A DNA stretch of 64,000 nucleotides, from the sequence record NC_054916.1, one strand, 5' to 3'. This DNA is from Escherichia phage vB_EcoM-G28. Below, piece by piece: positions 1 to 64,000 of this stretch. Positions within the stretch are counted from its first letter, which is position 1. Every line of letters begins with the position of its first letter. The notes beneath the pieces are model-generated. The model was not told where the DNA came from, made no database searches, and saw nothing but the letters and a program-made list of their open reading frames with translations. The position numbers and the translations under genes were made by a program.

Positions 1-1
1 A

Positions 2-1177
<1,176 letters not shown>

Positions 1178-1205
1178 TATTAAAGCATATTAAAGAGGAT
1201 TAAAA

Positions 1206-3185
1206 ATGACTTTATTATCTCCGGGCATTGAGCTCAAAGAAACTACGGTTCAAAGCACCGTGGTTAATAACTCTACTGGTACAGCAGCTTTGGCCGGTAA
1301 ATTCCAGTGGGGTCCTGCTTTTCAGATTAAACAGGTTACAAATGAAGTAGATTTAGTTAATACTTTTGGTCAACCAACCGCTGAAACTGCTGACTATTTT
1401 ATGTCTGCGATGAATTTCTTGCAGTACGGAAATGACTTACGAGTAGTTCGTGCTGTTGATAGAGATACCGCTAAAAACTCATCACCAATTGCTGGTAATA
1501 TTGAATACACAATTTCTACCCCAGGTAGTAACTATGCGGTTGGAGATAAAATCACGGTCAAATATGTTTCAGATGATATTGAAACTGAAGGTAAAATTAC
1601 TGAAGTAGACGCAGATGGAAAAATTAAGAAAATTAATATTCCTACTGCAAAAATTATCGCTAAAGCTAAAGAAGTCGGTGAATATCCAGAATTAGGTTCT
1701 AACTGGACTGCGGAAATTTCTTCGTCTTCCTCTGGTTTAGCTGCAGTAATAACTCTTGGAAAAATTATTACTGATTCTGGTATTTTATTAGCTGAAATTG
1801 AAAATGCTGAAGCTGCTATGACAGCGGTTGACTTTCAAGCAAATCTCGAAAAATACGGAATTCCAGGAGTAGTAGCTCTTTATCCAGGCGAATTAGGCGA
1901 TAAAATTGAAATTGAAATCGTATCTAAAGCTGACTATGCAAAAGGAGCTTCTGCATTACTCCCAATTTATCCGGGCGGTGGTACTCGCGCATCTACTGCT
2001 AAAGCAGTGTTTGGATATGGACCACAAACTGATTCACAGTACGCTATTATAGTTCGTCGAAATGATGCTATTGTTCAAAGCGTTGTTCTTTCAACTAAGC
2101 GTGGTGAAAAAGATATTTACGATAGTAACATCTATATCGATGACTTTTTCGCAAAAGGTGGTTCAGAATATATTTTTGCAACTGCACAAAACTGGCCAGA
2201 AGGCTTCTCTGGAATTTTAACTCTGTCTGGTGGATTATCATCAAATGCTGAAGTAACAGCAGGAGATTTGATGGAAGCTTGGGACTTCTTTGCTGACCGT
2301 GAATCTGTTGACGTTCAACTGTTTATTGCGGGTTCTTGTGCTGGTGAATCTTTAGAAACAGCATCTACTGTCCAAAAACACGTCGTTTCAATTGGTGATG
2401 CTCGTCAAGATTGCTTAGTATTGTGCTCACCACCGCGTGAAACTGTAGTTGGAATTCCTGTAACCCGTGCTGTTGATAACTTAGTCAATTGGAGAACTGC
2501 AGCAGGTTCATACACTGATAATAACTTTAATATCAGTTCAACCTACGCAGCAATTGATGGTAACTACAAATATCAGTATGACAAATATAATGATGTGAAT
2601 CGTTGGGTCCCATTAGCAGCTGATATTGCTGGATTGTGTGCAAGAACCGATAACGTTTCTCAGACTTGGATGTCTCCAGCTGGTTATAATCGTGGCCAGA
2701 TTCTTAACGTTATTAAACTTGCTATTGAAACTCGCCAGGCTCAGCGCGACCGTTTATACCAAGAAGCTATCAACCCGGTAACTGGTACAGGTGGTGATGG
2801 TTACGTATTGTATGGTGATAAAACAGCTACTTCTGTTCCTTCTCCATTTGATCGTATTAACGTTCGTCGTCTGTTTAATATGTTGAAAACGAATATCGGA
2901 CGCAGTTCAAAATATCGTTTGTTCGAATTAAACAATGCGTTTACTCGTTCTTCATTCCGTACAGAAACTGCTCAGTACTTGCAAGGAATTAAAGCTCTTG
3001 GCGGAATTTATGAATATCGTGTAGTTTGCGATACAACAAATAACACTCCGTCAGTAATTGATAGAAATGAGTTTGTTGCAACATTCTACATCCAACCGGC
3101 TCGTAGTATAAATTATATCCAACTTAATTTCGTCGCAACTGCTACTGGTGCAGATTTCGATGAGTTAACTGGTCTTGCAGGTTAA
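1206..3185 (+). CDS. 18: Tail sheath protein gp18
   Basis: 659-aa ORF, size and position as T4 gp18; ATG start at 1206. Confidence 0.9.
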   Translation: MTLLSPGIELKETTVQSTVVNNSTGTAALAGKFQWGPAFQIKQVTNEVDLVNTFGQPTAETADYFMSAMNFLQYGNDLRVVRAVDRDTAKNSSPIAGNIEYTISTPGSNYAVGDKITVKYVSDDIETEGKITEVDADGKIKKINIPTAKIIAKAKEVGEYPELGSNWTAEISSSSSGLAAVITLGKIITDSGILLAEIENAEAAMTAVDFQANLEKYGIPGVVALYPGELGDKIEIEIVSKADYAKGASALLPIYPGGGTRASTAKAVFGYGPQTDSQYAIIVRRNDAIVQSVVLSTKRGEKDIYDSNIYIDDFFAKGGSEYIFATAQNWPEGFSGILTLSGGLSSNAEVTAGDLMEAWDFFADRESVDVQLFIAGSCAGESLETASTVQKHVVSIGDARQDCLVLCSPPRETVVGIPVTRAVDNLVNWRTAAGSYTDNNFNISSTYAAIDGNYKYQYDKYNDVNRWVPLAADIAGLCARTDNVSQTWMSPAGYNRGQILNVIKLAIETRQAQRDRLYQEAINPVTGTGGDGYVLYGDKTATSVPSPFDRINVRRLFNMLKTNIGRSSKYRLFELNNAFTRSSFRTETAQYLQGIKALGGIYEYRVVCDTTNNTPSVIDRNEFVATFYIQPARSINYIQLNFVATATGADFDELTGLAG

Positions 3186-3201
3186 TACAGTGCATTCTAA
3201 A

Positions 3202-3219
3202 GGCCTGTTTCGACAGGCC
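3202..3219 (+). terminator. GC-rich stem-loop with UUCG loop downstream of gene 18
   Basis: ggcctgt-ttcg-acaggcc immediately after the gene 18 stop. Confidence 0.55.
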
Positions 3220-3220
3220 A

Positions 3221-3228
3221 TATAAATA
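3221..3228 (+). promoter_or_regulatory. T4-type late promoter (TATAAATA), first of two upstream of gene 19
   Basis: Exact TATAAATA. Confidence 0.55.
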
Positions 3229-3279
3229 CACTATATCCTTAATTCTTTAATTCTATATGCCCTAGGTTAAACATAGGGA

Positions 3280-3287
3280 TATAAATA
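3280..3287 (+). promoter_or_regulatory. T4-type late promoter (TATAAATA), proximal to gene 19
   Basis: Exact TATAAATA about 15 nt upstream of the gene 19 ATG. Confidence 0.6.
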
Positions 3288-3301
3288 CTACAGAGGTTAA
3301 T

Positions 3302-3793
3302 ATGTTTGTAGATGATGTAACACGAGCGTTTGAATCTGGTGATTTTGCTCGACCTAACTTATTCCAAGTAGAAATTTCTTATCTTGGACAAAATTTTACG
3401 TTCCAATGTAAAGCCACTGCTTTACCAGCTGGTATTGTAGAAAAAATTCCAGTCGGATTTATGAACCGTAAAATTAACGTGGCAGGCGATCGTACATTCG
3501 ATGACTGGACTGTTACAGTAATGAACGATGAAGCTCATGATGCTCGCCAGAAGTTTGTTGATTGGCAAAGCATTGCTGCTGGTCAAGGAAACGAAATTAC
3601 TGGTGGAAAACCTGCAGAGTATAAAAAGAGCGCTATTGTTCGTCAATATGCTCGTGATGCTAAAACAGTAACAAAAGAAATTGAAATTAAAGGTCTGTGG
3701 CCTACTAACGTGGGTGAACTTCAATTAGATTGGGATTCAAACAATGAAATCCAAACCTTTGAAGTAACTCTTGCTCTCGATTATTGGGAATAA
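3302..3793 (+). CDS. 19: Tail tube protein gp19
   Basis: 163-aa ORF between sheath and portal genes, size as T4 gp19. Confidence 0.9.
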   Translation: MFVDDVTRAFESGDFARPNLFQVEISYLGQNFTFQCKATALPAGIVEKIPVGFMNRKINVAGDRTFDDWTVTVMNDEAHDARQKFVDWQSIAAGQGNEITGGKPAEYKKSAIVRQYARDAKTVTKEIEIKGLWPTNVGELQLDWDSNNEIQTFEVTLALDYWE

Positions 3794-3800
3794 AATGAAT

Positions 3801-3814
3801 GGGGAGAAATCCCC
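3801..3814 (+). terminator. Stem-loop with GAAA loop after gene 19
   Basis: gggga-gaaa-tcccc. Confidence 0.45.
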
Positions 3815-3825
3815 ATCCTGCTTAA

Positions 3826-5450
<1,625 letters not shown>

Positions 5451-5451
<1 letters not shown>

Positions 5452-5696
5452 TGGAAGGTTTAATTGAAGCTATTAAATCAAACGACCTCGTAGCCGCTCG
5501 TAAATTATTTGCTGAAGCCATGGCTGCAAGAACGATTGATTTAATTAAAGAAGAAAAAATCGCTATCGCTCGTAATTTCTTAATCGAAGGTGAAGAACCT
5601 GAAGACGAGGATGAAGATGAAGATGATGACGAAGATAGCGATGATAAAGACAACAAAAAAGACAAAGACTCTGACGAAGACGAGGATGATGAATAA
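5451..5696 (+). CDS. 67: Prohead core protein gp67 (acidic C-terminal tail)
   Basis: 81 aa with a poly-Asp/Glu C-terminus; position between 20 and 68. Confidence 0.8.
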
Positions 5697-6121
5697 TGCT
5701 TCTGATCCCTGAAACTCATGAATTAGTTCTCGAGAATGTCGAAGCACTTATTCCTGAAGCACAGGGTCGCTTTGACGAATTGTCTTCTGCTTTAAATAAA
5801 GACGATATAAATACAATTGTCGAGAATATGCTTGATGATGAAACTGATTTAGCGGTTGCATTAGCTTCTATTAATGAAAATATGCCGTTAAATGAATTCA
5901 TCGTTAAACATGTTTCCGCCCGTGGTGAAATTACTCGCACTAAAGACCGCAAAACGCGTGAACGTAATGCATTTCAAACCACTGGGCTGTCTAAAGCAAA
6001 ACGTAGACAAATTGCTCGTAAAGCTACCAAAACGAAGATTGCCAATCCAGCAGGTCAATCTCGTGCTCAGCGTAAGCGTAAAAAAGCTCTTAAACGCCGT
6101 AAAGCATTAGGATTAAGCTAA
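5696..6121 (+). CDS. 68: Prohead core protein gp68
   Basis: 141 aa with a basic C-terminus; synteny. Confidence 0.8.
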
Positions 6122-6759
6122 TGAATGAACCCCAATTACTAATTGAAACTTGGGGTCAACCTGGCGAAATTATTGATGGCGTGCCAATGCTTGAATCTCA
6201 TGATGGAAAAGACTTAGGTTTAAAACCGGGTTTATACATCGAAGGAATATTCATGCAAGCGGAAGTCGTCAATAGAAATAAACGTCTTTATCCAAAACGC
6301 ATATTAGAAAAAGCGGTAAAAGACTATATTAATGAGCAAGTTTTAACTAAACAAGCTCTCGGAGAATTAAATCATCCTCCACGCGCTAATGTTGACCCAA
6401 TGCAAGCCGCTATCATTATAGAAGATATGTGGTGGAAAGGAAATGACGTATACGGACGAGCTCGTGTTATTGAAGGTGACCACGGTCCTGGAGATAAATT
6501 AGCAGCTAATATTCGTGCCGGATGGATTCCAGGAGTTTCTTCTCGTGGATTAGGTTCATTGACTGACACAAATAAAGGTTATCGTATCGTAAACGAAGGA
6601 TTCAAATTAACTGTAGGTGTTGATGCAGTATGGGGTCCAAGTGCTCCAGATGCATGGGTAACTCCTAAGGAAATTACCGAATCACAGACGGCGGAAGCCG
6701 ATACAAGTGCCGATGACGCCTATATGGCTCTCGCAGAGGCCATGAAAAAAGCGTTATAA
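6121..6759 (+). CDS. 21: Prohead protease gp21
   Basis: 212 aa; position and size as T4 gp21. Confidence 0.9.
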   Translation: MNEPQLLIETWGQPGEIIDGVPMLESHDGKDLGLKPGLYIEGIFMQAEVVNRNKRLYPKRILEKAVKDYINEQVLTKQALGELNHPPRANVDPMQAAIIIEDMWWKGNDVYGRARVIEGDHGPGDKLAANIRAGWIPGVSSRGLGSLTDTNKGYRIVNEGFKLTVGVDAVWGPSAPDAWVTPKEITESQTAEADTSADDAYMALAEAMKKAL

Positions 6760-6789
6760 ATATTATTATCTAAACAACAGGACTACAAA

Positions 6790-7599
6790 ATGCTTAAAGA
6801 ACAACTGATTGCTGAAGCGCAAAAAATTGATGCTTCCGTTGCTCTTGATAGTATTTTCGAATCAGTTAATATTTCTCCGGAAGCAAAAGAAACTTTCGGC
6901 ACTGTATTCGAAGCTACCGTCAAGCAGCACGCCGTTAAATTAGCTGAATCTCATATCGCTAAAATTGCTGAAAAGGCAGAAGAAGAAGTAGAAAAAAATA
7001 AAGAAGAAGCCGAAGAAAAAGCTGAGAAGAAAATCGCTGAGCAAGCTTCTAAATTCATCGACCATCTTGCAAAAGAATGGCTCGCCGAAAATAAATTAGC
7101 AGTTGATAAAGGCATCAAAGCCGAACTGTTTGAATCCATGCTTGGTGGATTAAAAGAGCTCTTTGTTGAACACAACGTTGTTGTTCCAGAAGAATCAGTT
7201 GATGTTGTAGCTGAAATGGAAGAAGAGCTGCAAGAACATAAAGAAGAATCAGCTCGTCTGTTCGAAGAACTCAATATGCGCGACGCATATATCAATTATG
7301 TGCAGCGTGAAGTGGCATTGAGCGAAAGTACTAAAGATCTGACTGAGTCTCAAAAAGAAAAAGTCTCTGCTCTGGTCGAAGGTATGGATTATTCAGATGC
7401 ATTCTCAAGTAAATTGAGTGCAATCGTAGAAATGGTGAAGAAATCTAATAAAGATGAAAGCACTATTACTGAGGGTATAAATACTCCTGATACTGAAGCA
7501 GCCGGACTGAATTTCGTCACTGAAGCTGTAGAAGATAAAGCTGCACAGGGTGCAGAAGATATTGTAAGTGTATATGCGAAAGTCGCATCTCGTTTCTAA
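6790..7599 (+). CDS. 22: Prohead core scaffold protein gp22
   Basis: 269 aa, acidic and helical; synteny. Confidence 0.9.
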   Translation: MLKEQLIAEAQKIDASVALDSIFESVNISPEAKETFGTVFEATVKQHAVKLAESHIAKIAEKAEEEVEKNKEEAEEKAEKKIAEQASKFIDHLAKEWLAENKLAVDKGIKAELFESMLGGLKELFVEHNVVVPEESVDVVAEMEEELQEHKEESARLFEELNMRDAYINYVQREVALSESTKDLTESQKEKVSALVEGMDYSDAFSSKLSAIVEMVKKSNKDESTITEGINTPDTEAAGLNFVTEAVEDKAAQGAEDIVSVYAKVASRF

Positions 7600-7617
7600 T
7601 TTTAAAGGTTAACACAA

Positions 7618-9183
7618 ATGACTATCAAAACTAAAGCTGAACTTTTGAACAAATGGAAGCCATTACTGGAAGGTGAAGGTTTACCGGAAATTGCTAATAG
7701 CAAACAAGCGATTATCGCTAAAATCTTTGAAAACCAGGAAAAAGATTTCCAGACAGCTCCGGAATATAAAGACGAAAAAATTGCTCAGGCATTCGGTTCT
7801 TTCTTAACAGAAGCTGAAATCGGTGGTGACCACGGTTACAATGCTACTAACATCGCTGCAGGTCAGACTTCTGGCGCAGTAACTCAGATTGGCCCAGCTG
7901 TTATGGGTATGGTACGTCGTGCTATTCCTAACCTGATTGCTTTCGATATTTGCGGTGTTCAGCCGATGAACAGCCCGACCGGTCAGGTATTCGCACTGCG
8001 CGCAGTATATGGTAAAGACCCAATCGCTTCCGGTGCTAAAGAAGCATTCCACCCAATGTATGGTCCAGATGCAATGTTCTCTGGTCAGGGTGCTGCTAAG
8101 AAATTCCCGGCGCTGGCTGCTAGCACAGAAACCACAGTAGGTGATATCTATACTCACTTCTTCCAGGACACTGGTACTGTGTATCTGCAGGCTTCTGCTC
8201 AAGTAACAATTAGTGCAAGCGCAACTGATGCAGCTAAATTAGATGCTGAAATTAAGAAACAAATGGAAGCTGGTGTACTAGTAGAAATCGCTGAAGGTAT
8301 GGCTACTTCTATCGCTGAACTTCAGGAAGGTTTCAACGGTTCTACCGATAACCCATGGAATGAAATGGGCTTCCGTATCGATAAACAAGTTATCGAAGCT
8401 AAATCTCGCCAGCTGAAAGCTGCTTACTCTATCGAATTAGCACAAGACCTCCGCGCTGTTCACGGTATGGATGCTGATGCTGAACTGTCTGGTATTCTGG
8501 CTACCGAAATCATGCTGGAAATCAACCGTGAAGTTGTTGATTGGATTAACTACTCAGCTCAGGTTGGTAAATCTGGTATGACCCTGACTCCGGGTTCTAA
8601 AGCTGGTGTATTTGACTTCCAGGATCCGATTGATATTCGTGGTGCTCGCTGGGCGGGTGAATCCTTTAAAGCTCTGTTGTTCCAGATTGACAAAGAAGCA
8701 GTTGAAATTGCTCGTCAGACCGGTCGTGGTGAAGGTAACTTCATTATCGCTTCCCGTAACGTAGTTAACGTTCTGGCTTCAGTTGATACTGGCATTTCTT
8801 ATGCTGCACAGGGTCTGGCTACCGGCTTTAACACTGATACTACCAAGTCAGTATTTGCTGGCGTTCTGGGTGGTAAATACCGTGTATATATCGACCAGTA
8901 TGCTAAACAGGATTATTTCACTGTAGGTTATAAAGGTCCGAACGAAATGGATGCTGGTATTTACTATGCTCCATATGTAGCTCTGACTCCGCTGCGTGGT
9001 TCCGATCCGAAGAACTTCCAACCAGTAATGGGATTCAAAACTCGTTACGGTATCGGTATCAACCCATTTGCAGAATCCGCTGCTCAGGCTCCGGCTTCTC
9101 GCATCCAGAGCGGTATGCCTTCTATTCTGAATAGCCTTGGTAAAAACGCTTACTTCCGCCGTGTATATGTTAAAGGTATCTAA
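7618..9183 (+). CDS. 23: Major capsid protein gp23
   Basis: 521 aa; N-terminal propeptide-like region; synteny. Confidence 0.95.
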   Translation: MTIKTKAELLNKWKPLLEGEGLPEIANSKQAIIAKIFENQEKDFQTAPEYKDEKIAQAFGSFLTEAEIGGDHGYNATNIAAGQTSGAVTQIGPAVMGMVRRAIPNLIAFDICGVQPMNSPTGQVFALRAVYGKDPIASGAKEAFHPMYGPDAMFSGQGAAKKFPALAASTETTVGDIYTHFFQDTGTVYLQASAQVTISASATDAAKLDAEIKKQMEAGVLVEIAEGMATSIAELQEGFNGSTDNPWNEMGFRIDKQVIEAKSRQLKAAYSIELAQDLRAVHGMDADAELSGILATEIMLEINREVVDWINYSAQVGKSGMTLTPGSKAGVFDFQDPIDIRGARWAGESFKALLFQIDKEAVEIARQTGRGEGNFIIASRNVVNVLASVDTGISYAAQGLATGFNTDTTKSVFAGVLGGKYRVYIDQYAKQDYFTVGYKGPNEMDAGIYYAPYVALTPLRGSDPKNFQPVMGFKTRYGIGINPFAESAAQAPASRIQSGMPSILNSLGKNAYFRRVYVKGI

Positions 9184-9199
9184 GATATAACCTTATTAT

Positions 9200-9217
9200 G
9201 GGAGACTTCGGTCTCCC
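9200..9217. terminator. Stem-loop (UUCG loop) between gene 23 and the convergent small ORF
   Basis: gggagac-ttcg-gtctccc, can serve both convergent transcripts. Confidence 0.6.
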
Positions 9218-9232
9218 ATTCTTGTTTCTATA

Positions 9233-9499
9233 CTACGCAATCTTAACTCGACGGTTGATGATGTCACGGAAGTCAATACGATTTTCTTGGATTTTCAGCC
9301 AGTTACCAGATTTGTCTTTGGTATGGGTAGAATATTCACCGTTCCACCAGAAGTCAGTAGCATAAGCCATGGTTTCATATTTCTTAACTAGGGCATTCAC
9401 TGCATTACCGTTAGGATTGGAACCATATTTTTCTACCAGGGCTTTGATGTCTTTATCAAGAGCGGACAGAGTAGTACGAATAAAGTTTAACTTGTTCAT
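9233..9499 (-). CDS. Hypothetical 88-aa protein, antisense to the late head genes (the ORF track extends it to 9514)
   Basis: ORF with GAGGAG Shine-Dalgarno before the ATG at 9499 and its own early-type promoter; no recognisable motif. Confidence 0.55.
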   Translation of the reverse strand: MNKLNFIRTTLSALDKDIKALVEKYGSNPNGNAVNALVKKYETMAYATDFWWNGEYSTHTKDKSGNWLKIQENRIDFRDIINRRVKIA

Positions 9500-9529
9500 T
9501 TTTAATCTCCTCATGTTTTTGATAGGTCT

Positions 9530-9559
9530 ATAGTAACATGTGATAACCTTGCTGTAAAC
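9530..9559 (-). promoter_or_regulatory. Sigma70/T4 early-type promoter for the 88-aa ORF
   Basis: Minus strand reads GTTTACA, a 17-nt spacer, then TACTAT. Confidence 0.45.
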
Positions 9560-9565
9560 AACTTT

Positions 9566-9573
9566 TATAAATA
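9566..9573 (+). promoter_or_regulatory. T4-type late promoter for gene 24
   Basis: Exact TATAAATA about 30 nt upstream of the ATG. Confidence 0.6.
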
Positions 9574-9601
9574 AACATATACTCTCAACAAGGAAAGCGC
9601 A

Positions 9602-10885
9602 ATGGCTAAAATCAACGAACTTCTGCGCGAATCAACCACAACGAATAGCAACTCAATCGGTCGCCCAAATCTCGTTGCTTTGACTCGCGCTACCACTAAA
9701 TTAATATATTCTGACATTGTAGCAACGCAAAGAACTAATCAACCTGTTGCTGCTTTTTATGGTATTAAATACCTTAACCCAGATAACGAATTTACATTTA
9801 AAACTGGTGCTACTTACGCTGGCGAAGCTGGGTATGTAGACCGAGAACAAATCACAGAATTAACAGAAGAGTCTAAATTAACTCTCAATAAAGGCGATTT
9901 ATTCAAATATAATAATATCGTTTATAAAGTATTAGAAGATACACCATTTGCTACCATTGAAGAAAGCGATTTAGAATTAGCTCTTCAGATTGCAATTGTT
10001 CTTTTAAAGGTTCGTCTATTTTCTGACGCAGCGTCAACGAGCAAATTTGAAAGCTCTGATAGCGAAATTGCGGATGCTAGATTCCAGATTAATAAATGGC
10101 AAACCGCAGTTAAATCTCGTAAACTTAAAACTGGCATCACAGTTGAATTAGCACAAGATTTAGAAGCAAATGGATTCGATGCTCCTAATTTCTTGGAAGA
10201 TTTGCTTGCAACTGAAATGGCGGATGAAATCAATAAAGATATTCTACAGTCTTTGATTACAGTGTCAAAACGCTATAAAGTTACAGGAATTACTGATACT
10301 GGATTCATTGATTTGAGTTATGCATCTGCACCTGAAGCTGGTCGTTCATTATACCGAATGGTATGTGAAATGGTTTCACATATCCAAAAAGAATCAACTT
10401 ATACAGCAACGTTCTGTGTTGCTTCAGCTCGTGCTGCTGCGATTCTTGCTGCATCAGGTTGGTTAAAACATAAACCAGAAGATGATAAATATCTTTCACA
10501 AAATGCCTACGGGTTCTTAGCTAATGGTTTACCGCTTTATTGCGATACTAACAGCCCATTAGATTATGTAATCGTTGGCGTGGTAGAAAATATTGGCGAA
10601 AAAGAAATTGTTGGATCAATTTTCTATGCTCCGTATACAGAAGGTCTTGACTTAGATGACCCTGAACATGTAGGTGCATTTAAAGTTGTAGTTGATCCAG
10701 AAAGTTTGCAGCCATCTATCGGTTTATTGGTTAGATATGCTTTATCTGCAAATCCTTACACTGTAGCAAAAGATGAAAAAGAAGCAAGAATAATTGATGG
10801 TGGAGACATGGATAAAATGGCGGGTCGTTCAGATTTGTCTGTTTTATTAGGTGTTAAGCTACCAAAAATTATCGTTGATGAATAA
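9602..10885 (+). CDS. 24: Head vertex protein gp24
   Basis: 427 aa; synteny and size as T4 gp24. Confidence 0.9.
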   Translation: MAKINELLRESTTTNSNSIGRPNLVALTRATTKLIYSDIVATQRTNQPVAAFYGIKYLNPDNEFTFKTGATYAGEAGYVDREQITELTEESKLTLNKGDLFKYNNIVYKVLEDTPFATIEESDLELALQIAIVLLKVRLFSDAASTSKFESSDSEIADARFQINKWQTAVKSRKLKTGITVELAQDLEANGFDAPNFLEDLLATEMADEINKDILQSLITVSKRYKVTGITDTGFIDLSYASAPEAGRSLYRMVCEMVSHIQKESTYTATFCVASARAAAILAASGWLKHKPEDDKYLSQNAYGFLANGLPLYCDTNSPLDYVIVGVVENIGEKEIVGSIFYAPYTEGLDLDDPEHVGAFKVVVDPESLQPSIGLLVRYALSANPYTVAKDEKEARIIDGGDMDKMAGRSDLSVLLGVKLPKIIVDE

Positions 10886-10891
10886 AACAAA

Positions 10892-10907
10892 GGGACCTTT
10901 CGGTCCC
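10892..10907. terminator. Bidirectional stem-loop between gene 24 and rnlB
   Basis: gggacc-tttc-ggtccc flanked by A/T runs on both sides. Confidence 0.6.
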
Positions 10908-10914
10908 TTTTTAT

Positions 10915-11919
10915 TTAACTTACCAATTCAATCCAAGCCGGACGAAGTACATCTTGTACCATTTTAACTAATTCCTTTTTAACCAAAGAAGGATTATCTG
11001 CTTGAGTTAGAGTAATACCTTCACGAGAAGTTTCTTCCAAAATATCTTGAACAGTTAGTCCCATCACCTTTCCAAAATCTTTTGGACCAATTTCGCCAAT
11101 TTTAGAAATAACGTTATTTACTCGGTTCAGTGTAACGTAACAAGCTAAAATTCCCACCAATTTGTTATCAGCTTCTGACAGTTCAACTTTAGCTTTAATA
11201 GGCTTATCAGACTTTTTCTTTTCACTAAATTTAGAATTCTTGCATTTAATCGCTACGCGATTGCCATTAGGCATCCAAGAAGGATAACAAGGTTTCAATA
11301 CATAACCTTCAGCGGTAAATACTTCGCCTTTTGCTTCGGCATTCCAAACGCATTTATTTGCATCAACTAATCCAGCATGGTCTACTGTAAAATTATAATC
11401 TTGGACGACAGAATCTAAATCATTTGGCAATTTAATAAGCTCTTCAAATTTACCGCGACCTAAAAGTGGAGCCATTTTAAATTTAAATGTATTACAGAAT
11501 GATTCCATCATATAATCATCGACATAAGTCACATCACCACTTTCGGTAGTAACAATAATGTCAAATACATAAAAATCTTTATCGCCATAATCGACATTCT
11601 TCTGAATGCCAGGTCCAGCAAATTCGCCAAAGACTTGATAAGATACAACTGCTGAAGTTTCCATAATATCTTGTACTGCTTTAATGGAATCAGCGTAATT
11701 CTTTAGAATAATTTCATACCCAAAGAAATCTTCAGCAGGAAGAATAGGACCAGTACGTTTAGCACAAGTTGCTTTATCGCGCTCAATAATCAACGAAAAA
11801 TTTGTACCATGAATCTTTTCACGAGCTACCCATTCGCCGCCAGTCAATCCTAAACTATAAAGTTTTTCAATGAATTTAGAATTGTAATGATTTTCAAGAC
11901 TGCTATACTTTTTAAACAT
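10915..11919 (-). CDS. rnlB: RNA ligase 2 (RnlB)
   Basis: 334 aa; N-terminal KIHGTN nucleotidyltransferase motif I; size and position as T4 Rnl2. Confidence 0.9.
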
Positions 11920-11928
11920 AATTAATCC

Positions 11929-12207
11929 TCAAAATGTAATTTCTAACCAATCACCATCACGCTGGTCACTATTGACTTTAAAGCTAAATCCTTCTTTTCT
12001 CAGCCAATCACCAATTTCTTCAGTAATCAATTTATCGCGAGCAGTGCAATAATAACTAAAATATGTTTTACCTTGTTCAGCTGCTTTATTAGCAAGTTCC
12101 GAAAAATCTTTAATAAAACACTCTAGTTTAAACTGTTTACTTTTAAGTGCTTTTTCACGTAATTGATTAGCAAAAGATTCATTTTCATAAAGATCATACT
12201 GTTCCAT
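11929..12207 (-). CDS. Hypothetical protein (T4 24.2 position)
   Basis: 92-aa ORF; synteny. Confidence 0.6.
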   Translation of the reverse strand: MEQYDLYENESFANQLREKALKSKQFKLECFIKDFSELANKAAEQGKTYFSYYCTARDKLITEEIGDWLRKEGFSFKVNSDQRDGDWLEITF

Positions 12208-12409
12208 TTTTCACCTTTTTATTAATATGTCTTTTTCTATAGACAACTTTTTCTCGAGTCTCAAATTTATTTTTAGCAGTCATAGCTCGAGCCCATAATA
12301 CAGCCACTTCTTTTGCCTGTAAGTTCAATTCACGAGCAATTTCAATGAATGACTTTCCAGACTCATGAAGAGTAAACACCACAACCTCAGTTCTCATAAT
12401 CAATCTCAT
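12194..12409 (-). CDS. Hypothetical small protein (T4 24.3 position), possible helix-turn-helix
   Basis: 71-aa ORF; the segment SGKSFIEIARELNLQAKEVAVLW resembles an HTH. Confidence 0.5.
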   Translation of the reverse strand: MRLIMRTEVVVFTLHESGKSFIEIARELNLQAKEVAVLWARAMTAKNKFETREKVVYRKRHINKKVKNGTV

Positions 12410-12478
12410 GTTATCGAGTTGGTGCCATTATATACATCATTTTCTGATTGTGTTTTGTGTGCTTTCAAAATGAAGAAA

Positions 12479-12492
12479 GGGGCCGAAGCCCC
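12479..12492 (-). terminator. Stem-loop downstream of the 24.3-position ORF / upstream of hoc
   Basis: ggggc-cgaa-gcccc. Confidence 0.4.
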
Positions 12493-12497
12493 TAAGA

Positions 12498-13916
12498 TTA
12501 TGGATAGGTATAGATGATACCAGTTTCTAAAGCAGTTTTATGAATGATGTATCCATTACGCGATTCTTGAACATCAACTTCCGGATAGTCTTTCATCATC
12601 TTCTGAAGGGTGTAACGATGCAGGTAATATTTACTATCTGGATCGTCAGTTTTCCAATCTTTACCTTCTTCAGTCATTTTTTGGATTTCATCCATAACCC
12701 ACCAACCGCACCAGATGTAAGCTGAAGTACGGTGTGGAAGAGGATGAACATAAGGCAATTCACCTTCTGGTTCCGGAGCAACTTTATCAGTCACTTGAAC
12801 TTGACCTGTTGTTTTAACTGTTTTGCTATCATAATCAGTTGCTGCAACGACAGCAGTAACTTCAATAGTTTGACTTCCAACAGATGAGGTATCGACAGTA
12901 TATACGTTAGTTGACCCTTCTACAGGAGAAGAATCTTTCTTCCACGAGTAAGTAATTTGTGCTTCTTCTGGAGCATCCGTAACATTAGCAGTAAATGTAG
13001 CCGAAGCATCTTGCTGAACGTTAATAGAAGGAGGAGTCAATGTAACCTGTGGATTCATTGTCTTCTTATTAACTGTCAATGATACTTCATTAGAAGTAAC
13101 TTCCTTTTCATTGTAATTTTCTGCTGTTACTTGGGCTACGCATTTAATTCTTTTTACTCCACTTGTAGTTGGAGTATAGCTAAATGTAGAGCTAGTTTCT
13201 CCACCAACTTGTGAATCATCTACATACCACTGATACGTAGCAGATGCTCCATCAGGTTGAGAAGCTAAGGCAGCAGTAAATTGAACTGGGGTTCCAATTA
13301 CTCCAGCTGAAGGACTAGCAGGAGTTACTGCCAATGTAGTTGTCTGTGTCTTTTTATTAACAGTCAGTGATACTTCATTAGAAGTAACGGTTTTTTCATC
13401 ATAATTTGTCGCGGTTACTTGAGCTACACACTTGATTTTTTTAACTCCGCTTGCGGCAGGAGTGTAATTGAATGTAGCAGAAGTCGCTTCGTCTACAGGA
13501 GAACTGTCAACGTACCATTGATACGTAGCAGATGCACCTGATGGCTGCGAAGCTAAAGCAGCGGTAAATTTAACAGCTGTTCCAATTACTCCTGCTGGAG
13601 GACTATTGGGAGTTACGGCTAAGGTAGTCGTCTGAGTTTTGTTTTTGACTGTGATAGTTGTAGTAGCTTCTGCTGTTTCAGCATCAGTATCTGGAACTGT
13701 GTTTGTTGCAACTACTTTAATAGTCTTTTGACCGGCAGGTCCTTTTAGTACATAACTAAAAGTTGCTTCAGCTCCATCCTGTGGAACATCGTCTACAGTC
13801 CAAGCATAGGTAATAGTTCCACCTCCAGTTTCACCACTGGGTGTAGCAGTAAACTGCTGAGTCTGATCTATAACTCCAGTAGGTGTTTTAGGAGTTATAT
13901 CAACTGTAAAAGCCAT
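12498..13916 (-). CDS. hoc: Hoc (highly immunogenic outer capsid protein), extended to 472 aa
   Basis: Ig-like domain repeats plus C-terminal capsid-binding region; T4 Hoc is 376 aa as I recall. Confidence 0.85.
   Translation of the reverse strand: MAFTVDITPKTPTGVIDQTQQFTATPSGETGGGTITYAWTVDDVPQDGAEATFSYVLKGPAGQKTIKVVATNTVPDTDAETAEATTTITVKNKTQTTTLAVTPNSPPAGVIGTAVKFTAALASQPSGASATYQWYVDSSPVDEATSATFNYTPAASGVKKIKCVAQVTATNYDEKTVTSNEVSLTVNKKTQTTTLAVTPASPSAGVIGTPVQFTAALASQPDGASATYQWYVDDSQVGGETSSTFSYTPTTSGVKRIKCVAQVTAENYNEKEVTSNEVSLTVNKKTMNPQVTLTPPSINVQQDASATFTANVTDAPEEAQITYSWKKDSSPVEGSTNVYTVDTSSVGSQTIEVTAVVAATDYDSKTVKTTGQVQVTDKVAPEPEGELPYVHPLPHRTSAYIWCGWWVMDEIQKMTEEGKDWKTDDPDSKYYLHRYTLQKMMKDYPEVDVQESRNGYIIHKTALETGIIYTYP
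13064..13640 (-). repeat. Tandem, diverged duplication of a ~96-codon Ig-like domain inside hoc
   Basis: Two consecutive protein blocks KTQTTTLAVTP...SNEVSLTVNK are near-identical; the DNA copies are diverged. Confidence 0.75.
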
Positions 13917-13925
13917 AAGTTATCC

Positions 13926-14606
13926 TTATTTTAATGTTACGAAAGAAGAATTGCGTGTTTCACGAATTAAAACTGATCCGTCGCGATTAATGTAATAAAT
14001 TAAGCTAAACAAAGTTTGGTGTGCTGACGCGTGTTCAAAACTAGTTGGATGAGATTTCCAATCAGGAGTTTCAGCGATCCATTGATAAATCCACCAAGGA
14101 ACCGTACAGAATCCTGGATTTTTCCCCAATAATTGAAGATTCGGACTAAAGTTTTCCGGAAGAGTAAATACAGACGGCTTTTCAGATTCAATAATCTCAG
14201 CTACAGCTTGTTCAAACTTTTCTTCAACAAAAGGAGTGTCTTCAATCAAAACATCGGTATTTTCAGGAATTTTATCCGTTTCGACTACTTCAATTTTAAT
14301 ATCAGATTTAACCGGAGAATCAATCAGAAGTGCTGCTTCTGGATTAACTTCTTCATCGTCATATTTTAATCCCTCTGCAGCATCAGCAGCATTGATTAAG
14401 TCTTTAATAGATAACCCATCAGTCTCTGGCATAGGTTCACTAGCGAGCTTCTGGAGGGCTTCTTCAATATCAACAACGATATTATCAAAAGATTTATTCT
14501 TTTTGACCTTTATACCAAACTGTTCAGCGTATTCAGCTAATTTAGCTTTAGCTTCTTTATTATCATCAAGAGCCTTCAACTCTGCAATATAATCTTTATC
14601 TATCAT
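13926..14606 (-). CDS. inh: Inhibitor of prohead protease (Inh)
   Basis: 226 aa; position next to hoc as in T4. Confidence 0.8.
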   Translation of the reverse strand: MIDKDYIAELKALDDNKEAKAKLAEYAEQFGIKVKKNKSFDNIVVDIEEALQKLASEPMPETDGLSIKDLINAADAAEGLKYDDEEVNPEAALLIDSPVKSDIKIEVVETDKIPENTDVLIEDTPFVEEKFEQAVAEIIESEKPSVFTLPENFSPNLQLLGKNPGFCTVPWWIYQWIAETPDWKSHPTSFEHASAHQTLFSLIYYINRDGSVLIRETRNSSFVTLK

Positions 14607-14655
14607 AATATTTCCTCAGTATAAATATAGATATATTTATTACTCGGAAAATAGT

Positions 14656-15273
14656 ATGTACCACTTTGTATATGAAACAACAAATCTAATAAATGGTAAA
14701 AAGTATATAGGAAAACACTCTACTGATGACTTGAATGATGGTTACCTTGGTTCCGGTAAGGCAATTCAGCAGGCTATAAAGAAATATGGTGAAAACAATT
14801 TTTCTAGAACAATACTAAAAGAGTTTAAAACTTCCGAAGAAGCGTACATGTATGAAGAAGAAATTATAACTCCTGAAATAATAAAAAGCAAAAATTATTA
14901 TAATATGAAACCTGGTGGAATTGGTGGAATTGTTATGACTACAGAGGTTATAGCAAAGATGAAAGAATCTTCCGCTAAGAGATTTGAAAACTCACCGGGC
15001 ACGGTATTAGGTACAACTTGTTACACTAATGGAACTAAAAATATTTTTATTAAACCTGGAGAACTTGTTCCAGAAGGATTTGTAAAAGGGATGGTTCATC
15101 CTAATAGAAAGTCCAGAAAAGGATGTAAAGTCAAACCGACTACCACAGGAACTTTTTGGGTCAATAATGGTGCAATAAATAAATTAATACAACCAGACGG
15201 TATTATTCCCGACGGATTTATTAAAGGTCGTCTCATGAAAAGAGATTCTAAAGGCAAATTTAGTAAGGCATAA
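14656..15273 (+). CDS. segE: GIY-YIG homing endonuclease SegE
   Basis: 205 aa; N-terminal GIY-YIG motif (YHFVYET...KKYIGKH); position upstream of uvsW. Confidence 0.85.
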   Translation: MYHFVYETTNLINGKKYIGKHSTDDLNDGYLGSGKAIQQAIKKYGENNFSRTILKEFKTSEEAYMYEEEIITPEIIKSKNYYNMKPGGIGGIVMTTEVIAKMKESSAKRFENSPGTVLGTTCYTNGTKNIFIKPGELVPEGFVKGMVHPNRKSRKGCKVKPTTTGTFWVNNGAINKLIQPDGIIPDGFIKGRLMKRDSKGKFSKA

Positions 15274-15275
15274 TT

Positions 15276-16784
15276 ATGGATATTAAAGTACATTTTCACG
15301 ACTTCAGTCATGTACGCATCGATTGTGAAGAGAGCACGTTCCACGAATTAAGAGATTTCTTTTCGTTTGAGGCCGATGGATATAGATTTAACCCTCGCTT
15401 CAGATATGGCAACTGGGATGGACGAATCCGTCTTTTAGATTATAATCGTCTTCTTCCATTCGGCTTAGTCGGGCAAATTAAAAAGTTCTGTGATAACTTT
15501 GGCTATAAAGCCTGGATTGACCCACAAATTAACGAAAAAGAAGAATTATCAAGAAAAGATTTTGATGAATGGCTTTCTAAATTAGAAATCTATTCAGGAA
15601 ATAAAAGAATTGAACCACACTGGTATCAAAAAGATGCAGTGTTCGAAGGATTAGTTAATCGTCGTAGAATTCTTAATCTTCCAACATCTGCAGGTAAATC
15701 TTTAATTCAGGCTCTGCTTGCGCGATATTATTTGGAAAATTATGAAGGTAAAATTCTTATCATTGTTCCAACAACTGCTCTGACAACTCAGATGGCTGAT
15801 GACTTTGTTGATTATCGTTTATTCAGTCACGCAATGATAAAGAAAATTGGTGGCGGAGCATCAAAAGATGATAAATATAAAAATGATGCACCAGTCGTTG
15901 TTGGTACATGGCAAACTGTAGTAAAACAACCAAAAGAATGGTTCTCACAGTTTGGAATGATGATGAATGATGAATGCCATCTTGCTACAGGAAAAAGTAT
16001 TTCATCTATCATATCAGGTTTAAATAACTGCATGTTCAAATTTGGTCTATCTGGTTCATTACGTGACGGCAAAGCCAATATCATGCAGTATGTTGGAATG
16101 TTTGGCGAAATATTTAAGCCAGTAACGACTTCTAAGTTAATGGAAGATGGGCAAGTAACTGAGCTAAAAATTAATAGTATTTTTCTTCGTTATCCTGATG
16201 AGTTCACTACTAAATTAAAGGGAAAAACTTACCAAGAAGAAATAAAAATTATTACTGGGCTCAGTAAAAGAAATAAATGGATAGCTAAATTAGCTATTAA
16301 GCTTGCGCAAAAAGATGAAAACGCTTTTGTCATGTTTAAACATGTATCACATGGTAAAGCTATTTTCGATTTAATTAAAAATGAATACGATAAAGTTTAT
16401 TACGTATCAGGGGAAGTTGATACCGAAACCCGCAATATAATGAAAACCTTAGCTGAAAATGGCAAAGGAATAATTATAGTAGCTAGTTATGGTGTATTTT
16501 CTACTGGTATTTCAGTTAAAAATCTGCATCACGTTGTTTTAGCGCACGGTGTTAAATCAAAAATCATTGTATTACAAACAATCGGTCGTGTATTACGTAA
16601 GCATGGTTCTAAGACAATAGCAACAGTCTGGGATCTTATAGATGACGCGGGCGTAGTTTCTAAATCAAAAACATCTTCTAAAAAATACTCGCATTTAAAC
16701 TATCTTTTAAAACATGGACTTGATCGTATTCAGCGTTATGCTGATGAAAAGTTTAATTATGTGATGAAAGAGGTTAAACTTTGA
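15276..16784 (+). CDS. uvsW: UvsW DNA/RNA helicase
   Basis: 502 aa; size and position as T4 UvsW. Confidence 0.9.
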   Translation: MDIKVHFHDFSHVRIDCEESTFHELRDFFSFEADGYRFNPRFRYGNWDGRIRLLDYNRLLPFGLVGQIKKFCDNFGYKAWIDPQINEKEELSRKDFDEWLSKLEIYSGNKRIEPHWYQKDAVFEGLVNRRRILNLPTSAGKSLIQALLARYYLENYEGKILIIVPTTALTTQMADDFVDYRLFSHAMIKKIGGGASKDDKYKNDAPVVVGTWQTVVKQPKEWFSQFGMMMNDECHLATGKSISSIISGLNNCMFKFGLSGSLRDGKANIMQYVGMFGEIFKPVTTSKLMEDGQVTELKINSIFLRYPDEFTTKLKGKTYQEEIKIITGLSKRNKWIAKLAIKLAQKDENAFVMFKHVSHGKAIFDLIKNEYDKVYYVSGEVDTETRNIMKTLAENGKGIIIVASYGVFSTGISVKNLHHVVLAHGVKSKIIVLQTIGRVLRKHGSKTIATVWDLIDDAGVVSKSKTSSKKYSHLNYLLKHGLDRIQRYADEKFNYVMKEVKL

Positions 16785-17473
16785 ATTATAAATTAATATA
16801 TGATAATTTAATTAATAGAGCCCAGAATCGGGCTCGCCTTAATGGATACACTGAAACACATCATATAATTCCTAGATGTATGGGTGGTACAAATGATAAG
16901 TGTAATTTAGTAGAACTAACGGCTGAAGAACATTTTATAGCCCATAAACTTTTAGCTAAAATTCATCCAAACCATTACGGTATAATTAAAGCTGTTATAT
17001 GTATGGGGATGAATTCAAATACTCATGAAAGACACGTCAATAAATCTTACGCATGGGAACGTCGTAAAATGGCAGAACTTCAATCCGGCGAAGGTAATCC
17101 ATTTTACGGAAAACACCATACGGAAGAACATAAACAATATATGTCAAAACTCATGAAAAGTCGTCCAATTACATGGGGAAATAAAATTAGTAAAACTAAA
17201 AGAATGAACCCAACGAAATGGACTGAAGAAGCTAAAAGATTACATTCAATCAATCAATCGGGTAAAAATAACGGCATGTATGGAAGGAAACATTCCGCTA
17301 AATCTATTCAGAAAATTAAAGATAACATGCCAGATAATTCAGGAGCTAATAACCCAGCTGCTAAACCTATAGAAGTAAATGGTGTTAAGTATAAATGTAT
17401 GAAAGATGCTTCTAAAGCTACTGGATTATCAATGTACAAACTAAGAATACTTAGAAAAACAGTTAATTTATAA
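16781..17473 (+). CDS. HNH-family free-standing homing endonuclease (MobE paralog), TTG start overlapping the uvsW stop
   Basis: 230 aa; N-terminus ETHHIIPRCMGG...N...EH is an HNH motif and aligns residue-for-residue with the ORF at 45047..45778; first codon is TTG. Confidence 0.75.
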   Translation: MNYKLIYDNLINRAQNRARLNGYTETHHIIPRCMGGTNDKCNLVELTAEEHFIAHKLLAKIHPNHYGIIKAVICMGMNSNTHERHVNKSYAWERRKMAELQSGEGNPFYGKHHTEEHKQYMSKLMKSRPITWGNKISKTKRMNPTKWTEEAKRLHSINQSGKNNGMYGRKHSAKSIQKIKDNMPDNSGANNPAAKPIEVNGVKYKCMKDASKATGLSMYKLRILRKTVNL

Positions 17474-17478
17474 GGGCT
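17467..17478 (+). terminator. Stem-loop (UUCG loop) after the HNH gene
   Basis: gggc-ttcg-gccc. Confidence 0.4.
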
Positions 17479-17486
17479 TCGGCCCT

Positions 17487-17732
17487 TTGGAGAAAAAGAT
17501 GTTACTAGAATTTAAACAATTTCTTTATGAAGCTTCTATTGATGAATTTATGGGTAAAATTGCCTCTTGTCAAACATTAGAAGGTTTAGAAGAACTTGAA
17601 GCTTATTATAAGAAAAGAGTCAAAGAAACTGAATTAAAAGACACTGATGACATCTCTGTGAGAGATGCTTTGGCAGGAAAAAGAGCTGAATTAGAAGATT
17701 CAGACGATGATGAAGTAGAAGAAAGCTTTTAA
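17487..17732 (+). CDS. uvsW.1: Small acidic helical protein (UvsW.1-like)
   Basis: 81-aa ORF downstream of uvsW; synteny. Confidence 0.6.
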   Translation: MEKKMLLEFKQFLYEASIDEFMGKIASCQTLEGLEELEAYYKKRVKETELKDTDDISVRDALAGKRAELEDSDDDEVEESF

Positions 17733-17787
17733 ATTAAAAAAGGCCCAACCGAAAAGGAAGGGCCAAAACTATAGACTAAAGGTCACA

Positions 17788-17955
17788 CTATAGCAAAAGT
17801 TGTGTTTCATTTAATTGTTCTTCCGAACTTTCTGAAACTGGTAGTTCTTTAATGTAATTATAGCAAGGCCCAGGATGTACAGGACCTTTGTCTGTTTCAA
17901 CAACCAATGCAGAATCGATTGGAGTTTTACAGACAACACAAATCTTATCTGACAT
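17788..17955 (-). CDS. 55-aa Cys-containing small protein (T4 uvsY.-2 position), not in the ORF track
   Basis: ATG preceded by GAGGAG; translation MSDKICVVCKTPIDSALVVETDKGPVHPGPCYNY... has CxxC...C spacing; below the 60-aa track cutoff. Confidence 0.55.
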   Translation of the reverse strand: MSDKICVVCKTPIDSALVVETDKGPVHPGPCYNYIKELPVSESSEEQLNETQLLL

Positions 17956-17983
17956 GATTGTCTCCTCTGAATTATATATCTAT

Positions 17984-18208
17984 TTATACAACTCTCATAT
18001 GCATATCAATGCCCATATCTTTAGAATAAAAATATTCATCAAGATATCCAGCAAATTTTCCTTTAATATAAAGGACATCTTCACCACATGGATGGTCGGC
18101 CAGGATACGAATATCCTGACGCTTAAGATTATACTTTTTCATTAAGAATTGAATTTCCGTTTCAAATTCTTCTTCATAATTAAAAGCATCATCAATGTTA
18201 TATCTCAT
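17984..18208 (-). CDS. Hypothetical protein (T4 uvsY.-1 position)
   Basis: 74-aa ORF immediately downstream of uvsY. Confidence 0.6.
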   Translation of the reverse strand: MRYNIDDAFNYEEEFETEIQFLMKKYNLKRQDIRILADHPCGEDVLYIKGKFAGYLDEYFYSKDMGIDMHMRVV

Positions 18209-18621
18209 TATTTTCCAGCCTCAAATGCCCGCATGTCTTGAATATGCTTAATAGCAAATCCACGTGATTTAATAGCATCAAGAGCTCCGCTACAGAAATC
18301 CAATAAAATCCCCCAATACTGTAACGATGTATCAACCTTTAAAACATCCTTATCAGCTGATAGAACTGTCTTCATTTCTGATTTCTCGTAACGATCCATA
18401 CTAAATTCATCACCATCTCCTCGTCCCGAGTAGTAGTCTAATTTAGCTTTAAGAGCAACTTTTTTCTGTGCTTCAATTCTAAGCATTTCCTTTTTAATAC
18501 TTGAATGCTTATTAAGCCATTTACTATATAACATCACATTATTAGCTGCTTCATACTGTAATTTAGTCGAATCTATAAACACATCTTTCTTCAATTCTTC
18601 TTGAAGATCTTCTAATCTCAT
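18208..18621 (-). CDS. uvsY: UvsY recombination mediator
   Basis: 137 aa; size and position as T4 UvsY. Confidence 0.9.
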   Translation of the reverse strand: MRLEDLQEELKKDVFIDSTKLQYEAANNVMLYSKWLNKHSSIKKEMLRIEAQKKVALKAKLDYYSGRGDGDEFSMDRYEKSEMKTVLSADKDVLKVDTSLQYWGILLDFCSGALDAIKSRGFAIKHIQDMRAFEAGK

Positions 18622-18662
18622 ATTGTTCTCTATTCAATTGTTATTGGATGGACTTAGATTCA

Positions 18663-18688
18663 TTATACCACGTTTATACGTGAAGCAT
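18663..18688 (-). promoter_or_regulatory. T4 middle-mode promoter (MotA box plus -10) for uvsY
   Basis: Minus strand reads ATGCTTCA (MotA box), 13 nt, then TATAAT. Confidence 0.5.
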
Positions 18689-19086
18689 TATACTCTGTTA
18701 CTGGAAGCCAGTTGTAGTTTTATCTGCTCAATATCATCAGGATTATCGATGACCGAAAAGCGTATTTCTACTATCAGAGTATAATCATCATAAACTGGTA
18801 TTACATTAACTGCTAATTTATCAATACGTGGCTCATAGTTTCTTACTGCGCTTTCGATGTTACGCTCAACAGTATCAGCAGTAAGAGGAGTCATATTCTC
18901 AAAAAGTTGATCAGATAAATCGCATCCAAATTCTGGGTCAAACGGTCTCGACCCTTTTCTGGTTGTGATAATTCCCAAAAGGCTATTTTTAATTGACCTT
19001 AATCCAAGAGATCTAGAAACATCTTTGTCCCAATCCATTTTCATTTCTGGGTCAATGTCAGAATAAAGCTTATTAATATTTGCCAT
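18688..19086 (-). CDS. 25: Baseplate wedge protein gp25
   Basis: 132 aa; synteny. Confidence 0.85.
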   Translation of the reverse strand: MANINKLYSDIDPEMKMDWDKDVSRSLGLRSIKNSLLGIITTRKGSRPFDPEFGCDLSDQLFENMTPLTADTVERNIESAVRNYEPRIDKLAVNVIPVYDDYTLIVEIRFSVIDNPDDIEQIKLQLASSNRV

Positions 19087-19712
19087 TACAATAGCTCAAA
19101 GAATTCTTTGAGTCCTCTTATTACATGAGCGTGAGATTTTCCACACTCTGGACACTTAATTGGAACAGCCAAATAAACAGTAGGCTTTAAAAGCATATCT
19201 TTTATAGCTACAATATCTGACTCTGTGATGATAGAATATAAATCTTCCAGTTCTTTTTCATTTAAGTCTTCAATTGGAATGCTTTCCCCGTTAGCATGAA
19301 TCGTTTCTATGCATGATACTATCATGTGGGCTATATTTTTATCATCAAAAATTTTAGGGTAATGGAACTTAATTTTAATGTCACCCAGTGTATACCAGAG
19401 GTCTTCTGGTGCATCTATTTGTGTATGTAATAGATTTATATGGGTTGGTATTTCAGTTCCGCAGGTGCACTTCCAGGAGTTTTCGTGATTAACTTCGCCA
19501 AGAGAATGTGCCCATAAATGAATCAACAATAGTTCTGATTCTTGACGATTTAAATCTTTTGCATTTGTGCAGTCTTTGATTAGCTTTTTAACAATTACTT
19601 CTACGGAACCATTATTTTTGGCAGTAATAAGTTCTAGATATTCTTTAAGAGTAAATGCACGACAGTTGATTATTTTAGAACCAACTCTCACGTCAAATTT
19701 GTATTCATACAT
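19086..19712 (-). CDS. 26: Baseplate hub protein gp26
   Basis: 208 aa; synteny. Confidence 0.85.
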
Positions 19713-19737
19713 ATTTAGCTCCTTTATTTATCATATT

Positions 19738-19745
19738 TATAAATA
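19738..19745 (+). promoter_or_regulatory. T4-type late promoter for gene 51, in the divergent 26/51 control region
   Basis: Exact TATAAATA 18 nt upstream of the ATG. Confidence 0.55.
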
Positions 19746-19762
19746 GAATAAAAGGAGCATCT

Positions 19763-20512
19763 ATGGCAAACATTATTCGTTGTAAATTACCAGATGGTGT
19801 TCATCGTTTTAAACCATTTACGGTAGAAGATTATCGAGATTTTTTGTTAGTTCGAAACGATATAGAACATCGGTCACCACAAGAACAAAAAGAAATAATT
19901 GCTGATTTAATTGCCGATTATTTTGGAGACTATCCGAAGACTTGGCAACCATTTATATTTTTGCAGGTATTTGTAGGGTCAATAGGTAAAACTAAAGTAC
20001 CGGTCACATTTGTATGTCCAAAATGTAAAAAAGAAAAGACGGTTCCATTTGAAATATATCAAAAAGAATTAAAGGAACCTGTTTTTGATGTAGCTAATGT
20101 TAAAATTAAATTAAAGTTTCCTTCTGAGTTTTATGAAAATAAAGCAAAGATGATTACTGAAAATATTCATTCTGTTCAAGTAGATGAAACATGGTATGAT
20201 TGGAAGGAAATTAGTGAATCAAGTCAAATAGAACTTGTTGATGCCATCGAGATAGAAACATTAGAAAAAATTCTCGATGCATTGAATCCTATTAATTTAA
20301 CGCTACATATGTCCTGCTGTGATAAGTATGTAAAAAAATACACTGATATAGTAGATGTGTTTAAGCTATTAGTTAACCCAGATGAGATATTTACTTTTTA
20401 TCAAATTAATCACACACTCGTAAAAAGTAATTATAGTTTAAATTCAATAATGAAAATGATTCCTGCCGAGCGCGGATTCGTATTAAAACTGATTGAGAAG
20501 GATAAACAATAA
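19763..20512 (+). CDS. 51: Baseplate hub assembly protein gp51
   Basis: 249 aa; synteny. Confidence 0.85.
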
Positions 20513-21687
20513 TGAGTATGTTGCAACGCCCAGGATATCCAAATCTCAGCGTTAAATTATTTGATAGCTACGACGCTTGGAGTAATAATAGATTTGTTGA
20601 ATTAGCTGCTACTATTACCACATTAACTATGCGGGATTCTCTTTATGGCCGAAATGAAGGAATGCTGCAGTTTTATGATTCTAAAAACATCCATACAAAA
20701 ATGGATGGAAATGAAATAATTCAGATTTCTGTAGCTAATGCAAACGATATTAATAATGTTAAAACAAGAATTTATGGATGTAAGCATTTTTCCGTGTCAG
20801 TAGATTCAAAAGGTGATAACATCATTGCTATTGAATTGGGAACTATTCATTCTATAGAAAATCTTAAATTTGGCAGACCGTTTTTTCCTGATGCAGGTGA
20901 ATCTATAAAGGAAATGCTTGGCGTCATTTATCAAGACCGTACGCTATTGACTCCAGCAATAAATGCTATAAATGCTTATGTTCCTGATATTCCGTGGACT
21001 AGTACATTTGAAAACTATTTGTCATATGTCAGAGAAGTTGCTCTAGCTGTAGGAAGTGACAAATTTGTATTTGTGTGGCAAGACATCATGGGAGTTAACA
21101 TGATGGACTATGATATGATGATAAATCAAGAACCATATCCAATGATTGTCGGTGAGCCATCTTTAATAGGTCAATTCATCCAAGAATTAAAATATCCATT
21201 AGCGTATGATTTCGTTTGGTTGACTAAATCGAATCCCCACAAACGTGACCCAATGAAAAACGCTACTATCTACGCTCATTCATTTTTAGATTCTTCATTG
21301 CCAATGATTACTACAGGAAAAGGCGAAAACTCTATTGTAGTGTCAAGGTCAGGTGCTTATTCTGAAATGACTTATAGGAATGGATATGAAGAAGCTATTC
21401 GTCTTCAAACTATGGCACAATACGATGGCTATGCTAAATGTTCTACTGTCGGTAATTTTAACTTGACTCCTGGCGTTAAAATTATTTTTAATGATAGTAA
21501 AAACCAATTTAAAACAGAATTTTACGTTGATGAAGTTATTCATGAATTATCCAATAATAATTCAGTAACTCATCTATATATGTTCACTAATGCAACGAAA
21601 CTGGAAACAATAGACCCAGTTAAGGTTAAAAATGAATTTAAATCTGATACTACCACTGAAGAAAGTAGTTCTTCCAATAAGCAATAA
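20512..21687 (+). CDS. 27: Baseplate hub protein gp27
   Basis: 391 aa; synteny. Confidence 0.9.
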
Positions 21688-22165
21688 AGAAGTTTCTATT
21701 CCTAAAATGGGTCTTAAACATTATAACATTTTGAAAGATGTTAAAGGTCCTGATGAAAATTTAAAACTTCTTATTGATTCTATTTGTCCGAATTTATCAC
21801 CGGCAGAAGTTGATTTCGTTTCTATTCATTTATTGGAATTTAATGGAAAGATTAAATCTCGCAAAGAAATAGATGGCTATACTTATGACATTAATGATGT
21901 TTACGTGTGTCAAAGATTAGAATTTCAATACCAAGGAAATACATTTTATTTTAGACCTCCTGGAAAATTTGAACAATTTTTAACTGTGAGCGATATGTTA
22001 TCTAAATGCTTGCTTAAGGTCAATGATGAAGTTAAAGAAATTAATTTTCTTGAGATGCCAGCATTCGTTTTAAAATGGGCAAATGATATTTTTACAACTT
22101 TAGCAATTCCTGGCCCTAATGGTCCAATAACTGGAATTGGCAATATTATTGGATTATTTGAATGA
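21632..22165 (+). CDS. 28: Baseplate hub distal protein gp28
   Basis: 177 aa; overlaps the end of gene 27. Confidence 0.75.
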
Positions 22166-23934
22166 AAAAGCCACAAGAAATGCAAACGATGCGTAGAAAA
22201 GTTATTTCAGATAATAAACCAACACAGGAAGCGGCTAAATCCGCTTCTAACACTTTATCTGGACTTAACGATATATCTACGAAATTGGATGATGCTCAAG
22301 CTGCTTCTGAATTAATTGCTCAAACTGTCGAAGAAAAATCGAATGAAATAATTGGAGCAATTGACAACGTAGAAAACGCAGTGAGTGATACTACTGCCGG
22401 TTCTGAGTTAATTGCTGAAACTGTCGAAATTGGCAACAATATTAATAAAGAAATTGGTGAATCGCTCGGGAGCAAATTAGATAAATTAACAAGTTTACTA
22501 GAGCAAAAAATTCAGACAGCCGGAATTCAACAGACGGGAACTAGTTTAGCCACGGTTGAAAGCGCTATTCCTGTTAAAGTTGTTGAGGATGATACAGCTG
22601 AATCTGTGGGTCCTTTATTACCGGCTCCTGAAGCAGTTAATAATGATCCTGATGCTGATTTTTTCCCTACCCCTCAGCCAGTTGAGCCCAAACAAGAATC
22701 GCCAGAAGAAAAACAGAAAAAAGACGCATTTAACTTAAAATTATCTCAAGCTTTAGATAAATTAACAAAGACTGTTGATTTCGGATTTAAGAAATCTATT
22801 TCAATTACTGATAAAATATCAAGCATGCTATTTAAGTATACCGTCAGTGCTGCTATTGAAGCTGCTAAAATGACAGCAATGATATTGGCTGTTGTTGTCG
22901 GAATAGACCTGTTGATGGTTCATTTCAAATATTGGTCAGATAAATTTTCACAAGCTTGGGATTTGTTTAGTACAGACTTTACTAAATTCTCTAGCGAAAC
23001 CGGAACATGGGGTCCTTTATTACAAAGCATCTTTAGTTCTATCGATGAAATTAAAAAATTCTGGGAAGCGGGAGACTGGGGTGGTTTGACTGTAGCTATT
23101 GTAGAAGGGCTTGGAAAGGTTCTTTTTAATTTAGGAGAGCTTATTCAATTAGGTATGGCTAAATTATCTGCTGCAATTCTTCGAGTCATTCCTGGCATGA
23201 AGGATACCGCTGATGAAGTAGAAGGAAGAGCACTAGAAAATTTCCAAAATACTACAAATGCTTCTCTTAACAAAGAAGACCAAGAAAAAGTTGCAAACTA
23301 TCAATATAAAAGAATGAATGGAGAACTTGGTCCGATAGCAAAAGGACTAGACAAAATTGCGAACTGGAAAACTCGTGCATCTAACTGGATTCGTGGTGTT
23401 GATAATAAAGAAGCACTAACGACTGTTGAAGAGAGGGCAGAGGAAGAAGAAAAATTAAAGCAACTTTCTCCGGAGGAAGCTAAAATTGCTTTAATGAAAG
23501 CTAATGAAGCTCGTGCTGCTATGAATCGTTTTGATCAATATGCCGATTCAGCTGATATGAGTAAAGACTCAACAGTTAAATCAGTTGAAGCTGCCTATGA
23601 AGACCTTAAAAAACGGATGGATGACCCGGATTTAAATAATTCACCGGCAGTTAAAAAAGAGCTTGCTGCTAGATTTTCTAAAATTGATGCTACTTATCAA
23701 GAGCTCAAGAAAAATCAGCCTAATGCCAAACCTGAAACTTCTGCTAAATCGCCAGAAGCAAAACAAGTCCAGGTAATAGAAAAGAACAAAGCACAGCAAG
23801 CTCCTGTTCAACAAGCATCTCCTTCGATCAATAATACTAATAATGTTATTAAGAAAAATACTGTCGTTCATAATATGACACCTGTCACGAGCACGACTGC
23901 TCCTGGTGTATTCGATGCGACTGGAGTTAATTAA
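22162..23934 (+). CDS. 29: Baseplate hub / tail length determinant gp29
   Basis: 590 aa; synteny. Confidence 0.9.
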   Translation: MKKPQEMQTMRRKVISDNKPTQEAAKSASNTLSGLNDISTKLDDAQAASELIAQTVEEKSNEIIGAIDNVENAVSDTTAGSELIAETVEIGNNINKEIGESLGSKLDKLTSLLEQKIQTAGIQQTGTSLATVESAIPVKVVEDDTAESVGPLLPAPEAVNNDPDADFFPTPQPVEPKQESPEEKQKKDAFNLKLSQALDKLTKTVDFGFKKSISITDKISSMLFKYTVSAAIEAAKMTAMILAVVVGIDLLMVHFKYWSDKFSQAWDLFSTDFTKFSSETGTWGPLLQSIFSSIDEIKKFWEAGDWGGLTVAIVEGLGKVLFNLGELIQLGMAKLSAAILRVIPGMKDTADEVEGRALENFQNTTNASLNKEDQEKVANYQYKRMNGELGPIAKGLDKIANWKTRASNWIRGVDNKEALTTVEERAEEEEKLKQLSPEEAKIALMKANEARAAMNRFDQYADSADMSKDSTVKSVEAAYEDLKKRMDDPDLNNSPAVKKELAARFSKIDATYQELKKNQPNAKPETSAKSPEAKQVQVIEKNKAQQAPVQQASPSINNTNNVIKKNTVVHNMTPVTSTTAPGVFDATGVN

Positions 23935-23942
23935 GGAATAAT

Positions 23943-25037
23943 ATGGCAATTGTTAAAGAAATAACTGCTGATTTAATTAAAAAGTCCGGTGAGAAAATTT
24001 CAGCCGGACAGAGTACTAAATCAGAAGTAGGAACTAAAACATACACAGCCCAGTTTCCAACTGGGCGTGCTAGTGGTAATGACACTACAGGGGACTTCCA
24101 GGTAACAGATCTATATAAGAATGGATTATTATTTACTGCATACAATATGTCATCTAGGGATTCTGGAAGTCTTAGATCGATGAGATCTAACTACTCTTCT
24201 TCATCTTCGAGTATTTTACGTACAGCTAGAAACACTATTAGTAGTACAGTATCAAAACTATCAAATGGATTAATATCAAATAATAATTCAGGAACAATAA
24301 GTAAATCTCCTATCGCAAACATTCTTTTACCGAGATCTAAATCTGATGTTGATACATCATCACATAGATTTAATGATGTTCAAGAAAGCCTCATCAGTAG
24401 AGGCGGAGGTACTGCTACTGGTGTGCTAAGTAATATTGCTTCAACTGCAGTATTTGGGGCGTTGGAAAGTATAACACAAGGTATAATGGCTGATAATAAT
24501 GAACAGATTTATACGACAGCCAGAAGTATGTATGGTGGTGCTGAAAATAGAACTAAAGTGTTTACATGGGATTTGACTCCACGTTCAACAGAAGATTTAA
24601 TGGCTATTATTAATATCTATCAATATTTTAACTATTTTTCTTATGGTGAAACGGGTAAATCTCAATATGCTGCTGAAATAAAGGGGTATTTAGATGATTG
24701 GTATCGTTCTACGTTAATTGAACCTTTATCTCCGGAAGACGCAGCTAAAAATAAAACACTATTTGAGAAAATGACATCGAGTTTAACCAACGTTCTAGTA
24801 GTTTCAAACCCGACAGTTTGGATGGTGAAAAACTTTGGTGCAACATCTAAGTTTGATGGAAAAACGGAAATATTTGGTCCATGCCAAATCCAGAGCATCA
24901 GATTTGATAAAACACCTAATGGTAACTTTAACGGATTAGCTATTGCTCCAAACCTCCCTAGTACATTTACTCTCGAGATTACTATGAGAGAAATTATCAC
25001 GTTAAACCGTGCTTCTTTATATGCGGGGACTTTTTAA
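23943..25037 (+). CDS. 48: Baseplate tail-tube cap gp48
   Basis: 364 aa; synteny. Confidence 0.9.
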   Translation: MAIVKEITADLIKKSGEKISAGQSTKSEVGTKTYTAQFPTGRASGNDTTGDFQVTDLYKNGLLFTAYNMSSRDSGSLRSMRSNYSSSSSSILRTARNTISSTVSKLSNGLISNNNSGTISKSPIANILLPRSKSDVDTSSHRFNDVQESLISRGGGTATGVLSNIASTAVFGALESITQGIMADNNEQIYTTARSMYGGAENRTKVFTWDLTPRSTEDLMAIINIYQYFNYFSYGETGKSQYAAEIKGYLDDWYRSTLIEPLSPEDAAKNKTLFEKMTSSLTNVLVVSNPTVWMVKNFGATSKFDGKTEIFGPCQIQSIRFDKTPNGNFNGLAIAPNLPSTFTLEITMREIITLNRASLYAGTF

Positions 25038-26002
25038 TGTATTCTTTAGAGGAATTTAATAATCAAGCAATAAACGCAGATTTCCAACGTAATAATATGT
25101 TTAGCTGCGTTTTTGCAACAACTCCATCAACTAAAAGCTCTTCGTTGATAAGTTCAATTAGCAACTTTTCTTATAATAACTTGGGCCTAAATTCAGATTG
25201 GTTAGGATTAACTCAAGGTGATATTAATCAGGGAATTACCACGCTAATTACAGCTGGCACACAAAAACTGATAAGAAAATCAGGGGTTAGTAAATATCTT
25301 ATTGGTGCCATGAGTCAACGTACAGTTCAAAGTTTATTGGGCTCATTTACAGTTGGTACATATTTAATTGACTTCTTTAACATGGCATATAACTCATCTG
25401 GATTGATGATATATTCAGTAAAAATGCCAGAGAATAGATTATCCTATGAAACTGACTGGAACTATAATTCTCCTAATATTCGTATAACTGGGAGAGAATT
25501 AGACCCTTTGGTTATTTCATTTAGAATGGATTCAGAAGCATGTAACTATCGTGCAATGCAAGACTGGGTTAACTCTGTTCAAGACCCAGTAACTGGATTG
25601 CGTGCTTTGCCACAAGATGTCGAGGCAGATATTCAGGTTAATCTTCATTCTCGTAATGGACTGCCTCATACTGCGGTGATGTTCACCGGATGCATTCCAA
25701 TATCAGTGAGCGCTCCTGAGTTATCATATGATGGAGATAACCAAATAACTACATTTGATGTTACTTTTGCGTACAGAGTGATGCAGGCTGGAGCAGTTGA
25801 TAGGCAAGCTGCGCTTGAATGGCTTGAATCTGCTGCTATAAATGGTATTCAAAGCGTTCTTGGAAATAGTGGAGGTGTTACTGGACTATCTAATTCGCTT
25901 TCACGATTTAGTAGATTAGGAGGAACTGCAGGAAGCATTTCAAACATTAATACTATGACAGGGATTGTCAATTCACAGAGTAAAATATTAGGAGCAATAT
26001 AA
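25037..26002 (+). CDS. 54: Baseplate tail-tube initiator gp54
   Basis: 321 aa; synteny. Confidence 0.9.
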   Translation: MYSLEEFNNQAINADFQRNNMFSCVFATTPSTKSSSLISSISNFSYNNLGLNSDWLGLTQGDINQGITTLITAGTQKLIRKSGVSKYLIGAMSQRTVQSLLGSFTVGTYLIDFFNMAYNSSGLMIYSVKMPENRLSYETDWNYNSPNIRITGRELDPLVISFRMDSEACNYRAMQDWVNSVQDPVTGLRALPQDVEADIQVNLHSRNGLPHTAVMFTGCIPISVSAPELSYDGDNQITTFDVTFAYRVMQAGAVDRQAALEWLESAAINGIQSVLGNSGGVTGLSNSLSRFSRLGGTAGSISNINTMTGIVNSQSKILGAI

Positions 26003-26006
26003 CAAT

Positions 26007-26024
26007 GGGGACCGAAAGGTCCCC
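26007..26024. terminator. Bidirectional stem-loop (GAAA loop) between gene 54 and the convergent early operon
   Basis: ggggacc-gaaa-ggtcccc followed by a T run. Confidence 0.6.
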
Positions 26025-26030
26025 ATATTT

Positions 26031-26321
26031 TTATTTACGGAATGAAATAAAAGCAGCAACTGAAGCAACTAAACTGTCTTCAATATAAACTTCAATTTTT
26101 ACCGGAGCTTCTGACTCAAATTTACCTGTTACTACACCTTGGAAAATGCTTTCAGTCTGTTCTGGCTTTGAAAAATTTTCAGAAGGAAAAATTCCGAACT
26201 TTTTATCTGTTCCAAAAATTTTGATAAATTCATCGTAAACCGCTTCATTAAAAGCGTTATCAGCAGGAATAACGCCTTCAACTACGAGTTCTTGACCTAA
26301 AAAGCGCAAAGAAGATTTCAT
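26031..26321 (-). CDS. Hypothetical early protein (T4 alt.-3 position)
   Basis: 96-aa ORF with its own early promoter module. Confidence 0.6.
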   Translation of the reverse strand: MKSSLRFLGQELVVEGVIPADNAFNEAVYDEFIKIFGTDKKFGIFPSENFSKPEQTESIFQGVVTGKFESEAPVKIEVYIEDSLVASVAAFISFRK

Positions 26322-26328
26322 TTTGTGT

Positions 26329-26382
26329 TCCTCATGTTATGTCAGTAAGATTATTATAACACAACACGAGGGACTTGTAAAC
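26329..26382 (-). promoter_or_regulatory. Early promoter plus leader module (54 bp) identical to the one upstream of alc
   Basis: Minus strand carries GTTTACA, a 17-nt spacer, TATAAT and a GAGGA Shine-Dalgarno; same 54-mer at 41844..41897 and 42195..42248. Confidence 0.6.
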
Positions 26383-28439
26383 TATATTTTGAACTTTTTA
26401 GACATTTCGTTGATGTTAACCAAAGAAGCCAAGATTTGAGAAACTTCGTTTTCCTCTTCTTTTGATTCTTCTACAAGGAATTGATTAAATCCAGCCATTG
26501 GACGAACTTCACCAGTTTCCATTAGATGGTCGCCATCATATACCGATTCTTCTAACTGTTCAGAAGGAGGAACGATTGTGCCTTCGATTAGATACTTGTT
26601 ATAAGCAGTTTCTTTCATCATGTACGTACTCACTTTATTAATCTTCAGCAAAATTCCACGCGGTAGAATAACTTCAGCTTCTGATGGAAATCCTGATAAA
26701 TGACCTGGAACGATAACTTTGATTCGCTCAGCTCCTTTAATTACCATACCCGCGCTAGTTTCAGCATCTTCATTGGCATACGTAGAATGACTGCCCATAT
26801 GCATCAAATCTTCAGCATCAACTGAACCTTCTCCTTCACCAGAAAATACTGTGCCGGAATCATCTAGAGCCATATAGTTTTTACCATACTCACCGAAGAT
26901 ATTTGGTTTAAGCGATGTGGATACGAAGTTCTTGAAGTAGAACATTTTATTTTCAATATTATGACGTAAAGTTTTAAAGGTAACTTCTTGTCCACGGTAA
27001 AGTGTAGTTCCTGGAGGAAGAACTGATCCTTTGGCAAAGGCAGAATCCATTGTCTCGATGTGTTTAATAGCTCGTTCCATATATTCTTCACGGGTAGAAT
27101 CCGGTTTACCTAAAAGGAACGAGTTCATTTCAACATATGAATCTGCACAATAATCTTCAATTACATCAGACTCAGCTTGAGTTAATCCTTTTGGAGTTAC
27201 TTCAGTACTTGCATATTCATACGCTTGAGAAGCAGACTCATTAATCAATTTATAAATGCCATTCATGACAAATTGAACAATAGCTACCTTTTCATCTGGT
27301 GTAGCTTTAGAACCTTTAACTAAATCATTGACGATTTTCTTAATAACATCAAAGCTATTAGAAATATTAATGTCAGCAAGATCACTTAAAATTTTATCAG
27401 TTTTATAATCAAAAAATTCTTTATTCTTTAAATATTCTTGAGAACCTTGATATGATATATCGCTCTGTAACTTGATAGATGGATCACGTAAACGCGCATG
27501 AGCCAATGCAATATGATTTCGGAAGCTTTCTAATTCATAATCGCTAGATTTAAAACGGGAAGCACTTCTCATACCACCGATAGCTCCTTTGCTGAAGTTT
27601 GAACCAACCTGAATAACGCCAGAGTTCATTGGTCCTTCTGCTTTATATACCGGAACTTTAGATTCAAACTCTTGATATTTCTTAGCAGCGAAGCTATCAC
27701 CCTGAAGTGAAGCATCGACAGTAGAATATTGAGCTTGTGCTGCTAATCGACGACTAATTTTAGTTTTCTGAATAACAGCTTGATCCGTACGCTTATCATT
27801 TTCTAAAGCAATAGAAGCAGCAACAGCAACAGCTTTAGGAACAGCATTGCCTGTTTTAACATCTACATAAACATCACCAACCTTTGATTCAACTTTTGTG
27901 AATAACTCAGTTGAAATAGGAGGTACACCTGGAATGTCTTCTAAATTGGCATTTTTACGGTAAACCATAATATATGCATATTTCTTATCATAGTCCCAGA
28001 TTTCCTTTAAAAGAACATATCGACCTGCTCCTTTAGTACGTACTAAACGGTCGGCAATAACTTGCATTTGACGAGCTGCACCGTTTGTTTTACTCTTTAG
28101 TACGCGGAATAAGCATGCGTCAATTTTGTACTGTTTCATTGTCTGAAGAGCAGTATCAAAAACCGCATTAATAACACCAATTGGATTTCCACCCAAGTTT
28201 TTAAGTTTAACGAGCGATAGTTTCTCATTAACACCTATCATTACGATATGCATCATTTTATCGCCTGGCTTAACGTTTTTATTTGTATCACCGCCAGAGG
28301 TGTATGTACAAAATCTAAATCCAGGAAGCACGCTTTCTTCACCGGCTTGAATAGCAAAAATTTGAGGTATTTTATGCTTAGGATTTAAGTTAACAACCGG
28401 CGCCGAAGCGCCGTCAAATAATTCTGTAATAAGTTCCAT
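26382..28439 (-). CDS. Alt-family mono-ADP-ribosyltransferase, paralog 1
   Basis: 685 aa; C-terminal R-S-E signature (LYRG, FVSTSL, EAEVILPRG); N-terminus MELITELFD shared with the neighbouring paralog. Confidence 0.8.
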   Translation of the reverse strand: MELITELFDGASAPVVNLNPKHKIPQIFAIQAGEESVLPGFRFCTYTSGGDTNKNVKPGDKMMHIVMIGVNEKLSLVKLKNLGGNPIGVINAVFDTALQTMKQYKIDACLFRVLKSKTNGAARQMQVIADRLVRTKGAGRYVLLKEIWDYDKKYAYIMVYRKNANLEDIPGVPPISTELFTKVESKVGDVYVDVKTGNAVPKAVAVAASIALENDKRTDQAVIQKTKISRRLAAQAQYSTVDASLQGDSFAAKKYQEFESKVPVYKAEGPMNSGVIQVGSNFSKGAIGGMRSASRFKSSDYELESFRNHIALAHARLRDPSIKLQSDISYQGSQEYLKNKEFFDYKTDKILSDLADINISNSFDVIKKIVNDLVKGSKATPDEKVAIVQFVMNGIYKLINESASQAYEYASTEVTPKGLTQAESDVIEDYCADSYVEMNSFLLGKPDSTREEYMERAIKHIETMDSAFAKGSVLPPGTTLYRGQEVTFKTLRHNIENKMFYFKNFVSTSLKPNIFGEYGKNYMALDDSGTVFSGEGEGSVDAEDLMHMGSHSTYANEDAETSAGMVIKGAERIKVIVPGHLSGFPSEAEVILPRGILLKINKVSTYMMKETAYNKYLIEGTIVPPSEQLEESVYDGDHLMETGEVRPMAGFNQFLVEESKEEENEVSQILASLVNINEMSKKFKI

Positions 28440-28442
28440 GAT

Positions 28443-30539
28443 TTATCCTTGAACGAACTTGTAAGGCATGTTTGTAATATCTATGCAAGACGCAATAATT
28501 CCAAGAGATGATTCTACTTTCTGTTTAACATTTGATGAAACAAATGATGCAAAGTCAACTCTGTCTTCTATTTCAATATCACCTGTCATTGCAATTACTT
28601 CACCAGTTTCCATTAGACGGTCACCGTCATAAATTACTGATTCGGTGAGTTCTTCCGTAGTCATAACTTCAGCTTGAATGAGTTTTGTATTATTAGATGT
28701 TGTTCCGTCATTATTAGAAGCATCAGTTATTTTATTAACTTTGACCATCAATCCGCGTGGTAGAATAACTTCAGCTTCTGTTGCTATTCCGAGACTTCCT
28801 GGATATACAACATTAACTTTATGAGCTCCATCAATTGCCCATCCTATTTGAACTTTAACGTATTCAGGATTTTCTTTATACGCTCTTATTTCGTTTGGAT
28901 TAATAGTTATTCCTTCTTCATTTTTATCAACTGTTAATTCATTACGAGCTTCTGGTTCTAAAAGACCAATGCCAGCATGTGTAATTCCAAAACGCCCAAA
29001 AATGATAGGAGTTAAAGAAGTAGATACAAAATTTCTGAAATAGAACACTTTATTTTTAACTAGCGCTTCGTATATAGGAGCAGTCATACTTTGAGCACGA
29101 TAAACTGTAATGCTTTCTGGTATACGGTCACCGTTTTCAAAAGCTGAATCTAAGTTATTTATAGCAGATTCAATTTCTTTTTCACTCATTACATCATATC
29201 GTTCTGGATTGTAGCGTCCTAAAAGAAGATTATTGATGTCAGTATATCCTGAACCGCAATACTCTCTAATGCCGCGCTTTTGTGATGGAGTATATTTAGA
29301 ACCATCACGGGCAATAGTAATATCAATCATTGGACCTGCACCAATTCCAGAAAAACTATAAATCATTCGTTTGATGAATTTAGTTTTTGCTGCGTTCCAG
29401 GAATTTTTAGTTATTTCTTCCCAGACTTCATCTGGCTGCCCTTTACGAGTTTTATTATGTTTATCAAGCCAAGTATCTTTATATTCTTCAAAGAATTTAT
29501 TAATAGCTGCTGCATACTTCTCTAAACATTTTATTGAAGTAGTTGGTTCATTTTTGATCGCGTTAAAAATTACGTCTTTAATTTTTTCAGAAACTTCATT
29601 AACCTCACTTTTTGAAAAGAATTTATAATCATAGTGAAGTTCATCTGCAGTTCCTTCGGCAATAATTTTTGCTGCTTTAGTTTTAGAAGCTAATGAATTA
29701 ATTCCAAGCTTCATTTCTTCTGCTTCGGGAATTAAAGGAGCGGTAGCAGGTTTATTGAAATTAGCTGCGGTAGATTCATACTTCTGGAATAATTCGCTTT
29801 CAAATCTAGAAGATTCCAATGACTGACTTTGCGCAATTGCTCTACGGGAAATTTTAACTTTAACGATTACAGCTTGGTCAGAACGTTTATCATTTTCTTG
29901 CGCAATAGATGCAGCAATTGCCTCATTTTTAGTTACTTGAGCTCCAGTATCTTTATTGATATAAACATCGCCGACTTTCGATTCAACTTTAGTAAAGAGC
30001 TCGGTACTAATTTCCGGAACTCCTGGAATGTCTTCTAGTGATACATTTTTGCGATGTATAAGAATATATGCATACTTTTTATCATAATCCCAGAGTTCCT
30101 TAAGAAGGACGTATCTGCCACCTGAACGACTACGGATAAGTCTATCAGCAATAACTTGAATTTGTTGAGCTTGACCAGCAGTTTTAGACTTAAGAATACG
30201 GAGCATACAGGCATCAATTTTATACTGACGCATCGTCTGCATTGCAACAGTAAAAACTGAATTGATATAATTAATTGGGCTTGGACCAAGACCTTTTAAT
30301 TTGGCAATTGAACCTTTAGCAGTTAATGTAAAAGGAACAATATGCATCATTTTATCGCCCATTTTTAAATCGCGATTAGTATCACCTCCAGATGTATAGG
30401 TACATAAACGAAAGCCCGGTTGTTCAATTGCATCATCAACGTGAACTGAAAAAATTTGTGGTATTTTCTTCTTTGGATTTAAGTTTGTAATCGGAAGAGT
30501 AGTATCTTCGTCAAATAATTCTGTAATGAGTTCCATCAT
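28443..30539 (-). CDS. alt: Alt-family mono-ADP-ribosyltransferase, paralog 2 (gene adjacent to the ligase side)
   Basis: 698 aa; C-terminal R-S-E signature (VYRAQ, FVSTSL, EAEVILPRG); position upstream of gene 30 cluster. Confidence 0.8.
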   Translation of the reverse strand: MMELITELFDEDTTLPITNLNPKKKIPQIFSVHVDDAIEQPGFRLCTYTSGGDTNRDLKMGDKMMHIVPFTLTAKGSIAKLKGLGPSPINYINSVFTVAMQTMRQYKIDACMLRILKSKTAGQAQQIQVIADRLIRSRSGGRYVLLKELWDYDKKYAYILIHRKNVSLEDIPGVPEISTELFTKVESKVGDVYINKDTGAQVTKNEAIAASIAQENDKRSDQAVIVKVKISRRAIAQSQSLESSRFESELFQKYESTAANFNKPATAPLIPEAEEMKLGINSLASKTKAAKIIAEGTADELHYDYKFFSKSEVNEVSEKIKDVIFNAIKNEPTTSIKCLEKYAAAINKFFEEYKDTWLDKHNKTRKGQPDEVWEEITKNSWNAAKTKFIKRMIYSFSGIGAGPMIDITIARDGSKYTPSQKRGIREYCGSGYTDINNLLLGRYNPERYDVMSEKEIESAINNLDSAFENGDRIPESITVYRAQSMTAPIYEALVKNKVFYFRNFVSTSLTPIIFGRFGITHAGIGLLEPEARNELTVDKNEEGITINPNEIRAYKENPEYVKVQIGWAIDGAHKVNVVYPGSLGIATEAEVILPRGLMVKVNKITDASNNDGTTSNNTKLIQAEVMTTEELTESVIYDGDRLMETGEVIAMTGDIEIEDRVDFASFVSSNVKQKVESSLGIIASCIDITNMPYKFVQG

Positions 30540-30574
30540 ATCCTCTCTAGTGTTTATTCTATTTATAAAATTAA

Positions 30575-30588
30575 AGGCCCGAAGGCCT
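30575..30588 (-). terminator. Stem-loop between the 62-aa ORF and the alt genes
   Basis: aggcc-cgaa-ggcct. Confidence 0.4.
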
Positions 30589-30777
30589 TTAATAATCTAT
30601 TGGTAAGAGAGTACGATATATTTCAAACTTTGGACCTTTTTCATAAGCATCAAAAGTTTCTGTGAATTTATTATAAGCATATGCATCTATAAATTCAATC
30701 ATGATTTGTGATACAGAAGTAGAAACATCTCCACCTTCTTTTTGAGCCACGACAATTGTTTCTAAGTAAGCTTTCAT
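30589..30777 (-). CDS. Hypothetical 62-aa protein
   Basis: ORF overlapping the gene 30 stop. Confidence 0.45.
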   Translation of the reverse strand: MKAYLETIVVAQKEGGDVSTSVSQIMIEFIDAYAYNKFTETFDAYEKGPKFEIYRTLLPIDY

Positions 30778-32237
30778 AAACCAGTTACCTCATGAAAATC
30801 ACCAAATACATCTTCGAATGTATTAGCTTTAGTTTTATCTTCGCGTAAACGAATCGCAATCGGAAGAAATAATTTAACGTAATCAGTGCGGCCATCAGAT
30901 TTTAACCAACCGTTGCATTCGCACTCTAGAATTTTTCCAATATAATAATTTTGGTTTTCCATAATGCGAGTACGGTCAAGTTCATGCGATTTTACACCGG
31001 CTTTATCTTTTAAGCCTGAACCAGCATTTACTTTAATTTTTCCACACTCTGACTCAAGAATAAATCCACCTGCTTTAGTAGGGTCTTTACGGTGAGGATA
31101 AATTCCTACAATTTTTAAATCAACATCAATTACTTCTTTAAATTTATAGAGATTTTTTGAACGAGCATTTTCCCATAATCCATCGATATTTTTGAGAATA
31201 ATACCTTCAAGACCTTGGTCAATATACTTTTTATAAATTACCTTAGCTTCATCTAGGTTATTTACTACCTGGTTTTCAATTAAAATTACTTTATCATATC
31301 CAGATGTCATTTGTTCTAGTTTAGAAAAACGTACATCATATTTCAAACGAAATGCAGGAAGACCGTATATTTCTACCAACGGTACATAATCCCAGACCTG
31401 AAACTTCATGCATTGAGCTTCTTTTTCAGAAATGGTTCCTTTTAAGGATTTATTGGCGATTCCATTAGAAGTAGTACGAGATTCCGCTACTTCGGCGAAT
31501 TCTTTAGCTTTACTAATTTCAGGATAAGCATCAAAAAGAAAATCTAGTCCTTCTGGTTCCTTTTTAACTTGCTCATGGTATACCAATTCGCCATCAATTA
31601 ACACACCTTCTGGATGAATCTGGCGGGCTTCAGCAGTCATTTTGATTAACTCTTCCTTAAGAAGATCTAATCCTAGATATTCATTACCAGCTCGCGATAA
31701 AAGACGAACATCATCTAATTCATCGCCTCGGACTTCAGCAAAACACCGAGCTCCATCTGCTTTTAACTGCGCAAAAGCTGGAAACTTGATATTCTTACTA
31801 ATGCCTTTTTCATCATAAGAACTTGCCAGCATTTGAGGTTGTTCAGGAATTAAACCCGGCCAAACTTTGTTTGCAATAGATACTGAAGCACCACATTCAA
31901 GGTCTCGCATCATAACTCGACGCAAAACTTCAACATCATCCTTTTTACCATCGGTGATATATCCAGTTAATTCCTCAATTGCTGCATTGCCAGTTAATTT
32001 CCGAGTAGCTAACGTGAATTCAATGAAGTCAAGCATATCGGTAATAGTCAGCATTCCAAAACTCTGGGTAGCAATACCAGGTTTAGGCCATTTCTTGATA
32101 TAATACTGTAACCCACGAGAATAAGTCAGACGATATACTCGTTTAAGCAATTCATTATCTTTATTCTTTTCAAGAATTGCTTGCTTCTGTTTAGTTGATC
32201 CAATAGATGCTATTTCATTCAGAATTTTAAGAATCAT
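30774..32237 (-). CDS. 30: ATP-dependent DNA ligase gp30
   Basis: 487 aa; KADGAR adenylation motif; size as T4 DNA ligase. Confidence 0.95.
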   Translation of the reverse strand: MILKILNEIASIGSTKQKQAILEKNKDNELLKRVYRLTYSRGLQYYIKKWPKPGIATQSFGMLTITDMLDFIEFTLATRKLTGNAAIEELTGYITDGKKDDVEVLRRVMMRDLECGASVSIANKVWPGLIPEQPQMLASSYDEKGISKNIKFPAFAQLKADGARCFAEVRGDELDDVRLLSRAGNEYLGLDLLKEELIKMTAEARQIHPEGVLIDGELVYHEQVKKEPEGLDFLFDAYPEISKAKEFAEVAESRTTSNGIANKSLKGTISEKEAQCMKFQVWDYVPLVEIYGLPAFRLKYDVRFSKLEQMTSGYDKVILIENQVVNNLDEAKVIYKKYIDQGLEGIILKNIDGLWENARSKNLYKFKEVIDVDLKIVGIYPHRKDPTKAGGFILESECGKIKVNAGSGLKDKAGVKSHELDRTRIMENQNYYIGKILECECNGWLKSDGRTDYVKLFLPIAIRLREDKTKANTFEDVFGDFHEVTGL

Positions 32238-32503
32238 TGTTCATCCTTCAGAGTTTGATTTACATCTCTATTATAAATCAATTCATCATTAAGCTCAGGC
32301 AAAGACTTATGATATGTAGTTCTAACTTTATTTCCTTGCATCCAGTGCTTGACGTAAATGAAACCTTGCTCTACACATTTTTTAAAAATTCGTTCGTCTT
32401 TTTGAGCACGGAATTCTGGATTGCATCTAAAAAATTGATTTACGTGTCCATAATCACGTGTAGTATTACCTTCATTTTCATAAATAGTATGAACAACAAA
32501 CAT
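32234..32503 (-). CDS. Hypothetical protein (T4 30.1 position)
   Basis: 89-aa ORF; synteny. Confidence 0.55.
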   Translation of the reverse strand: MFVVHTIYENEGNTTRDYGHVNQFFRCNPEFRAQKDERIFKKCVEQGFIYVKHWMQGNKVRTTYHKSLPELNDELIYNRDVNQTLKDEQ

Positions 32504-33339
32504 TAGAATGCTCCTTGAAAAATATTATCACCACAAGTAGGTCTATTATACAAATACTCTATGCCGCCGGGTTTAATATAGTTCCATGTCTGAAACGGAT
32601 GTGTCTGATATGGATGATATGGATTATAAGGATTAAATCCAGGAGTTCTCCAGGTAGTGTTCCAAGGAAAAGAATCGTTTTTAACCATCTTCTCAATTAC
32701 ATCTTTTATAGCTTTTTCACTATCAAAACTTTCTTTATTTTCCTTTGGCGAAAAAAGCTTATTTTCTACATCATTCCATGTATAAACTCGCTGAGCAGTT
32801 TTTGGAATATTGTCACGCTCTCCTCGAGCCATCCAATAAACAGGAACATTTAATATTTCACTCGCGTGATCGCAGTGGTGAGCGAGATCGTCAATATAAC
32901 AAATTACGTTATATTTCTCTTTTGCCTTTTTGAACAACTCTTCTTTTGAAGAATCATGACCACACATCAATACTTCTGAGAAGGCACCAGGAAAAAGAGC
33001 ATTCAAATTAAATTGACGATTCAGCAGAGCGTCAATAGAATCACCCAGTGCTGTAACAGCTACAAAATTATAATCTTCTTTTAATTTGTTAATTACACAC
33101 AGGGCATCTTTATATGGAGACAAATAGCGAATAAAATCTGAACGATTATACTTTTCGATTAATTTAACACCAAGTTCTTCATCGCAATTAAAGAGCTTAC
33201 CAGGAGAAATAAATTTTTCGTCCTGAATCATTTTTAAAATATGTTCCAACGGAAGATTATATTTTTGGGCAAAATAAGGAAGGCCTGATTGCCAGCTTAA
33301 ACATACTCCATCAATATCAGTTAAAATAGTAGGCTTCAT
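32503..33339 (-). CDS. HAD-superfamily hydrolase-like protein (T4 30.2 position)
   Basis: 278 aa; N-terminal ILTDIDGV matches HAD motif I (DxDG). Confidence 0.55.
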   Translation of the reverse strand: MKPTILTDIDGVCLSWQSGLPYFAQKYNLPLEHILKMIQDEKFISPGKLFNCDEELGVKLIEKYNRSDFIRYLSPYKDALCVINKLKEDYNFVAVTALGDSIDALLNRQFNLNALFPGAFSEVLMCGHDSSKEELFKKAKEKYNVICYIDDLAHHCDHASEILNVPVYWMARGERDNIPKTAQRVYTWNDVENKLFSPKENKESFDSEKAIKDVIEKMVKNDSFPWNTTWRTPGFNPYNPYHPYQTHPFQTWNYIKPGGIEYLYNRPTCGDNIFQGAF

Positions 33340-33800
33340 AGAGAGTCTCTTAATAGGTTTAACACATCAATAAATTCAGCTTCGGTTAGTATTGTATCAT
33401 CTTTTGTTAGACCACTAGCCATGCTGTGCTTCAAAACTTTTCCTTTCGAGGCTTGTAATGCATCGCGAAAGCCCTTGTTTTGAATCGCTGCTTCAAAATA
33501 TGCATTTGTGTATAATTCTTTCCACGCTGGGGAGTATCTTGAAAATGGAACTCCAAGCCAGAAGAGGGTTCCGCGGTCCTGAGCTCTTGCATAAGACCTT
33601 CCAGCTTGTTGGGCGGCAAGCCCGGATAACCCAAATATACGACGTTGTTGTTCAACATTTTTCACCTTGCATCCTTGGAGGAATCCTTCAAGACCTCCAA
33701 ATTGAATACCATCCATAACGAAAGGCCAATGGGCGAAATTACTTAATGCACATGATGGCCACCTAAAATTACTTCTAATCTCTAACTCAGACATTTTCAA
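33336..33800 (-). CDS. NADAR/YbiA-like (DUF1768) protein (T4 30.3 position)
   Basis: 154 aa; LSNFAHWPFVMDGIQFGGLEGFLQGCKV matches the NADAR signature as I remember it. Confidence 0.6.
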   Translation of the reverse strand: MKMSELEIRSNFRWPSCALSNFAHWPFVMDGIQFGGLEGFLQGCKVKNVEQQRRIFGLSGLAAQQAGRSYARAQDRGTLFWLGVPFSRYSPAWKELYTNAYFEAAIQNKGFRDALQASKGKVLKHSMASGLTKDDTILTEAEFIDVLNLLRDSL

Positions 33801-33993
33801 TGCTTATAATTTCAACATCAGCCCAATGACCATAGTTTGGTAGACGAAATTCAACTGGCCAGTCACTGCCTTTTTCTAATATAATAGACTTAACTTGTGG
33901 TTCTTCGTGTTCATCAGTATACGGATTTTTATCTGTTACTTTATATGTGACCTTAATGTACTGAATTCCAAAAATCTTATTAATTATATTCAT
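33787..33993 (-). CDS. Hypothetical small protein (30.x block)
   Basis: 68-aa ORF; synteny. Confidence 0.5.
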   Translation of the reverse strand: MNIINKIFGIQYIKVTYKVTDKNPYTDEHEEPQVKSIILEKGSDWPVEFRLPNYGHWADVEIISIENV

Positions 33994-34187
33994 ACTAATT
34001 CCTTTAATCCGTAGATAGGAGATAATTCATCGCCCATACGAAGGTCTTCATTCCCATCTACCCAAGAAACAATATAAGCCTCTTTTACTTGAACATCTCC
34101 CAATTTAAATGCGGGTAAAACCTTAGAAATTAATCCAGGTATACCAACTCCCTTTAATTCAACGGTTTGGCCTAAAAAGAATTTCAT
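33990..34187 (-). CDS. Hypothetical small protein (30.x block)
   Basis: 65-aa ORF; start overlaps the upstream stop. Confidence 0.5.
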   Translation of the reverse strand: MKFFLGQTVELKGVGIPGLISKVLPAFKLGDVQVKEAYIVSWVDGNEDLRMGDELSPIYGLKELV

Positions 34188-34474
34188 TAGAACCTCATCT
34201 GAAAACCATGTGATTTAACATTACCGCCATTAATATCAGAACTATTAATTTCACGTGCAATTGAGGGATCAATGTCAATTTCGCCATTAAGTTTAATGAT
34301 AGACAAAGTATCACGCCCATTTACTGTGCGGAACTCTAAAGGACAAACCACATCAACGTAGTTTTTAATCGATTCACTGGTAGGTTGCAAATGGGCAGGA
34401 AGGTCTTTAGGCGCCTTTGAGAAAACTACTTCACAGAAGTTTTTACGAGTATCAAAATAAGTGGTCATAAACAT
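34187..34474 (-). CDS. Hypothetical protein (30.x block)
   Basis: 95-aa ORF. Confidence 0.5.
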   Translation of the reverse strand: MFMTTYFDTRKNFCEVVFSKAPKDLPAHLQPTSESIKNYVDVVCPLEFRTVNGRDTLSIIKLNGEIDIDPSIAREINSSDINGGNVKSHGFQMRF

Positions 34475-34489
34475 AATATTTTCCTCAGT

Positions 34490-34503
34490 AGGGGCCGAAG
34501 CCC
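34490..34503 (-). terminator. Stem-loop within the 30.x block
   Basis: ggggc-cgaa-gcccc. Confidence 0.4.
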
Positions 34504-34514
34504 CTCATTTTATT

Positions 34515-34892
34515 TTAAATATCAAATTCGTTAAGAACTACATCAAAGATTGCTTCAAGATGATCAGGTTTAGCTCTGTTACTCAGAATATGACGAATCC
34601 AAGTTTTAACTAAGAGTTTACGATTAGCACCATTCCAGCAAGGATGAGTCCCTAAATCGCGTTGACGGAAATCATCATCCAGAGCGATTTTAAAGTTGGA
34701 ACCTTCCATCGTGATTGAAACCGTGATACCGTTTTCAAATCGTATATAAACGTAATTAGGAGTCATATACTGTTCAATTTCGCATACTGATCCATTTTGA
34801 TGTTTCCAAAGGCAAATAGTATCAATAGAACCTGCAATACCATTAGAAACATATTTACGTTCAAAGTTGATGTAGTTCATTTTATTCTCCAA
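34515..34892 (-). CDS. Hypothetical protein (30.x block)
   Basis: 125-aa ORF with an early promoter upstream. Confidence 0.55.
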   Translation of the reverse strand: MENKMNYINFERKYVSNGIAGSIDTICLWKHQNGSVCEIEQYMTPNYVYIRFENGITVSITMEGSNFKIALDDDFRQRDLGTHPCWNGANRKLLVKTWIRHILSNRAKPDHLEAIFDVVLNEFDI

Positions 34893-34916
34893 GATGTTTA
34901 ATTGCGGTACAGGTAT

Positions 34917-34945
34917 ATAATATCATATCCTGTACCAAAGTAAAC
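34917..34945 (-). promoter_or_regulatory. Early-type promoter inside an inverted repeat
   Basis: Minus strand reads GTTTAC, 17 nt, TATTAT; flanked by GGTACAGG / CCTGTACC. Confidence 0.45.
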
Positions 34946-34947
34946 AA

Positions 34948-35280
34948 TTATTTTACTACTTTCCAATGCTGCATGTCAAGTTTACCAACTTTTTTCATCT
35001 TCTCAATTAAGCGTTCGGCACGTTGGCGAGCTGTAACATAATGCCATTCGCCTAATTCATTTTGTTCAATTTTTCCAACGATTACTGTATTCAATTCATA
35101 AATCCAACCAGTAAAGAAATTATGAACTTGAATTGTAAAGGTGAAATCTGTTCCCATACCTTCTGTTGTTTCTACTTCAATAATATCACCTTCAACTGCC
35201 ATTAAGAACCACATAGTTTCATCATATTTACCATTGAAGCATTTAGTTTTAACTGCAGCGTTCAGATTAATCGTTTTCAT
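34948..35280 (-). CDS. Hypothetical protein (30.x block)
   Basis: 110-aa ORF. Confidence 0.55.
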   Translation of the reverse strand: MKTINLNAAVKTKCFNGKYDETMWFLMAVEGDIIEVETTEGMGTDFTFTIQVHNFFTGWIYELNTVIVGKIEQNELGEWHYVTARQRAERLIEKMKKVGKLDMQHWKVVK

Positions 35281-35367
35281 TTTATTCTCCTTTGTTTGTG
35301 TAAGATAATACTATCACAAAGGAACCATACTGTAAACAACTTTGTGCAATCTTTGGAAAATAAAAAA

Positions 35368-35385
35368 GGACTCCCGAAGGAGTCC
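35368..35385 (-). terminator. Stem-loop downstream of the basic small ORF
   Basis: ggactcc-cgaa-ggagtcc. Confidence 0.5.
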
Positions 35386-35390
35386 TCAAC

Positions 35391-35567
35391 TTATGCTTTC
35401 TGCTTACCAAAACGAGAAGCATCATCTCGAAGAACCGCACGTGCTCGGCGCATGATCTTCTCAACAGTTTGATTGATACGAGAGTTCGACCCACGCTTGT
35501 AGCCAGCGCGTTTAGAATCACCAACTTTCTTTTCAACTGCTTTCTTTGCTTTAACTTGTTTTGCCAT
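35391..35567 (-). CDS. Small basic protein, about 58 aa from the MAKQVKAKK start (ORF track extends to 35609)
   Basis: Lys/Arg-rich ORF; the internal ATG has a better-placed ribosome-binding site than the track start. Confidence 0.45.
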   Translation of the reverse strand: MAKQVKAKKAVEKKVGDSKRAGYKRGSNSRINQTVEKIMRRARAVLRDDASRFGKQKA

Positions 35568-35855
35568 TATAAATTCTCTTTTAAATGAAAATGCAGGACT
35601 TATTGGCATTGCCTGCGCAAGCCCTCAAGGGGAACATAGGTTTTGAATATTTACCGACAGGATAACCATAAACCTCGTCATCATACCACCAAGACTTACA
35701 CAGATAACACTTTTCTGACGCATGATAGTAACATTCAAGAGGTACACCATAAAACTGCCGGGGTCTTAAAACTATAATGATTCGCAAATCAATAATCAGA
35801 CAGTTCGATGGCTCCTCGATTTTAGCTCACACTAAGGCAGTGAATCTCCAATAAA

Positions 35856-36104
35856 TTACTTCAATGTTACCACAAAGTGACGAACTGCTTTTCGTGCAGC
35901 AGAAGCCAGAGGCTTAGCATATTTAAGTTCATCTTTTTCCTGAAGCTCAGCAGCTAATGCAGTTTGAGCAGGATTCAGATGTTTGAAATAACGCAGGATT
36001 TCAAGAGCTTCGGCTTCAACATCAATAGATGCGCCATAGTTTTCGTGACCATTATTCCATGCGTTTCGTTGCAGTTCAAGAGCGTGTTGTAATTGTTTAA
36101 TCAT
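35856..36104 (-). CDS. rIII: rIII lysis-inhibition accessory protein
   Basis: 82 aa; position next to gene 31; size as T4 rIII. Confidence 0.8.
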   Translation of the reverse strand: MIKQLQHALELQRNAWNNGHENYGASIDVEAEALEILRYFKHLNPAQTALAAELQEKDELKYAKPLASAARKAVRHFVVTLK

Positions 36105-36251
36105 TTAAAAATTCTCGTTAGAGATTAAAACTCGGTAGTCACGTTCTTCTGAATTTCATCTTCTTTCGACAGATCTCTCAGTTGTAGACTACCACGTAGA
36201 ATTGTTCGGTTAACTTATTATTCCGACACCCAATTCATATTATTATTTATA

Positions 36252-36587
36252 TCACTTATAAAGACATGGAATAGCTTTATAATGACATGTTACGAATTTT
36301 TGTTTAATTTCTTTTGGCTGCTTAAGACCCAGAGCTACAAAAGGATGCGGAACGTTTCGAATTTGACCAACTGGCAGAGAAGTCAAATCACCAACTTCGC
36401 AGAAACCTTCAGGAACATCAGGACCAACAGAGTGAACTACACACAGTTCAGGAACTTCACCTTGAACACGTTTACCGATAATAAGTCCTGATTCTGTAAC
36501 TTCTTCATCACCGGCTTGCGCAGGTTCAGAAACTAAAATAACATATTCACCGACAGCACGAATTGGTAGCTGTTGTACTTCAGACAT
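36252..36587 (-). CDS. 31: Co-chaperonin gp31 (GroES analogue)
   Basis: 111 aa; size and position as T4 gp31. Confidence 0.9.
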
Positions 36588-36643
36588 CGTTTTTCCTTTT
36601 TATTAACAGATGAATTAATAATAACAAATAATTCTTAAAGCAT

Positions 36644-36952
36644 TTATTTACCAATAAATTGAAGCAAATGCTCAACTTTCATACCATTAACGGAAATCAA
36701 CTTATCAATAGAAAAACCTCGCCATGCACCAAGCTCAACATCAAATACTGGAATCATATCAGTAGATTCTTTCCGAGTAGATTCAGTCAATTTACCGGTT
36801 TGCATGGTTGGCATAAAGTCTGCATCACGAGTACCTTTCATAGTACGAATAGTACCATCAGACTTTTCAAAAACTACGTTTGAAATACCCATGGACAATT
36901 TAGTTTTCAAAATTTCACGAATTGCTACTTTCTGTTCAGTCGTCAGTTTCAT
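36644..36952 (-). CDS. Hypothetical protein (T4 31.1 position)
   Basis: 102-aa ORF. Confidence 0.55.
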   Translation of the reverse strand: MKLTTEQKVAIREILKTKLSMGISNVVFEKSDGTIRTMKGTRDADFMPTMQTGKLTESTRKESTDMIPVFDVELGAWRGFSIDKLISVNGMKVEHLLQFIGK

Positions 36953-37189
36953 TTATTTACCTATCACAGTTTTAATATGAGTTGTTCCACGTTCTTTAAG
37001 GGTGGAAAGTAATTTTTGGCATTTTTCTAAATCAGATTTCCAACTATATGGTCTATCAATACTAGTCCAATCAGTTTTATAATACTGTTTCCATTTAGAG
37101 AAAAAATATTTCTTAAACTCTACAGCAAATGAGATGTTCTCGTTAGAATAAGAACTAATTGCTGTGAGCTTTACCAAACGAAATTTCAT
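36953..37189 (-). CDS. Hypothetical protein (T4 31.2 position)
   Basis: 78-aa ORF. Confidence 0.5.
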   Translation of the reverse strand: MKFRLVKLTAISSYSNENISFAVEFKKYFFSKWKQYYKTDWTSIDRPYSWKSDLEKCQKLLSTLKERGTTHIKTVIGK

Positions 37190-37770
37190 TATTCACCACA
37201 GAATTCGTTGATATTTTCCCAGTTTAACTTATTCAAGTTTTTCTTAGGAACATTAAACACTTCAATACCTGCATTTCGCAGAATATCATCCCAGCCAGGT
37301 TTATTTTTATCATATGTTTCGCAGTAAACCAGCTTTTTAATACCAGATTGAGCTATCGCTTTTGCGCAATCTGGACATGGAGAAAGTGTTACATACATAG
37401 TAGCACCTTCAATAGAAGAACCATTTCGCGCAGCAAACAAAATTGCATTTAGTTCAGCATGAATTTCATTTTTAGATGACCATTCCGAGTGAGCACTACG
37501 ATGTTCTTTCGCCAAGACAAAACGATCAATTGAACCAAATGATACGCATTCAGGCTTATGACCTTGAATGATAGTATGTTTAGGCTTATTCAACAACCAA
37601 CCTTGCTCAGCAGCATAATCACAACAGTTCACACCCCCTGCGGGTGAACCATTATACCCAGTAGAAATAATACGTCCATTCTTTTCAATTACTGCTCCTA
37701 CCTTCCAGGAGCAACATTTTGATTCCTGTGATACTAAATATGCAATTTGAAGTACTGTACTCGCTTTCAT
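37189..37770 (-). CDS. cd: dCMP deaminase
   Basis: 193 aa; zinc-binding deaminase motifs (HAE...PCPDC); size as T4 Cd. Confidence 0.9.
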   Translation of the reverse strand: MKASTVLQIAYLVSQESKCCSWKVGAVIEKNGRIISTGYNGSPAGGVNCCDYAAEQGWLLNKPKHTIIQGHKPECVSFGSIDRFVLAKEHRSAHSEWSSKNEIHAELNAILFAARNGSSIEGATMYVTLSPCPDCAKAIAQSGIKKLVYCETYDKNKPGWDDILRNAGIEVFNVPKKNLNKLNWENINEFCGE

Positions 37771-38105
37771 TTCATAATCACCAGATAAGCAGATTTAGCA
37801 GTTTCAACACGATAAATTTCGTGACGAAGTTTAGTTATACTTTTAATAACAGAACTAATTATATTCTGCCCATCTTTAAAGCGGTTTTTCTTATCAATAA
37901 AAACTGCGCCAGTCATCTTTTTGTGAAGCTCAACTGGATACTTCGTCACAATAATAGCATCATACACAGAAGGATGAATACTATTCACCAGAGTATCATT
38001 CATTAAAGTTATTCTAATGAACTGTGCTGTTTCAGAATCAAGCGCTCTATGATCGCCAGTATCATTTTCAAGACAATTATCAATTATATCAGTTAAATTC
38101 ATCAT
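37767..38105 (-). CDS. Hypothetical protein (cd.x block)
   Basis: 112-aa ORF. Confidence 0.5.
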   Translation of the reverse strand: MMNLTDIIDNCLENDTGDHRALDSETAQFIRITLMNDTLVNSIHPSVYDAIIVTKYPVELHKKMTGAVFIDKKNRFKDGQNIISSVIKSITKLRHEIYRVETAKSAYLVIMK

Positions 38106-38338
38106 AGTACGCCATACACCCTTTGTGCTTCAACTAATCCATCAAAATCCAGTTTAAGATGCGATATTTGATCGCCATCACCTGGATTCACAATTACTAA
38201 TACTGAACGAGGAGTTTCGGTAATAACACGAACCGATGTTTCAGGAAATCGTTCAGAAACCTTATTTACTAATTCCTGTGCAAATAGTTTAACTTTTTCT
38301 TGGAATTCTTTAACAGTAATCGGTTTTTCACTTAGCAT
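38102..38338 (-). CDS. Hypothetical protein (cd.x block)
   Basis: 78-aa ORF. Confidence 0.5.
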   Translation of the reverse strand: MLSEKPITVKEFQEKVKLFAQELVNKVSERFPETSVRVITETPRSVLVIVNPGDGDQISHLKLDFDGLVEAQRVYGVL

Positions 38339-38859
38339 GTTGATCCCAGCTCCTTACTTTCAACGTTTTTAACTAATTTGACAGAAACTAATTCAGCATC
38401 TTGAGTAATCATTACCGGACCTTCTTCATACTCTTCAAGATATTCTAGAGCTTTCTTTTTAGCTTCTTCCTTCGTATCAGTTTGAGCATAGATATAAAAC
38501 ATACAACCAGTAATACCTACTACTTTCCACTTAATTTCTTTATCAGCTTTAATTTCAAATTTACTGACAGAATCATCTTTTTGAACTTCTTCGAAAAAAG
38601 AATATTCTAACATATAAGCAATTGAAAATAACGGGCTATCTTTATAGGATTCGCCCATTACATCAATAGCTTTATACCAGCAGTCATCAATTTCGCGTTT
38701 AATGCTAATAACATTCTTTGCAGGGTCAATTTTTACTTTAAATGAATTTTCATCAATAAACTGAGCGATTCGTTTATTAGCCCTGCAAGTTTCATTAAAA
38801 ATATCTTTATACCCAGTTTTAAAGCGATAAACCTTATCTTCTTCAAACCATTCGCTCAT
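38332..38859 (-). CDS. Hypothetical protein (cd.x block)
   Basis: 175-aa ORF with an early promoter at about 38878..38909. Confidence 0.55.
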   Translation of the reverse strand: MSEWFEEDKVYRFKTGYKDIFNETCRANKRIAQFIDENSFKVKIDPAKNVISIKREIDDCWYKAIDVMGESYKDSPLFSIAYMLEYSFFEEVQKDDSVSKFEIKADKEIKWKVVGITGCMFYIYAQTDTKEEAKKKALEYLEEYEEGPVMITQDAELVSVKLVKNVESKELGSTC

Positions 38860-38921
38860 TTCAATTTCCTCATTTGTTTTGGTAGAGCTATAATATCACA
38901 ACTCTACCGTAAAGTAAACCA

Positions 38922-39197
38922 TTAAATCGCTTTGAATTCCGCAGTTTGAGATTCAAAGCGAATGTCGCCTTTGATAACTAGCTCAGCATCAAGACCAAAT
39001 ACGACAATGATATGCGCGGAACCTGGATACAACGTGATGGCAACAGAATCCACCTGGTCTGGAAGCAAAGTGTTCAATACATGAGTCACTTGAGCATGAA
39101 TTCGAAGCTCGGCTGCGTTATCAAGTTTTTCAAACATATTATTAGCGATAATTTGACTAAACACTACTTCTACGATTTTAGAGTAAGTCGGAAACAT
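38922..39197 (-). CDS. Hypothetical protein (cd.x block)
   Basis: 91-aa ORF. Confidence 0.5.
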   Translation of the reverse strand: MFPTYSKIVEVVFSQIIANNMFEKLDNAAELRIHAQVTHVLNTLLPDQVDSVAITLYPGSAHIIVVFGLDAELVIKGDIRFESQTAEFKAI

Positions 39198-39261
39198 ATT
39201 TACCTCACATAATTTTCTTCAAGCCAATTAATAATATCCCAAGTTTTATGATGCAAAGCCA

Positions 39262-40465
<1,204 letters not shown>

Positions 40466-40469
<4 letters not shown>

Positions 40470-40696
40470 TTATTTTTCTCAACCAATGATTGAATATAAT
40501 CATGCAGGTCTTTAGATGCTTTACCCCACTTATTTTGGTATTCATTTTTAAGATTAGCCCGAGATTGAGCTAATAAAACATCATTAGTTGGAGGTAAAGA
40601 TTCTAATCGTTGAATCTGGCGTCCATAAATCATTGCAGCCATCTCAGATTCATAAATCAATCCTTTGAGATGTTCAAATTGATGCCATGAAATCAT
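40466..40696 (-). CDS. Hypothetical protein (pseT.x block)
   Basis: 76-aa ORF. Confidence 0.5.
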
Positions 40697-40992
40697 TTAC
40701 ATTTATCCTCTTTTAGCTCTTGACGATAATAACATATCATAGTTTTTTGGTCATGCACATATCGTTTTACATCATTAAGCCAAATACGAAATTCCTGGGA
40801 GTCTTCAAATGGCATACCGACCCAAGCTTTACCATCAATAACTTTAACTTGCCAAGATAGTTTAGCTTCATCATATGACTTTATTTGCACAGGCCAATTA
40901 GGATGAACTGTTTCTTTCTTTACTTCTAGAGGCTTTGTCGAACAACCAACTAGAAGACCAATAGATAATATTACTGCTGATAGTTTAATCAT
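40693..40992 (-). CDS. Outer-membrane spanin lipoprotein (T4 pseT.2 equivalent)
   Basis: 99 aa; N-terminal signal with lipobox LLVGC. Confidence 0.7.
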   Translation of the reverse strand: MIKLSAVILSIGLLVGCSTKPLEVKKETVHPNWPVQIKSYDEAKLSWQVKVIDGKAWVGMPFEDSQEFRIWLNDVKRYVHDQKTMICYYRQELKEDKCK

Positions 40993-41342
40993 TTAGAAAG
41001 GTCCTGGATGTCTTCTGCGAACTTGTTGAAGGAGTTGTTGATTTGTTTTTCAACCAATCCTGGCTTATGAGCCACCACATCCGCCTTCTTTGCATCTTTG
41101 CGCAGTTTTTCATTTTCACGCTCAATAGCAGCAATTGCCTCACGATTTTTATTATTCATCGCATCAATATAATTATACTGAATTCGCAAATTATTTAATG
41201 CTAAAGCGTTTTCATTGGCTGTTTTTGTAATTTCTGCAACAGACGTTTCTAATCTTTCTACCTTATTTTTTAAAATAATAGATGTTCCGCCAAATGCTAT
41301 TACAAGTAATAGCAATCCAGCTGTAAAATTACTTACATGCAT
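40989..41342 (-). CDS. Inner-membrane spanin (T4 pseT.3 equivalent)
   Basis: 117 aa; N-terminal transmembrane helix then predicted coiled coil; directly upstream of the lipoprotein ORF. Confidence 0.7.
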   Translation of the reverse strand: MHVSNFTAGLLLLVIAFGGTSIILKNKVERLETSVAEITKTANENALALNNLRIQYNYIDAMNNKNREAIAAIERENEKLRKDAKKADVVAHKPGLVEKQINNSFNKFAEDIQDLSK

Positions 41343-41839
41343 AAAGTTTTAATAACCTCTATAATATCGTCTTGAGAAAGACCGTTAATTAAAATATGAT
41401 GTTCAGCTGGAGATTTAGAAATTTTAAAGCATGCCTCAACATCTTCTGCCATATCCGATGCACTACGATTTGGATTACTAATTCCAAGACGATGTTTTCC
41501 CGTCAAAGGATTAACGATGATGTAGCATTTACAGCTATTAATGTGAACATTAGGTTGAGTCTGATTAATGAACACATCACAATCATATTTCGCAAGCTGA
41601 TTTTCTAAAAAGACTTTCATCTCCTCAACCGCATCAGGAAGCATATCACGGGCTTGCTCAAGACGACGATTTCGATATTCTTTGATGGTCGTTTTCCGCT
41701 TAACTTGCTTAGCTAAATCTTTCTTAAGATCGGTGATATATCCAACTCGACGATTTCCTTTGAATACAGAAATCCCATCTGTAGTATCACCGTATGCTTC
41801 AACGACCATCTCAGTAGTAATAAGCTGCAAATCCATCAT
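41333..41839 (-). CDS. alc: Alc (host transcription shut-off protein)
   Basis: 168 aa; position between rnlA and the pseT block as in T4. Confidence 0.75.
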   Translation of the reverse strand: MMDLQLITTEMVVEAYGDTTDGISVFKGNRRVGYITDLKKDLAKQVKRKTTIKEYRNRRLEQARDMLPDAVEEMKVFLENQLAKYDCDVFINQTQPNVHINSCKCYIIVNPLTGKHRLGISNPNRSASDMAEDVEACFKISKSPAEHHILINGLSQDDIIEVIKTLCM

Positions 41840-41843
41840 AAAG

Positions 41844-41897
41844 TCCTCATGTTATGTCAGTAAGATTATTATAACACAACACGAGGGACTTGTAAAC
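41844..41897 (-). promoter_or_regulatory. Early promoter plus leader module for alc (copy 1)
   Basis: Identical 54-mer to 26329..26382. Confidence 0.6.
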
Positions 41898-41903
41898 AGC
41901 TTA

Positions 41904-42190
<287 letters not shown>

Positions 42191-42194
42191 AAAG

Positions 42195-42248
42195 TCCTCA
42201 TGTTATGTCAGTAAGATTATTATAACACAACACGAGGGACTTGTAAAC
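42195..42248 (-). promoter_or_regulatory. Early promoter plus leader module, duplicated copy
   Basis: Third identical copy of the 54-mer, inside duplication copy 2. Confidence 0.55.
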
Positions 42249-42251
42249 AGC

Positions 42252-43839
<1,588 letters not shown>

Positions 43840-43847
43840 AATAAAAT

Positions 43848-43861
43848 GGGCCTTGCGGCCC
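43848..43861 (-). terminator. Stem-loop between nrdB and denA
   Basis: gggcc-ttgc-ggccc. Confidence 0.4.
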
Positions 43862-43868
43862 ACACTCC

Positions 43869-45047
43869 TTAAAAATATTTTTTAAAACTCATCATAACTT
43901 TATCATCAACATCATTATCAATCTGTGCAACAAGGTAAGATGACAGTTCTACTTCTTGTGGCGCGGATTGAACATTATCAGAATTAAGATATTCACGAAT
44001 CCAAGGATATGGATGTTTAACCGGAGCATCGGTAATTGGGCATGGAAGACCGCACTGTTTCATACGAGATACAGTTAAGTAATCAATAAAGCTCCACATG
44101 CTATTTGTATTTAATCCAGGAACATCGCCATCTTTAAATAAATGAACTGCCCAATCTTTTTCTTGGCGGTTAACTTCCATGAAAATATCAACTGCTTCTT
44201 GTTCACACTCTTGAGCAATTTTAACCCATTCATCGCCATCAGTACCGGATTGAAGTTGACGAATAATATATTGGGTGCCTTTAAGGTGAAGCTGCTCATC
44301 ACGTGCAATGAACTTCATAATCTTGGCATTACCTTCCATGATTTCCATGTTCTTATGGAAGTTAAAGGTACATGCAAAAGATACATAAAAACGAATAGCT
44401 TCTAAGGCATTAATAACGTGCAAACAGAGGTAAAGAGATTTCATTAGTGCTCGTTTAGCTTCGGCTTCTTGTTTAATAGCTCGATTTAAACGAAAAACAG
44501 CATCAGGAGATTCTTTAGCTAGTTCTGTAAATTCTTTAGCGTTTTCCCATTCACGGGTTTTAGTCAGAACATCATCATAATAACGTCCAATTGATTCAGC
44601 ACGTTTCATGATAGCTTCATCTAATACAATCTCATCAAATACCTTTGACGGATCAGTATAAAGATTTCGCATGATATGTGTATATGAACGACTATGAATA
44701 GTTTCACTAAAAGTCCATGTAGCAACCCATGTATCAAGACTTGGGTCTGAAATTAATGACATAAGTACAGCAGATGGCGCACGACCCTGAATGCTATCTA
44801 GAAGTGATTGATACTTCAGATTATTAGTAAAAATATCTTGCTGATATTGAGGAAGCTTGTTAAATTGTGCAGCATCCATCATTAAGTTTACTTCTTCAGG
44901 ACGCCAGAAAAATGACAACTGCTTTTCGGTTAAATCTTCAAAAACTTTATGACGTTGAATATCATAACGCGCAATACCAAGACCTGAACCGAAGAACATA
45001 GGTTCTTTTAAAACATCAACTGGATTTGTATTAAAAACTGTAGACAT
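43869..45047 (-). CDS. nrdB: Ribonucleotide reductase small subunit, uninterrupted (no intron)
   Basis: 392 aa from MSTVFNTNPVD; continuous reading frame; ATG overlaps the mobE stop. Confidence 0.9.
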   Translation of the reverse strand: MSTVFNTNPVDVLKEPMFFGSGLGIARYDIQRHKVFEDLTEKQLSFFWRPEEVNLMMDAAQFNKLPQYQQDIFTNNLKYQSLLDSIQGRAPSAVLMSLISDPSLDTWVATWTFSETIHSRSYTHIMRNLYTDPSKVFDEIVLDEAIMKRAESIGRYYDDVLTKTREWENAKEFTELAKESPDAVFRLNRAIKQEAEAKRALMKSLYLCLHVINALEAIRFYVSFACTFNFHKNMEIMEGNAKIMKFIARDEQLHLKGTQYIIRQLQSGTDGDEWVKIAQECEQEAVDIFMEVNRQEKDWAVHLFKDGDVPGLNTNSMWSFIDYLTVSRMKQCGLPCPITDAPVKHPYPWIREYLNSDNVQSAPQEVELSSYLVAQIDNDVDDKVMMSFKKYF

Positions 45048-45778
45048 TAATTTTTCCTCTTTAAAATTCTGCCGCGTTTCCAACCTGGCGGTATAATATC
45101 ATCTTTACCTATAAGCGTGCATTCACTTCCATTATTAATCCATTTCTTACCGCGGATTCCTTTATAATCTCTTGGTTGTATTTTGTCAAACTTTGCATCA
45201 AGTTGATATGCCCAACGAAATCCATAGGCATATTGAAATTTACCCTCAGCACAATATTTGATATTTGACCCGTTTCCATTAACTGATCTGGACGCTGCCG
45301 CAATAGAGTGAAAGGTTTCTATGAAATCCCCATCTAATGAGAATTTATGTATTTCGATAGATGGGCATGCATACCTATTCACGTTTGATACATGTTGTTT
45401 AGTTTCGTTTTTATGATGCTTGCCTAACATTCCTCTAGGATGAGGATTATTTTTCCAATATTTCTTAAAGAAATCAGAATTAGCTTTAGCAAATAATTTT
45501 CTGTGCAAGCTATACAATCTGTTATTAATTCTATTACCAGCTTTATCTGTTGCCATTAACGTTAACGCAGAGGCAAGACCAAAATGGCCTTCATTTATCT
45601 TGCATAGTAATAGATGCGCTATAAAATGTTCTCTAGCTGTTAATTCAACTAAATTTTCTTTATCATCAGAACCTCCCATGCATTTAGGGACTATATGATG
45701 TGTCTCTTTATATTCGGATAAAGGTTCCCGAGCCTGAGCTCGGGAAATTAGATCATTATAGATTTTTTGATAATTCAT
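45047..45778 (-). CDS. mobE: HNH-family homing endonuclease in the nrdA-nrdB intergenic position (MobE/Hef-like)
   Basis: 243 aa; HNH motif ETHHIVPKCMGG...N...EH; ATG overlaps the nrdA stop (TAATG). Confidence 0.8.
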   Translation of the reverse strand: MNYQKIYNDLISRAQAREPLSEYKETHHIVPKCMGGSDDKENLVELTAREHFIAHLLLCKINEGHFGLASALTLMATDKAGNRINNRLYSLHRKLFAKANSDFFKKYWKNNPHPRGMLGKHHKNETKQHVSNVNRYACPSIEIHKFSLDGDFIETFHSIAAASRSVNGNGSNIKYCAEGKFQYAYGFRWAYQLDAKFDKIQPRDYKGIRGKKWINNGSECTLIGKDDIIPPGWKRGRILKRKN

Positions 45779-48042
45779 TACAATTTACACGCTGCACAAT
45801 CGTCGGCTTTAGGAGTTTCTATTTCATAATCATCAGTACCAGAACCATCACGGGTATTATGATAATAGAAATTTTTAATGCCATAATACCATCCGTATAG
45901 CATGTCATCAATCATTACAGACATTGGAACCTTTCCTTTTGGAAAAATCTGCGGGTCATAATATGTATTCGCTGAAGCTGATTGACATACCCATTTCAGC
46001 ATAATAGCTACCTGCGTAAGATAAGGTTTATTACCTTTCTTAGCTAATTTCCATGTATAATCATAGAGGTCTATGTTATGCTCAATATTGGGCACGACTT
46101 GATTAAAGGAGCCCTCTTTTGATTCTTTAACACTTACCGGTCCACGTGGAGGCTCGATACCGTTTGTACTGTTAGAAACTTGGGAAGATGACTCACATGG
46201 CATAAGTGCTGATAATGTGCTATTACGGATGCCAAAGAGCTTAAGGTCTTCCCGCAGCGACGACCAGTCACAAACGTATTTTGGAGCTGCGATTTGGTCA
46301 ATCTTTTTATTGTACCAGTCGATAGGTAATTCGCCTCGAGACCAACGAGTGTCTGAATAATATTCGCAAGGTCCTTTTTCTTTGGCGAGCTTAATGGATG
46401 CTTTAATGAGTCCATACTGTAATCTCTCAAATAGTTCATGTGTTAAATCGTTAGCATCTTCATAAGAAGCAAAGTTACTTGCCAGCCAAGCTGCATAGTT
46501 GGTAACACCTACACCGAGGTTACGACGCTTTTTAGCTTTTTCTGCTTCAGGAACTGGATATCCTTGGTAATCCAAAAGATTATCAAGAGCACGAACTTGA
46601 ACTTCTGCCAATTCATTAATTTTATCTTGGTCTTGCCAATCGAAGTTATCCAACACAAATGCAGATAACGTGCACAATCCAATTTCAGCATCAGGACTAT
46701 TCACATCATTTGTTGGAATAGCAATTTCACAACACAGGTTACTCTGACGAATCGGTGCCTTTTCACGAATAAATGGAGTATAGTTATTCGTATTATCAAT
46801 GAACTGTACATAAATCCTTGCTGTTCCTGATCGTTCAGTCATGAGCAATTCAAATAGTTCACGGGCTTTAATACGCTTTTTGCGAATATTAGGGTCTTTT
46901 TCTGCTGCTTCGTATAATTCGCGGAAACGGTCTTGGTCTTTAAAATAAGAATAATAAAGCTCGCCACCCATTTCATGCGGACTGAACAAAGTAATGTAGT
47001 CGTTCTTTCCAAAACGTTCCATCATCAAATCATTCAGCTGGACGCCATAATCCATATGACGGATACGGTTTTCTTCTACACCTTTGTTATTTTTCAAAAC
47101 GAGAAGATTTTCAACTTCCAAATGCCAAATGGGATAATAAGCAGTAGCAGCGCCGCCACGAATTCCGCCCTGTGAACATGATTTAACAGCAGTCTGAAAA
47201 TGTTTCCAAAAAGGAATAACACCAGTATGGCGTACTTCACCCATGCCAATCTTAGAACCTTCGGCACGAATCATACCAACGTTAATACCAATTCCAGCGC
47301 GTTTAGAGATATATTCAACGATTGAAGCGGAAGCCTTATTGATAGACTTCAGCGAATCACCTGCCTCAATAACAACACATGAACTAAACTGTCGAGTCGG
47401 AGTACGGCAACCAGCCATAATAGGAGTTGGCAATGAAATCTGTCGAGTAGATACTGCTTCATAAAAACGGATAACATGTTTTAATCTATCAACAGGTTCA
47501 TCTTGATGTAATGCCATTCCAATAGTCATAAATGCAAACTGTGGAGTTTCATAAATTTGACCAGTGGTTTTATCTTTAACTAGATATTTTTCTTTTAATT
47601 GCATCGCCCCGGAATAAGTAAATTCCATATCCCGCTCGTGCTTAATTTTTGATTCTAAAAATGTAATTTCTTCTGCTGAATATTTTGACAATAATTCAGG
47701 GTCATATTTACCTTCATTTACACAGTAAGAAATATGGTCAATAAATGAACGTGGTTCATACTGCCCATAAACATGCTTACGAAGAGCAAACATTAAACAG
47801 CGTGCAGCTACATATTGATAATCAGGCTCTTCAACCGAAATAGAATTCGCAGCGGCCTTAATGACAATAGTCTGAATATCATCAGTTGTCATTCCATCAC
47901 GGAGATATGATTTAATATTTTCATATAATTCATAAGGATTTACAGATGTTCCTTCAGCTGCCCAAGATAAAACTTTAATAATTTTTTGTGGATCAAAGCT
48001 CTGAGAAACGCCACTACTTTTGATAACATTAATTAATTGCAT
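45778..48042 (-). CDS. nrdA: Ribonucleotide reductase large subunit
   Basis: 754 aa; size as T4 NrdA. Confidence 0.95.
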   Translation of the reverse strand: MQLINVIKSSGVSQSFDPQKIIKVLSWAAEGTSVNPYELYENIKSYLRDGMTTDDIQTIVIKAAANSISVEEPDYQYVAARCLMFALRKHVYGQYEPRSFIDHISYCVNEGKYDPELLSKYSAEEITFLESKIKHERDMEFTYSGAMQLKEKYLVKDKTTGQIYETPQFAFMTIGMALHQDEPVDRLKHVIRFYEAVSTRQISLPTPIMAGCRTPTRQFSSCVVIEAGDSLKSINKASASIVEYISKRAGIGINVGMIRAEGSKIGMGEVRHTGVIPFWKHFQTAVKSCSQGGIRGGAATAYYPIWHLEVENLLVLKNNKGVEENRIRHMDYGVQLNDLMMERFGKNDYITLFSPHEMGGELYYSYFKDQDRFRELYEAAEKDPNIRKKRIKARELFELLMTERSGTARIYVQFIDNTNNYTPFIREKAPIRQSNLCCEIAIPTNDVNSPDAEIGLCTLSAFVLDNFDWQDQDKINELAEVQVRALDNLLDYQGYPVPEAEKAKKRRNLGVGVTNYAAWLASNFASYEDANDLTHELFERLQYGLIKASIKLAKEKGPCEYYSDTRWSRGELPIDWYNKKIDQIAAPKYVCDWSSLREDLKLFGIRNSTLSALMPCESSSQVSNSTNGIEPPRGPVSVKESKEGSFNQVVPNIEHNIDLYDYTWKLAKKGNKPYLTQVAIMLKWVCQSASANTYYDPQIFPKGKVPMSVMIDDMLYGWYYGIKNFYYHNTRDGSGTDDYEIETPKADDCAACKL

Positions 48043-48359
48043 AAGTCCTCAACTTGAAAATCGTCTTTAAACAATCGGTTAACTATATGAGCTATTATAT
48101 CACCATGACACGGCTTTGGTTTACATGTGCATCCTAGCCTCATTCCACGTAAAGGCTCTAAATGTGCTTTAGTTATTTCTCCGGATTTAATTCGACGTAT
48201 AAAATCTTTTTTGAATAATTCAATGGCAGCCTCCCGGCTGCCAGCATCTTTACCGACGTAATTTCCCCAAAATGTACCGCGGTGAATATTAACATCAAAG
48301 TCGGATTTATATTTATTCACTACCCGGCATAGACGGCCCGCGCGGTGATAATTCAGCAT
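48033..48359 (-). CDS. Hypothetical protein (nrdA.x block)
   Basis: 108-aa ORF. Confidence 0.55.
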
Positions 48360-48588
48360 ATTGTTTTTCCGTCAAAACAGTAATATCGTAGTAACAGTCA
48401 GAAGAAGTTTTAACTGTGGAAATTTTATTATCAAAATACTCACGGGTCATTTTATGAGTATAATATTTTTTACCATAAATGATAATAGGCTGATTTGGTC
48501 CTGGAACTTCTAACTCGCTTGGGTTAGGAAGTGTAAAAAGAACGGCACCAGAAGTATCTTTAAATCGTAAAATCATATATCCTCGCAA
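48313..48588 (-). CDS. Hypothetical protein (nrdA.x block)
   Basis: 91-aa ORF. Confidence 0.5.
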
Positions 48589-48599
48589 TTAAATTAAAA

Positions 48600-48911
48600 T
48601 TATACCGCCATTTTTCCTTTCAAGACACCGTGGGATTGATAATCTTTGAGAACGAAATCTTTAGGTCTAAGTTTAAGAACATATTTTAATTGTTCTTTAG
48701 TAGAAAGATATCGGAATTTATAAGGTAGACCACTTATTACCAGCTCACAAAGCTCTTTAGGTTCACGCCTCAAAATTTCTTTACATTGTTCTACGTGATT
48801 CATATAGATATGAGTATTACCACCAGAAAATATCAAATCTCCTGGAATAAGATTACACATCTTAGCTACAATATGAACTAACGTAGCATATGATGCAATA
48901 TTAAACGGTAG
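48600..48911 (-). CDS. td: Thymidylate synthase, exon 2
   Basis: 103 codons from LPFNIASYATLVH; the leading Met in the ORF track is an artefact spanning the intron's last G. Confidence 0.9.
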   Translation of the reverse strand, partial: LPFNIASYATLVHIVAKMCNLIPGDLIFSGGNTHIYMNHVEQCKEILRREPKELCELVISGLPYKFRYLSTKEQLKYVLKLRPKDFVLKDYQSHGVLKGKMAV

Positions 48912-49356
48912 CATTATGTTCAGATAAGGTCGTTAATCTTACCCCGGAATTATATCCAGCTGCATGTCACCATGCAGATCAGACTATATCTCCAACTTGT
49001 TAAAGCAAGTTGTCTATCGTTTCGAGTCACTTGACCCTACTCCCCAAAGGGATAGTCGTTAGGCATTTATGTAGAACCAATTCCATTTATCAGATTTTAC
49101 ACGATAAGTAACTAATCCAGACGAAATTTTAAAATGCCTTTTCCATCTCTTTTCAAAATCTTTAGCACTTCCTACATATACTTTATTGTTTAAAGTATTT
49201 TTAATCTGATAAATTCCGCTTTTCATAAATACCTCTTTAAATATAGAAGTATTATTAAAGGGCAGTCCTACAATTTAGCACGGGATTGTCTACTAGAGAG
49301 GTTCCCCGTTTAGATAGATTACAAGTATAAGTCACCTTATACTCAGGCCTCAATTA
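48912..49356 (-). ncRNA. Group I self-splicing intron of td, about 445 nt, with a deleted endonuclease ORF
   Basis: Intron 5' end TAATTGAGGCCTGAGTATAAGGTGACTTATACTTGTAATC and 3' end ...CTGAACATAATG match the T4 td intron as I recall it; exon 1 ends in U. Confidence 0.85.
49059..49226 (-). pseudogene. I-TevI homing endonuclease remnant (55 aa, internal in-frame deletion)
   Basis: MKSGIYQIKNTLNNKVYVGSAKDFEKRWKRHFK joined directly to ISSGLVTYRVKSDKWNWFYINA; the catalytic and DNA-binding regions between them are missing. Confidence 0.85.
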
Positions 49357-50728
<1,372 letters not shown>

Positions 50729-50740
50729 ATATTATTTTCC

Positions 50741-50983
50741 TTAAACAGACTTTTTCACAATTTTCCAATCAGCTTTAAACTGCTCGACGTCAGAATGGTA
50801 AATCCAGAATCCTGCGCTTTCTCCATCCTCATAAAGAGGGCATCTATCACATTCATCTTCCCATCCCATATCACGCAAAAGATGTTCAGCTTTTTCAACA
50901 AGTTCAGAATCTTTACCGATGATATTAAAATACCATTTACCTCTAACTTCCGAATCTTTGATGCTCTGGCGTTGTAATCTCAT
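50741..50983 (-). CDS. Hypothetical protein (frd.x block)
   Basis: 80-aa ORF with an early promoter at about 51003..51038. Confidence 0.5.
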   Translation of the reverse strand: MRLQRQSIKDSEVRGKWYFNIIGKDSELVEKAEHLLRDMGWEDECDRCPLYEDGESAGFWIYHSDVEQFKADWKIVKKSV

Positions 50984-51037
50984 TTTATTCTCCTTAGTTG
51001 ATAGGGTAATAGTATCACACTACTACCCTTCTGTAAA

Positions 51038-51403
51038 CTACTTTTTGAAAGTTTTTCGCAAAAGTTCAATGATTTCATCTACATTGTTTTCGTCTACAAT
51101 GCAGTGAATTTTTGTTACACCAGAAACCAGGTCTTTGACTTCATCTTCTTCAGAAGTCGGTTCTTTATATTCTCGGAAACAATGAAATTCATCTTCGCAA
51201 ACATTGAAGTAAAAATGCTTTCCATTTGCGCATTCAATGTGTTTTATTACTCTAAATCCATCAACAAAGAAAGCTTCTTTAACTTCAAACCATCCGCCAT
51301 TTTCTTGAATAATTTTAACTATTGATGAATTAGAACGTGGGCGATAATTAATAAATGTATCAATAAGTCTTGGAACAAGCTCATACTTTTTACCGGTATA
51401 CAT
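51038..51403 (-). CDS. Hypothetical protein (frd.x block)
   Basis: 121-aa ORF. Confidence 0.5.
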   Translation of the reverse strand: MYTGKKYELVPRLIDTFINYRPRSNSSIVKIIQENGGWFEVKEAFFVDGFRVIKHIECANGKHFYFNVCEDEFHCFREYKEPTSEEDEVKDLVSGVTKIHCIVDENNVDEIIELLRKTFKK

Positions 51404-51447
51404 TACGTTTTCCTCATTTTAATAGGGGCTTGATAGCCCCTTGATAA

Positions 51448-51738
51448 TTACTGTTCAATAAATCCTGTGTAAAATTCTACATCTTCAGCATCCATACCGT
51501 CGCAGTATTCATTAACCATAAACTGTTTAAGACGATCTAAAGGACCTTCAATAACAACTGAAACATTACAATTAGGATCATTTAGTGCGCTTATGATACT
51601 AAGTTCAGGATAACGATTACGAATAATCTCTTCAATATATTCAAAATCAACAACATCAATATCAATTTTAGCCATATTATTTTCCTCTTTAATCATCAGC
51701 AGTATTGCCGATAGTTGTATAGTACCATGGAAGGACAA
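51448..51738 (-). CDS. Hypothetical protein (frd.x block)
   Basis: 96-aa ORF. Confidence 0.5.
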
Positions 51739-51791
51739 GGATGTAAACAGTTTTGTGAAAAAAATTTTTGAAATAAAAAAAGGGGACCTCT

Positions 51792-51810
51792 AGGGTCCCC
51801 AATTAATTAG
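51792..51810 (-). terminator. Intrinsic terminator after gene 32
   Basis: ggggacc-tctag-ggtcccc followed on the minus strand by a T run. Confidence 0.6.
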
Positions 51811-51822
51811 TAATATAATCTA

Positions 51823-52731
51823 TTAAAGGTCATTCAAAAGGTCATCCAGGTCCGTGTCATCAGCACTAGATGAACTGCCAGAGCTTGAGCTCATAAAATC
51901 ATCTTCAGTTTTTGTATTGAAGTCATCAACATTGAATGCATCCAAATCATCAGCAACCTTATCAGCTTTCTTAGCGGCAGTTGCTGCGGCACCGCCCATC
52001 ACAGCAGTTCCCATAACTTGACTGAATTTAGTGCTCAGTTCTTCAAACGATTTGAATTTATCTTTAGAAGTCATTTCAGAAAGGTCAACCATTTGTTCGA
52101 ACAGTTCTTTCTGGAAAGATTCATCGTCAATGTTTGGAATCGCAGATTGATTCAGGAATTTAGATTCGTCGTAGTTACTAAATCCAGAAACTTGTTTAAC
52201 TTTCAGTACAAAATTAGCACCTTCCCACGGACAAGTTACATCAACCGGAGTTTCACCCATTTCAACATCAACTGCAATCATTGCATTGATTTTATCCCAG
52301 ATTTTCTTACCGAAACGGTATTTAAATACTTTACCTTCGTTTTCTGGAGCAGCTGGGTCTTTTACTACAAGAATGTTAGCCCAGTAAGAAGTTTTACGTT
52401 TAACAAGACTGTACTCTTTATTGTCAGTGTTGTACAGATCATTTTTACTGATGTATTGACATACTGGGCAAGAATCGTAATCACCGTGGGTAGATGAACA
52501 TGTTTCAATATACCATTTACCATTTTTCTTGAAACCGTGATTTACAAGAATTGCGAATGGTGCTTGTTCATCATTTTTAGACGGAAGAAAACGAATTACT
52601 GCTTGACCGTTACCCGCATTATCGAGTTTCAGTTTCCACTCGCCTTTATCTTCAGAAGAAAAACCACCTTTATTTCCAGCCAGTTTAGCCATTTGTGCAG
52701 CGAGTTCAGCAGTAGATTTACGTTTAAACAT
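51823..52731 (-). CDS. 32: Single-stranded DNA-binding protein gp32
   Basis: 302 aa; acidic Ser/Asp-rich C-terminal tail; size as T4 gp32. Confidence 0.95.
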
Positions 52732-52762
52732 TTTTATTTCCTTTTTAATTTAATTAACAGTT

Positions 52763-52797
52763 GGTGCTATGACGATGTATGACCTCATAGCTGGTCA
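52763..52797 (-). promoter_or_regulatory. gp32 translational operator pseudoknot in the gene 32 leader
   Basis: Minus strand reads GACCAGCTATGAGGTCATACATCGTCATAGCACC, followed by an unstructured A/U-rich run before the ATG. Confidence 0.6.
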
Positions 52798-52814
52798 GTG
52801 AGATAATTATAATC

Positions 52815-52822
52815 TATTTATA
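52815..52822 (-). promoter_or_regulatory. T4-type late promoter for gene 32
   Basis: TATAAATA on the minus strand upstream of the leader. Confidence 0.5.
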
Positions 52823-52830
52823 ATAAGCAA

Positions 52831-53484
52831 TTAATACTTGCATGATTTCACAGTTTCAATAAAAACACTTTTAGCTTTCTGTGAATCAATATTTAAAATT
52901 TTTCTATAAGCCTTTAACTTTATAGAATAATTATTCCAGACTAAATTATCAGTCTGTTCATCATGTTTATCAATTATATTTAAAAACGAATCAAGCAAGA
53001 TAAACGTCTCAAACGAAATTATATTCGATTGAAGTAGTTTAAAAATATAACTTGATTGAACTTTTGGATTATACTCAAAGATTTCTTTAAAAGCAGAAAC
53101 TTCAACTTTCTTACTAAAATAATAAATGTTGCGAATATCTTCTTCAAACTTAAATTTAATTTGCTTTAAGCGTCCGATATATTCACGATAAAACACAAGT
53201 GCATCAGCGTCAGAGATGTCACCAATCCAAGCATCCTGGTTAGCAACAAGATTGCTTATAAAGATTAAAGCAAGTTCCTTTAATTTATATTTTTCTGATA
53301 ACTTCTGGAAAAAATACTTATCCCTTCGCTTTTGATAAGCGGCATCAGACACCCGCATGCACCAATTATACTTAATTACATCATACTTTCCATTCATATG
53401 TTGTTTTATCATTAAGTATAATTTATAAACTGATTTACCATCAATATATCTTTCACCACCAGCAGGCATGCGGAGTTTAATCAT
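52831..53484 (-). CDS. 59: Helicase loader gp59
   Basis: 217 aa; size and position as T4 gp59. Confidence 0.9.
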   Translation of the reverse strand: MIKLRMPAGGERYIDGKSVYKLYLMIKQHMNGKYDVIKYNWCMRVSDAAYQKRRDKYFFQKLSEKYKLKELALIFISNLVANQDAWIGDISDADALVFYREYIGRLKQIKFKFEEDIRNIYYFSKKVEVSAFKEIFEYNPKVQSSYIFKLLQSNIISFETFILLDSFLNIIDKHDEQTDNLVWNNYSIKLKAYRKILNIDSQKAKSVFIETVKSCKY

Positions 53485-53819
53485 AGTAGAAAATCTAATG
53501 TATTAGTTTTTTCACAACGAACAATAGAAGGACGTAAAAGATTTTCGTCAATAGCTTCTGACTGAATTTTTTCAATTATACCCGAAGGAATAAATTTAGC
53601 AAATTGAGTTTCAGGAATAGAATTTTCTTCTAAGAATGCTGTTGTAGCTTCAAGATAACTCATTCCAAACTCTTCTACCATTTTTTCAATAATAAATCCA
53701 TTTTCTTGGCGGTCAAGAAGTTTTGCTATTTCATCCTTTTCTTTCTTGATTGAAAGTTCTTTTTCTGAAAGACCGGTCTCATCGACCGGACGAATATCAT
53801 TTAGAGAAAACTGTGTCAT
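53481..53819 (-). CDS. 33: Late transcription co-activator gp33
   Basis: 112 aa from MTQFSLND (track ORF 115 aa). Confidence 0.8.
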   Translation of the reverse strand: MTQFSLNDIRPVDETGLSEKELSIKKEKDEIAKLLDRQENGFIIEKMVEEFGMSYLEATTAFLEENSIPETQFAKFIPSGIIEKIQSEAIDENLLRPSIVRCEKTNTLDFLL

Positions 53820-54066
53820 AAAGTTCAACTACCTCTTCGGTTTCAGCTTCAAACACATCACGGTTATCTTTATGATACAAAGCTAATAGACGATTAAACA
53901 TCTTACCATCAACGCCAAGTTCATCTTTGGCACGAATTCGAATATCTTTAATCAATTCATTATAACCAGAAATTTTCAGTTTATGATCAGATGCTTCTTT
54001 AATAAATTTAGCCAAGTCTTCGCCATGGATAGCTTCATCAAATTCAACCATTTCTTTTTTAGCCAT
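53797..54066 (-). CDS. dsbA: dsDNA-binding protein DsbA
   Basis: 89 aa; position between rnh and 33. Confidence 0.75.
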   Translation of the reverse strand: MAKKEMVEFDEAIHGEDLAKFIKEASDHKLKISGYNELIKDIRIRAKDELGVDGKMFNRLLALYHKDNRDVFEAETEEVVELYDTVFSK

Positions 54067-54074
54067 TATTCACC

Positions 54075-54992
54075 TCAAAATTCATTAATGCTATTAGTTA
54101 ATTTAGAAAGACCCGCTTTTACAAAATATGAATAAATTTTGCCACGCGGTGGTAATTTATATGAATTATAGTAATTCACAATGTTTGAAGCAATATTATC
54201 AGGAATATAATCAAAGTCAATTAGAACTAAATTTTCTTTATATCGATTATATTCAGATTCAGTGAGAAGCACCTTAGCTTGCTCACGGTCATTAGCAATA
54301 GCTTCAACAATAGAAGTTTTCATTGAAGGAGTTCGTTCACCTTCAACTCTGGTAAACCAAAAGTCAGATCGCACTTTAACTGAAGCGACGTTATCTTTTT
54401 TGTCGCCTTTAAGGATTTTAGTCATACAGTCAATTTCAGCAGAACCGCTTTTAATTTTAACCCATTTCTTGTGCATCGGTGACCATTGCTTAACATTTGG
54501 GTATTTGTGAAGTTGAGTAAAGTCACCATCCGACGAAATGATTAAAATCTTATGTCCTTCTAAAGAGAACTTTTTAACAAGAACAGCAATGTGGTCATCT
54601 GCTTCATACTTATCAATATCCATAACAATGTATGGCATATAAGCTTTCAATTCATCTATAACTTTATGGCTGGATTCAAAATAACCTTCCCAGTCCCAAG
54701 TAGATTCTTCTCGTGCTTTTCCACGGTTTTTCTTATAGTAATAAGCGAAATCACGGCGCCAATATCCCGATTTTGCGTTATCGATACACAGTACAATTTT
54801 AGTGTATCCAAGAGTTTTTGCTTTTTTGACATTAAACTTAATTGAGTTCAATATCAAATGACGAACCATTGATAAATTAATTTTTTCTTTATCTGGGAAG
54901 TTTACTAGAGCAGTCGAAAGTGCAATTTGACTAAAGTCAATTAAGCAGATTCCTTCTTTGTAATCTTCATCCAGCATCATTTCTAAATCCAT
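54075..54992 (-). CDS. rnh: RNase H (5'-3' flap exonuclease)
   Basis: 305 aa from MDLEMMLDEDYKEG (track ORF 310 aa). Confidence 0.9.
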   Translation of the reverse strand: MDLEMMLDEDYKEGICLIDFSQIALSTALVNFPDKEKINLSMVRHLILNSIKFNVKKAKTLGYTKIVLCIDNAKSGYWRRDFAYYYKKNRGKAREESTWDWEGYFESSHKVIDELKAYMPYIVMDIDKYEADDHIAVLVKKFSLEGHKILIISSDGDFTQLHKYPNVKQWSPMHKKWVKIKSGSAEIDCMTKILKGDKKDNVASVKVRSDFWFTRVEGERTPSMKTSIVEAIANDREQAKVLLTESEYNRYKENLVLIDFDYIPDNIASNIVNYYNSYKLPPRGKIYSYFVKAGLSKLTNSINEF

Positions 54993-55054
54993 ATGAACCT
55001 CGTTCAATTAGTGAGATTTCTATTATATACTATCCAAATCTTAAAGTAAACAAG

Positions 55055-55062
55055 TATAAATA
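55055..55062 (+). promoter_or_regulatory. T4-type late promoter for gene 34
   Basis: Exact TATAAATA about 35 nt upstream of the ATG. Confidence 0.6.
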
Positions 55063-55096
55063 CTTATTATTGAAAACACAATAGGAGCCCGGGAGA

Positions 55097-58000
55097 ATGG
55101 CCGAGATTAAAAGAAAGTTCAGAGCAGAAGATGGTCTGGACGCAGGTGGCGATAAAATAATCAACGTAGCTTTAGCTGATCGTGCCGTAGGAACTGACGG
55201 TGTTAACGTTGATTACCTAATTCAAGAAAACACAGTTCAACAATACGATCCAACTCGTGGATATTTAAAAGATTTTGTAATCATTTATGATAACCGCTTT
55301 TGGGCTGCTATAAATGATATTCCAAAACCAGCAGGAGCTTTTAATAGTGTACGCTGGAGAGCATTACGTACTGATGCTAATTGGACAACTGTTTCATCAG
55401 GACCTTATCAATTAAAGTCAGGCGAATCAATTTCAGTTGATACTGCAGCTGGTAATGACATTACATTTACTTTACCATCTTCTCCAATTGATGGAGATAC
55501 TATCGTTCTTCAAGATATTGGTGGAAAACCTGGTGTTAACCAAGTTTTAATTACAGCTCCGGTGCAAAGCATTGTAAATTTTAGAGGTCAGCAAGTACGA
55601 TCAGTACTAATGACTCATCCAAAATCACAGATAGTTTTAATTTTTAGTAATCGTCTGTGGCAAATGTATGTTGCTGATTATAGTAGAGAAGCTGTAGTCG
55701 TAACACCGGCAAGTCTTTATCAGGCGCAATCTAACGATTTTATCGTGCGCAGATTTACTTCTGCTTCAGCAATTAATATTAAACTTCCAAGATTTGCTAA
55801 TCATGGCGATATTATTAATTTCGTTGATTTAGATAAACTGAATCCACTTTATCATACAATTGTTACTACATACGATGAAACTACTTCAATACAAGAAGAT
55901 GGAACTCATTCTATTGAAGGTCGTACATCGATTGATGGTTTCTTAATGTATGATGATAATGAAAAATTGTGGAGATTGTTTGACGGGGATAGTAAAGCAC
56001 GTTTACGTATTATAACAACTAATTCTAGTATTCGTCCAAATGAAGAAGTTATGGTATTTGGAGCAAATAACGGAACAACCCAAACAATTGAACTTCAGCT
56101 TCCAACCGATATTTCCATTGGTGATACTGTTAAAATTTCCATGAATTATATGAGAAAAGGACAAACAGTTAAAATCAAAGCTGCCGGTGAAGATAAAATT
56201 GCTTCTTCAGTTCAATTGCTGCAATTCCCAAAACGTTCAGAGTATCCGCCTGAAACTAAATGGGTGACTGTTCAAGAATTAGTTTTTAACGGCGAAACTA
56301 ATTATGTTCCAGTTTTACAGCTTGCTTACATAGAAGATTCTGATGGAAAATACTGGGTTGTGCAACAAAACGTTCCAACAGTTGAAAGAGTTGATTCTTT
56401 AAATGATTCTACTAGAGCAAGATTAGGCGTAATAGCTTTAGCTACACAAGCTCAAGCAAATGCTGATTTAGAAAATTCTCCGCAAAAAGAATTAGCAATT
56501 ACACCAGAAACATTAGCTAACCGTACTGCTACAGAAACTCGTAGAGGTATCGCAAGAATAGCAACTACTGCCCAAGTGAACCAGGATACTACATTCTCTT
56601 TTGCTGATGATATTATCATCACTCCTAAAAAGCTGAATGAAAGAACTGCTACAGAAACTCGTAGAGGTGTTGCTGAAATTGCGACGCAGCAAGAAACTAA
56701 CGCAGGTACTGATGATACTACAATCATCACTCCTAAAAAGCTTCAAGCTCGACAAGGTTCTGAATCATTATCTGGTATTGTAACCTTTGTATCTACTGCA
56801 GGAGCTACTCCAGCTTCTAGCCGTGAATTAAATGGTACAAACGTTTATAATAAAAACACTAATAATTTAGTTGTTTCGCCTAAAGCTTTGGATCAGTATA
56901 AAGCTACTCCAACCCAACAAGGTGCAGTAATTTTAGCAGTTGAAAGTGAAGTAATTGCTGGACAGAGTCAAGAAGGATGGGCAAATGCGGTTGTAACGCC
57001 AGAAACGTTACATAAAAAGACATCAACTGATGCAAGAATTGGTTTAATTGAAATTGCTACGCAAAGTGAAGTTAATACAGGAACTGATTATACTCGCGCA
57101 GTCACTCCTAAAACTTTAAATGACCGTAAAGCAACTGAAAGTTTAAGTGGTATAGCTGAAATTGCTACGCAAGTTGAATTCGACGCAGGCGTCGACGATA
57201 CTCGTATCTCTACACCATTAAAAATTAAAACCAGATTTAATAGTACTGATCGTACTTCTGTTGTTGCTCTATCTGGATTAGTTGAATCAGGAACTCTCTG
57301 GGACCATTATACCCTTAATATTCTTGAAGCAAATGAGACACAACGTGGTACACTTCGTGTAGCTACACAAGTTGAAGCTGCTGCAGGAACATTAGATAAT
57401 GTTTTAATAACTCCTAAAAAGCTTTTAGGTACTAAATCTACTGAAGCACAGGAAGGCGTTATTAAAGTTGCAACTCAGTCTGAAACTGTAGCTGGAACGT
57501 CAGCAAATACTGCTGTATCTCCAAAAAATTTAAAATGGATTGTGCAGAGTGAACCTACTTGGGCAGCTACTACCCTGGTAAGAGGTTTTGTTAAAACTTC
57601 ATCTGGTTCAATTACATTCGTTGGTAATGATACAGTTGGTTCAACACAGTCATTAGAATTATACGAGAAAAATAGCTATGCAGTATCACCATATGAATTA
57701 AACCGTGTATTAGCAAATTATTTGCCGTTAAAAGCAAAAGCCGTAGATAGTAATTTACTGGATGGTCTAGATTCATCTCAGTTCATTCGTAGGGATATTG
57801 CACAAACGGTTAATGGTTCACTAACCTTAACACAACAAACGAATCTGAGTGCCCCTCTTGTATCATCTAGTACTGCTACGTTTGGTGGATCAGTTTCAGC
57901 AAATAGTACACTAACCATTTCTAATACTGATGGAATAGCAACTCGTCTGATTTTTGAGAAAGGACCTCAAACTGGAACGAACCCGGCTCAAACGATGACA

Positions 58001-58969
58001 GTCAGCGTGTGGGGGAATCAATTTAGTGGGGAATCAAACACAACACGTTCTACCGTATTTGAAGTTAGTGATGAAACATCTTATCACTTTTATTCTCAAC
58101 GCGATAAAGATGGTAATATAGCATTTAGCATTAATGGTACTGTAATGCCAATAAATGTGAATGCTTTAGGTTCTTTGAACGCGAACGGCGTTGCAACATT
58201 TGGTAGTTCAGTTACTGCTAATGGCGAATTTATCAGTAAATCGTCGAATGCTTTTAGAGCAATAAACGGTGATTATGGATTCTTTATTCGTAATGATGCT
58301 GCTAACACCTATTTTATGCTTACTGCATCTGGTGATCAGACTGGTGGATTTAATGGATTACGTCCATTATCAATTAATAATCAATCTGGTCAGGTTACAA
58401 TTGGTGAAAGCTTAATCATTGCCAAAGGTGCTACTATAACTTCAGGTGGTTTAACTGTCAACTCGAGAATTCGTTCTCAAGGTACTAAAACTGCTGACCT
58501 ATACACCCGTGCACCAACATCTGATACTGTAGGATTCTGGTCAATTGACATTAATGATTCAGCTACTTATAACCAGTTCCCGGGTTATTTTAAAATGGTT
58601 GAAAAAACTAATGAAGTGACTGGACTTCCATACTTAGAACGTGGCGAAGAAGTTAAATCTCCTGGTACGCTGACTCAGTTTGGTAACACACTCGATTCGC
58701 TTTACCAAGATTGGATTACTTATCCAACGACCCCAGAAGCGCGCACCACTCGCTGGACGCGTACATGGCAGAAAACCAAAAACTCTTGGTCAAGTTTTGT
58801 TCAGGTATTTGATGGGGGTAACCCTCCTCAGCCATCTGATATCGGTGCTTTACCATCTGATAATGCTATAATGGGGAATCTTACTATTCGTGATTTCTTA
58901 CGAATTGGTAATGTTCGCATTATTCCTGACCCAGTGAATAAAACGGTTAAATTTGAATGGGTTGAATAA
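55097..58969 (+). CDS. 34: Long tail fibre proximal subunit gp34
   Basis: 1290 aa; internal ~40-aa repeats (TPKKL...TATETRRG...IAT); size as T4 gp34. Confidence 0.9.
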   Translation: MAEIKRKFRAEDGLDAGGDKIINVALADRAVGTDGVNVDYLIQENTVQQYDPTRGYLKDFVIIYDNRFWAAINDIPKPAGAFNSVRWRALRTDANWTTVSSGPYQLKSGESISVDTAAGNDITFTLPSSPIDGDTIVLQDIGGKPGVNQVLITAPVQSIVNFRGQQVRSVLMTHPKSQIVLIFSNRLWQMYVADYSREAVVVTPASLYQAQSNDFIVRRFTSASAINIKLPRFANHGDIINFVDLDKLNPLYHTIVTTYDETTSIQEDGTHSIEGRTSIDGFLMYDDNEKLWRLFDGDSKARLRIITTNSSIRPNEEVMVFGANNGTTQTIELQLPTDISIGDTVKISMNYMRKGQTVKIKAAGEDKIASSVQLLQFPKRSEYPPETKWVTVQELVFNGETNYVPVLQLAYIEDSDGKYWVVQQNVPTVERVDSLNDSTRARLGVIALATQAQANADLENSPQKELAITPETLANRTATETRRGIARIATTAQVNQDTTFSFADDIIITPKKLNERTATETRRGVAEIATQQETNAGTDDTTIITPKKLQARQGSESLSGIVTFVSTAGATPASSRELNGTNVYNKNTNNLVVSPKALDQYKATPTQQGAVILAVESEVIAGQSQEGWANAVVTPETLHKKTSTDARIGLIEIATQSEVNTGTDYTRAVTPKTLNDRKATESLSGIAEIATQVEFDAGVDDTRISTPLKIKTRFNSTDRTSVVALSGLVESGTLWDHYTLNILEANETQRGTLRVATQVEAAAGTLDNVLITPKKLLGTKSTEAQEGVIKVATQSETVAGTSANTAVSPKNLKWIVQSEPTWAATTLVRGFVKTSSGSITFVGNDTVGSTQSLELYEKNSYAVSPYELNRVLANYLPLKAKAVDSNLLDGLDSSQFIRRDIAQTVNGSLTLTQQTNLSAPLVSSSTATFGGSVSANSTLTISNTDGIATRLIFEKGPQTGTNPAQTMTVSVWGNQFSGESNTTRSTVFEVSDETSYHFYSQRDKDGNIAFSINGTVMPINVNALGSLNANGVATFGSSVTANGEFISKSSNAFRAINGDYGFFIRNDAANTYFMLTASGDQTGGFNGLRPLSINNQSGQVTIGESLIIAKGATITSGGLTVNSRIRSQGTKTADLYTRAPTSDTVGFWSIDINDSATYNQFPGYFKMVEKTNEVTGLPYLERGEEVKSPGTLTQFGNTLDSLYQDWITYPTTPEARTTRWTRTWQKTKNSWSSFVQVFDGGNPPQPSDIGALPSDNAIMGNLTIRDFLRIGNVRIIPDPVNKTVKFEWVE

Positions 58970-58977
58970 GAGGTATT

Positions 58978-60093
58978 ATGGAAAAATTTATGGCAGAGTT
59001 TGGACAAGGATATGTCCAAACGCCATTTTTATCGGAAAGTAATTCAGTAAGATATAAAATAAGTATAGCGGGTTCTTGCCCTCTTTCTGCAGCAGGACCA
59101 TATGTTAAATTTCAGGATAATCCTATCGGAAGCCAAACATTTAACGCAGGTCTTCATTTAAGAGTTTTTGACCCTTCTACAGGAGCATTAGTTGATAGTA
59201 AGTCATATGCTTTTTCGACTTCAAACGATACTACATCAGCTGCTTTTGTCAGTTTCATGAATTCTTTTTCAAACAACAGACTTGTTGCTATATTAACCAG
59301 TGGAAAGGTTAATTTTCCTCCTGAAGTAGTATCTTGGCTAAGAACCGCAGGAACGTCTGCTTTTCCATCTGATTCTATATTGTCAAGATTTGACGTATCA
59401 TATGCCGCTTTTTACACTTCTTCTAAAAGAGCTATTGCATTAGAACATGTTAAACTAAGTAATAGAAAAAGTACAGACGATTATCAAACTATTTTAGATG
59501 TTGTATTTGACAGTTTAGAAGACGTTGGAGCTACAGGATTTCCTAAAAGAACATATGAAAGTGTTGAGCAATTTATGTCAGCGGTTGGTGGAACTAATAA
59601 CGAAATTGCACGTTTACCAACTTCATCCGCGATAAGTAAACTCTCTGATTATAATTTAATTCCTGGCGATGTTCTTTATCTTAAAGCACAGTTATATGCT
59701 GATGCCGATTTACTTGCTCTTGGAACTACAAATATATCTATCCGTTTTTATGATGAATCGAATGGATATATTTCTTCAACACATGCTGAGTTTACTGGAC
59801 AAGCTGGGTCATGGGAATTAAAGGAAGATTATGTAGTTATTCCAGAAACCGCAGCGGGATTTACAATATATGCACAAAGAACTGCTCAAGCTGGTCAAGG
59901 TGGCATGAGAAATTTAAGCTTTTCTGAAGTATCAAGAAATGGCGGAATTTCAAAACCTGCTGAATTTGGCGTCAATGGCATTCGAGTTAATTATGTCTGT
60001 GAATCTGCTTCACCTCCAGATATAATGGTACTTCCTACGCAAGCATCGTCTAAAACTGGTAAAGTGTTTGGACAAGAATTTAGAGAAGTTTAA
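58978..60093 (+). CDS. 35: Long tail fibre hinge connector gp35
   Basis: 371 aa; synteny. Confidence 0.85.
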   Translation: MEKFMAEFGQGYVQTPFLSESNSVRYKISIAGSCPLSAAGPYVKFQDNPIGSQTFNAGLHLRVFDPSTGALVDSKSYAFSTSNDTTSAAFVSFMNSFSNNRLVAILTSGKVNFPPEVVSWLRTAGTSAFPSDSILSRFDVSYAAFYTSSKRAIALEHVKLSNRKSTDDYQTILDVVFDSLEDVGATGFPKRTYESVEQFMSAVGGTNNEIARLPTSSAISKLSDYNLIPGDVLYLKAQLYADADLLALGTTNISIRFYDESNGYISSTHAEFTGQAGSWELKEDYVVIPETAAGFTIYAQRTAQAGQGGMRNLSFSEVSRNGGISKPAEFGVNGIRVNYVCESASPPDIMVLPTQASSKTGKVFGQEFREV

Positions 60094-60098
60094 ATTGA

Positions 60099-60116
60099 GG
60101 GAGCCTTCGGGTTCCC
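60099..60116 (+). terminator. Stem-loop (UUCG loop) after gene 35
   Basis: gggagcc-ttcg-ggttccc followed by a T run. Confidence 0.55.
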
Positions 60117-60124
60117 TTTTTCTT

Positions 60125-60132
60125 TATAAATA
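60125..60132 (+). promoter_or_regulatory. T4-type late promoter for genes 36-37
   Basis: Exact TATAAATA about 25 nt upstream of the gene 36 ATG. Confidence 0.6.
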
Positions 60133-60155
60133 CTATTAAAATAAAGGGGCATACA

Positions 60156-60812
60156 ATGGCTGATTTAAAAGTAGGTTCAACAACTGGAGGCTCTGTCATT
60201 TGGCATCAAGGAAATTTTCCATTGAATCCAGCCGGTGACGATGTACTCTATAAATCATTTAAAATATATTCAGAATACAATAAACCACAAGCTGCTGATA
60301 ACGATTTCGTTTCTAAAGCTAATGGTGGTACTTATTTAAATAGAGTAATTTTTAATAATGGAATAACGATTCCATTAGCAAGTAATTCTGGAAATGGTAT
60401 ATATCCTGGTAATGATGATGGAGCAACATTTGATACTACAAATATGGATATTGTTTCGTGGTATGGTATTGGTTTTAAATCATCACAAGGAACAGCAGGT
60501 AGAACTGTAGTAATTAACACGCGAAATGGAGATATTAGCTCAAAGGGTGTAATTGAAGCATCACAAATACGCGCAACTTCATTATCTCCAGTAAATAATT
60601 ATGACCTTACAAGGAAAGATTATGTTGATGGAGCAATAAATATTGTTACAGCAAACGCAAACTCTAGAGTATTACGCTCTGGAGATACTATGACAGGAAA
60701 TTTAACTGCGCCAAACCTTTTTTCACAGAATCCTGCATCTCAACCTTCGCATGTTCCACGATTTGATCAAATTGTTATTAAGGATTCTGTTCAAGATTTC
60801 GGCTATTATTAA
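60156..60812 (+). CDS. 36: Long tail fibre distal connector gp36
   Basis: 218 aa; synteny. Confidence 0.85.
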   Translation: MADLKVGSTTGGSVIWHQGNFPLNPAGDDVLYKSFKIYSEYNKPQAADNDFVSKANGGTYLNRVIFNNGITIPLASNSGNGIYPGNDDGATFDTTNMDIVSWYGIGFKSSQGTAGRTVVINTRNGDISSKGVIEASQIRATSLSPVNNYDLTRKDYVDGAINIVTANANSRVLRSGDTMTGNLTAPNLFSQNPASQPSHVPRFDQIVIKDSVQDFGYY

Positions 60813-60820
60813 GAGGACTT

Positions 60821-63800
60821 ATGGCTACTTTAAAACAAATACAATTTAAAAGAAGCAAAACTGCAGGAGCACGTCCTGCCGCTTCAGTATTAGCCGAAGG
60901 TGAATTGGCTATAAACTTAAAAGACCGCGTACTTTTTACTAAAGACGACCAAGGAAATATTATTGATCTGGGTTTTGCTAAAGGCGGTAGCATTGACGGG
61001 AATGTTATTCATACAGGAAACTATAATCAAACTGGTGATTATACTTTAAATGGCACTTTCACTCAGACAGGTAATTTTAATTTAACTGGTATTGCTCGAG
61101 TAACTCGCGATATTATTGCCGCCGGGCAGATTATGACCGAAGGCGGAGAACTTATTACAAAAAGTTCAGGTACAGCACATGTTCGTTTTCATGATTCAGC
61201 TGATCGTGAACGTGGAATCATTTATGCCCCGGCTAATGATGGATTAACTACGCAAGTAGTTAATATCCGCGTTCAAGACTACGCCGCTGGTGATGAAAGC
61301 ACCTATGCATTTTCAGGCAGTGGCCTATTTACTTCACCTGAAGTATCAGCATGGAAATCTATGTCAACTCCTCAGATTTTGACAAATAGAGTTATTACTA
61401 ATAATAAATCTACGAGCGATTATGACATTTATTCTATGGCAGACAACGTTCCATTGTCTGAAAGCACTACTGCTATTAATCATCTCCGTGTTATGCGCAA
61501 TGCTGTAGGCGCTGGTGTATTCCATGAAGTTAAAGATAATGATGGAATAACTTGGTATACTGGAGATGGCTTAGACACTTATCTTTGGTCGTTTACCTGG
61601 TCCGGTGGATTGAAAGCAGGCCATTCTATTTCTGTTGGTACTCCTGGTGGCAATAAAGGATACTCTGAATTAGGGACTGCTTCAATTTCTCTTGGCGATA
61701 ATGATACCGGGCTAAAATGGCATCAGGATGGATATTATTTCAGCGTCAATAATGGAACGAAAACATTTTTATTTAGCCCTAGCGAAACAACTAGCCTAAG
61801 AAAATTTGTAGCTGGATATTCTACTAATGGAACAGATTTAACTACTCCTCCGACTGAAAACTATGCATTAGCCACTGTTGTTACTTACCATGATAATAAC
61901 GCGTATGGTGACGGTCAAACTCTTTTAGGTTATTATCAGGGCGGTAATTATCACCACTATTTCCGCGGTAAGGGTACTACAAACATTAATACTCATGGCG
62001 GTTTGTTAGTTACTCCAGGCAATATTGACGTTATTGGTGGTTCGGTTAATATTGATGGTCGTAATAATGCTTCTACGCTGTTGTTTAGAGGTAACACAAC
62101 TGGTGCTAGTTCAGTTGATAATATGACAATTTCTGTATGGGGTAATACCTTTACTAATCCTAGTGTAGGTAATCGTAAAAACGTTATGGAAATTTCTGAC
62201 GCAACTAGTTGGATGAGCTATATTCAAAGACTTACTACCGGTGAAGTAGAAATGAACGTCAATGGTTCATTTGAATCATCTGGTGTTACTGCTGGAAATA
62301 GAGGAGTTCACACAACAGGCGAAATTTCATCTGGAGCAGTGAATGCGCTTCGCATTTGGAACGCAGATTATGGAGCCATTTTTAGACGTTCAGAAGGCAG
62401 TCTTCATATTATTCCAACTGCTTACGGTGAAGGTAAACATGGTGATATCGGTCCACTTCGCCCGTTTAGTATGGCTTTAGATACCGGTAAAGTTACTATT
62501 CCAGATTTACAATCAAGTTACAATACGTTTGCTGCTAACGGTTATATTAAATTTGTTGGTCATGGAGCGGGTGCCGGCGGTTATGACATTCAATATGCTC
62601 AAGCGGCTCCTATTTTCCAGGAAATTGATGATGATGCTATAAGCAAATATTATCCTATTGTTAAACAGAAGTTTTTAAACGGTAAATGCGTTTGGTCTTT
62701 AGGTACTGAAATTAATTCGGGTACATTTGTTTTACACCATATCAAAGAAGATGGATCACAAGGCCATACATCTCGTTTTAATCAAGACGGCACAGTTAAT
62801 TTCCCTGATAATGTTCAGGTTGGTGGTGGTGAAGCTACTATTGCTCGCAATGGTAACATCTGGTCTGATATCTGGAAAACGTTTACTTCTGCCGGTGATA
62901 CTACAAATATTCGCGATGCTATTGCGACTCGTGTTTCGAAAGAAGGCGACACGATGACTGGCAAATTAATCGTTAAAAGAGACTCCGACGCTATTAACTT
63001 AGCTGCGCCTTCAGCGACTGATGCAAGTTACCTTCTTTCTACTGGCGGTGGAGAAAATCAATGGTATATTGGTAAAGGCGGCGCTGATAATACCGTATCA
63101 TTTTACAACTATAAAACCAATGGGGCTGTGCAAATTAACTCTATTGGTGAAATCGCGCTGATTCCACAAGGTGCTGCAACATTTAACTTTAACCGCGATC
63201 GTCTCCATATAAATGGGACTCAATGGACTGCACATCAAGCTGGTGACTGGGTTAACCAATGGCATCAAGAAGCTCCTATATTTGTGGATTTTGGTAGTGT
63301 CGGCAATGACTGCTATTATCCTATTATTAAAGGAAAATCTGTTATTACGAATGAAGGATACGTATCTGGTGTTGATTTCGGTATGCGCCGTATCACTAAC
63401 CAATGGGCTCAGGCTATTATCCGTGTTGGTAACCAGGAAAATGCTAGCGATCCGCAAGCTATCTTCGAATTCCACCATAATGGAAACATGTACGTTCCTG
63501 ACATGGTTAAAGCTGGAGTAAGATTATCAGCTGGTGGAGGTGACCCTGCATGGACAGGCGCATGTGTTGTTATTGGTGATAATGACACTGGGTTAGTTCA
63601 TGGCGGTGATGGACGAATTAACATGGTTGCAAATGGAGTGCATATTGCTTCATGGTCGTCCGCTTACCATCTCCATGAAGGTCTTTGGGATACTACTGGT
63701 GCTTTGTGGACTGAACACGGAAGAGCTATTATTTCTTTTGGTCATTTAATCCAACAAAGCGATGCCTATTCCACATTTGTCCGCGATGTTTATGTCCGTT

Positions 63801-64000
63801 CTGATATTCGTGTTAAAAAAGACCTTGTTAAATTTGAAAATGCTTCTGAGAAGCTTTCTAAAATTAACGGTTACACTTATATGCAGAAGCGAGGCCTAGA
63901 TGAAGAAGGCAATCAGAAATGGGAACCTAACGCCGGTTTGATAGCTCAAGAAGTTCAAGCTATTTTGCCTGAATTAGTTGAAGGTGACCCTGATGGCGAA
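60821..64000 (+). CDS. 37: Long tail fibre distal subunit gp37 (3' end beyond the window)
   Basis: ATG at 60821 after GAGGA; frame open for 1060 codons to the window end; N-terminus MATLKQIQFKRSK as in T4 gp37; absent from the ORF track because no stop lies in the window. Confidence 0.9.
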   Translation, partial: MATLKQIQFKRSKTAGARPAASVLAEGELAINLKDRVLFTKDDQGNIIDLGFAKGGSIDGNVIHTGNYNQTGDYTLNGTFTQTGNFNLTGIARVTRDIIAAGQIMTEGGELITKSSGTAHVRFHDSADRERGIIYAPANDGLTTQVVNIRVQDYAAGDESTYAFSGSGLFTSPEVSAWKSMSTPQILTNRVITNNKSTSDYDIYSMADNVPLSESTTAINHLRVMRNAVGAGVFHEVKDNDGITWYTGDGLDTYLWSFTWSGGLKAGHSISVGTPGGNKGYSELGTASISLGDNDTGLKWHQDGYYFSVNNGTKTFLFSPSETTSLRKFVAGYSTNGTDLTTPPTENYALATVVTYHDNNAYGDGQTLLGYYQGGNYHHYFRGKGTTNINTHGGLLVTPGNIDVIGGSVNIDGRNNASTLLFRGNTTGASSVDNMTISVWGNTFTNPSVGNRKNVMEISDATSWMSYIQRLTTGEVEMNVNGSFESSGVTAGNRGVHTTGEISSGAVNALRIWNADYGAIFRRSEGSLHIIPTAYGEGKHGDIGPLRPFSMALDTGKVTIPDLQSSYNTFAANGYIKFVGHGAGAGGYDIQYAQAAPIFQEIDDDAISKYYPIVKQKFLNGKCVWSLGTEINSGTFVLHHIKEDGSQGHTSRFNQDGTVNFPDNVQVGGGEATIARNGNIWSDIWKTFTSAGDTTNIRDAIATRVSKEGDTMTGKLIVKRDSDAINLAAPSATDASYLLSTGGGENQWYIGKGGADNTVSFYNYKTNGAVQINSIGEIALIPQGAATFNFNRDRLHINGTQWTAHQAGDWVNQWHQEAPIFVDFGSVGNDCYYPIIKGKSVITNEGYVSGVDFGMRRITNQWAQAIIRVGNQENASDPQAIFEFHHNGNMYVPDMVKAGVRLSAGGGDPAWTGACVVIGDNDTGLVHGGDGRINMVANGVHIASWSSAYHLHEGLWDTTGALWTEHGRAIISFGHLIQQSDAYSTFVRDVYVRSDIRVKKDLVKFENASEKLSKINGYTYMQKRGLDEEGNQKWEPNAGLIAQEVQAILPELVEGDPDGE

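Follow-up and report, generated by a model that had tools for sequence, protein, structure and literature searches.

Genes and Features of the Locus

The window, i.e., the whole 64,000-nucleotide stretch that was analysed, is Tequatrovirus DNA and shares 96–97% DNA identity with Tequatrovirus genomes. Two adjoining genes on its minus strand are considered here. Gene 30.3 (adfN; 33336..33794) encodes a protein of 152 aa from the phage clade of the NADAR DNA ADP-ribosylglycohydrolases, and gene 30.2 (32503..33339) encodes a protein of 278 aa that both sequence and structural model place as a putative NT5C-like phosphatase of the HAD superfamily. The mechanical ORF of 30.3 (33336-33800, minus strand) begins at a TTG at 33800 and gives 154 aa; in the T4 annotation, the start is the ATG at 33794, which gives 152 aa. 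The stop codon of 30.3 and the start codon of 30.2 share an ATGA (33336..33339, minus strand), which was read from the sequence and indicates translational coupling. An overlap or abutment of this type is common to many related loci. An earlier sequence-only reading of the same DNA had described both ORFs and their coupled junction, and the coordinates, strand and overlap were all confirmed.

The gp30.3 of the window is identical to that of T4 at 150 of 152 residues (99%) and gp30.2 at 275 of 278 (99%). At the nucleotide level, 10 of the 12 differences from T4 in 30.3, and 37 of the 41 in 30.2, fall in synonymous codons. This preponderance of synonymous differences shows that both are real genes under purifying selection. 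An internal alternate-frame ORF, 30.3', was rejected as a true overlapping gene, as most relatives have lost its ATG and the sequence changes fast.

According to the ORF coordinates and the T4 map, the pair lies inside a packed early cluster on the minus strand, 30.6-30.5-30.4-30.3-30.2-30.1-30 (DNA ligase)-alt.1 (30589..34474), in which each junction overlaps by 1–8 nt. T4 omics data class 30.3, 30.2, 30.1, 30 and alt.1 as early RNAs, which bears out the previous description of 30.2 and 30.3 as an early gene pair. Folding of the sequence revealed a GC-rich hairpin across the alt.1 stop (30570..30593, minus strand; −14.2 kcal/mol, z −3.3 against shuffles), which likely brings the early cluster to an end as a terminator or an RNA-stability element. 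A sigma-70 promoter/terminator scan between 26 and 37 kb returned 37 sites against 40 expected from shuffled sequence, i.e., no enrichment, and was not relied on for the placement of early promoters. Its best minus-strand sigma-70 candidates lie upstream of 30.7 and 30.8, at 34979-34950 and 35336-35308.

gp30.3 as a NADAR Protein

It had been proposed that the 154-aa ORF belongs to the NADAR superfamily, and profile, residue and fold evidence agree with this. In Pfam, gp30.3 gives a full-length match to PF08010 (Phage_30_3; E 7.7e-70, 233 bits with a cut-off of 36). The generic NADAR family PF08719, which had been suggested as the check, was missed by the window protein itself in the Pfam search and matched by 17 of 46 members of its family (best E 1.5e-7). 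No match to either gp30.3 or gp30.2 was found in NCBIfam or PADLOC, and single-sequence PDB searches with the two proteins yielded noise only; with the gp30.3 family profile, the best PDB match was YbiA (E 0.005).

The AF2 model of gp30.3 has a pLDDT of 93 and a pTM of 0.88. When this model was compared with the PDB using Foldseek, the only significant matches were YbiA (2b3w; E 1.5e-5, TMq 0.68), PnNADAR (8bau) and the G. lovleyi NADAR (8bat), each with a probability of at least 0.99, so that the structure comparison also recovers the NADAR fold. These three entries are the three solved NADAR structures. Of the catalytic Glu/Lys pair, E36 is invariant among the 46 family members, K43 is conserved to at least 90%, and the window protein has both; H123 is likewise invariant in the family alignment, and the conserved NADAR-type segments ALSNF and E36-G-F-L-Q are present. 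The two differences from T4, Q22H and I125M, each shift the protein towards the family consensus, and a functional difference from T4 AdfN is not expected. Judged by sequence and predicted structure, gp30.3 is a NADAR protein.

The T4 protein, gp30.3, is AdfN, a DNA ADP-ribosylglycohydrolase with specificity for guanine by which host DarTG1 is neutralised (Toxins 2024; Nat Commun 2025; PMC11825919, PMC11125620). The T4 protein alone strips guanine-ADP-ribose from DNA in vitro (PMC11825919, PMC11125620), T4 without gp30.3 becomes sensitive to DarTG1 (PMC11825919), and the substitutions E36A and K43A impair the protein (PMC11825919, PMC11125620, PMC12945103). The guanine-ADP-ribose on which AdfN acts is the mark written by the host toxin DarT1 (PMC11825919, PMC11125620, PMC12945103). 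The T4 NADAR accepts G-ADP-ribose on both DNA and RNA, and T-ADP-ribose is not cleaved (PMC11125620, PMC12945103). Outside T-even infection, T4 AdfN does not detoxify DarT1 (PMC11825919). Its full activity is confined to T-even infections, and its authors postulate a further T4 factor (PMC11825919). This presumed need for a T-even factor makes the picture of AdfN working alone incomplete.

The guess that the locus counters host DNA ADP-ribosylation thus agrees with the published activity of AdfN against DarTG1 (PMC11825919, PMC11125620). For the phage studied here, we infer anti-DarT1 activity of gp30.3 from the 99%-identical T4 protein, in which it was shown experimentally. The NADAR half of the finding was already published in 2024–2025, and the finding overall is ordinary and largely known. 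Nevertheless, adfN is a textbook-ready case of a lytic phage's orphan antitoxin-like enzyme that reverses a host DNA-modifying defence.

The alt Genes Downstream of the Early Cluster

A pattern search located a T4 late-promoter motif, TATAAATA (30560..30567, minus strand), some 20 nt upstream of the start codon of alt. The alt gene (28443..30539, minus strand) encodes an ADP-ribosyltransferase of 698 aa that matches PF03496 (E 1.3e-37) and is 70% identical to T4 Alt. Another full-length Alt paralog (26382..28439, minus strand; PF03496, E 3.9e-20) has 685 aa and is 41% identical to the first; at this position, T4 carries only the remnants alt.-1 and alt.-2. The previously noted presence of two full-length Alt-type genes downstream of 30.2/30.3 and on the same strand is therefore correct. 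T4 expresses alt late and packages Alt into the virion. The enzyme is a protein-arginine modifier.

The sequence-only reading had placed 30.2, 30.3 and the two alt genes in one operon and, speculatively, in one writer/eraser toolkit; in such a toolkit, the NADAR protein would reverse or tune the marks left by Alt. All four genes do share a strand and a stretch of about 7 kb, and T4-like NADARs occur among early genes near ARTs (Iyer et al. 2022; PMC9503650). Over the 39 lineage clusters of T4-like phages in which the synteny of gp30.2 was counted, 29 have Alt no more than 6 kb from gp30.2. However, a shared operon is argued against by the hairpin and, behind it, the late promoter that alt has for itself, and by the late timing and virion packaging of Alt in T4 as opposed to the early RNAs of 30.2 and 30.3. 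The writer/eraser pairing is not supported by the known chemistry, as AdfN acts on guanine-ADP-ribose made by DarT1 on DNA or RNA, and not on thymidine-ADP-ribose, whereas Alt targets protein arginine; no report of AdfN activity on Arg-ADP-ribose proteins was found in the literature. Host DarT1 already accounts for the phenotype of the adfN deletion (PMC11825919), and the co-location with Alt reflects the conserved synteny of the T4 backbone. Such a toolkit is thus very improbable, and alt is outside the 30.2/30.3 unit and provides context only. Taken as a whole, the earlier proposal was sound in its ORFs, supported in part in its interpretation, and not supported as to the Alt operon and the writer/eraser pair.

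gp30.2 as a HAD Phosphatase

The 278-aa ORF had been read as a HAD phosphatase, and both the fold and motifs I–IV were recovered by alignment and structure prediction. The protein has the Rossmannoid HAD core fold; catalytic core and C1 cap occupy approximately residues 1–200, and beyond them the C-terminal tail is disordered and rich in Pro and Tyr. Motif I reads D8-I-D10-G-V. The pattern DxDx(T/V), in which the nucleophilic Asp is followed at position +2 by the acid/base Asp, is typical of HAD phosphotransferases. Motifs II–IV correspond to T96, K132 and D150-D151, of which K132 is invariant and the others are at least 90% conserved. In the 42 close relatives, motifs I–IV are invariant or nearly so. 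Among the 62 distant relatives, D8 and D10 are again invariant, as is K132; T96 and D151 are nearly so, and conservation of G11 and V12 reaches at least 90%.

Several observations point to the 5'(3')-deoxyribonucleotidases as the nearest family. The tightest Foldseek fits of the gp30.2 model are the deoxyribonucleotidases 3bwv, 2jao, 2i7d and 4yih, and the best PDB match of the gp30.2 profile is cytosolic deoxyribonucleotidase, with DGVLxx[W/F]xSGL aligned. The window protein itself has no match in Pfam, NCBIfam or PADLOC; among its 62 distant relatives, NT5C (PF06941) is the commonest Pfam match (32/62, best E 4e-10). W16, 8 positions past the nucleophile, is conserved to at least 90% and is aligned with the Phe of cdN DGVLADFESGL; this aromatic may stack on the base, as its counterpart does in the cdN and mdN structures. 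R108, N111, R172 and W188 are invariant residues specific to the family. The tail, of about 80 aa, is found in T-even and some Klebsiella-type phages and terminates in a conserved GIEYLxxQPT-like motif.

By its fold and catalytic motifs, as seen in the alignment and the model, gp30.2 belongs to the HAD phosphatases, among which NT5C is the nearest family. Its substrate is most likely a small (deoxy)nucleoside monophosphate-like compound, and its role would lie in the nucleotide pool of the infected cell. Literature searches found no functional study of gp30.2 or of phage NT5C-like nucleotidases. As gp30.2 is one of about 100 T4 genes without known function, the NT5C-like placement provides a concrete biochemical hypothesis.

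Neighbours of gp30.2 and the Question of a Functional Link

The most stable neighbour of gp30.2 is DNA ligase, which lies next to it or near it in 36 of the 39 lineage clusters. This synteny could suggest that gp30.2 is an end-healing phosphatase that works with the ligase by removing 3'/5' phosphates at nicks, by analogy with the HAD phosphatase domain of T4 polynucleotide kinase. The phosphatase of T4 Pnk, which is encoded in the window at 39262-40170, is likewise a DxDxT HAD enzyme, and one distant relative of gp30.2 weakly matches HAD_PNKP. However, motif I of the gp30.2 model is separated from motif II by a large C1 cap, formed by the helices at residues 16-86. In the classification of HAD enzymes, C1 caps pair with small-molecule substrates, and polynucleotide phosphatases are capless. 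The sequence affinity of gp30.2 is also to the NT5C nucleotidases and not to PNKP, and, where the T4 backbone is syntenic, adjoining a core gene says little about a shared function. A role in end healing is accordingly considered unlikely.

The link to NADAR is looser than that to the ligase. gp30.2 adjoins NADAR in 16 of the 39 lineage clusters and does not in 23, and a gp30.2 relative lies within 6 kb in 19 of 80 NADAR-centred loci and is absent from that range in the other 61. In several T4-like genomes, the adfN-type NADAR and gp30.2 are 55–60 kb apart. In one genome whose NADAR is far from gp30.2, the NADAR neighbours carried no Pfam domains and no alternative partner emerged. The 42-member alignment of gp30.2 includes divergent members from Klebsiella, Citrobacter and Erwinia phages, the kind of lineage in which the two genes are unlinked, and the catalytic residues are invariant throughout. 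A part of the HAD protein in ADP-ribose chemistry, as implied by the earlier reading, is not supported: its nearest family is the deoxyribonucleotidases, and its conserved neighbour is ligase rather than NADAR.

Nevertheless, the NADAR-then-HAD order on one strand recurs in divergent Acinetobacter-, Aeromonas- and Vibrio-type T4-like phages, whereas the small ORFs around the pair, 30.1 and 30.4-30.6, recur less often. The two families belong to the quasi-core of T4-like phages (1509 and 1451 phage records), with near-identical host distributions. The recurrent order leaves room for a functional link between 30.3 and 30.2. gp30.2 might be the T-even factor that potentiates AdfN, or act otherwise in the same anti-DarT pathway. 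It could bind, stabilise or localise AdfN, perhaps via the conserved motif of its C-terminal tail; alternatively, it could dephosphorylate or clear ADP-ribosylated guanine mononucleotides from the precursor pool and so bar their entry into DNA. The first thing in favour of such a role is the ATGA coupling to adfN, together with a shared order that reaches very divergent lineage clusters. The restriction of full AdfN activity to T-even infections and the factor postulated from it (PMC11825919) would also fit. Ectopic AdfN rescues RB69, a phage of the Mosigvirus-type lineage, which has a gp30.2 homolog. Pierisin-type guanine ADP-ribosyltransferases modify G mononucleotides as well (PMC12945103). 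If correct, this proposal would answer a question explicitly raised by the AdfN authors, namely what T4 factor AdfN needs. However, hydrolysis of guanine-ADP-ribose requires no phosphatase step, AdfN alone being active in vitro, and both the conservation of the gp30.2 active site where NADAR does not adjoin it and the majority of NADAR loci that lack a nearby gp30.2 relative are against it. With about 100 uncharacterised T4 genes, any of which could supply the factor, the prior is low, and we regard a potentiating role of gp30.2 as unlikely.

Proposed Explanation

The locus probably holds two separate early enzymes, AdfN and an NT5C-like HAD phosphatase, neither of which shares an operon with alt or is paired with Alt as writer and eraser. 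Genes 30.3 and 30.2 would be co-transcribed and translationally coupled inside the 30.6-to-alt.1 string. As a minimal NADAR-fold N-glycosidase, AdfN would cleave the bond between ADP-ribose and guanine N2 on phage DNA during infection; with the mark that host DarT1 puts there removed, replication in DarTG1 hosts would be restored. gp30.2, with its helical C1 cap, would be a HAD phosphomonoesterase that depends on Mg2+ and would dephosphorylate a small (deoxy)nucleoside monophosphate-like compound in the nucleotide pool of the infected cell, a proposal made because its greatest similarity is to the 5'(3')-deoxyribonucleotidases. The adjacency of NADAR and gp30.2 would then be lineage-specific synteny and not an obligate two-component system.

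Comparison with Known Systems

T4 Alt, ModA and ModB have NAD+/ADP-ribose biology in common with AdfN, and the alt genes lie 2–7 kb downstream on the same strand; they differ from AdfN in fold, in timing (late and packaged versus early) and in substrate class (protein arginine).

The 5'(3')-deoxyribonucleotidases (NT5C, PF06941; human and mouse cdN and mdN, S. epidermidis 3bwv) are, like gp30.2, of HAD subfamily I with a helical C1 cap, and share with it the DxD nucleophile and acid/base pair as well as the Thr, Lys and DD motifs. In the alignment of cdN and gp30.2, the aromatic 8 positions past the nucleophile is followed by SGL in both. However, identity is only about 15–20%, the window protein falls below all Pfam thresholds, and gp30.2 has its own invariant R108, N111, R172 and W188 as well as, in T-even and some Klebsiella-type phages, the tail of about 80 aa.

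DarG1, other BC4488-type NADARs (e.g., that of Geobacter lovleyi, 8bat) and YbiA (2b3w) have the same fold and Glu/Lys catalytic pair as the phage clade, and share its chemistry, the hydrolysis of guanine-N2-ADP-ribose. In the last strand, the phage clade has a His, which is part of its definition (PMC11125620, PMC11543638), where DarG1 has an Asp and YbiA a Glu. The phage NADARs also do not have DarG1's N-terminal extension and, unlike DarG1, are not encoded beside a DarT toxin; an AdfN-type NADAR cannot substitute for DarG1 in uninfected cells.

The closest known counterpart is T4 AdfN itself, with which the window gp30.3 shares genomic position, the overlap with 30.2, E36/K43/H123 and the predicted fold, and from which it differs by only two substitutions. 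The C-terminal helix, which the RB69 protein lacks, is intact in both. What is new here for adfN is that this Tequatrovirus has an intact, presumably active allele.

Gene Arrangement and Coding Constraint

The two overlapping reading frames singled out earlier are genes 30.3 and 30.2 of the T4-like phages. Gene 30.3 (33336-33800, minus strand) encodes 154 aa from a TTG start, or 152 aa from the ATG at 33794 that is used in the T4 annotation. Its stop codon overlaps the start of gene 30.2 (32503-33339, minus strand, 278 aa) in an ATGA. The surrounding 2.2 kb is 96-97% identical to many Tequatrovirus genomes, and the gene order agrees with the T4 reference map (alt, alt.1, 30 (DNA ligase), 30.1, 30.2, 30.3, 30.4 ... 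rIII, 31, cd, pseT). The products match those of T4 at 150 of 152 (gp30.3) and 275 of 278 (gp30.2) residues. Synonymous codons hold 10 of the 12 nucleotide differences in 30.3 and 37 of the 41 in 30.2, and in relatives with 86% identity the changes are likewise concentrated at third codon positions. This bias indicates that both are real, constrained genes.

The alternate-frame ORF 30.3' annotated in T4 (75 aa) is also present within gene 30.3, at 33431-33658 (minus strand). Its ATG is mostly replaced by ATT, ATA or ACN in relatives, one of which has an internal stop, and its amino-acid sequence diverges much faster than the main frame. To judge from these comparisons, 30.3' is probably not a real gene.

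Elsewhere in the window, a perfect 300-nt direct repeat (41696-41995 and 42047-42346, spaced by 351 nt) duplicates the 5' part of a 168-aa ORF (41333-41839, minus strand), and its second copy yields a truncated 63-aa ORF at 41999-42190. Either a recent tandem duplication or an artefact of assembly could account for the repeat.

The NADAR AdfN

The product of gene 30.3 belongs to the NADARs, as the sequence-only reading had proposed. Pfam Phage_30_3 covers its full length (E 7.7e-70), the generic model PF08719 is matched by 17 of 46 family members (best E 1.5e-7), and the best PDB match of the profile built from these 46 is E. coli YbiA (E 0.005). In a Foldseek search of the PDB, the confident AlphaFold2 model (pLDDT 93) found three solved NADARs as its sole meaningful matches: YbiA (2b3w), a Phytophthora NADAR with ADP-ribose (8bau) and a Geobacter DarG1-type NADAR (8bat). 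In the family alignment E36 and the clade-specific H123 are invariant, and K43 is conserved in at least 90%.

The suggestion that this protein counters host DNA ADP-ribosylation is the interesting part of the finding, and it has already been published. T4 gp30.3 strips ADP-ribose off guanine in DNA in vitro (PMC11125620); G-ADP-ribose in RNA is also a substrate, and thymidine-ADP-ribose is not cleaved (PMC11125620, PMC12945103). It received the name AdfN once genetic work had shown that T4 needs it to resist the toxin-antitoxin defence DarTG1, that it suffices for RB69 resistance, and that E36A and K43A impair it (PMC11825919). The window allele differs from T4 by two substitutions, Q22H and I125M. 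Each brings it closer to the family consensus, and this adfN is therefore presumably active. The methods of PMC11125620 give the T4 NADAR construct as "residues 1-208", against 152 aa for T4 gp30.3; the larger figure probably either counts a tag as well or is a mistake there.

A Predicted Phosphatase Encoded by Gene 30.2

The fold proposed for the 278-aa product was also borne out, although the Pfam check succeeded for gp30.3 only: gp30.2 itself has no match in Pfam, NCBIfam or PADLOC. All four HAD motifs are found in an alignment of 42 relatives: D8xD10GV (I), T96 (II), K132 (III) and D150-D151 (IV). D8, D10, R108 and K132 are still invariant among 62 relatives with 21-33% identity. In the structure model, which is confident over residues 1-200, helices inserted after motif I and before motif II form a C1 cap; the C-terminal tail is disordered. 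By established HAD enzymology, the DxD pair together with the acidic motif IV points to a phosphatase and away from the dehalogenases and epoxide hydrolases.

Structure alone is indecisive as to the subfamily, but the lines of sequence evidence agree on NT5C. The deoxyribonucleotidases give the tightest Foldseek superpositions. The top PDB match of the family profile is a cytosolic 5'(3')-deoxyribonucleotidase, whose DGVLADFESGL aligns with DGVLxxWxSGL of the gp30.2 family. In an exhaustive profile search (1,433 clusters), Pfam NT5C is matched by 32 of the 62 distant relatives (best E 4e-10), more than match any generic HAD model. By fold and motifs, gp30.2 is a predicted HAD phosphatase whose nearest family is the 5'(3')-deoxyribonucleotidases. 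Some GenBank records label the gene "putative phosphatase", "haloacid dehalogenase-like hydrolase" or "5' nucleotidase"; a functional study was not found in the literature.

The tail (residues ~220-278; 32503-32680, minus strand) has a high content of Pro, Tyr and Asn, and disorder is predicted for it. Its short terminal motif G-(I/T)-E-Y-(L/W)-x-x-(Q/R)-P-T is kept by many homologs of the T-even, Klebsiella and Enterobacter types, and homologs of RB69-like, Acinetobacter and Aeromonas phages are entirely without the tail. It may be a docking peptide.

Linkage of the Two Genes across Phages

Each of the two families is quasi-core among T4-like phages; they have 1,451 and 1,509 phage records, with near-identical host spectra. 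A same-strand gp30.3-family gene lies just upstream, overlapping to 1.2 kb away, in 37 of 80 gp30.2-centred viral loci, and a gp30.2 relative lies within 6 kb in only 19 of 80 NADAR-centred loci. Of 39 dereplicated lineage clusters, 36 have DNA ligase near gp30.2, but just 16 have a NADAR there. The NADAR and gp30.2 are 55-60 kb apart in several T4-like genomes, which suggests that the NADAR was relocated or independently acquired there. The gp30.2 catalytic residues are invariant throughout the 42-member alignment. Divergent sequences of Klebsiella-, Citrobacter- and Erwinia-type phages are part of this alignment, and it is in lineages of this kind that the genes are unlinked. Taken together, the adjacency is old and recurrent yet dispensable. 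Distant NADARs of the gp30.3 family (~40% identical) occur in the viral locus L107 (IMGVR_UViG_2974666281, 5998-6450), where the neighbours are small ORFs without Pfam domains, and likewise in L109, L112, L125, L145, L148, L152 and L161.

The chemistry of guanine de-ADP-ribosylation does not need a phosphatase. T4 AdfN fails to neutralise DarT1 in uninfected E. coli and rescues non-T-even phages just weakly, and its discoverers postulated a T4 factor for its stabilisation or localisation (PMC11825919). Translational coupling makes gp30.2 an obvious candidate, but with linkage so loose across lineages and so many alternative candidates, it is very improbable that gp30.2 is this factor.

Relation to the Alt Enzymes

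While its fold assignments were right, the sequence-only reading was mostly wrong at the system level, where it had joined 30.2 and 30.3 with two Alt-type ADP-ribosyltransferases in one operon as a writer/eraser toolkit. Two full-length enzymes of this type do lie downstream on the same strand, at 28443-30539 (698 aa) and 26382-28439 (685 aa), both minus and both with PF03496. Alt is a packaged virion protein that modifies arginines of host proteins. The known substrate of AdfN is guanine-ADP-ribose, a mark made by the DarT1 toxin of the host (PMC11125620, PMC11825919). The proximity of T4-like NADARs to such transferases was already remarked by Iyer et al. 2022 (PMC9503650). At the alt.1 stop codon, and overlapping it, is a stable hairpin (-14.2 kcal/mol, z -3.3). 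Directly behind it comes the T4 late-promoter motif TATAAATA, ~20 nt upstream of the alt start, and the two make up a compact junction of a likely early terminator with a late promoter (30560-30593, minus strand). Time-resolved omics of T4 place alt among the late RNAs and 30.3, 30.2, 30.1, 30 and alt.1 among the early ones (PMC9697503). The junction and timing speak against a shared operon and, with the different substrates, leave the toolkit unsupported.

The tandem Alt paralogs are both intact in this phage and 41% identical to each other. The first shares only 70% identity with T4 Alt, from which it diverges mainly in the central and catalytic part. At the position of the second, T4 has only the remnants alt.-1 and alt.-2, whereas the window phage carries an intact paralog.

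Follow-up and report, generated by a model that had tools for sequence, protein, structure and literature searches.

A mosaic array of structured RNA modules, one of them ToxI-like, between rIII and 30.9 in T4-type phages

The rIII–30.9 intergenic region of this T2/T4/T6-type phage, 288 bases at positions 35568-35855 of the window (the whole 64-kb stretch of DNA that was analyzed), is very probably non-coding, structured and related to ToxI. ToxI is a 34-38-nt pseudoknot RNA that neutralizes the endoribonuclease ToxN in type III toxin-antitoxin (abortive infection) systems. Read on the minus strand, which carries both flanking genes, the interval is a chain of six independently folding modules, arranged as D, F, E, B, C and SL, and these belong to a mosaic of RNA modules that we traced across ~50 related phage loci. 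By profile search, alignment and covariation, module D is shown to be a single, slightly diverged ToxI copy, and module B to be a member of a family of phage H-type pseudoknots that have TenpI's architecture and sequence signature, the window copy of B itself not being detectably similar. These comparisons suggest that T4-type phages carry RNA decoys against bacterial suicide-defense systems. An array of structured modules acting as antitoxin-like RNA decoys is, in our judgment, the best explanation overall, to which we would give about an even chance.

Locus, neighboring genes and reading frame

The interval is bounded by the stop codon of rIII (35856-35858) and by the ATG of gene 30.9 (35567, minus strand). 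The first of these genes (35856..36104, minus strand) encodes 82 aa, its ORF being 100% identical to annotated rIII of T6 and T4. Gene 30.9, which lies downstream of the module array in a synteny found in ~40 loci, occupies 35391..35582 on the minus strand including its ribosome-binding site AAGAGAA, with a stop codon at 35391-35393. Its frame, taken from the ORF list, starts with MAKQ as conserved in the T4 annotation and encodes a very basic 58-aa protein that matches PHROG 1427, a function-unknown family (E=3.5e-31). A late-promoter core, TATAAATA, is found upstream of rIII (36251-36244, minus strand), a promoter scan detected no sigma-70-like promoter inside the interval, and a terminator scan detected no terminator-like site between rIII and 30.9. 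The first such site comes after 30.9 and is an intrinsic terminator (GAGGACUCCUUCGGGAGUCCUU followed by a U run; 35366..35387, minus strand) with a 9-bp stem, five GC pairs and a U tail, which is likely the 3' end of array-carrying transcripts. Since it directly follows the rIII stop codon, the array presumably forms the 3' portion of the rIII transcript; transcription of the interval from the minus strand is probable, and would make it both the tail of the rIII mRNA and the leader of 30.9. The late-promoter core upstream of rIII, with no intervening terminator, makes expression of the array during infection plausible.

The interval is matched by 772 phage records, by 578 of them over at least 80% of its length. 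In relatives, the gap between rIII and 30.9 ranges from 120 to 422 nt, T4-type phages having kept, lost and reshuffled modules at this locus, with helices kept through compensatory changes. T4 is devoid of E, others carry a 135-nt module, A, that is seen in relatives, and the order of the modules is shuffled between phages. Each module occurs once in the 64-kb window and, in each phage, at the array locus only. In two phages (L043/L044) the array resides in a tRNA cluster, away from rIII and 30.9, and in another (L088) modules resembling D, A and B are preceded by three tRNA genes, again away from both genes. All covariation counts given below come from related, recombining phages and do not represent independent events. 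A tRNA considered in the insert of fPS-2 was rejected, ARAGORN having found none.

The initial annotation had recognized no convincing gene here, and we found that an intact gene is absent from this position in ~50 related loci. The ORF that it had reported (35581..35787), TTG-initiated and with a 68-aa product rich in Cys, Tyr and Trp, is on the minus strand and is the only one of at least 60 aa. This ORF overlaps modules F, E, B, C and SL, and we consider it spurious since its frame is not conserved. Because of indels and stops, the homologous frame in close relatives is open for only 1, 6, 10, 16, 20, 21, 37, 58, 60, 62 or 68 aa (20 aa in T4, 37 in L005, 10 in L007, 1 in L016 and 6 in L020), and in T6 a frameshift alters the C-terminal third. 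Searches of Pfam and PHROG with the 68-aa product returned no match, and the suggestion of a decayed gene is thus not supported, the frame being broken at differing points in near-identical relatives. A false gene is sometimes called at the locus by genome annotators, and one GenBank record (FL44) annotates the 68-aa ORF.

The locally atypical composition that had been proposed is not borne out, the GC content of the interval (0.389) falling at the 78th percentile of all 288-nt windows in the 64 kb (mean 0.362, sd 0.038). The two GC-rich islands on which this idea was based do exist, once each, CCGGGGTC at 35758 and GCCTGCGCAAGCCC at 35611, and are not a sign of atypical composition: the former is the 3' strand of helix P2 in module F and the latter corresponds to the module C hairpin together with the 5' arm of stem-loop SL. 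A structured RNA, one of the three origins originally offered, agrees with what we found, the whole interval being built of modules whose helices are kept by compensatory changes. Horizontal acquisition holds for a 34-nt module that shares ancestry with plasmid toxI repeats, not for the interval as a whole, whose overall composition is ordinary. The similarity to ToxI, which had been missed, is the key to the region.

Folding of the single sequence gave z-scores of -1.42 for the minus strand and -0.24 for the plus strand, values that are uninformative because the interval is a chain of small pseudoknots. A scan with Rfam 15 covariance models yielded no match to the interval, even at E<=10, and none to the intervals of relatives. 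Since the genuine ToxI array of pECA1039 went likewise unrecognized, this silence is uninformative on type III antitoxins. Sub-threshold matches to Atu_C8 and Phe_leader are due to the terminator hairpin that follows 30.9.

Module D, a single ToxI-like unit

Module D (UGGAGAUUCACUGCCUUAGUGUGAGCUAAAAUCG; 35817..35850, minus strand) is a single ToxI-like, or pseudo-ToxI, pseudoknot of 34 nt, delimited by HMM, alignment and covariation. An HMM made only of bacterial ToxI sequences (15 units) has a single significant match in the 64-kb window, at 35849-35820 (E=0.0042; next best E=1.6), and D agrees with a Pantoea ToxI repeat at 30 of 34 positions, a value reached by none of 2000 shuffles (shuffle maximum 27). 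Stem a is formed by G35849-C35836 and G35848-C35837, which in the window are its only two G-C pairs, plus an A·G, and stem b joins 35843-35840 to 35830-35827, where U-A, C-G, A-U and C-G all pair. Across phage and bacterial units, both stems are 90% paired, with three covarying pairs. The conserved nucleotides making tertiary contacts in ToxI are G5, A6, U12, G21 and U22, named together with two G-C pairs in PMC8860590; all five nucleotides are present at the aligned positions in the window, as are both G-C pairs. The loop of D reads CC-UUA-GUG and contains a single adenine, leaving incomplete the A19-A20 pair that makes A-minor contacts with stem 1; 10 of 10 aligned bacterial ToxI units have AAG where D has one A, and the shortened loop is also seen in T4, L015, L042 and L088. 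At its 3' end, D has an AAAAU motif; the bases after it, UCGAGGAG, look like the opening ~8 nt of another repeat. Junctions between ToxI units have an A-rich ToxN cleavage motif (AA^AU): the 3' junction of D (GCUAAAAUCG) contains AAAU, and the 5' side (GUAAUUUAUUGG) is without it. There is thus no tandem array in the window, which has one D unit plus ~8 nt, and a search of IMG/VR for naturally occurring tandem expansions of D found none. A likeness of D to the type I-F CRISPR repeat, with which it shares UUCACUGCC ... GCUAA, was rejected because the CUGCC/GGCAG hairpin of that repeat is not preserved and the ToxI stems are.

The bacterial relatives of D were reached by several routes. The ToxI repeat used for comparison is 100% identical to that of pECA1039. 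When the gaps of relatives were searched blindly with BLAST in plasmid sequences (7.3 Gb) and E. coli genomes (28 Gb), toxI arrays were the only matches; the window interval, searched by BLAST in plasmids, returned nothing. The Pantoea-type similarity, too short and gapped for BLAST, was found only via toxN-anchored retrieval. This ToxI subtype, characterized by GGAGAGUCACUGCCGUUAAGUGUGA (Pantoea agglomerans pBH6cv2_D, E. coli pRHB30-C10_4, Idiomarina abyssalis and Lachnospiraceae), has 30 of 34 positions in common with D, both stems included, as well as G5, A6, U12, G21 and U22 and an A-rich junction followed by UCG-GAG. In bacteria, it forms tandem units of 38 nt in 2.9-5.8 copies, with their own promoter and followed by a terminator and toxN, whereas the window has one 34-nt unit plus ~8 nt, no toxN, a loop 2 nt shorter and no 5' cleavage motif. 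Likewise, bacterial ToxI arrays have 1.9-5.6 repeats, in contrast to the single copy of D. With a pattern derived from D, tandem 38-nt arrays that precede a terminator and a toxN homolog were located in Idiomarina, Lachnospiraceae and Cellulosilyticum, and in Photobacterium a tandem 38-nt array without a toxN match. A search of 5,426 complete E. coli genomes at the megablast level did not turn up the pRHB30-type toxIN, the closest bacterial subtype to D.

In other phage lineages, each D is closest to a different bacterial ToxI subtype: the pECA1039 type in L028, the pGRT1/pPA21A type in JS98-like phages, the Enterobacter type in L074 and L076, and repeat 1 of pRHB30 in L042, assignments that are approximate because the best scores were tied with, or within one position of, the runner-up. 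ToxIN(Ec) represents a different ToxI subtype from D.

Module B and the other structured modules

Module B (35635..35684, minus strand) is an H-type pseudoknot of the TenpI kind, as indicated by covariation and by similarity to TenpI at the level of the family. TenpI is the RNA antitoxin of TenpIN systems, which are also of type III. Stem 1 pairs 35679-35673 with 35661-35656 (GAC(G)AGG/CCUGUC, with a bulged G), stem 2 pairs GGUU (35667-35664) with AACC (35642-35639), and an A-rich tract, GGUAAAUAUUCAAAA, lies between the stems. Stem 1 is 90.6% paired, with compensatory changes in four of its six pairs, stem 2 shows them in four of seven, and the covariation score of B is 0.378 vs. 0.139 for shuffles (0/500). 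TenpI is described as having a stem 1, an adenine-rich stretch and a stem 2 that form an H-type pseudoknot (PMC12283969), which is the layout of B, with compensatory changes in both stems and an A-rich tract in between. An HMM and a CM of bacterial TenpI, the tenpI repeats having been reached via WP_011988580 on a Yersinia plasmid, match module B in other phage loci, namely the copies in L027, L029, L022 and L088, and in the opposite direction, tenpI repeats are the only matches of the phage-B HMM in 220 kb of bacterial DNA. The TenpI of Yersinia p_153kb, Klebsiella, E. coli pC40_Col/pTX313-2, Enterobacter and Citrobacter shares with B the H-type fold, a bulged 6-bp stem 1, a loop of 11-14 nt containing the 5' strand of stem 2, CGU(U/A)AAA, the A-rich tract and the 3' strand of stem 2, and GAUGUGG...AUCCCCACGUAAAA is common to TenpI and relatives of module B. 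In the window's own B, stem 1 has covaried (GACGAGG/CCUGUC), the tract is less A-rich than in TenpI and primary similarity to TenpI is not significant: neither the TenpI HMM nor the CM matches this copy, which is no more identical to TenpI than expected by chance (127/500 shuffles). It is also present as a single copy and without a TenpN homolog, TenpI loci having ~2 tandem repeats followed by a terminator and tenpN.

Module F (35735..35819, minus strand) is a three-helix element of 85 nt, supported by pairing and covariation in 14 distinct sequences. Its helices are P1, UCGAGG/CCUCUUGA; P2, CCAU/AUGG and AACUGUC/GGCAGUU; and P3, a hairpin UAUUGAUU-UGCG-AAUCAUUA. In these 14 sequences, whose diversity is low and from which the structure scored was itself derived, the 25 proposed pairs are 98.5% paired, with five changed on both sides, compared to 30-55% in slid controls. 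F contains a GAGGAG string and the GC island GACCCCGG, and in the window it carries a CCAU/AUGG variant of CCGU/ACGG. Module E (35685..35729, minus strand) is a stem-loop with an outer stem ACUAUCA/UGGUGGU, internal loops UGCG and GUGUAAGUCU, and an inner hairpin CAGA-AAAGUGUUA-UCUG. The T2/T6-type allele has E, T4 does not, and the alignment of E reveals covariation between phage groups, with three pairs of the outer stem and two of the inner hairpin changed on both sides. In L022, L030 and L042, module E lies within a terminator-like stem just before 30.9.

Module C (35618..35635, minus strand), defined by a phage HMM, is a small conserved hairpin, GUUCCCCUUGAGGGCUUG, with a CCC/GGG stem flanked by GU(A/U) and CUUG. 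This HMM finds C at the locus in ~36 loci and once in the window, and covariation is weak, with variants (CCUC/GAGG, CCC-UAU-GGG) that keep the stem. No bacterial counterpart of F, E or C was found in the bacterial DNA searched, and none was found for module A, a 20-mer of which had no match in 596 Gb of GTDB genomes. The last element, SL (35583..35616, minus strand), is a stem-loop, GCAGG-CAAUGCCAAUAAGU-CCUGC, followed by AUUUUCAUUU. Its stem covaries, GCAGG/CCUGC being replaced by GAACUGG/CCAGUUC in L019 and L034 with the loop CAAUGCCAAUAAG kept. SL was not called by the consensus terminator scan; it may weakly terminate or attenuate transcription, or be a hairpin in the leader of 30.9.

Antitoxin decoys and competing explanations

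A tblastn search of the window (E<=1) revealed no ToxN or TenpN homolog, and no ToxN homolog was found in T4-like phages. D thus fits the definition of a phage pseudo-ToxI, that is, a ToxI-like sequence in a phage intergenic region without a cognate toxin. By analogy with the pseudo-ToxI of ΦTE, from which we infer their function, D and B are most likely orphan antitoxin mimics. With host transcription shut off upon infection, the host's own antitoxin RNA, being labile, would decay and release ToxN or TenpN. The phage transcript would then supply look-alike pseudoknots to be bound by the nuclease, and perhaps trimmed at the flanking AAAAU, the toxin would be re-inhibited or titrated, and infection would therefore not be aborted. 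Experiments have demonstrated this mechanism for the pseudo-ToxI of ΦTE. In the present phages such a counter-defense would be multivalent, with different modules, and different D subtypes across phages, each aimed at a different toxin variant. That the array acts as an anti-toxin decoy in nature we put at slightly under even.

In ΦTE, an intergenic locus contains 1.5 pseudo-ToxI repeats, which suppress ToxN when expanded, and ΦTE-F shows that toxI can be captured by phages through recombination (PMC3475682). Wild-type ΦTE with its 1.5 repeats is still aborted, and a single pseudo-ToxI repeat gave no rescue in a toxicity assay (PMC3475682). Our pattern search recovered this pseudo-ToxI as a positive control (L095), beside a tRNA-like 3' half. 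It resembles D in being ToxI-like, in a lytic phage, intergenic, without toxN and in ~1-1.5 copies. In contrast to D, it is found in an rv5-like rather than a T4-like phage, is of the pPA21A-type subtype and stands alone, whereas D is the first unit of a six-module array and has a shortened, single-A loop; function and expansion have been demonstrated for ΦTE, and D is known from its sequence.

The decoy reading must also accommodate what is known of toxIN(Ec). Borne on a plasmid, it strongly protects against T2, T4 and T6, and T4 overcomes chromosomal toxIN only by means of the protein TifA (PMC9391042). Since T2, T4 and T6 are sensitive to toxIN(Ec), D does not neutralize that ToxN subtype, and TifA already accounts for the measured resistance of T4 to chromosomal ToxIN(Ec). 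T4 has further protein inhibitors of toxin-antitoxin defenses, Dmd acting against RnlA/LsoA and AdfA against DarT, in addition to TifA against ToxN (PMC9391042, PMC10853763). These proteins and the array occur in the same phage group and would follow the same logic, that of a substitute antitoxin supplied by the phage, except that Dmd, TifA and AdfA are encoded elsewhere in the genome and the array is a candidate RNA solution. The concept of a single phage copy of a host immune RNA repeat serving as a decoy has reportedly been described for another immune system by Camara-Wilpert et al. in 2023, as RNA anti-CRISPRs consisting of solitary CRISPR repeat units in phages.

A bolder proposal, which we consider tentative, is that the rIII–30.9 spacer is a multivalent RNA counter-defense island, one transcript bearing a shuffled collection of orphan decoys, each for a different RNA-regulated abortive-infection toxin. 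Its ToxI-like units would serve against several ToxN subtypes and its TenpI-like units against TenpN, and, in what is an equally speculative part of the proposal, F, E, C and A would act against defenses whose RNA parts have yet to be discovered. Movement of the cassettes between phages and into tRNA clusters is, as a third part, possible though doubtful.

Two other explanations for the modules deserve to be weighed against decoys, each of which we consider improbable. The modules could be evolutionary debris, either antitoxin-like sequences left by recombination with toxIN/tenpIN plasmids or the remains of an expansion that past selection favored and that then collapsed, and would now survive as non-functional single copies at an intergenic site that tolerates them. 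This would fit the single copy of D and the loss of one of the two conserved adenines from its loop, the abortion of T2, T4 and T6 by ToxIN(Ec), the presence/absence polymorphism of the modules (T4 without E, others with A, gaps of 120 to 422 nt) and the precedent of toxI capture by ΦTE-F. However, compensatory changes have preserved the helices of D, B, E and F across phage genera in which rIII is only 70-90% identical, hundreds of genomes have held on to the modules at this one locus, and different lineages hold different ToxI subtypes with the conserved core nucleotides intact. In addition, T-even genomes are tightly packed, and neutral DNA of such length would be unusual, which we count against debris. 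Alternatively, and at similarly long odds, the structures would serve phage gene expression, their likeness to ToxI and TenpI being incidental or ancestral. The roles envisaged, to which we assign the same low probability, are protection of the rIII mRNA at its 3' end, sites of processing (by RegB at GGAG, for example, or by RNase E/G), and an attenuator or translational operator for 30.9. The position of the array between rIII and 30.9 is in keeping with this, as are the GGAG motifs in D and F and the presence, just before the ribosome-binding site of 30.9, of SL with its U-rich tail or, in L022, L030 and L042, of E inside a terminator-like stem, an arrangement that resembles the terminator setting the antitoxin:toxin ratio in type III loci. 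So is the finding that RIII modulates activation of RegB through S1 (PMC9409239). Yet the array lies away from both genes in L043/L044 and L088, the shuffled order of the modules is hard to reconcile with a fixed leader mechanism, and cis-regulation leaves unexplained why D tracks several bacterial ToxI subtypes.

Far less probable still, to the point that we give it almost no weight, is a small Cys-rich protein, made from the 68-aa TTG ORF or, in another version, from an upstream non-canonical codon after GAGGAG. The ORF does exist, it is annotated in FL44, and the GAGGAG is a strong Shine-Dalgarno-like sequence lying 12-27 nt upstream of in-frame CUG, AUU and UUG codons. Against this, the frame is interrupted at different places in T4, L005, L007, L016 and L020 and shifted in T6, Pfam and PHROG families are absent, and sequence changes track RNA pairing, not codon positions.

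No phages have been studied more closely than T4, T2 and T6, and ToxIN acting against T4 currently serves as a model of abortive infection. Our literature search found no report of ToxI-like or TenpI-like RNAs in T4, T2 and T6 genomes. Antitoxin RNA mimicry so far rests on a laboratory escape route in one Pectobacterium phage, and if the decoys work, hundreds of Tevenvirinae genomes would show it to be a widespread strategy that is maintained in nature. Working decoys would also explain why a tightly packed genome keeps an "empty" spacer of 120-420 nt, would offer a handle on specificity between ToxI/TenpI subtypes and toxins, and would make modules F, E, C and A leads to undiscovered RNA-controlled defenses. 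If the island exists as proposed and its cassettes are mobile, these could be used as probes for new RNA-controlled immune systems. In practical terms, Rfam is without a model that recognizes ToxI, and a false gene is at times annotated at the locus. Even if the decoys fail, the locus would still be a clear record of gene flow between defense plasmids and virulent phages.

The rIII–30.9 spacer and its modules

On the minus strand, genes around the interval run in the order cd; 31.2, 31.1 and 31 (36252..36587); rIII (35856..36104); 30.9 (35391..35567, 58 aa, start MAKQ); and 30.8 onward, and the interval at 35568–35855 is therefore the 288-nt intergenic spacer between rIII and 30.9. The window derives from a T-even phage, and the interval, which is matched by 772 phage records, shares 99.7% identity with its best match T4_ev151, an evolved T4, and 97% with T2 and T6. 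A comparison of the T4 (244 nt), T2, T6 and window (288 nt) and fPS-2 (398 nt) versions reveals spacers with near-identical flanks and a replaceable middle. The T4 record OZ209023 is only 81% identical to the window's spacer because it is missing one module, E. The window's allele at this locus is of T2/T6 type, suggesting a T-even background that is recombinant or non-reference.

We retrieved ~50 T4-type phage loci via rIII and 30.9 and extracted their spacers, which are assembled from a small set of recognizable modules whose order varies among phages. In the window, the modules following rIII, all on the minus strand, are D (35850–35817), F (35819–35735), E (35729–35685), B (35684–35635), C (35635–35618) and the stem-loop SL (35616–35583), after which comes the 30.9 ribosome-binding site. 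Each is single-copy in the 64-kb window. The initial annotation had offered a structured RNA as one option, and this is the one that our analysis bears out, since the modules contain helices kept by compensatory changes (D, B, F and E, with a covarying stem in SL), although the phage sequences behind these counts are related and recombining, and the covariations are therefore not independent events. [quoted passage not shown]

The composition of the interval, by contrast with what had been proposed, is unremarkable, with a GC content of 0.389 vs. 0.362 ± 0.038 for all windows of the same size (78th percentile). The two GC-rich strings noticed at the outset do exist and are helix arms, GACCCCGG lying within helix P2 of F, and GGGCUUGCGCAGGC corresponding to the C hairpin and the 5' arm of SL. 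A local GC peak at 33450–33700 (0.46–0.51 in 150-nt windows), within a 154-aa minus-strand ORF (33336..33800), exceeds every value inside the interval.

Two annotation matters touch the same locus. Several GenBank records (T6, FL44 and fPS-2) give 30.9 as 72 aa, from an upstream ATG (35609) that falls within SL; we favor the 58-aa MAKQ start at 35567, which is backed by the T4 annotation and by conservation in distant relatives. In OL362041.1 (phage vB_Eco_OMNI12), a "glycogen branching enzyme" is annotated at 131086–131483 across the homologous spacer, a 398-nt variant, and is almost certainly an annotation artefact.

Module D and ToxI

Several lines of evidence bear on the likeness of D to ToxI. 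The 36-nt ToxI repeat taken as the reference has 100% matches in pECA1039 and in numerous small plasmids of E. coli and Salmonella, with an annotated ToxN/AbiQ toxin downstream. In blind BLAST searches, one relative's spacer was run against all plasmids and eight joined spacers, 2.2 kb in total, were run against E. coli genomes (28 Gb); the hits were toxI arrays only, in both cases via module D. An HMM built exclusively from 15 bacterial units, gathered from repeats upstream of plasmid toxN homologs, has a single significant match on the two strands of the window, at 35849–35820 (E = 0.0042; runner-up, E = 1.6), E-values being rough for short models of this kind, for ToxI as for TenpI, which rest on small reference sets (15 and 13 units, respectively). 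Moreover, 30 of 34 positions are identical between the window's D and a Pantoea agglomerans repeat, a value equaled by none of 2000 shuffles of D (21.4 ± 2.1 matches, maximum 27). A search with a D-derived pattern found tandem 38-nt arrays followed by a terminator, adjoined by a toxN homolog (tblastn) in Idiomarina, Cellulosilyticum and three Lachnospiraceae genomes, while toxN gave no tblastn match beside the Photobacterium array. As a positive control, pattern search recovered the pseudo-ToxI locus of Pectobacterium phage ΦTE.

The window's D keeps the two ToxI pseudoknot stems intact. Across 10 phage and 10 bacterial units, these stems are 90% paired and include three covarying pairs (shuffles, 0/500; slid controls, ≤56%). 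Residues G5, A6, U12, G21 and U22 and two G–C pairs, highlighted in the E. coli ToxIN structure (PMC8860590), are all present, and the loop has one A in place of the otherwise invariant A19–A20. In other phage lineages, D most resembles other bacterial subtypes: it is nearest to the pECA1039 type in L028, to the pGRT1/pPA21A type in the JS98 group, to the Enterobacter type in L074 and L076, and to pRHB30 repeat 1 in L042, assignments that are approximate because the best scores are tied or at most one position above the runner-up. Neither chance nor one ancient capture readily accounts for this matched diversity of D and ToxI subtypes.

Modules B, F, E, C, SL and A

For TenpI, the RNA antitoxin of TenpIN, we located tenpN on the Yersinia plasmid p_153kb via an accession from PMC12283969 and added seven further enterobacterial tenpIN loci with their repeats. 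A TenpI unit reads, for example, AGAUGUGGUGGAAGGAUGUUCCCCACGUAAAAAAAAGAAGCAUCC, and module B of the phage locus L027 reads UGAUGUGGACGUUGUUGGUUAUCCCCACGUAAAACAUCCGAAACCAAC. A bacterial-only TenpI HMM matches B in L029 (E = 5e-4) and in L027, L028, L032 and L033 (E about 0.01), and a bacterial-only covariance model run on 88 kb of phage loci gives 18 matches at E < 10, ~13 of them to B. Conversely, a phage-only B HMM run against 220 kb of bacterial DNA matches tenpI repeats exclusively. These matches in both directions connect B, as a family, with TenpI. The phage copies of B give good support to an H-type pseudoknot, with compensatory changes in four of six pairs of stem 1 (90.6% paired) and four of seven pairs of stem 2, and a covariation score of 0.378 vs. 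0.139 ± 0.022 in shuffles (0/500). In the window's own B, stem 1 is covaried and the tract is less rich in A; neither TenpI model detects this copy, and it is no more identical to TenpI than expected by chance. Its link to TenpI is transitive, via the homologous phage copies, and is complemented by a common architecture.

Module F consists of three helices (25 pairs, 98.5% paired), with five pairs changed on both sides, including the window's CCAU/AUGG replacing CCGU/ACGG. E pairs into an outer stem plus an inner hairpin, each of which shows compensatory changes from one phage group to another; for F and E, the structures were derived from the same sequences used for the pair counts. C and SL are small hairpins, the loop of SL being kept while its stem covaries. 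No bacterial counterparts of F, E, C or SL were found in the plasmids, E. coli genomes and 220 kb of bacterial DNA searched.

Many relatives carry, where the window has E, a further structured RNA of ~135 nt, module A (CGGCAAGUGCAUGC...GCUAACGGUGUGCAACAGAUAAGAG; fPS-2, L004:1328–1462), present also in L014, L015, L017, L021, L023, L025–L033, L039, L074, L075 and L081 and missing from the window. RNAalifold gives it 40 pairs, 13 with compensatory changes. A is matched neither by Rfam nor, in BLAST searches, by plasmids or E. coli genomes, and 596 Gb of GTDB genomes do not contain its invariant 20-mer.

Possible function and tRNA-associated arrays

The best-supported reading is that the array would work by antitoxin mimicry, as does pseudo-ToxI in ΦTE, where 1.5 pseudo-ToxI repeats in an intergenic locus are expanded in escape mutants (PMC3475682). 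By this analogy a decoy role is possible, and we put it forward tentatively, for the evidence against mimicry is substantial. D is single-copy and is missing one conserved adenine, and no natural D expansions were found in IMG/VR. T2, T4 and T6 are still aborted by plasmid-borne ToxIN(Ec), and T4 depends on a protein, TifA (PMC9391042). A search of complete E. coli genomes did not turn up the ToxI subtype closest to D. Type III pairs reportedly have flanks and cleavage preferences specific to their subtype (PMC8860590), and failure against a pECA1039-type toxin is therefore no test of D's cognate subtype. There is no ToxN homolog in the window or in any T4-like phage in GenBank. A late-promoter core lies upstream of rIII and terminator-like sites occur only inside and after 30.9, and the array is therefore expected, from these sequence signals, to be co-transcribed with rIII. 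In the literature, our coverage of which was incomplete, T-even phages were nowhere described as carrying sequences like ToxI or TenpI.

Other readings give the spacer a different role or none. It might encode a small protein, and the 68-aa TTG ORF (35581..35787) singled out by the initial annotation is indeed there but is not a gene. Neither Pfam nor PHROG contains a match to it, and in close relatives the homologous frame is open for 1, 6, 10, 16, 20 (T4), 21, 37, 58, 60, 62 or 68 codons, cut short by indels and stops. The same spurious ORF is annotated in the FL44 record. The modules might instead be neutral debris; a spacer of 120–422 nt is retained in nearly all loci having both genes, even when rIII identity falls to 70%. 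A third reading is cis-regulation of rIII or 30.9: E is in some phages a terminator-like hairpin preceding 30.9. A stretch spanning the end of 30.9 and its terminator (35352–35435, minus strand) matches Atu_C8, a Rhizobiales sRNA in Rfam, below threshold (31.4 bits vs. a gathering score of 50, E = 4e-4), apparently through nothing more than the terminator hairpin and its U tail.

Related arrays occur at tRNA loci. In the IMG/VR contigs L043 and L044 (about 1790–2140), a T4-type D-F-B-C array lies inside a tRNA gene cluster, carries the ribosome-binding site and ATG of 30.9, fused to the final 28 rIII codons, and has a direct repeat (TTTATTGGAGATT) on either side; it looks like a transposed or circle-integrated cassette copy. 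On JBOFFJ010000164.1, a 1,245-bp phage-like contig whose binning as a Phocaeicola MAG is probably wrong, three tRNA genes are followed on the minus strand (377–125) by a D-like ToxI unit with a loop shortened as in the window's D, a segment similar to the 3' half of A, and a pseudoknot like that of B/TenpI, which suggests that arrays beside tRNA genes extend beyond known Tevenvirinae. In ΦTE (L095:2949–3040), the published 1.5 pseudo-ToxI repeats match the 36-nt pPA21A-type ToxI unit exactly over its first 35 nt and continue straight into an apparent tRNA 3' half (GGUCCGAGGUUCGAACCCGUCCAGUUCCACCA). Together, these three cases link antitoxin-like RNAs with tRNA loci.

What the first reader, a model, noticed from the sequence alone, without database searches (positions are those of the whole stretch)
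43869..45778. nrdB has no intron although an HNH endonuclease gene sits between nrdA and nrdB
nrdB reads as one continuous 392-codon frame; T4 nrdB carries a group I intron as I recall. The nrdA/HNH/nrdB junctions are tightly packed with overlapping stop-start codons (TAATG). An intron-less nrdB next to a mobE-like gene is the kind of configuration involved in trans-homing and marker exclusion in mixed infections.
Basis: partly seen in the sequence, partly recalled or inferred. Interest (0 to 1): 0.45.

Follow-up and report, generated by a model that had tools for sequence, protein, structure and literature searches.

The report
Common mobE plus intron-less nrdB
This part of a T4-like phage genome has a selfish HNH endonuclease gene (mobE) between the two ribonucleotide reductase genes and an uninterrupted nrdB; phage T6 and dozens of sequenced relatives have the same layout, so it is ordinary.

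Summary
On the minus strand, nrdA (45778-48042), a 243-aa HNH gene (45047-45778) and an uninterrupted 392-aa nrdB (43869-45047) are joined by two TAATG stop/start overlaps. No group I intron lies in or next to nrdB.

It is not unusual. The nrdB intron is the minority state: 129 phage records carry it. Of 52 deposited genomes with this same HNH allele next to nrdB, 41 are intron-less, as is classical phage T6.

The HNH gene is the allele that the RB3 records annotate as mobE (98.8% nt identity). It is intact, under purifying selection (dN/dS about 0.1) and predicted to have an I-HmuI-like fold. It is unrelated to Hef.

This allele shares only the first ~57 aa (HNH module, internal terminator hairpin) with the T4/T6 MobE. 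Its C-terminus is a NUMOD1 region, not the NUMOD3/zinc-finger region of T4/T6 MobE.

The adjacent nrdB is identical over nt 58-179 to T2 nrdB, the substrate that T4 MobE nicks at nt 122-126. The intron insertion site is also vacant and T2-like. The phage therefore looks like a mobE donor and a likely recipient of T4-type mobE and the intron. It cannot be a trans-homing donor of an intron.

Verdict: already known, low interest.

The parts
45778..48042 (-). nrdA, class Ia ribonucleotide reductase large subunit (754 aa). Its last 28 nt carry the haplotype (..DCAACKL) seen in all 11 sampled mobE-holding phages.
   Evidence: ORF. Pfam ATP-cone, Ribonuc_red_lgN and lgC. Seven fixed differences between 11 mobE holders and 6 mobE-less phages, all within nrdA nt 2238-2264.
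45776..45780 (-). TAATG overlap of the nrdA stop and the mobE start (UAAUGA in the mRNA). There is no Shine-Dalgarno sequence, so mobE translation is probably coupled to nrdA.
   Evidence: Sequence. Identical arrangement described for T4 mobE in PMC2988022. The coupling itself is inferred.
45047..45778 (-). RB3-type mobE, a free-standing HNH homing endonuclease gene (243 aa). The HNH module is aa 1-57 (H27, H28, N42, H51, H55). The C-terminal region is of NUMOD1 type (Pfam hit at aa 147-177).
   Evidence: ORF. Pfam NUMOD1 at 25.9 bits; HNH at 19.3 bits, below the 21.4 cutoff. PHROG 655 homing endonuclease, 1e-57. 98.8% nt identity to RB3 mobE. Catalytic-motif residues invariant in 48 homologues. 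dN/dS 0.05-0.11. AF2 model pLDDT 89, top structural hit I-HmuI.
45725..45746 (-). Hairpin inside the 5' end of mobE (9-bp stem, 4-nt loop, weak U tract). The same sequence is the mapped weak intrinsic terminator of T4 mobE.
   Evidence: Fold dG -17.1 kcal/mol, z -3.75, 0 of 200 shuffles fold as well. Sequence identical to T4 over the hairpin. Terminator function was shown for T4 only (PMC2790892).
45093..45119 (-). Candidate MotA-type middle promoter for nrdB inside the 3' end of mobE (GCTT at 45116-45113, TATTAT at 45098-45093). Inferred only.
   Evidence: Sequence. [quoted passage not shown] Apart from one substitution and the 1-nt indel before the stop in two phages, the last ~130 nt of this allele are identical in 9 phages while the rest varies. 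Not tested.
45045..45049 (-). TAATG overlap of the mobE stop and the nrdB start. The nrdB Shine-Dalgarno sequence GAGG at 45059-45056 lies inside mobE.
   Evidence: Sequence. Present in 7 of 9 sampled phages with this allele; the other 2 have a 1-nt deletion that gives a 17-nt overlap.
43869..45047 (-). nrdB, class Ia ribonucleotide reductase small subunit, uninterrupted (392 aa).
   Evidence: ORF. Pfam PF00268, E 4e-37. Same length as the annotated T2 NrdB. No intron found by Rfam or by alignment.
44917..44934 (-). nrdB nt 114-131, the region that is polymorphic between T2 and T4 around the T4-MobE nick sites (nt 122-126 = 44926-44922; codon 42 = AAG). Here it is identical to the nicked T2 allele.
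   Evidence: Alignments: the window equals T2 over nrdB nt 58-179, whereas T4, T6 and LF82-1 carry CGG or AAA at codon 42 plus many other changes. Nick site taken from PMC2790892.
44371..44372 (-). Vacant insertion site of the T4/RB3-type nrdB group I intron (between nrdB nt 676 and 677, inside a Cys codon). The flanks are identical to T2 from nt 649 to 720.
   Evidence: RB3 exons differ from the window by one synonymous base (GCG vs GCA) next to the site.
43846..43863 (-). Terminator-like hairpin with a T-run between nrdB and denA.
   Evidence: Consensus scan. The same element is annotated as a putative terminator in phage G50.
43429..43839 (-). denA (endonuclease II, GIY-YIG), the downstream neighbour, as in T4, RB3 and T2.
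   Evidence: Pfam GIY-YIG. Synteny with annotated records.

Best explanation
This is the aerobic ribonucleotide reductase locus of a T4-like (Tequatrovirus) phage in one of its common natural states: nrdA, then a free-standing HNH homing endonuclease gene of the RB3 type ('mobE'), then an nrdB that carries no group I intron.

Shown here:
- The gene order and the two TAATG overlaps.
- The HNH gene is intact, conserved and under purifying selection.
- Its HNH module and internal hairpin are virtually identical to T4 mobE, while its C-terminal two thirds are a different, NUMOD1-containing region.
- The nrdB intron insertion site is empty.

Inferred from work on T4 MobE and from the anatomy:
- mobE has no promoter of its own. 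It is transcribed from the nrdA promoters, damped by the internal weak terminator, and translated by coupling to nrdA termination.
- nrdB expression is restored by a promoter and Shine-Dalgarno sequence embedded in the 3' end of mobE, which also selects against loss of mobE.
- In a mixed infection with a relative that has the empty nrdA-nrdB junction, the endonuclease nicks or cuts the rival genome near the junction. Recombinational repair then copies mobE and its flanking markers into the rival (homing, marker exclusion).
- Because nrdB has no intron, nothing is trans-homed.
- The vacant intron site and the T2-identical T4-MobE nick site make this phage a predicted recipient of the intron (through RB3-type I-TevIII) and of T4-type mobE.
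For: - Anatomy.
- Same arrangement elsewhere: the collection holds 52 complete records with this mobE allele plus nrdB at 92-97% identity. 41 are intron-less and 11 carry the 1091-nt intron. T6 has T4-type mobE plus a continuous 1167-nt nrdB.
- Frequencies of the locus states: 377 records with an uninterrupted T2-like junction, 53 with this allele at full length, 71 with the T4/T6 allele, 129 with the nrdB intron.
- Identity as RB3 mobE: 98.8% nt.
- HNH module versus T4 MobE: 63% over 110 aa, E 8e-43. Versus T6 MobE: 66% over 103 aa.
- Invariant E25, H27, H28, N42, H51 and H55 across 48 homologues.
- dN/dS 0.05-0.11, and no disrupted copy among 9.
- Hairpin.
- No intron.
- Mechanism for T4 MobE (nick at T2 nrdB nt 122-126, dependence on the HNH motif, terminator, embedded nrdB promoter, mobE+ I-TevIII- progeny): PMC2790892. 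Translational coupling: PMC2988022.
Against: - No activity has been shown here for this allele. All mechanistic experiments cited are on T4 MobE, whose C-terminal region is unrelated.
- The Pfam HNH hit is just below the curated cutoff (19.3 vs 21.4 bits).
- The Foldseek E-value for I-HmuI is above 1e-3, and global TM-scores are low, as expected for an extended multi-domain protein.
- The nrdB next to the gene shows no polymorphisms that separate holders from non-holders. The self-protection-by-target-polymorphism model proposed for T4 is therefore not visible for this allele, and its target is unknown.
- The candidate middle promoter matches the MotA box only loosely.
- The flank comparison rests on 17 genomes only.
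Confidence: 0.8

Rival explanations
1. The RB3-type and T4/T6-type mobE are two competing alleles of one homing-endonuclease locus. They share the nuclease module, the 5' regulatory hairpin and the nrdA-3' flank, but have different DNA-binding modules and therefore different targets. Each can invade genomes holding the other. In particular, T4-type MobE should nick this phage's T2-identical nrdB and replace its mobE 3' two thirds, with or without the intron.
For: - The first ~170 nt are 96.5% identical between alleles, then there is no detectable similarity.
- Domains are NUMOD1 here versus two NUMOD3 plus a zinc-finger-like motif in T6, and the same in T4 nrdB.1.
- The window's nrdB nt 58-179 is identical to T2.
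- 8 of 9 sampled RB3-type holders have the T2-like block with codon 42 = AAG.
- All three sampled T4-type haplotypes (T4, T6, LF82-1) have CGG or AAA plus further changes. The 71 T4-type records fall into three identity bands relative to T6, around >=95.8%, ~90% and ~83-85%.
- Aplg8 is a natural recombinant: RB3-type mobE next to a T6-like nrdB 5' end.
Against: - The target of the RB3-type enzyme is unmapped, and it could be the same site.
- From my memory of Sandegren et al. 2005, which is not held in the library, free-standing endonucleases such as SegH and Hef cut their own genomes too. Absence of 'immunity' polymorphisms therefore does not prove a different target.
- RB14-like mobE-less phages also carry a T6-like block apart from two positions, so that block is not a clean marker of immunity.
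- Sample sizes are small.
Confidence: 0.3
2. The nrdB here once carried the intron and lost it, either by precise deletion or by recombination with an intron-less allele, rather than never having been invaded.
For: - Close relatives with the same mobE allele (the RB3 group, pSe_SNUABM_01, G2540-3) carry the full intron.
- The nrdB 3' part downstream of the site is 98.6% identical to RB3.
- Wilson and Edgell showed that recombination readily uncouples mobE from the intron.
Against: - The base next to the insertion site is the T2 state (GCA), not the RB3 exon state (GCG), and the flanks equal T2 over nt 649-720.
- Intron-less is the majority state both overall and for this allele.
- The two histories leave the same end state and cannot be separated with these data.
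Confidence: 0.3
3. The HNH gene is a defunct, decaying remnant. On this reading it is retained only because it carries the promoter and ribosome-binding site of nrdB, and it has no endonuclease activity.
For: - The nrdB Shine-Dalgarno sequence and a candidate promoter lie inside its 3' end.
- Apart from one substitution and the 1-nt indel before the stop in two phages, the last ~130 nt are identical among 9 phages.
- Wilson and Edgell argue that the embedded promoter selects against deletion.
- In vitro activity of MobE has never been obtained.
Against: - The full-length ORF is intact in 9 of 9 sampled copies.
- dN/dS is 0.05-0.11 across the whole gene, with dS up to 0.19.
- HNH motif residues are invariant in 48 homologues reaching Vibrio and Erwinia phages.
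- The model is confident with an I-HmuI-like fold.
Confidence: 0.1
4. The gene is Hef, the non-HNH endonuclease that occupies the same position in phage U5, rather than MobE.
For: It occupies the same intergenic position between nrdA and nrdB.
Against: - BLASTP against U5 Hef (544 aa) gives no significant match (best E 1.4).
- The window protein has an HNH motif and is 243 aa.
- Hef-like enzymes are treated as a separate class.
Confidence: 0.01

Closest known systems
mobE of phage RB3 and its close relatives (records KM606994 and AY262130, annotated MobE / putative homing endonuclease)
   Same: Same position, same length (243 aa), 98.8% nt identity, same TAATG junctions, same hairpin.
   Different: RB3 also has the 1091-nt nrdB intron with intact I-TevIII, which the window lacks. 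RB3 nrdB has a few synonymous changes in nt 114-150 where the window equals T2.
MobE of phages T4 and T6, the experimentally studied free-standing HNH homing endonuclease (Wilson and Edgell 2009, PMC2790892)
   Same: - Same locus between nrdA and nrdB.
- The same last 28 nt of nrdA.
- UAAUGA coupling.
- The internal terminator hairpin sequence is identical to T4's.
- HNH module aa 1-57 nearly identical.
- T6, like the window, has an intron-less nrdB.
   Different: - From about codon 58 the proteins are unrelated. The window has NUMOD1, with T4 MobB as its closest T4 paralogue at 28.8% identity. T6 has two NUMOD3 motifs plus a zinc-finger-like motif.
- T4 and T6 nrdB carry many substitutions around the mapped nick site (codon 42 CGG or AAA). 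The window has the T2 sequence.
- T4 additionally carries the defunct I-TevIII intron.
Phage T2 nrdA-nrdB region (empty site; the recipient in the published crosses)
   Same: nrdB is 392 aa and intron-less. nrdB nt 58-179 and nt 649-720 are identical to the window.
   Different: T2 has a 51-nt intergenic spacer instead of mobE. It also has the alternative nrdA 3' end (..DCSSCKL, TGA stop).
I-HmuI (PDB 1u3e), the intron-encoded HNH nicking homing endonuclease of Bacillus phage SPO1
   Different: Only 12% sequence identity, and no sequence-level hit to any solved structure. I-HmuI is intron-encoded, whereas this gene is free-standing.
Hef of phage U5 (Sandegren et al. 2005; record AY262133)
   Same: Occupies the same nrdA-nrdB position. 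Reported to target nrdB (PMC2988022).
   Different: 544 aa, no HNH motif class, no detectable similarity. U5 nrdB carries an intron.
T4/RB3 nrdB group I intron with I-TevIII
   Same: Its insertion site (nrdB nt 676/677) is present and intact in the window.
   Different: The intron itself is absent.

Membership tests
T-even mobE (free-standing HNH homing endonuclease between nrdA and nrdB) | Gene lies between nrdA and nrdB, same strand, with no upstream intergenic space of its own; the start overlaps the nrdA stop (UAAUGA). | tested here: met
   Same as in the T4, T6 and RB3 records. Arrangement described in PMC2988022.
T-even mobE (free-standing HNH homing endonuclease between nrdA and nrdB) | N-terminal HNH nuclease module homologous to T4 MobE. 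| tested here: met
   63% identity over 110 aa to T4 MobE, E 8e-43. 66% over 103 aa to T6 MobE. H27, H28, N42, H51 and H55 invariant in 48 homologues. The Pfam HNH hit is sub-threshold, 19.3 vs 21.4 bits.
T-even mobE (free-standing HNH homing endonuclease between nrdA and nrdB) | C-terminal (DNA-binding) region homologous to that of the characterised T4/T6 MobE. | tested here: not met
   No similarity beyond about aa 100 to T6 MobE, to T4 mobE or to T4 nrdB.1. NUMOD1 here versus NUMOD3 plus a zinc-finger-like motif in T6. The DNA diverges completely after about nt 190. It is, however, the allele that the RB3 records name mobE.
T-even mobE (free-standing HNH homing endonuclease between nrdA and nrdB) | Intrinsic terminator hairpin about 27 nt downstream of the AUG. 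| tested here: met
   9-bp stem and 4-nt loop at 45746-45725, dG -17.1, z -3.75. Sequence identical to T4. Termination itself was not tested.
T-even mobE (free-standing HNH homing endonuclease between nrdA and nrdB) | HNH-dependent strand-specific nick in nrdB of mobE-less phage, and super-Mendelian inheritance in mixed infection. | not testable with these tools
   Shown only for T4 MobE (PMC2790892). Needs crosses and primer extension.
Trans-homing configuration (MobE mobilising a neighbouring defunct nrdB intron) | A non-autonomous group I intron within about 2 kb of the endonuclease's cleavage site in the donor genome. | tested here: not met
   No intron in nrdB. The nearest intron is in td, about 3.9 kb upstream of mobE's 3' end.
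nrdB group I intron carrier (T4/RB3 type) | Insertion of 0.6-1.1 kb between nrdB nt 676 and 677 with a group I fold. | tested here: not met
   Continuous ORF. Alignment to RB3 shows the bases are adjacent. No Intron_gpI hit in nrdB even at E <= 1.
Hef (U5-type endonuclease replacing mobE) | Sequence similarity to U5 Hef. | tested here: not met
   BLASTP best E 1.4.
I-HmuI-like modular HNH homing endonucleases (structural class) | HNH fold followed by extended DNA-binding modules resembling I-HmuI. | tested here: met
Class Ia ribonucleotide reductase small subunit (NrdB) | Full-length match to the RNR small-chain family and co-linearity with T-even NrdB. | tested here: met
   PF00268, E 4e-37, aa 33-335. 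94-100% identity to the T4 exon 1 product and to SF2-1 NrdB. Same length as T2 NrdB.

The most novel reading that the evidence does not exclude
The nrdA-nrdB junction of T-even phages holds two interchangeable mobE alleles. They share one HNH nuclease cassette, its regulatory hairpin and the nrdA-3' flank, but carry unrelated DNA-binding modules: NUMOD1/MobB-like here and in RB3, NUMOD3/zinc-finger in T4 and T6.

Only the T4/T6 allele is linked to substitutions at the mapped nick site in nrdB. Genomes with the RB3-type allele, including this one, keep the T2 sequence. They would therefore be open to invasion by the T4-type allele (and by the intron), while their own enzyme cuts somewhere else.

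That would make the locus a natural case of endonuclease-versus-endonuclease competition and of domain swapping that re-targets a homing endonuclease.
Probability: 0.3. Interest if true: 0.4.

Novelty: already known. Interest (0 to 1): 0.13.

Why it matters
As stated, the finding does not change anything. A mobE gene between nrdA and nrdB, an intron-free nrdB, and the overlapping stop/start codons are all described for T-even phages and are present in many deposited genomes. The practical value lies in correct annotation and in not treating T4's intron as the default.

The one thread worth a specialist's attention is that the gene called mobE comes in two forms with different DNA-binding regions, and that only one form has a mapped target. 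If the two forms really have different targets and can displace one another, the locus would be a convenient natural system for two questions: how homing endonucleases are re-targeted by domain exchange, and how they compete in mixed infections.

Tried and rejected
- Hidden or degenerate intron in nrdB: rejected. Rfam gave no hit at gathering threshold or at E <= 1, and base-by-base comparison with RB3 shows no insertion.
- Hef identity: rejected. I first guessed accessions for U5 (AY262135, AY262136, DQ178122). These turned out to be TuIa, T2 nrdD and a record not in the collection. U5 was then found as AY262133.
- Reading Sandegren et al. 2005 (DOI and PMC1275590): not held. What I say about it comes from other papers' citations or from memory, and is marked as such.
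- Sequence search of the protein against solved structures: only a non-significant HNH-motif match to a group II intron maturase (E 0.14). The link to I-HmuI rests on the predicted fold.
- Search for polymorphisms that would mark the target of this mobE allele. In 17 genomes no column of the first 600 nt of nrdB separates holders from non-holders. The only fixed differences are the last 28 nt of nrdA, and these are shared with the T4-type allele. The target therefore could not be inferred.
- The sigma-70 scan found about as many promoter-like sites as in shuffled sequence (14 vs 12.1), so it is uninformative. The proposed nrdB middle promoter is a manual, unverified reading.
- The literature search for mobE together with NUMOD1 or NUMOD3 found no paper that discusses the two C-terminal types. 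This is weak evidence of absence, because the library is incomplete.
Full report
**What is there.** The window is from a T4-like phage (Tequatrovirus). From 39 kb to 50.5 kb the minus strand carries, in T4 order, pseT, alc, rnlA, denA, nrdB, an HNH gene, nrdA, nrdA.1, td and frd (T4 record).
- nrdA is 45778-48042 (754 aa; ATP-cone plus both RNR large-subunit domains).
- The HNH ORF is 45047-45778 (243 aa).
- nrdB is 43869-45047 (392 aa from the ATG at 45047; PF00268, E 4e-37).
- Both junctions are TAATG with one shared base.

**No intron.**
- Rfam finds nothing at gathering threshold in the whole window.
- At E <= 1 in 43300-50000 it finds only the td intron (48960-49143, 40.9 bits).
- RB3 has the same genes at 97% identity plus a 1091-nt insertion. 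Base-by-base comparison puts that intron between nrdB nt 676 and 677, which are adjacent in the window at 44372/44371.
- The flanks of this vacant site are identical to T2 from nt 649 to 720. They differ from the RB3 exons by one synonymous base.

**How common the arrangement is.** In the phage collection:
- 377 records have the uninterrupted T2-type nrdA-spacer-nrdB junction.
- 53 have the window's HNH allele at full length.
- 71 have the T4/T6 allele.
- 129 have the nrdB intron.
- Of 52 complete records that match the whole mobE+nrdB stretch, 41 are a single 1910-nt piece (no intron) and 11 span about 3001 nt (intron present).
- Phage T6 has mobE followed by a continuous 1167-nt nrdB.
- Wilson and Edgell obtained mobE+ I-TevIII- progeny directly from T4 x T2 crosses (PMC2790892).

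mobE next to an intron-less nrdB is thus the usual state, and T4 is the exception.

**What the HNH gene is.**
- It is 98.8% identical in DNA to the gene annotated mobE in the RB3 records.
- It matches PHROG 655 'homing endonuclease' at 1e-57.
- Pfam gives NUMOD1 (aa 147-177) above threshold and HNH just below it (19.3 vs 21.4 bits).
- The motif residues E25, H27, H28, N42, H51 and H55 are invariant in an alignment of 48 homologues.
- Nine sampled copies are all intact. Pairwise dN/dS is 0.05-0.11 with dS up to 0.19.
- A sequence-only search of the PDB gave nothing significant.
- It has no similarity to Hef of phage U5, which sits at the same position (best E 1.4).

**Two alleles of 'mobE'.**
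- Against T4 and T6, the first ~170 nt of the gene are about 96% identical, and the hairpin sequence is identical to T4's. After that the sequences are unrelated.
- At protein level the match to T4 MobE and T6 MobE ends near residue 100.
- The T6 protein (213 aa) has two NUMOD3 motifs and a zinc-finger-like end. The T4 reference splits the same region into mobE (141 aa) and nrdB.1 (83 aa, NUMOD3 plus zinc-finger-like) because of a frame change.
- The C-terminal 186 aa of the window protein find MobB as their closest T4 relative (28.8% identity). They find 44-72% identical proteins in Yersinia, Morganella, Salmonella, Erwinia and Vibrio phages.

The window gene is therefore mobE by position, by N-terminal module and by the name given in the RB3 records. 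It is not an orthologue of the characterised T4 MobE in its presumed DNA-binding part.

**Regulatory anatomy.**
- The UAAUGA overlap with nrdA and the absence of a Shine-Dalgarno sequence match the arrangement described for T4 mobE, for which translational coupling has been proposed (PMC2988022).
- The hairpin at 45746-45725 (9-bp stem, 4-nt loop, dG -17.1, z -3.75) has the same sequence as the T4 element. In T4 that element terminates 30-50% of transcripts (PMC2790892).
- The nrdB Shine-Dalgarno sequence (GAGG, 45059-45056) lies inside mobE.
- A loose MotA-box/-10 pair (GCTT at 45116-45113, TATTAT at 45098-45093) is a candidate for the nrdB middle promoter that T4 carries in the 3' end of its mobE.
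- Apart from one substitution and the 1-nt indel before the stop in two phages, the last ~130 nt of the gene are identical in nine phages while the rest varies. This fits such embedded signals but is only weakly significant.
- The promoter is inferred, not tested. The sigma-70 scan was uninformative.

**Target-site status.**
- T4 MobE nicks the non-coding strand of T2 nrdB at nt 122-126 (codon 42 AAG). The T4 authors proposed that substitutions at nt 114-131 protect holders.
- The window's nrdB is identical to T2 over nt 58-179.
- Of nine sampled genomes with the RB3-type allele, eight have this T2-like block. Aplg8 has a T6-like one.
- The three sampled T4-type haplotypes (T4, T6, LF82-1) have CGG or AAA and further changes. 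The 71 T4-type records fall into three identity bands relative to T6, around >=95.8%, ~90% and ~83-85%.
- In 17 genomes, the only columns separating mobE holders (11) from non-holders (6) are seven positions in the last 28 nt of nrdA (..DCAACKL vs ..DCSSCKL). Both alleles share these. No column in the first 600 nt of nrdB separates RB3-type holders from non-holders.

It follows, by inference, that this phage should be nickable by T4-type MobE. The target of its own enzyme cannot be read from these data.

**Verdict on the interpretation.** The gene is mobE-like and intact, and homing or marker exclusion is a reasonable function. The configuration is not remarkable. It also cannot perform trans-homing of an intron, because it has none. 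It is better described in two ways:
- as a mobE donor toward phages with the empty junction;
- as a predicted recipient of the nrdB intron and of the T4-type allele.

**Scores.** The finding as written is already known and ordinary (interest 0.13). The most novel reading not excluded is competition and domain exchange between two mobE alleles with different targets (probability about 0.3, interest if true about 0.4).

Noticed in passing
window 48915-49353 (td intron); ORF 49059-49226 (-): The td gene is split by a group I intron of only about 445 nt (Rfam Intron_gpI, 40.9 bits, below the 50-bit gathering score). Its I-TevI ORF is reduced to 55 aa, consistent with an in-frame deletion of about 570 nt that joins the start of the GIY-YIG domain to the end of the DNA-binding domain. 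Nearly all relatives have the full 1016-nt intron. Phage FL18 (PP400780) matches the short form in one piece. This is a defunct endonuclease about 3.3 kb upstream of mobE.
   Followed up: partly
window 41696-42398: A perfect tandem duplication of 351 bp (41696-42046 and 42047-42397, 100% identical) spans the 3' end of rnlA, the spacer and the 5' end of alc. It leaves an extra alc N-terminal fragment and an extra rnlA C-terminal fragment. The best-matching phage records hold a single copy. It is either a recent duplication or an assembly artefact.
   Followed up: partly
L003 (T4 NC_000866) 6717-7417: The T4 reference annotates mobE as 141 aa followed by a separate nrdB.1 (83 aa). nrdB.1 carries the NUMOD3 and zinc-finger-like motifs that form the C-terminus of the uninterrupted 213-aa T6 MobE. 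In the T4 reference the two parts are in different frames.
   Followed up: partly
window about 44450-44535 (nrdB nt 515-600): nrdB has a hypervariable segment with three unrelated haplotypes among 17 phages, one of them 12 nt shorter (388 vs 392 aa). The haplotypes are distributed independently of mobE presence or type.
   Followed up: no
L016 (JoYop) and L017 (Aplg8), 2070-2096: Two phages with the RB3-type mobE have a 1-nt deletion just before the stop. This extends the ORF to 248 aa and makes it overlap nrdB by 17 nt instead of the TAATG overlap. Aplg8 also combines this allele with a T6-like nrdB 5' end, so it is a natural recombinant.
   Followed up: partly
L012 (vB_EcoM_CE1) 2309-2635: CE1 has no mobE, but its nrdB is annotated as two ORFs separated by about 325 nt at the position of the intron site. 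This looks like a short ORF-less intron, and the second half is mis-annotated as 'major capsid protein'.
   Followed up: no
record LR597660.1 (Escherichia phage T4_ev151), hit H130: A record named T4_ev151 carries the RB3-type mobE with an intron-less nrdB, unlike the T4 reference (T4-type mobE plus intron). Its ancestry is unknown to me. If it derives from T4 by experimental evolution with other phages, it would show allele replacement at this locus.
   Followed up: no
L021 (U5, AY262133) 237-4129: Phage U5 has hef (544 aa) in place of mobE, overlapping the nrdA end by 26 nt. Its nrdB does carry an intron, so every combination of junction occupant and intron state seems to occur in nature.
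   Followed up: no

Follow-up and report, generated by a model that had tools for sequence, protein, structure and literature searches.

A td group I intron of a T4-like phage with most of its I-TevI gene deleted, probably still splicing and probably no longer homing

The td gene of Escherichia phage vB_EcoM-G28 (NC_054916.1) carries a group I intron from which 570 nt of the I-TevI homing endonuclease gene are missing; "the window" below means the whole stretch of 64,000 nucleotides of this phage that was analysed. Very likely this is a mobile td intron with a dead endonuclease gene, which would have kept splicing and lost homing, and which represents an established, recurrent haplotype. The case is real but ordinary, a textbook intermediate in the decay of a homing endonuclease.

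The genome is Tequatrovirus-like. Over 24 kb around the locus the closest records, those of phages SYGD1 and EC121, share 96% identity, and a search of public records gave none identical to this 24-kb region. The gene order is that of T4 (frd, td, nrdA.2-like, nrdA.1-like, nrdA), with the whole set on the minus strand, and td is divided as follows.

49357..49905, minus strand: td exon 1, 183 codons, ending ...CTTGGGT (ORF list and alignment to T4 td)
48912..49356, minus strand: td group I intron, 445 nt (alignment to T4)
48600..48911, minus strand: td exon 2, 103 codons and the stop (ORF list and T4 alignment)

The intron begins with TAATTGAGGCC after ...CTTGGGT and finishes with ...ACATAATG before CTACCG. 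These junctions are identical to those of T4, as a preliminary description made from the letters of the window had proposed. Joined, the exons encode a thymidylate synthase of 286 residues with an intact frame. The 44 nucleotide differences from T4 td lead to only 8 amino-acid differences from T4 Td, and this strong synonymous excess indicates that td is under purifying selection. Within exon 2 there are 2 mismatches to T4 over about 245 nt and then an abrupt divergence at 48600..48666 (minus strand), these last 67 nt holding 17 mismatches and 6 amino-acid changes; the step looks like a recombination or co-conversion boundary. An exonic C to A change at position -22, by the I-TevI cleavage motif CAACG, was considered as a marker of ORF loss and rejected, since full-length introns of IME340, T6, KMB39 and EC121 adjoin the same CGA codon.

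No intact I-TevI was found by tblastn within the 64-kb window, and no endonuclease genes flank td, its neighbours being frd and the nrdA.2-like (DUF5496) and nrdA.1-like (DUF4326) genes. Elsewhere in the window, nrdB is one unbroken ORF (43869..45083, minus strand) and hence has no intron. Between nrdA and nrdB lies a 243-aa ORF (45047..45778, minus strand) with HNH and NUMOD1 matches, at the position of mobE or hef in relatives. A 230-aa ORF at 16781..17473 (plus strand), 3' of a 502-aa helicase-like ORF (15276..16784), has an HNH-like motif and, by tblastn, weak similarity (E 1e-5) to the part of I-TevI that binds DNA; it probably encodes a homing endonuclease of the free-standing kind.

The intron was aligned by MAFFT to that of T4 (NC_000866.4) and numbered according to the canonical 1016-nt intron, the numbering being validated on the published P6 pair G78:C865 (PMC2729099). 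In the T4 record itself (NC_000866.4/AF158101.6) the intron has one extra T (GGACTTGCC) and so measures 1017 rather than 1016 nt; this T is absent from M12742, T4T, T6 and every other td intron. An apparent 1-nt deletion at GGACT-GCC relative to NC_000866.4 was rejected for this reason, the extra T being peculiar to that record.

Compared with T4, one block of 570 nt (nt 231-800) is absent, all of it within the I-TevI ORF (nt 132-869). The preliminary description had put the intron at about 445 nt against about 1 kb in T4, and the alignment gives 445 against 1016 nt, so the two introns are not of equal length. The sequence CATTTTAAA occurs just twice in the canonical intron, at nt 222 and nt 792, a spacing of exactly 570 nt, and what is left of the gene is the following.

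49059..49226, minus strand: I-TevI remnant of 55 codons, in frame, with the native stop just past the 3' strand of P6
49128..49136, minus strand: deletion junction, with the sole remaining copy of the 9-bp direct repeat CATTTTAAA (T4 alignment)

The remnant joins I-TevI residues 1-33 in frame to residues 224-245. The earlier proposal of an in-frame deletion of about 570 bp between direct repeats, fusing the first 33 to the last 22 or so residues, is therefore exact in each part. Set against the full-length introns of T6, IME340 and EC121, the 445 nt that remain show three differences only: the loss of the 570 nt, a further deletion of 1 nt (see below) and a G to A change at 49140, which is synonymous and is shared only with one ENA contig (L276). 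At more than 99% identity, the relation of stub and intron to T4 is one of homology and not of chance resemblance.

From the position of the junction we infer that slipped mispairing or illegitimate recombination between the two 9-bp repeats removed the 570 bp. The repeats encode two HFK tripeptides (within RHFK, I-TevI residues 30-33 and 221-224). A direct repeat of 9 bp is not unusual, shuffled sequences usually giving 9-10 bp. The argument for a repeat-mediated mechanism thus rests on the position of the junction and on its recurrence, because the repeat is no longer than expected by chance in an AT-rich kilobase. CATTTTAAA is the longest direct repeat with both copies in the dispensable loop, spanning most of the ORF; a 12-bp repeat is present elsewhere in the intron, where a deletion would remove core helices.

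The stub agrees residue for residue with the I-TevI catalytic domain (structure 1MK0) over its positions 1-33 and with the end of the DNA-binding domain (structure 1I3J) over positions 30-55; tblastn gives the same result. Missing are I-TevI residues 34-223, which comprise the linker and the zinc finger together with the greater part of both the GIY-YIG and the DNA-binding domains. Full-length I-TevI matches the Pfam families GIY-YIG, PF22635 (zinc finger), NUMOD3 and PF20987 (positions 1-51), compared with the N-terminal third of GIY-YIG and positions 29-51 of PF20987 in the stub, which has no zinc-finger or NUMOD3 match and whose GIY-YIG match runs partly over unrelated C-terminal residues. 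It contains neither a complete GIY-YIG domain of about 90 residues with the distal catalytic residues, which we take to be E75 and N90, nor the linker with zinc finger and the full DNA-binding domain (minor-groove helix and helix-turn-helix). Judged by its sequence, the stub cannot be counted among the functional I-TevI/GIY-YIG endonucleases. Autonomous homing has probably been lost, because the stub is without most of the catalytic domain, the linker and zinc finger, and most of the DNA-binding domain; the intron would no longer cut intron-less td genes or drive its own spread.

The ribozyme core is placed as follows.

49265..49356, minus strand: 5' half of the ribozyme, intron nt 1-92 (helices located on the sequence, covariation among 11 introns, fold)
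49343..49348, minus strand: guide sequence
49325..49342, minus strand: P2
49313..49318, minus strand: P3, 5' strand
49281..49308, minus strand: P4-P5
49278..49279, minus strand: P6, 5' strand
49265..49271, minus strand: P6a, 5' strand
48912..49077, minus strand: 3' half of the ribozyme (helices located on the sequence, covariation, fold, Rfam on ORF-less relatives)
49071..49077, minus strand: P6a, 3' strand
49063..49064, minus strand: P6, 3' strand
49053..49057, minus strand: P7, 5' strand
49041..49052, minus strand: P7.1
49024..49037, minus strand: P7.2
49013..49018, minus strand: P3, 3' strand
48993..49012, minus strand: P8
48982..48986, minus strand: P7, 3' strand
48960..48977, minus strand: P9
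48944..48959, minus strand: P9.1
48923..48943, minus strand: P9.2
48912, minus strand: terminal G

Fourteen core helices (P1-P9.2, with P7 as the pseudoknot) were written by hand on an alignment of 11 td introns of about 79-100% identity. Pairing holds in 99.4% of cells across these and drops to 30-45% in controls with the partners shifted by 1-3 columns; seven pairs show compensatory changes. In 500 shuffles the observed values were unmatched on four of five measures, the count of further pair types being reached in 54 of the 500. All 75 core pairs form in the window, from whose sequence the structure was derived. The helices P1 to P9 of a group I intron, including the P3/P7 pseudoknot, are present, as are the U.G at the 5' splice site in P1 and the terminal G. 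The last six bases of exon 1 form P1 with the guide sequence (exon ...UUGGGU with GCCUGA, intron nt 9-14), and the intron ends in ...AUAAUG. The unconstrained minimum-free-energy fold of the 445 nt recovers P2, P3, P4, P5, P6, P6a, P7.1, P7.2, P8, P9 and P9.1; the remnant folds apart, as its own domain on P6a (z = -3.2). The ribozyme core, whose flanks the preliminary description had reported as present, is identical to that of the full-length T6, IME340 and EC121 introns, and no lesion touches it. A C to A change at 48979 (J7/9) was considered as core damage and rejected; it is a common polymorphism in full-length T6, IME340 and EC121 introns, and it matches the Rfam consensus. By insertion site and by homology over the whole ribozyme, the intron is a member of the T-even td intron family.

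The strands GUAGGAC (49265..49271) and GUUCUAC (49071..49077) of P6a close the loop that bears the ORF, and the deletion lies wholly in that loop, between G78 and C865 of the first P6 pair. Most of the I-TevI ORF has been placed in a non-essential loop in T4, with its 3' end alone in structured RNA (PMC2988022). Because the deletion is confined to this dispensable loop, folding of the ribozyme and its excision from the td pre-mRNA should be preserved, and splicing is probably retained.

No part of the window matches the Rfam group I model RF00028 at its gathering threshold (50 bits). In E-value mode the intron scores 40.9 bits (E 5.7e-9) with a partly mis-registered alignment, and the intron of phage F1, which has the same deletion, scores 40.5 bits. 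The shortfall is attributed to the penalty for the 187-nt insert in P6a and not to loss of the core, since ORF-less td introns with a near-identical core and a loop as small as a tetraloop reach 64-74 bits, above the threshold. The model misses td introns that bear the ORF or a remnant of it.

A further lesion, overlooked in the preliminary description, is the 1-nt deletion upstream of the remnant, which affects two overlapping elements.

49250..49256, minus strand: damaged late-promoter/operator box, AATAATA in place of AATAAATA (intron nt 101-108) in full-length introns
49217..49264, minus strand: hairpin sequestering the Shine-Dalgarno sequence (GAGG, 49232..49235) and the start codon of the ORF (RNAfold and covariation)

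A late promoter and an I-TevI operator are known upstream of the ORF (PMC2988022). Their box would lie at nt 101-108, as suggested by the T4 late consensus TATAAATA and the likeness of CCCTTTAATA to the homing-site sequence CCGTTTAATA. All 12 full-length introns compared carry TTTAATAAATAC, including lineages of about 79% identity from Salmonella, Proteus, Citrobacter and Pseudomonas phages; the window reads TTTAAT-AATAC at the box, with one A lost. The motif sits in the 5' arm of the hairpin, which shows covariation in divergent lineages and whose role in sequestering the Shine-Dalgarno sequence and start codon has been described in T4 (PMC2988022). By RNAfold the hairpin has -16.4 kcal/mol in T4, -11.7 in the window and -19.7 in F1, and the loss of the A would thus weaken it in the window.

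Two haplotypes were distinguished. Type I, the 570-nt deletion with one A lost, is found in the window, e11/2, FL18 and six contigs, and type II, the 570-nt deletion with A101C, in F1/FN and three contigs (L275, L278 and L279). All T4-type introns with the 570-nt deletion (13 contexts, two intron backgrounds) bear one or other of these two independent point changes in the box, whereas the box is invariant in every full-length intron examined, where neither the type I nor the type II change occurs. Among 191 phage records with the 76-nt region, the box region of the window is matched exactly in three type I records only and that of F1 in three type II records only; the full-length records among the matches listed differ from either query by one box position alone. 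The exception is a divergent contig (L286), deleted but with the box intact. Larger natural deletions of the ORF remove the box too. The type II contig L275 (ENA ERZ28624691) shows further decay, with one T lost between the Shine-Dalgarno sequence and the ATG and an A to G change 3 nt ahead of the 3' splice site (ACATAGTG).

For two first hits to fall within a box of 8 nt in an unconstrained insert of 187 nt, the probability, reckoned post hoc, is about 0.002. The common target looks like the promoter/operator rather than the hairpin, since the two changes shift hairpin stability in opposite directions (-11.7 and -19.7 kcal/mol). It is conceivable, though we consider it rather doubtful, that silencing of the late promoter was selected after or before the loss of the autorepressor endonuclease, the cassette then spreading by recombination in the intron arms. 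Promoter loss before ORF decay, or hitch-hiking in a recombining cassette, are other possible accounts. Against strong selection on the box stands the finding that T4 viability was not obviously affected when a middle promoter replaced the operator (PMC2988022). If selected silencing did take place, it would be a natural instance of compensatory regulatory decay once a selfish gene has been lost, and of spread without drive by a mobile intron that is defunct.

The deletion allele is neither unusual nor new, being already present in GenBank in four phages and on many contigs. The same junction was found in six records that represent e11/2 (vB_EcoM_112; NC_024125), F1 and FN (NC_054912, MZ170041) and FL18 (PP400780), a count reached with a protein-cluster look-up and with a junction query of 43 nt, whose shortness kept it from seeding on full-length introns. 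In these records the annotation of the stub reads "homing endonuclease" or "endonuclease I-TevI" (gp237 in NC_054912, e112_249 in NC_024125, XAO14861 in PP400780). Such a label on a protein of 55 residues is misleading, given that it is without most of both domains. The e11/2 genome paper makes no comment on the stub, and in the accessible literature no account was found of this allele or of natural ORF-deleted td introns.

The exact 55-aa protein occurs on at least 23 contigs (NCBI, ENA and Logan) and is indexed in 31 blocks of the collection. Six sequence variants of the stub were seen in the cluster, one of them on 37 contigs, with single-residue substitutions. On the ENA contig L276 the intron is identical to that of the window, as is exon 2 over the whole aligned exon. 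The ten other loci with the stub all keep the two td exons as intact ORFs. The exact junction 31-mer had no match in IMG/VR and JGI metagenome contigs; 253 loci with a junction 17-mer were rejected as chance matches, the td core motif being present in none of them.

More widely, the T4 intron matches 258 phage records, 197 of which cover at least 80% of it. The 3' ribozyme core is found in about 237 phage records and the ORF interior in only about 187, giving roughly 36-50 records with ORF-deleted td introns (roughly 15-20% of td-intron records), a range made uncertain by the chance that megablast overlooks ORFs of the greatest divergence. Four size classes of ORF-deleted td intron were recognised: 445-446 nt (this allele), 319-320 nt (HP3, PYps55T and 235Ecol030PP), 262-263 nt (215Ecol030PP and BYEP01, with P6a capped by a UUUG loop) and 254 nt (HMD-9, in which P6a is different yet paired, GUUC-UUUU-GAAC).

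The deletion haplotype appears to be established and circulating among T4-like phages. The deleted introns differ from that of the window at 0-7 of 445 nt, whereas the exons of the carriers differ by 19-80 of 549 nt in exon 1 and by up to 74 nt in exon 2; in full-length introns, likewise, the intron is far more conserved than the exons. Most likely the allele would move across td backgrounds by ordinary homologous recombination in the intron arms, since all td introns are about 99% identical. In e11/2 the type I pair of lesions is found on a U5-type td gene with a U5-type 3' half of the intron, compared with T6-type in the window and FL18; e11/2 departs from U5 itself at 3 of 300 nt in exon 1 and at 2 positions in the intron. 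Its lesion pair would reflect either recombination within the intron arms or parallel mutation.

The deletion also seems to arise repeatedly at the same repeat. The divergent contig L286 (Logan SRR28523098, intron from locus position 771) is deleted at the same RHF codon pair and has many substitutions in core and stub, with a stub junction of ...RHFN|ISGG...; by its sequence, this deletion is independent in origin, so the RHF repeat appears to behave as a recurrent deletion hot spot. The RHF duplication and the 570-nt spacing are kept in six of the seven I-TevI orthologs that were compared, the repeats measuring 5-9 nt at the DNA level; a second RHF motif was not located in the remaining one, PspYZU05. 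With so few variable sites, spread by recombination and repeated origin cannot be separated.

Of the other explanations, inefficient splicing deserves the most attention. The phage might then have a crippled td gene or pseudogene and rely on host thymidylate synthase, and td is indeed non-essential in T4. The weakening of the hairpin from -16.4 to -11.7 kcal/mol fits such a reading, as does the stub ORF, whose frame continues across the 3' strands of P6a and P6 as far as the native stop: ribosomes translating the stub might enter P6a/P6, leaving splicing reduced rather than normal. T4 hairpin mutants splice poorly, and T4 without the hairpin shows less splicing and has a thymidine-dependent phenotype (PMC2988022). 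The window, however, has an unaltered ribozyme core, and both exons are in frame with a strong synonymous excess; the other carriers are likewise intact despite exon divergence of up to about 15%, pointing to continued selection on the spliced product. Since the synonymous excess is strong and the exons are intact in all carriers, the split td gene is probably still expressed and hence spliced, and we regard a crippled td gene as unlikely. That the short intron is an artefact of assembly, sequencing or laboratory work, such as a collapsed repeat or an engineered construct, is far less probable still. ORF-deleted td introns are common laboratory constructs, the break-points fall on a direct repeat, and the 1-nt deletion sits among consecutive A's, where errors are typical. 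Yet a 9-bp repeat cannot cause an assembly collapse, the same junction recurs in four phages sequenced independently in different countries and on at least 23 contigs from unrelated samples, and the 1-nt deletion is common to e11/2, FL18 and six metagenome loci. Nor is this a laboratory T4 derivative, since the genome around the locus reaches no more than about 96% identity with T4 or with any record.

Two readings give the short form a different standing. The 55-aa product might have been kept for a function, as a small DNA-binding or dominant-negative peptide acting against a co-infecting I-TevI, or because translation to the native stop aids folding of the intron. The deletion is in frame, with the start codon, Shine-Dalgarno sequence and stop retained, and the sequence recurs on many contigs with single substitutions and in a divergent lineage too. 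But an in-frame outcome is expected one time in three, and here it is forced by a repeat that encodes the same tripeptide twice in the same frame. A chain with only 33 of about 92 catalytic-domain residues and 22-26 residues from the end of a DNA-binding domain of 116 is unlikely to fold, its variants include the non-conservative K33T, K46N and S19N, its promoter box is damaged, and other natural ORF-deleted td introns (254-320 nt) have no start codon at all. A retained function is very unlikely on this evidence. Least credible is that the 445-nt form is ancestral, or an intermediate in the gain of the ORF. ORF-less group I introns are thought, in the general model, to pre-date endonuclease invasion, and minimal td introns do exist; the stub, however, is 100% identical to both ends of a two-domain protein and joined at a duplicated tripeptide, the retained 445 nt match full-length introns apart from two point lesions, and full-length ORFs are present in all deeper intron lineages.

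Decay of the endonuclease gene in a td intron that would still splice is the reading that we prefer, and it may be set beside several known systems. The td intron of T4 and T6 with I-TevI (subgroup IA2; M12742, NC_000866) has the same host gene, insertion site, junctions and core; unlike it, the window has an intron of 445 rather than 1016 nt, an I-TevI gene of 55 rather than 245 codons and a box short of one A. The nrdB intron of T4 is the textbook precedent, likewise splicing with an endonuclease gene inactivated by a large internal deletion: its I-TevIII is truncated and inactive, with an intact ortholog in RB3 (PMC2988022), and the neighbouring mobE can mobilise this intron in trans (PMC2790892). 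It differs from the td intron of the window in host gene, in its HNH endonuclease and in the deletion itself. The introns of e11/2, F1/FN, FL18 and the ENA and Logan contigs are closest, with the same junction, the same stub or single-residue variants of it, and the same or a neighbouring box mutation, although the td exons of these carriers differ from those of the window by 3.5-15% or more. In HP3, HMD-9 and similar phages, as in laboratory ORF-deleted constructs, the ribozyme is kept and the endonuclease gene is gone from the P6a loop, as in the window. These other classes are without the promoter, the start codon and nearly all of the ORF, whereas the window keeps both ORF ends and the translation signals, which would make it a less advanced stage of decay.

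In the cycle of Goddard and Burt, the endonuclease gene decays after saturating its target population while the self-splicing element persists (PMC5009752). The window fits the degeneration phase, and goes beyond that account in that several stages of decay coexist within one close group of phages and the decayed allele is found in many exon backgrounds. In vB_EcoM-G28 itself, td should still be expressed, and the phage would have lost one active selfish element. Intron homing has the td intron with I-TevI as its reference system, and natural alleles between the fully mobile and the ORF-less forms provide direct material with which to test the cycle of gain, decay and loss in phages. This allele and its relatives suggest that the same repeat-mediated deletion recurs, that an intron with a dead endonuclease persists and is found in many td backgrounds, and that the promoter/operator is also struck.

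Follow-up and report, generated by a model that had tools for sequence, protein, structure and literature searches.

In phage T4, gene 32 and gene 59 are separated by segG. In the DNA analysed here, a stretch of 64 kb that we call the window, the same two genes lie only 99 bp apart. This raises the questions of what the 99 bp hold, whether segG was ever present at this site, and whether the phage is T4 itself or a relative with a homing endonuclease set of its own. An earlier note on this DNA argued for a relative. The positions it gave for T4, segG between genes 32 and 59 and segD between genes 23 and 24, are right in the T4 annotation (NC_000866):

146948-147853: gene 32
147909-148541, minus strand: segG, 633 bp, between gene 32 and gene 59
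148543-149196: gene 59
106561-107232, minus strand: segD, between genes 23 and 24
112057-112674: segE
139991-140416: mobE
138458-139057: nrdB intron with a defective I-TevIII, 600 bp

According to the same annotation, the T4 td gene also has an intron, with I-TevI. Whole-window blastn shows collinearity with T4 from 97331 to about 156728, the segments being 92-98% identical. The two are not nearly identical, as there are at least 12 insertion or deletion differences together with a divergent gene 37, and 5/6 of the T4 homing endonuclease positions in this span differ in the window. With the extra HNH gene described below, the alignment upholds the proposal of a T4 relative with a distinct homing endonuclease set, and the window very probably derives from a Tequatrovirus akin to T4 yet distinct from it. 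The insertions at 38332-38859, 40167-40469 and 50483-50728 were considered as endonuclease genes and rejected, since their products have no Pfam nuclease domains and fall into PHROGs of unknown function.

The spacer between gene 59 and gene 32

On the gene strand the locus is arranged as follows:

52831-53484, minus strand: gene 59 (helicase loader, 217 aa), 641/654 nt identical to T4
52732-52830, minus strand: gene 59-gene 32 spacer, 99 bp, directly 5' of the gene 32 ATG at 52731 (ORF map)
51823-52731, minus strand: gene 32 (gp32, single-stranded DNA-binding protein, 302 aa)

The length first given for the gap is exact to the base, bounded by gene 32 at 52731 and by gene 59 at 52831. Read on the gene strand up to the ATG, the spacer is TTGCTTATTATAAATAGATTATAATTATCTCACTGACCAGCTATGAGGTCATACATCGTCATAGCACCAACTGTTAATTAAATTAAAAAGGAAATAAAA. 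It agrees in all 99 bases with positions 141935-142033 of T2 (AP018813, 100% identity), where the gap is also 99 bp, and the likeness to the T2 region takes in the flanking genes, the 302 aa of gp32 and the first 100 nt of gene 32. An ORF scan found no gene-strand ORF of at least 20 aa in the spacer (52732-52830). One ORF of at least 20 aa touches it, 81 aa long and antisense to the start of gene 32, and is regarded as spurious. A GIY-YIG ORF between genes 59 and 32 is absent, so the locus is not of the segG type, and blastn against T4 detected no similarity to segG anywhere in the 64-kb window. We are highly confident that the site is empty, with no trace of segG, and belongs to the T2 type. 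For annotation, the short 59-32 spacer is thus to be read as a complete and well-studied regulatory region and not as an assembly gap. The signals within it are:

52824-52830, minus strand: MotA-box-like TTGCTTA, putative, read off the sequence against the T4 middle-promoter consensus
52815-52822, minus strand: T4-type late promoter motif TATAAATA, exact
52806-52811, minus strand: TATAAT, -10 hexamer of the putative middle promoter, read off the sequence
52795-52829, minus strand: segment standing in for T4 segG, 35 bp against 623 bp in T4 (147919-148541; blastn), carrying promoter motifs
52766-52797, minus strand: autoregulatory pseudoknot of the gene 32 mRNA, T2/T6 type, both stems perfectly complementary
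52739-52757, minus strand: A/U-rich operator arm with UUAAA/UAAA repeats, predicted unpaired
52739-52743, minus strand: Shine-Dalgarno AAGGA, 7 nt before the gene 32 AUG

The edges of the blastn alignment are sharp, window 52794 pairing with T4 147918 and window 52830 with T4 148542. The T4 segG (32.1) locus and the window have the same flanking genes, and the leader is conserved between them in the 3' half of the pseudoknot, in the UUAAA arm and at the Shine-Dalgarno sequence. They differ in that T4 carries the free-standing GIY-YIG gene segG, the 3' end of which overlaps the 5' part of the pseudoknot, whereas the window has the 35 bp instead. Unlike in T4, stem 1 and loop 2 of the pseudoknot are of the T2 type in the window, and the operator has one UUAAA unit fewer.

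The middle and late promoters of T4 gene 32 sit inside segG (PMC2988022, PMC535899), and we found the T4 TATAAATA at 148011 within segG, some 150 nt ahead of the ATG of gene 32 (147853). In the window the gene 32 signals are packed into 99 bp because no endonuclease gene displaces them. T4 late promoters have TATAAATA at about -10 and function without a -35 element, and the exact motif in the spacer marks a predicted late promoter of gene 32 that is presumably used in vivo. In MotA-dependent middle promoters the box (a/t)(a/t)(a/t)TGCTT(t/c)A precedes a sigma-70 -10 hexamer at a distance of 11-13 bp. The MotA-box-like AATTGCTTAT, made up of TTGCTTA and, before it, the last two bases (AA) of the stop codon of gene 59, agrees with 8/10 MotA consensus positions and is separated by an 11-bp spacer from a perfect TATAAT, a consensus match that makes a MotA-dependent middle promoter plausible. 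A generic sigma-70 scan gave no -35/-10 pair at this putative promoter, as expected if it is MotA-dependent, and in this A/T-rich stretch the generic promoter and terminator scan was uninformative (2 sites found, 2.0 expected). The earlier note had held that the gap contains just the gp32 operator and a late promoter. Both were located, and the word "just" has to be given up for a probable MotA-type middle promoter that lies there as well.

The pseudoknot is H-type with two stems and spans -66 to -35 relative to the gene 32 AUG. It reads UGACC-A-GCUAUGA-GGUCA-UACAUCG-UCAUAGC, with stem 1 formed by UGACC/GGUCA, a loop 1 of one base, stem 2 formed by GCUAUGA/UCAUAGC, and UACAUCG as loop 2. Nested folding recovered the 7-bp stem 2 and predicted the 35 nt downstream to be unpaired. 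A permissive Rfam search of 48500-53500 returned the td group I intron alone. Because no Rfam family covers the gene 32 pseudoknot, the assignment here is by direct pairing and by identity to T2, for whose pseudoknot, the same in sequence as this one, PMC3014915 cites the NMR structure 2TPK. Downstream, the operator arm UUAAUUAAAUUAAAAAGGAAAUAAAA runs into the ribosome-binding site. At the gp32 operator, binding is nucleated at the pseudoknot and extends from there, by cooperative spreading of gp32, along the unstructured arm and across the ribosome-binding site (PMC535899, PMC3014915). By covering the UUAAA arm and the ribosome-binding site, gp32 would bring about autogenous translational repression of gene 32; we infer such autoregulation in this phage from its identity to T2 and from the experiments on T4 and RB69 (PMC535899).

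Gene 32 alleles and the SegG target

Taken as a whole, gene 32 is about equally close to T2 (97.6% identity) and T4 (97.4%). A table of mismatches per 100 nt shows that the similarity is distributed as a mosaic: nt 1-100 match T2 exactly with 6 differences from T4, and nt 201-300 are T4-like, with 2 differences from T4 and 8 from T2. From the T4-like nt 201-300 it follows that the gene 59-32 locus has recombined with T4-type alleles. Codon 77, which is Asn in T2 and Thr in the window, lies in this T4-like part, and we compared it, together with a second cluster of differences nearer the 5' end, with the segG status of other phages.

52501-52503, minus strand: gene 32 codon 77 (nt 229-231), ACA (Thr), the segG-linked allele
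52666-52680, minus strand: gene 32 nt 52-66, GCTGGAAATAAAGGT, as in segG-less (T2-type) alleles

The survey covered 27 distinct gene 32 alleles, 13 with segG and 14 without, taken from 20 GenBank loci and from relatives in IMG/VR. It was built on the GenBank loci because an IMG/VR search with gp32 gave only four close relatives (L007-L010), the remainder being distant T4-like phages. Codon 77 is ACA or ACG in 13/13 of the alleles with segG. Among those without segG it is AAC or AAT (Asn) in 11/14 and ACA in 3/14, the exceptions with a Thr codon being the window, sb3 and L010. The association of codon 77 with segG gives a Fisher p of about 3e-5, which is uncorrected and comes from alleles that are not phylogenetically independent. 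At nt 52/53, GC is found in 13/14 of the segG-less alleles and AA in 12/13 of the alleles with segG.

A genome with an endonuclease gene should have target sites that are refractory to the enzyme, and codon 77 is for this reason a candidate part of the SegG target. Liu et al. in 2003 reportedly found SegG to cut about 332 bp from the insertion site, a distance which, if counted from the end of gene 59, ends at about nt 233 of gene 32. Perhaps, then, the empty site is also resistant to SegG, with Thr77 (ACA) lying within or beside the sequence that SegG recognizes or cleaves, and protecting gene 32. The Thr/Asn difference at codon 77 tracks segG status over the 27 alleles, and the reported cut site, if at about nt 233, falls near this codon. 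However, only about 300 bp lie between codon 77 and segG, so that plain linkage could produce the association, and the alleles are few and phylogenetically non-independent. The equally strong cluster at nt 52-66 is moreover of the segG-less type here, and if the target lay there the phage would be sensitive. On balance, we regard resistance as a doubtful possibility.

SegG targets gene 32 and causes the exclusion of T2 gene 32 markers in crosses of T4 with T2 (PMC2330249). If the site were resistant, the phage, when co-infecting with T4-type phages, would escape both marker exclusion and homing by segG, and, together with the I-TevI remnant described below, empty, resistant, degenerate and intact stages of homing would be found together in 64 kb. 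The immune locus might then be the footprint of a SegG break that was mended by a short conversion tract without segG, or of selection for a resistant target, an explanation that we put forward only tentatively. The codon 77 association offers a cheap and testable guess at where in gene 32 SegG recognizes its target, and likewise at the segG-less phages that T4 marker exclusion would not affect.

The mosaic also bears on the history of the spacer. An ancestor of this phage may have had segG, removed later, either deleted or exchanged in recombination with a relative that lacked it. The T4, segG-linked type of gene 32 nt 201-300, codon 77 included, beside nt 1-100 and a gap of the T2 type, fits a T4-type allele whose 5' end and spacer were replaced from an empty allele. 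Simple deletion is excluded, as the 35 bp are unrelated to segG and have promoter motifs of their own and as the whole gap equals T2 base for base; the promoters embedded in segG likewise disfavour a deletion of the gene (PMC2988022). For replacement by recombination, the converse event, in which an empty-site phage acquired from a T4-type allele a short conversion tract ending before segG, gives the same pattern. We consider secondary loss unlikely. For the empty T2-type site itself, a spacer that was never invaded looks the same as one that was invaded and later exchanged for an empty allele in a recombination event.

Homing endonuclease genes elsewhere in the window

The other intervals that bear on the endonuclease set are:

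9233-9514, minus strand: antisense ORF in the 23-24 interval, in place of T4 segD, 93 aa (88 aa from a second ATG at 9499)
14656-15273, plus strand: segE (GIY-YIG homing endonuclease, 205 aa; Pfam SegE_GIY-YIG, E = 3e-9), collinear with T4 112057-112674
16781-17473, plus strand: free-standing HNH/NUMOD3 endonuclease gene (230 aa, predicted), between uvsW and uvsW.1
44371-44374, minus strand: intron-less nrdB junction, where the T4 600-bp intron is absent (blastn)
45047-45778, minus strand: mobE variant (243 aa, HNH and NUMOD1), between nrdA and nrdB
49354-49905 and 48600-48914: td exons, flanking the td intron
48915-49353, minus strand: td group I intron, shortened to 439 nt (Rfam RF00028, E = 4e-8, below the gathering score)
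49059-49226, minus strand: I-TevI remnant, 55 aa (translation compared with T4 I-TevI; Pfam GIY-YIG and I-TevI_DNA-bd)

The absence of segD and the presence of nothing but an antisense ORF between genes 23 and 24 were described correctly from the sequence, the 88 aa reported at first being the length from the second ATG and 93 aa that from the first. In the blastn alignment 361 bp of the window (9192-9552) stand for T4 106519-107275, which contains segD. The whole 23-24 interval is 418 bp long with a single ORF, on the opposite strand, and this ORF matches phrog_6003 (E = 7e-50, function unknown), whose profile begins at the second ATG. We ruled out that it is a remnant of SegD, to which it has no similarity. 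The interval recurs in 85 records (record counts, here and below, include duplicate GenBank/RefSeq entries and near-identical isolates) and is 100% identical in GEP001, JE01, EP01 and KIT06 and 95-97% identical in JS98-like and Bp7-like phages. T2 differs in having only 84 bp at this position.

The extra HNH gene that had been placed after uvsW is found at 16781-17473 and is absent from T4, to which the window shows a 678-bp insertion at 16778-17455, after uvsW (blastn). The protein matches Pfam NUMOD3 (E = 8e-14) and phrog_655 (homing endonuclease, E = 4e-60), and the next ORF (81 aa) is UvsW.1. The gene is absent from T2 as well and present in T6, with 47 records in all. T6 (YP_010067330) has the same 693-bp HNH gene at the same insertion point between uvsW and uvsW.1. 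In this span T6 has segD, segE and the HNH gene; unlike the window, which has neither, it keeps segD and an additional ORF between genes 18 and 19. We found no experimental study of the T6 HNH gene (YP_010067330) in the literature.

The mobE variant also falls into phrog_655 (E = 1e-57). Its N-terminal 56 aa, with the HNH motif, are about 98% identical to T4 MobE and its C-terminal part diverges, so that T4 MobE (141 aa as annotated) has the N-terminal HNH part alone in common with the 243-aa window protein. At the DNA level window 45048-45609 differs from T4 139720-140246, which comprises the 3' part of mobE and nrdB.1 (blastn). The divergent part is 98.8% identical to a gene annotated as mobE in RB3, RB5, RB7 and RB10 (53 records). 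The mobE variant and the uvsW-adjacent HNH protein are 46% identical over the HNH domain and have in common the motif ETHHI(V/I)P(K/R)CMGG...NLVELTA(R/E)EHFIAH; by these matches both products are MobE-like HNH homing endonucleases (phrog_655) and predicted nucleases. The RB3-type mobE and segE are both present in the window and had both been omitted from the earlier note.

The view that nrdB is intron-less is confirmed at 44371-44374, where the T4 intron (138458-139057) with its defective I-TevIII is absent. The junction is continuous in 589/699 matching records. In this respect the window differs from RB3, which has an nrdB intron with an intact I-TevIII (PMC2988022).

I-TevI had been called deleted, which is accurate insofar as an in-frame deletion has removed residues 34-223. 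Residues 1-33 and 224-245 are left as a remnant of 55 aa, and the td intron itself is retained. In the blastn comparison with T4 the internal deletion appears at about 49124-49139, and it is bounded by two RHFK-coding direct repeats (AGRCATTTTAAA; AGGCATTTTAAA and AGACATTTTAAA). A functional I-TevI has a catalytic domain (through Glu75 and Asn90), a linker, a zinc finger and a helix-turn-helix. The remnant cannot be an endonuclease, because it has lost the catalytic domain past Arg27, the linker, the zinc finger and most of the helix-turn-helix. Among the best 25 td-intron matches, the 24 others have the full-length gene, and among the records listed the deletion is otherwise found only in Mosigvirus FL18. 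The case resembles that of T4 I-TevIII, where a large internal deletion put an intron endonuclease out of action and the self-splicing intron was kept. It is unlike I-TevIII in that the gene affected is the GIY-YIG gene I-TevI in td and that the deletion is in frame, between RHFK-coding repeats, leaving 55 aa.

Origin and frequency of the pattern

Free-standing genes of the seg and mob families are spread by DNA repair: the encoded enzyme cuts or nicks a target in the adjoining conserved gene of another phage that infects the same cell and lacks the element, and the donor DNA is copied in as the damage is mended (PMC2988022). Homing endonuclease genes are selfish elements, gained through double-strand-break repair in co-infection, and they are lost or decay independently at each site. 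Independent loss or decay at each site would explain why each T-even phage has its own endonuclease set, and the differences at segD, the uvsW-adjacent HNH gene, the nrdB intron, the mobE type and I-TevI would share one common cause with the absence of segG. We infer independent invasion, replacement and decay at each interval of the window, and likewise the evolutionary direction at each site.

Assembly errors, or the derivation of the phage from T4 by laboratory deletion, could in principle mimic such differences, and a perfect 351-bp tandem duplication at 41696-42397 might indeed be an assembly artefact. An artefactual origin of the pattern is nonetheless scarcely credible. The variant intervals recur base for base, or nearly so, in independent public genomes (the gap in T2, the HNH gene in T6 and mobE in RB3, and likewise the 23-24 interval in GEP001 and JE01 and the I-TevI deletion in FL18), and all along the backbone the divergence from T4 amounts to 2-8%.

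A probe of 201 bp spanning the spacer matched 499 records of the public phage collection, of which 355 are continuous and thus segG-less, and segG DNA was found in 142 records. With the segG-less junction in 355 records against segG in 142, T4 is the unusual case. A 2010 review had already described T4, with its 15 endonuclease genes, as an oddity among the T-even phages (PMC2988022), and the uneven distribution of introns gave the first hint of intron mobility (PMC2988022). ORF 32.1 is missing from some T4-like genomes and homes from T4 into T2 (PMC535899, PMC2330249), T2 being without segG and a SegG recipient (PMC535899, PMC2330249). In the span studied here T2 has none of these endonuclease genes. 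The segG-less state is therefore ordinary, the phenomenon was known before, and the spacer allele is that of T2; beyond correct annotation, which includes that the phage is not T4, it has little significance.

The combination of sites is another matter. No record of the phage collection exceeds about 97% identity over window stretches of 15-25 kb, and the window is on this ground a mosaic Tequatrovirus and not T4. No one sequenced phage is closest over the entire window, since the best matches vary by segment: PST and T6 for 1-25000, ZCEC14 and RB3 for 25001-45000, and SYGD1 and EC121 for 45000-60000. This exact combination of endonuclease sites appears not to have been sequenced so far. Among the T-even phages, strains are conveniently marked by which endonuclease genes they have and which they lack.

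Mobile-element sites: the td intron, segG and the 23-24 interval

The td intron lacking most of I-TevI is common to the window and Escherichia phage FL18 (PP400780), which is classified as a Mosigvirus:

48915-49353, I-TevI-deleted td intron of the window
L004 20001-20439, its counterpart in the FL18 locus

The two introns differ by 1-2 mismatches in ~440 bp, and td exon 1 and exon 2 of FL18 are diverged from those of the window by ~5% and ~25-30%, respectively. A patch of ~94% identity between the two phages extends from nrdA to frd.2, the remaining FL18 locus being only 67-87% identical. The near-identity of the introns together with the divergence of the exons suggests either that the endonuclease-less td intron was transferred between genera or that the deletion between the RHFK-coding repeats arose repeatedly.

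Linkage of segG to the 5' end of gene 32 is not absolute, because T2-type features occur there in segG-containing phages. Among these, vB_SsoM_113, pSe_SNUABM_01 and JK38 (loci L090, L091 and L092) encode a gp32 of T2 length (302 aa), their gene 32 including the additional Gly codon (nt 64-66), and JK38 carries the complete T2-type nt 52-57. Codon 77 is unchanged across all segG-containing alleles (13/13).

At least three alternative states exist for the T-even 23-24 interval: segD, an unrelated 88-aa phrog_6003 gene, or nothing, the last being the state of T2 (84 bp).

9184-9601, 23-24 interval of the window
L001 14512-15323, the same interval in T4
L005 12492-12574, the same interval in T2

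segD and the phrog_6003 gene both lie antisense to the late genes on either side. JS98-like phages, which belong to another genus, have the phrog_6003 form of the interval at 95-97% identity.

Small genes and a tandem duplication

Three small genes of the window are absent from T4, and a nuclease domain was found in none of their three products:

38332-38859, minus strand, 175-aa gene (phrog_3710) between cd.2 and cd.3
40167-40469, minus strand, 100-aa gene (phrog_2364) between pseT and pseT.1
50483-50728, minus strand, 81-aa gene (phrog_3183) between frd and frd.1

Conversely, T4 cd.4/cd.5 (133651-133969) are missing from the window at ~39235.

A 351-bp unit covering the alc 5' end, the alc-rnlA spacer and the rnlA 3' end is tandemly duplicated (41696-42046 and 42047-42397), whereas T4 has a single copy (136135-136486). 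As a result of the duplication, the alc start is present a second time in truncated form (63-aa ORF, 41999-42190). With copies 100% identical, it is either a very recent event or an assembly artefact.

The genes hoc, alt and 37

12498-13916, minus strand, hoc (472 aa)
26382-30539, minus strand, two tandem full-length alt-like ADP-ribosyltransferase genes (685 aa and 698 aa)

The head decoration protein Hoc is 376 aa in T4. Since the hoc blastn alignments overlap across ~300 bp of T4 (110748-111053), the window's protein probably contains one extra Ig-like repeat. In place of the two alt-like genes, T4 carries a single alt and the short remnants alt.-1/alt.-2, whereas T2 shares the two-gene arrangement with the window (L005 27737-31891). 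In 61007-64000, similarity to T4 stops within gene 37 (distal long tail fibre), which points to a receptor-binding fibre end of a different type from that of T4.
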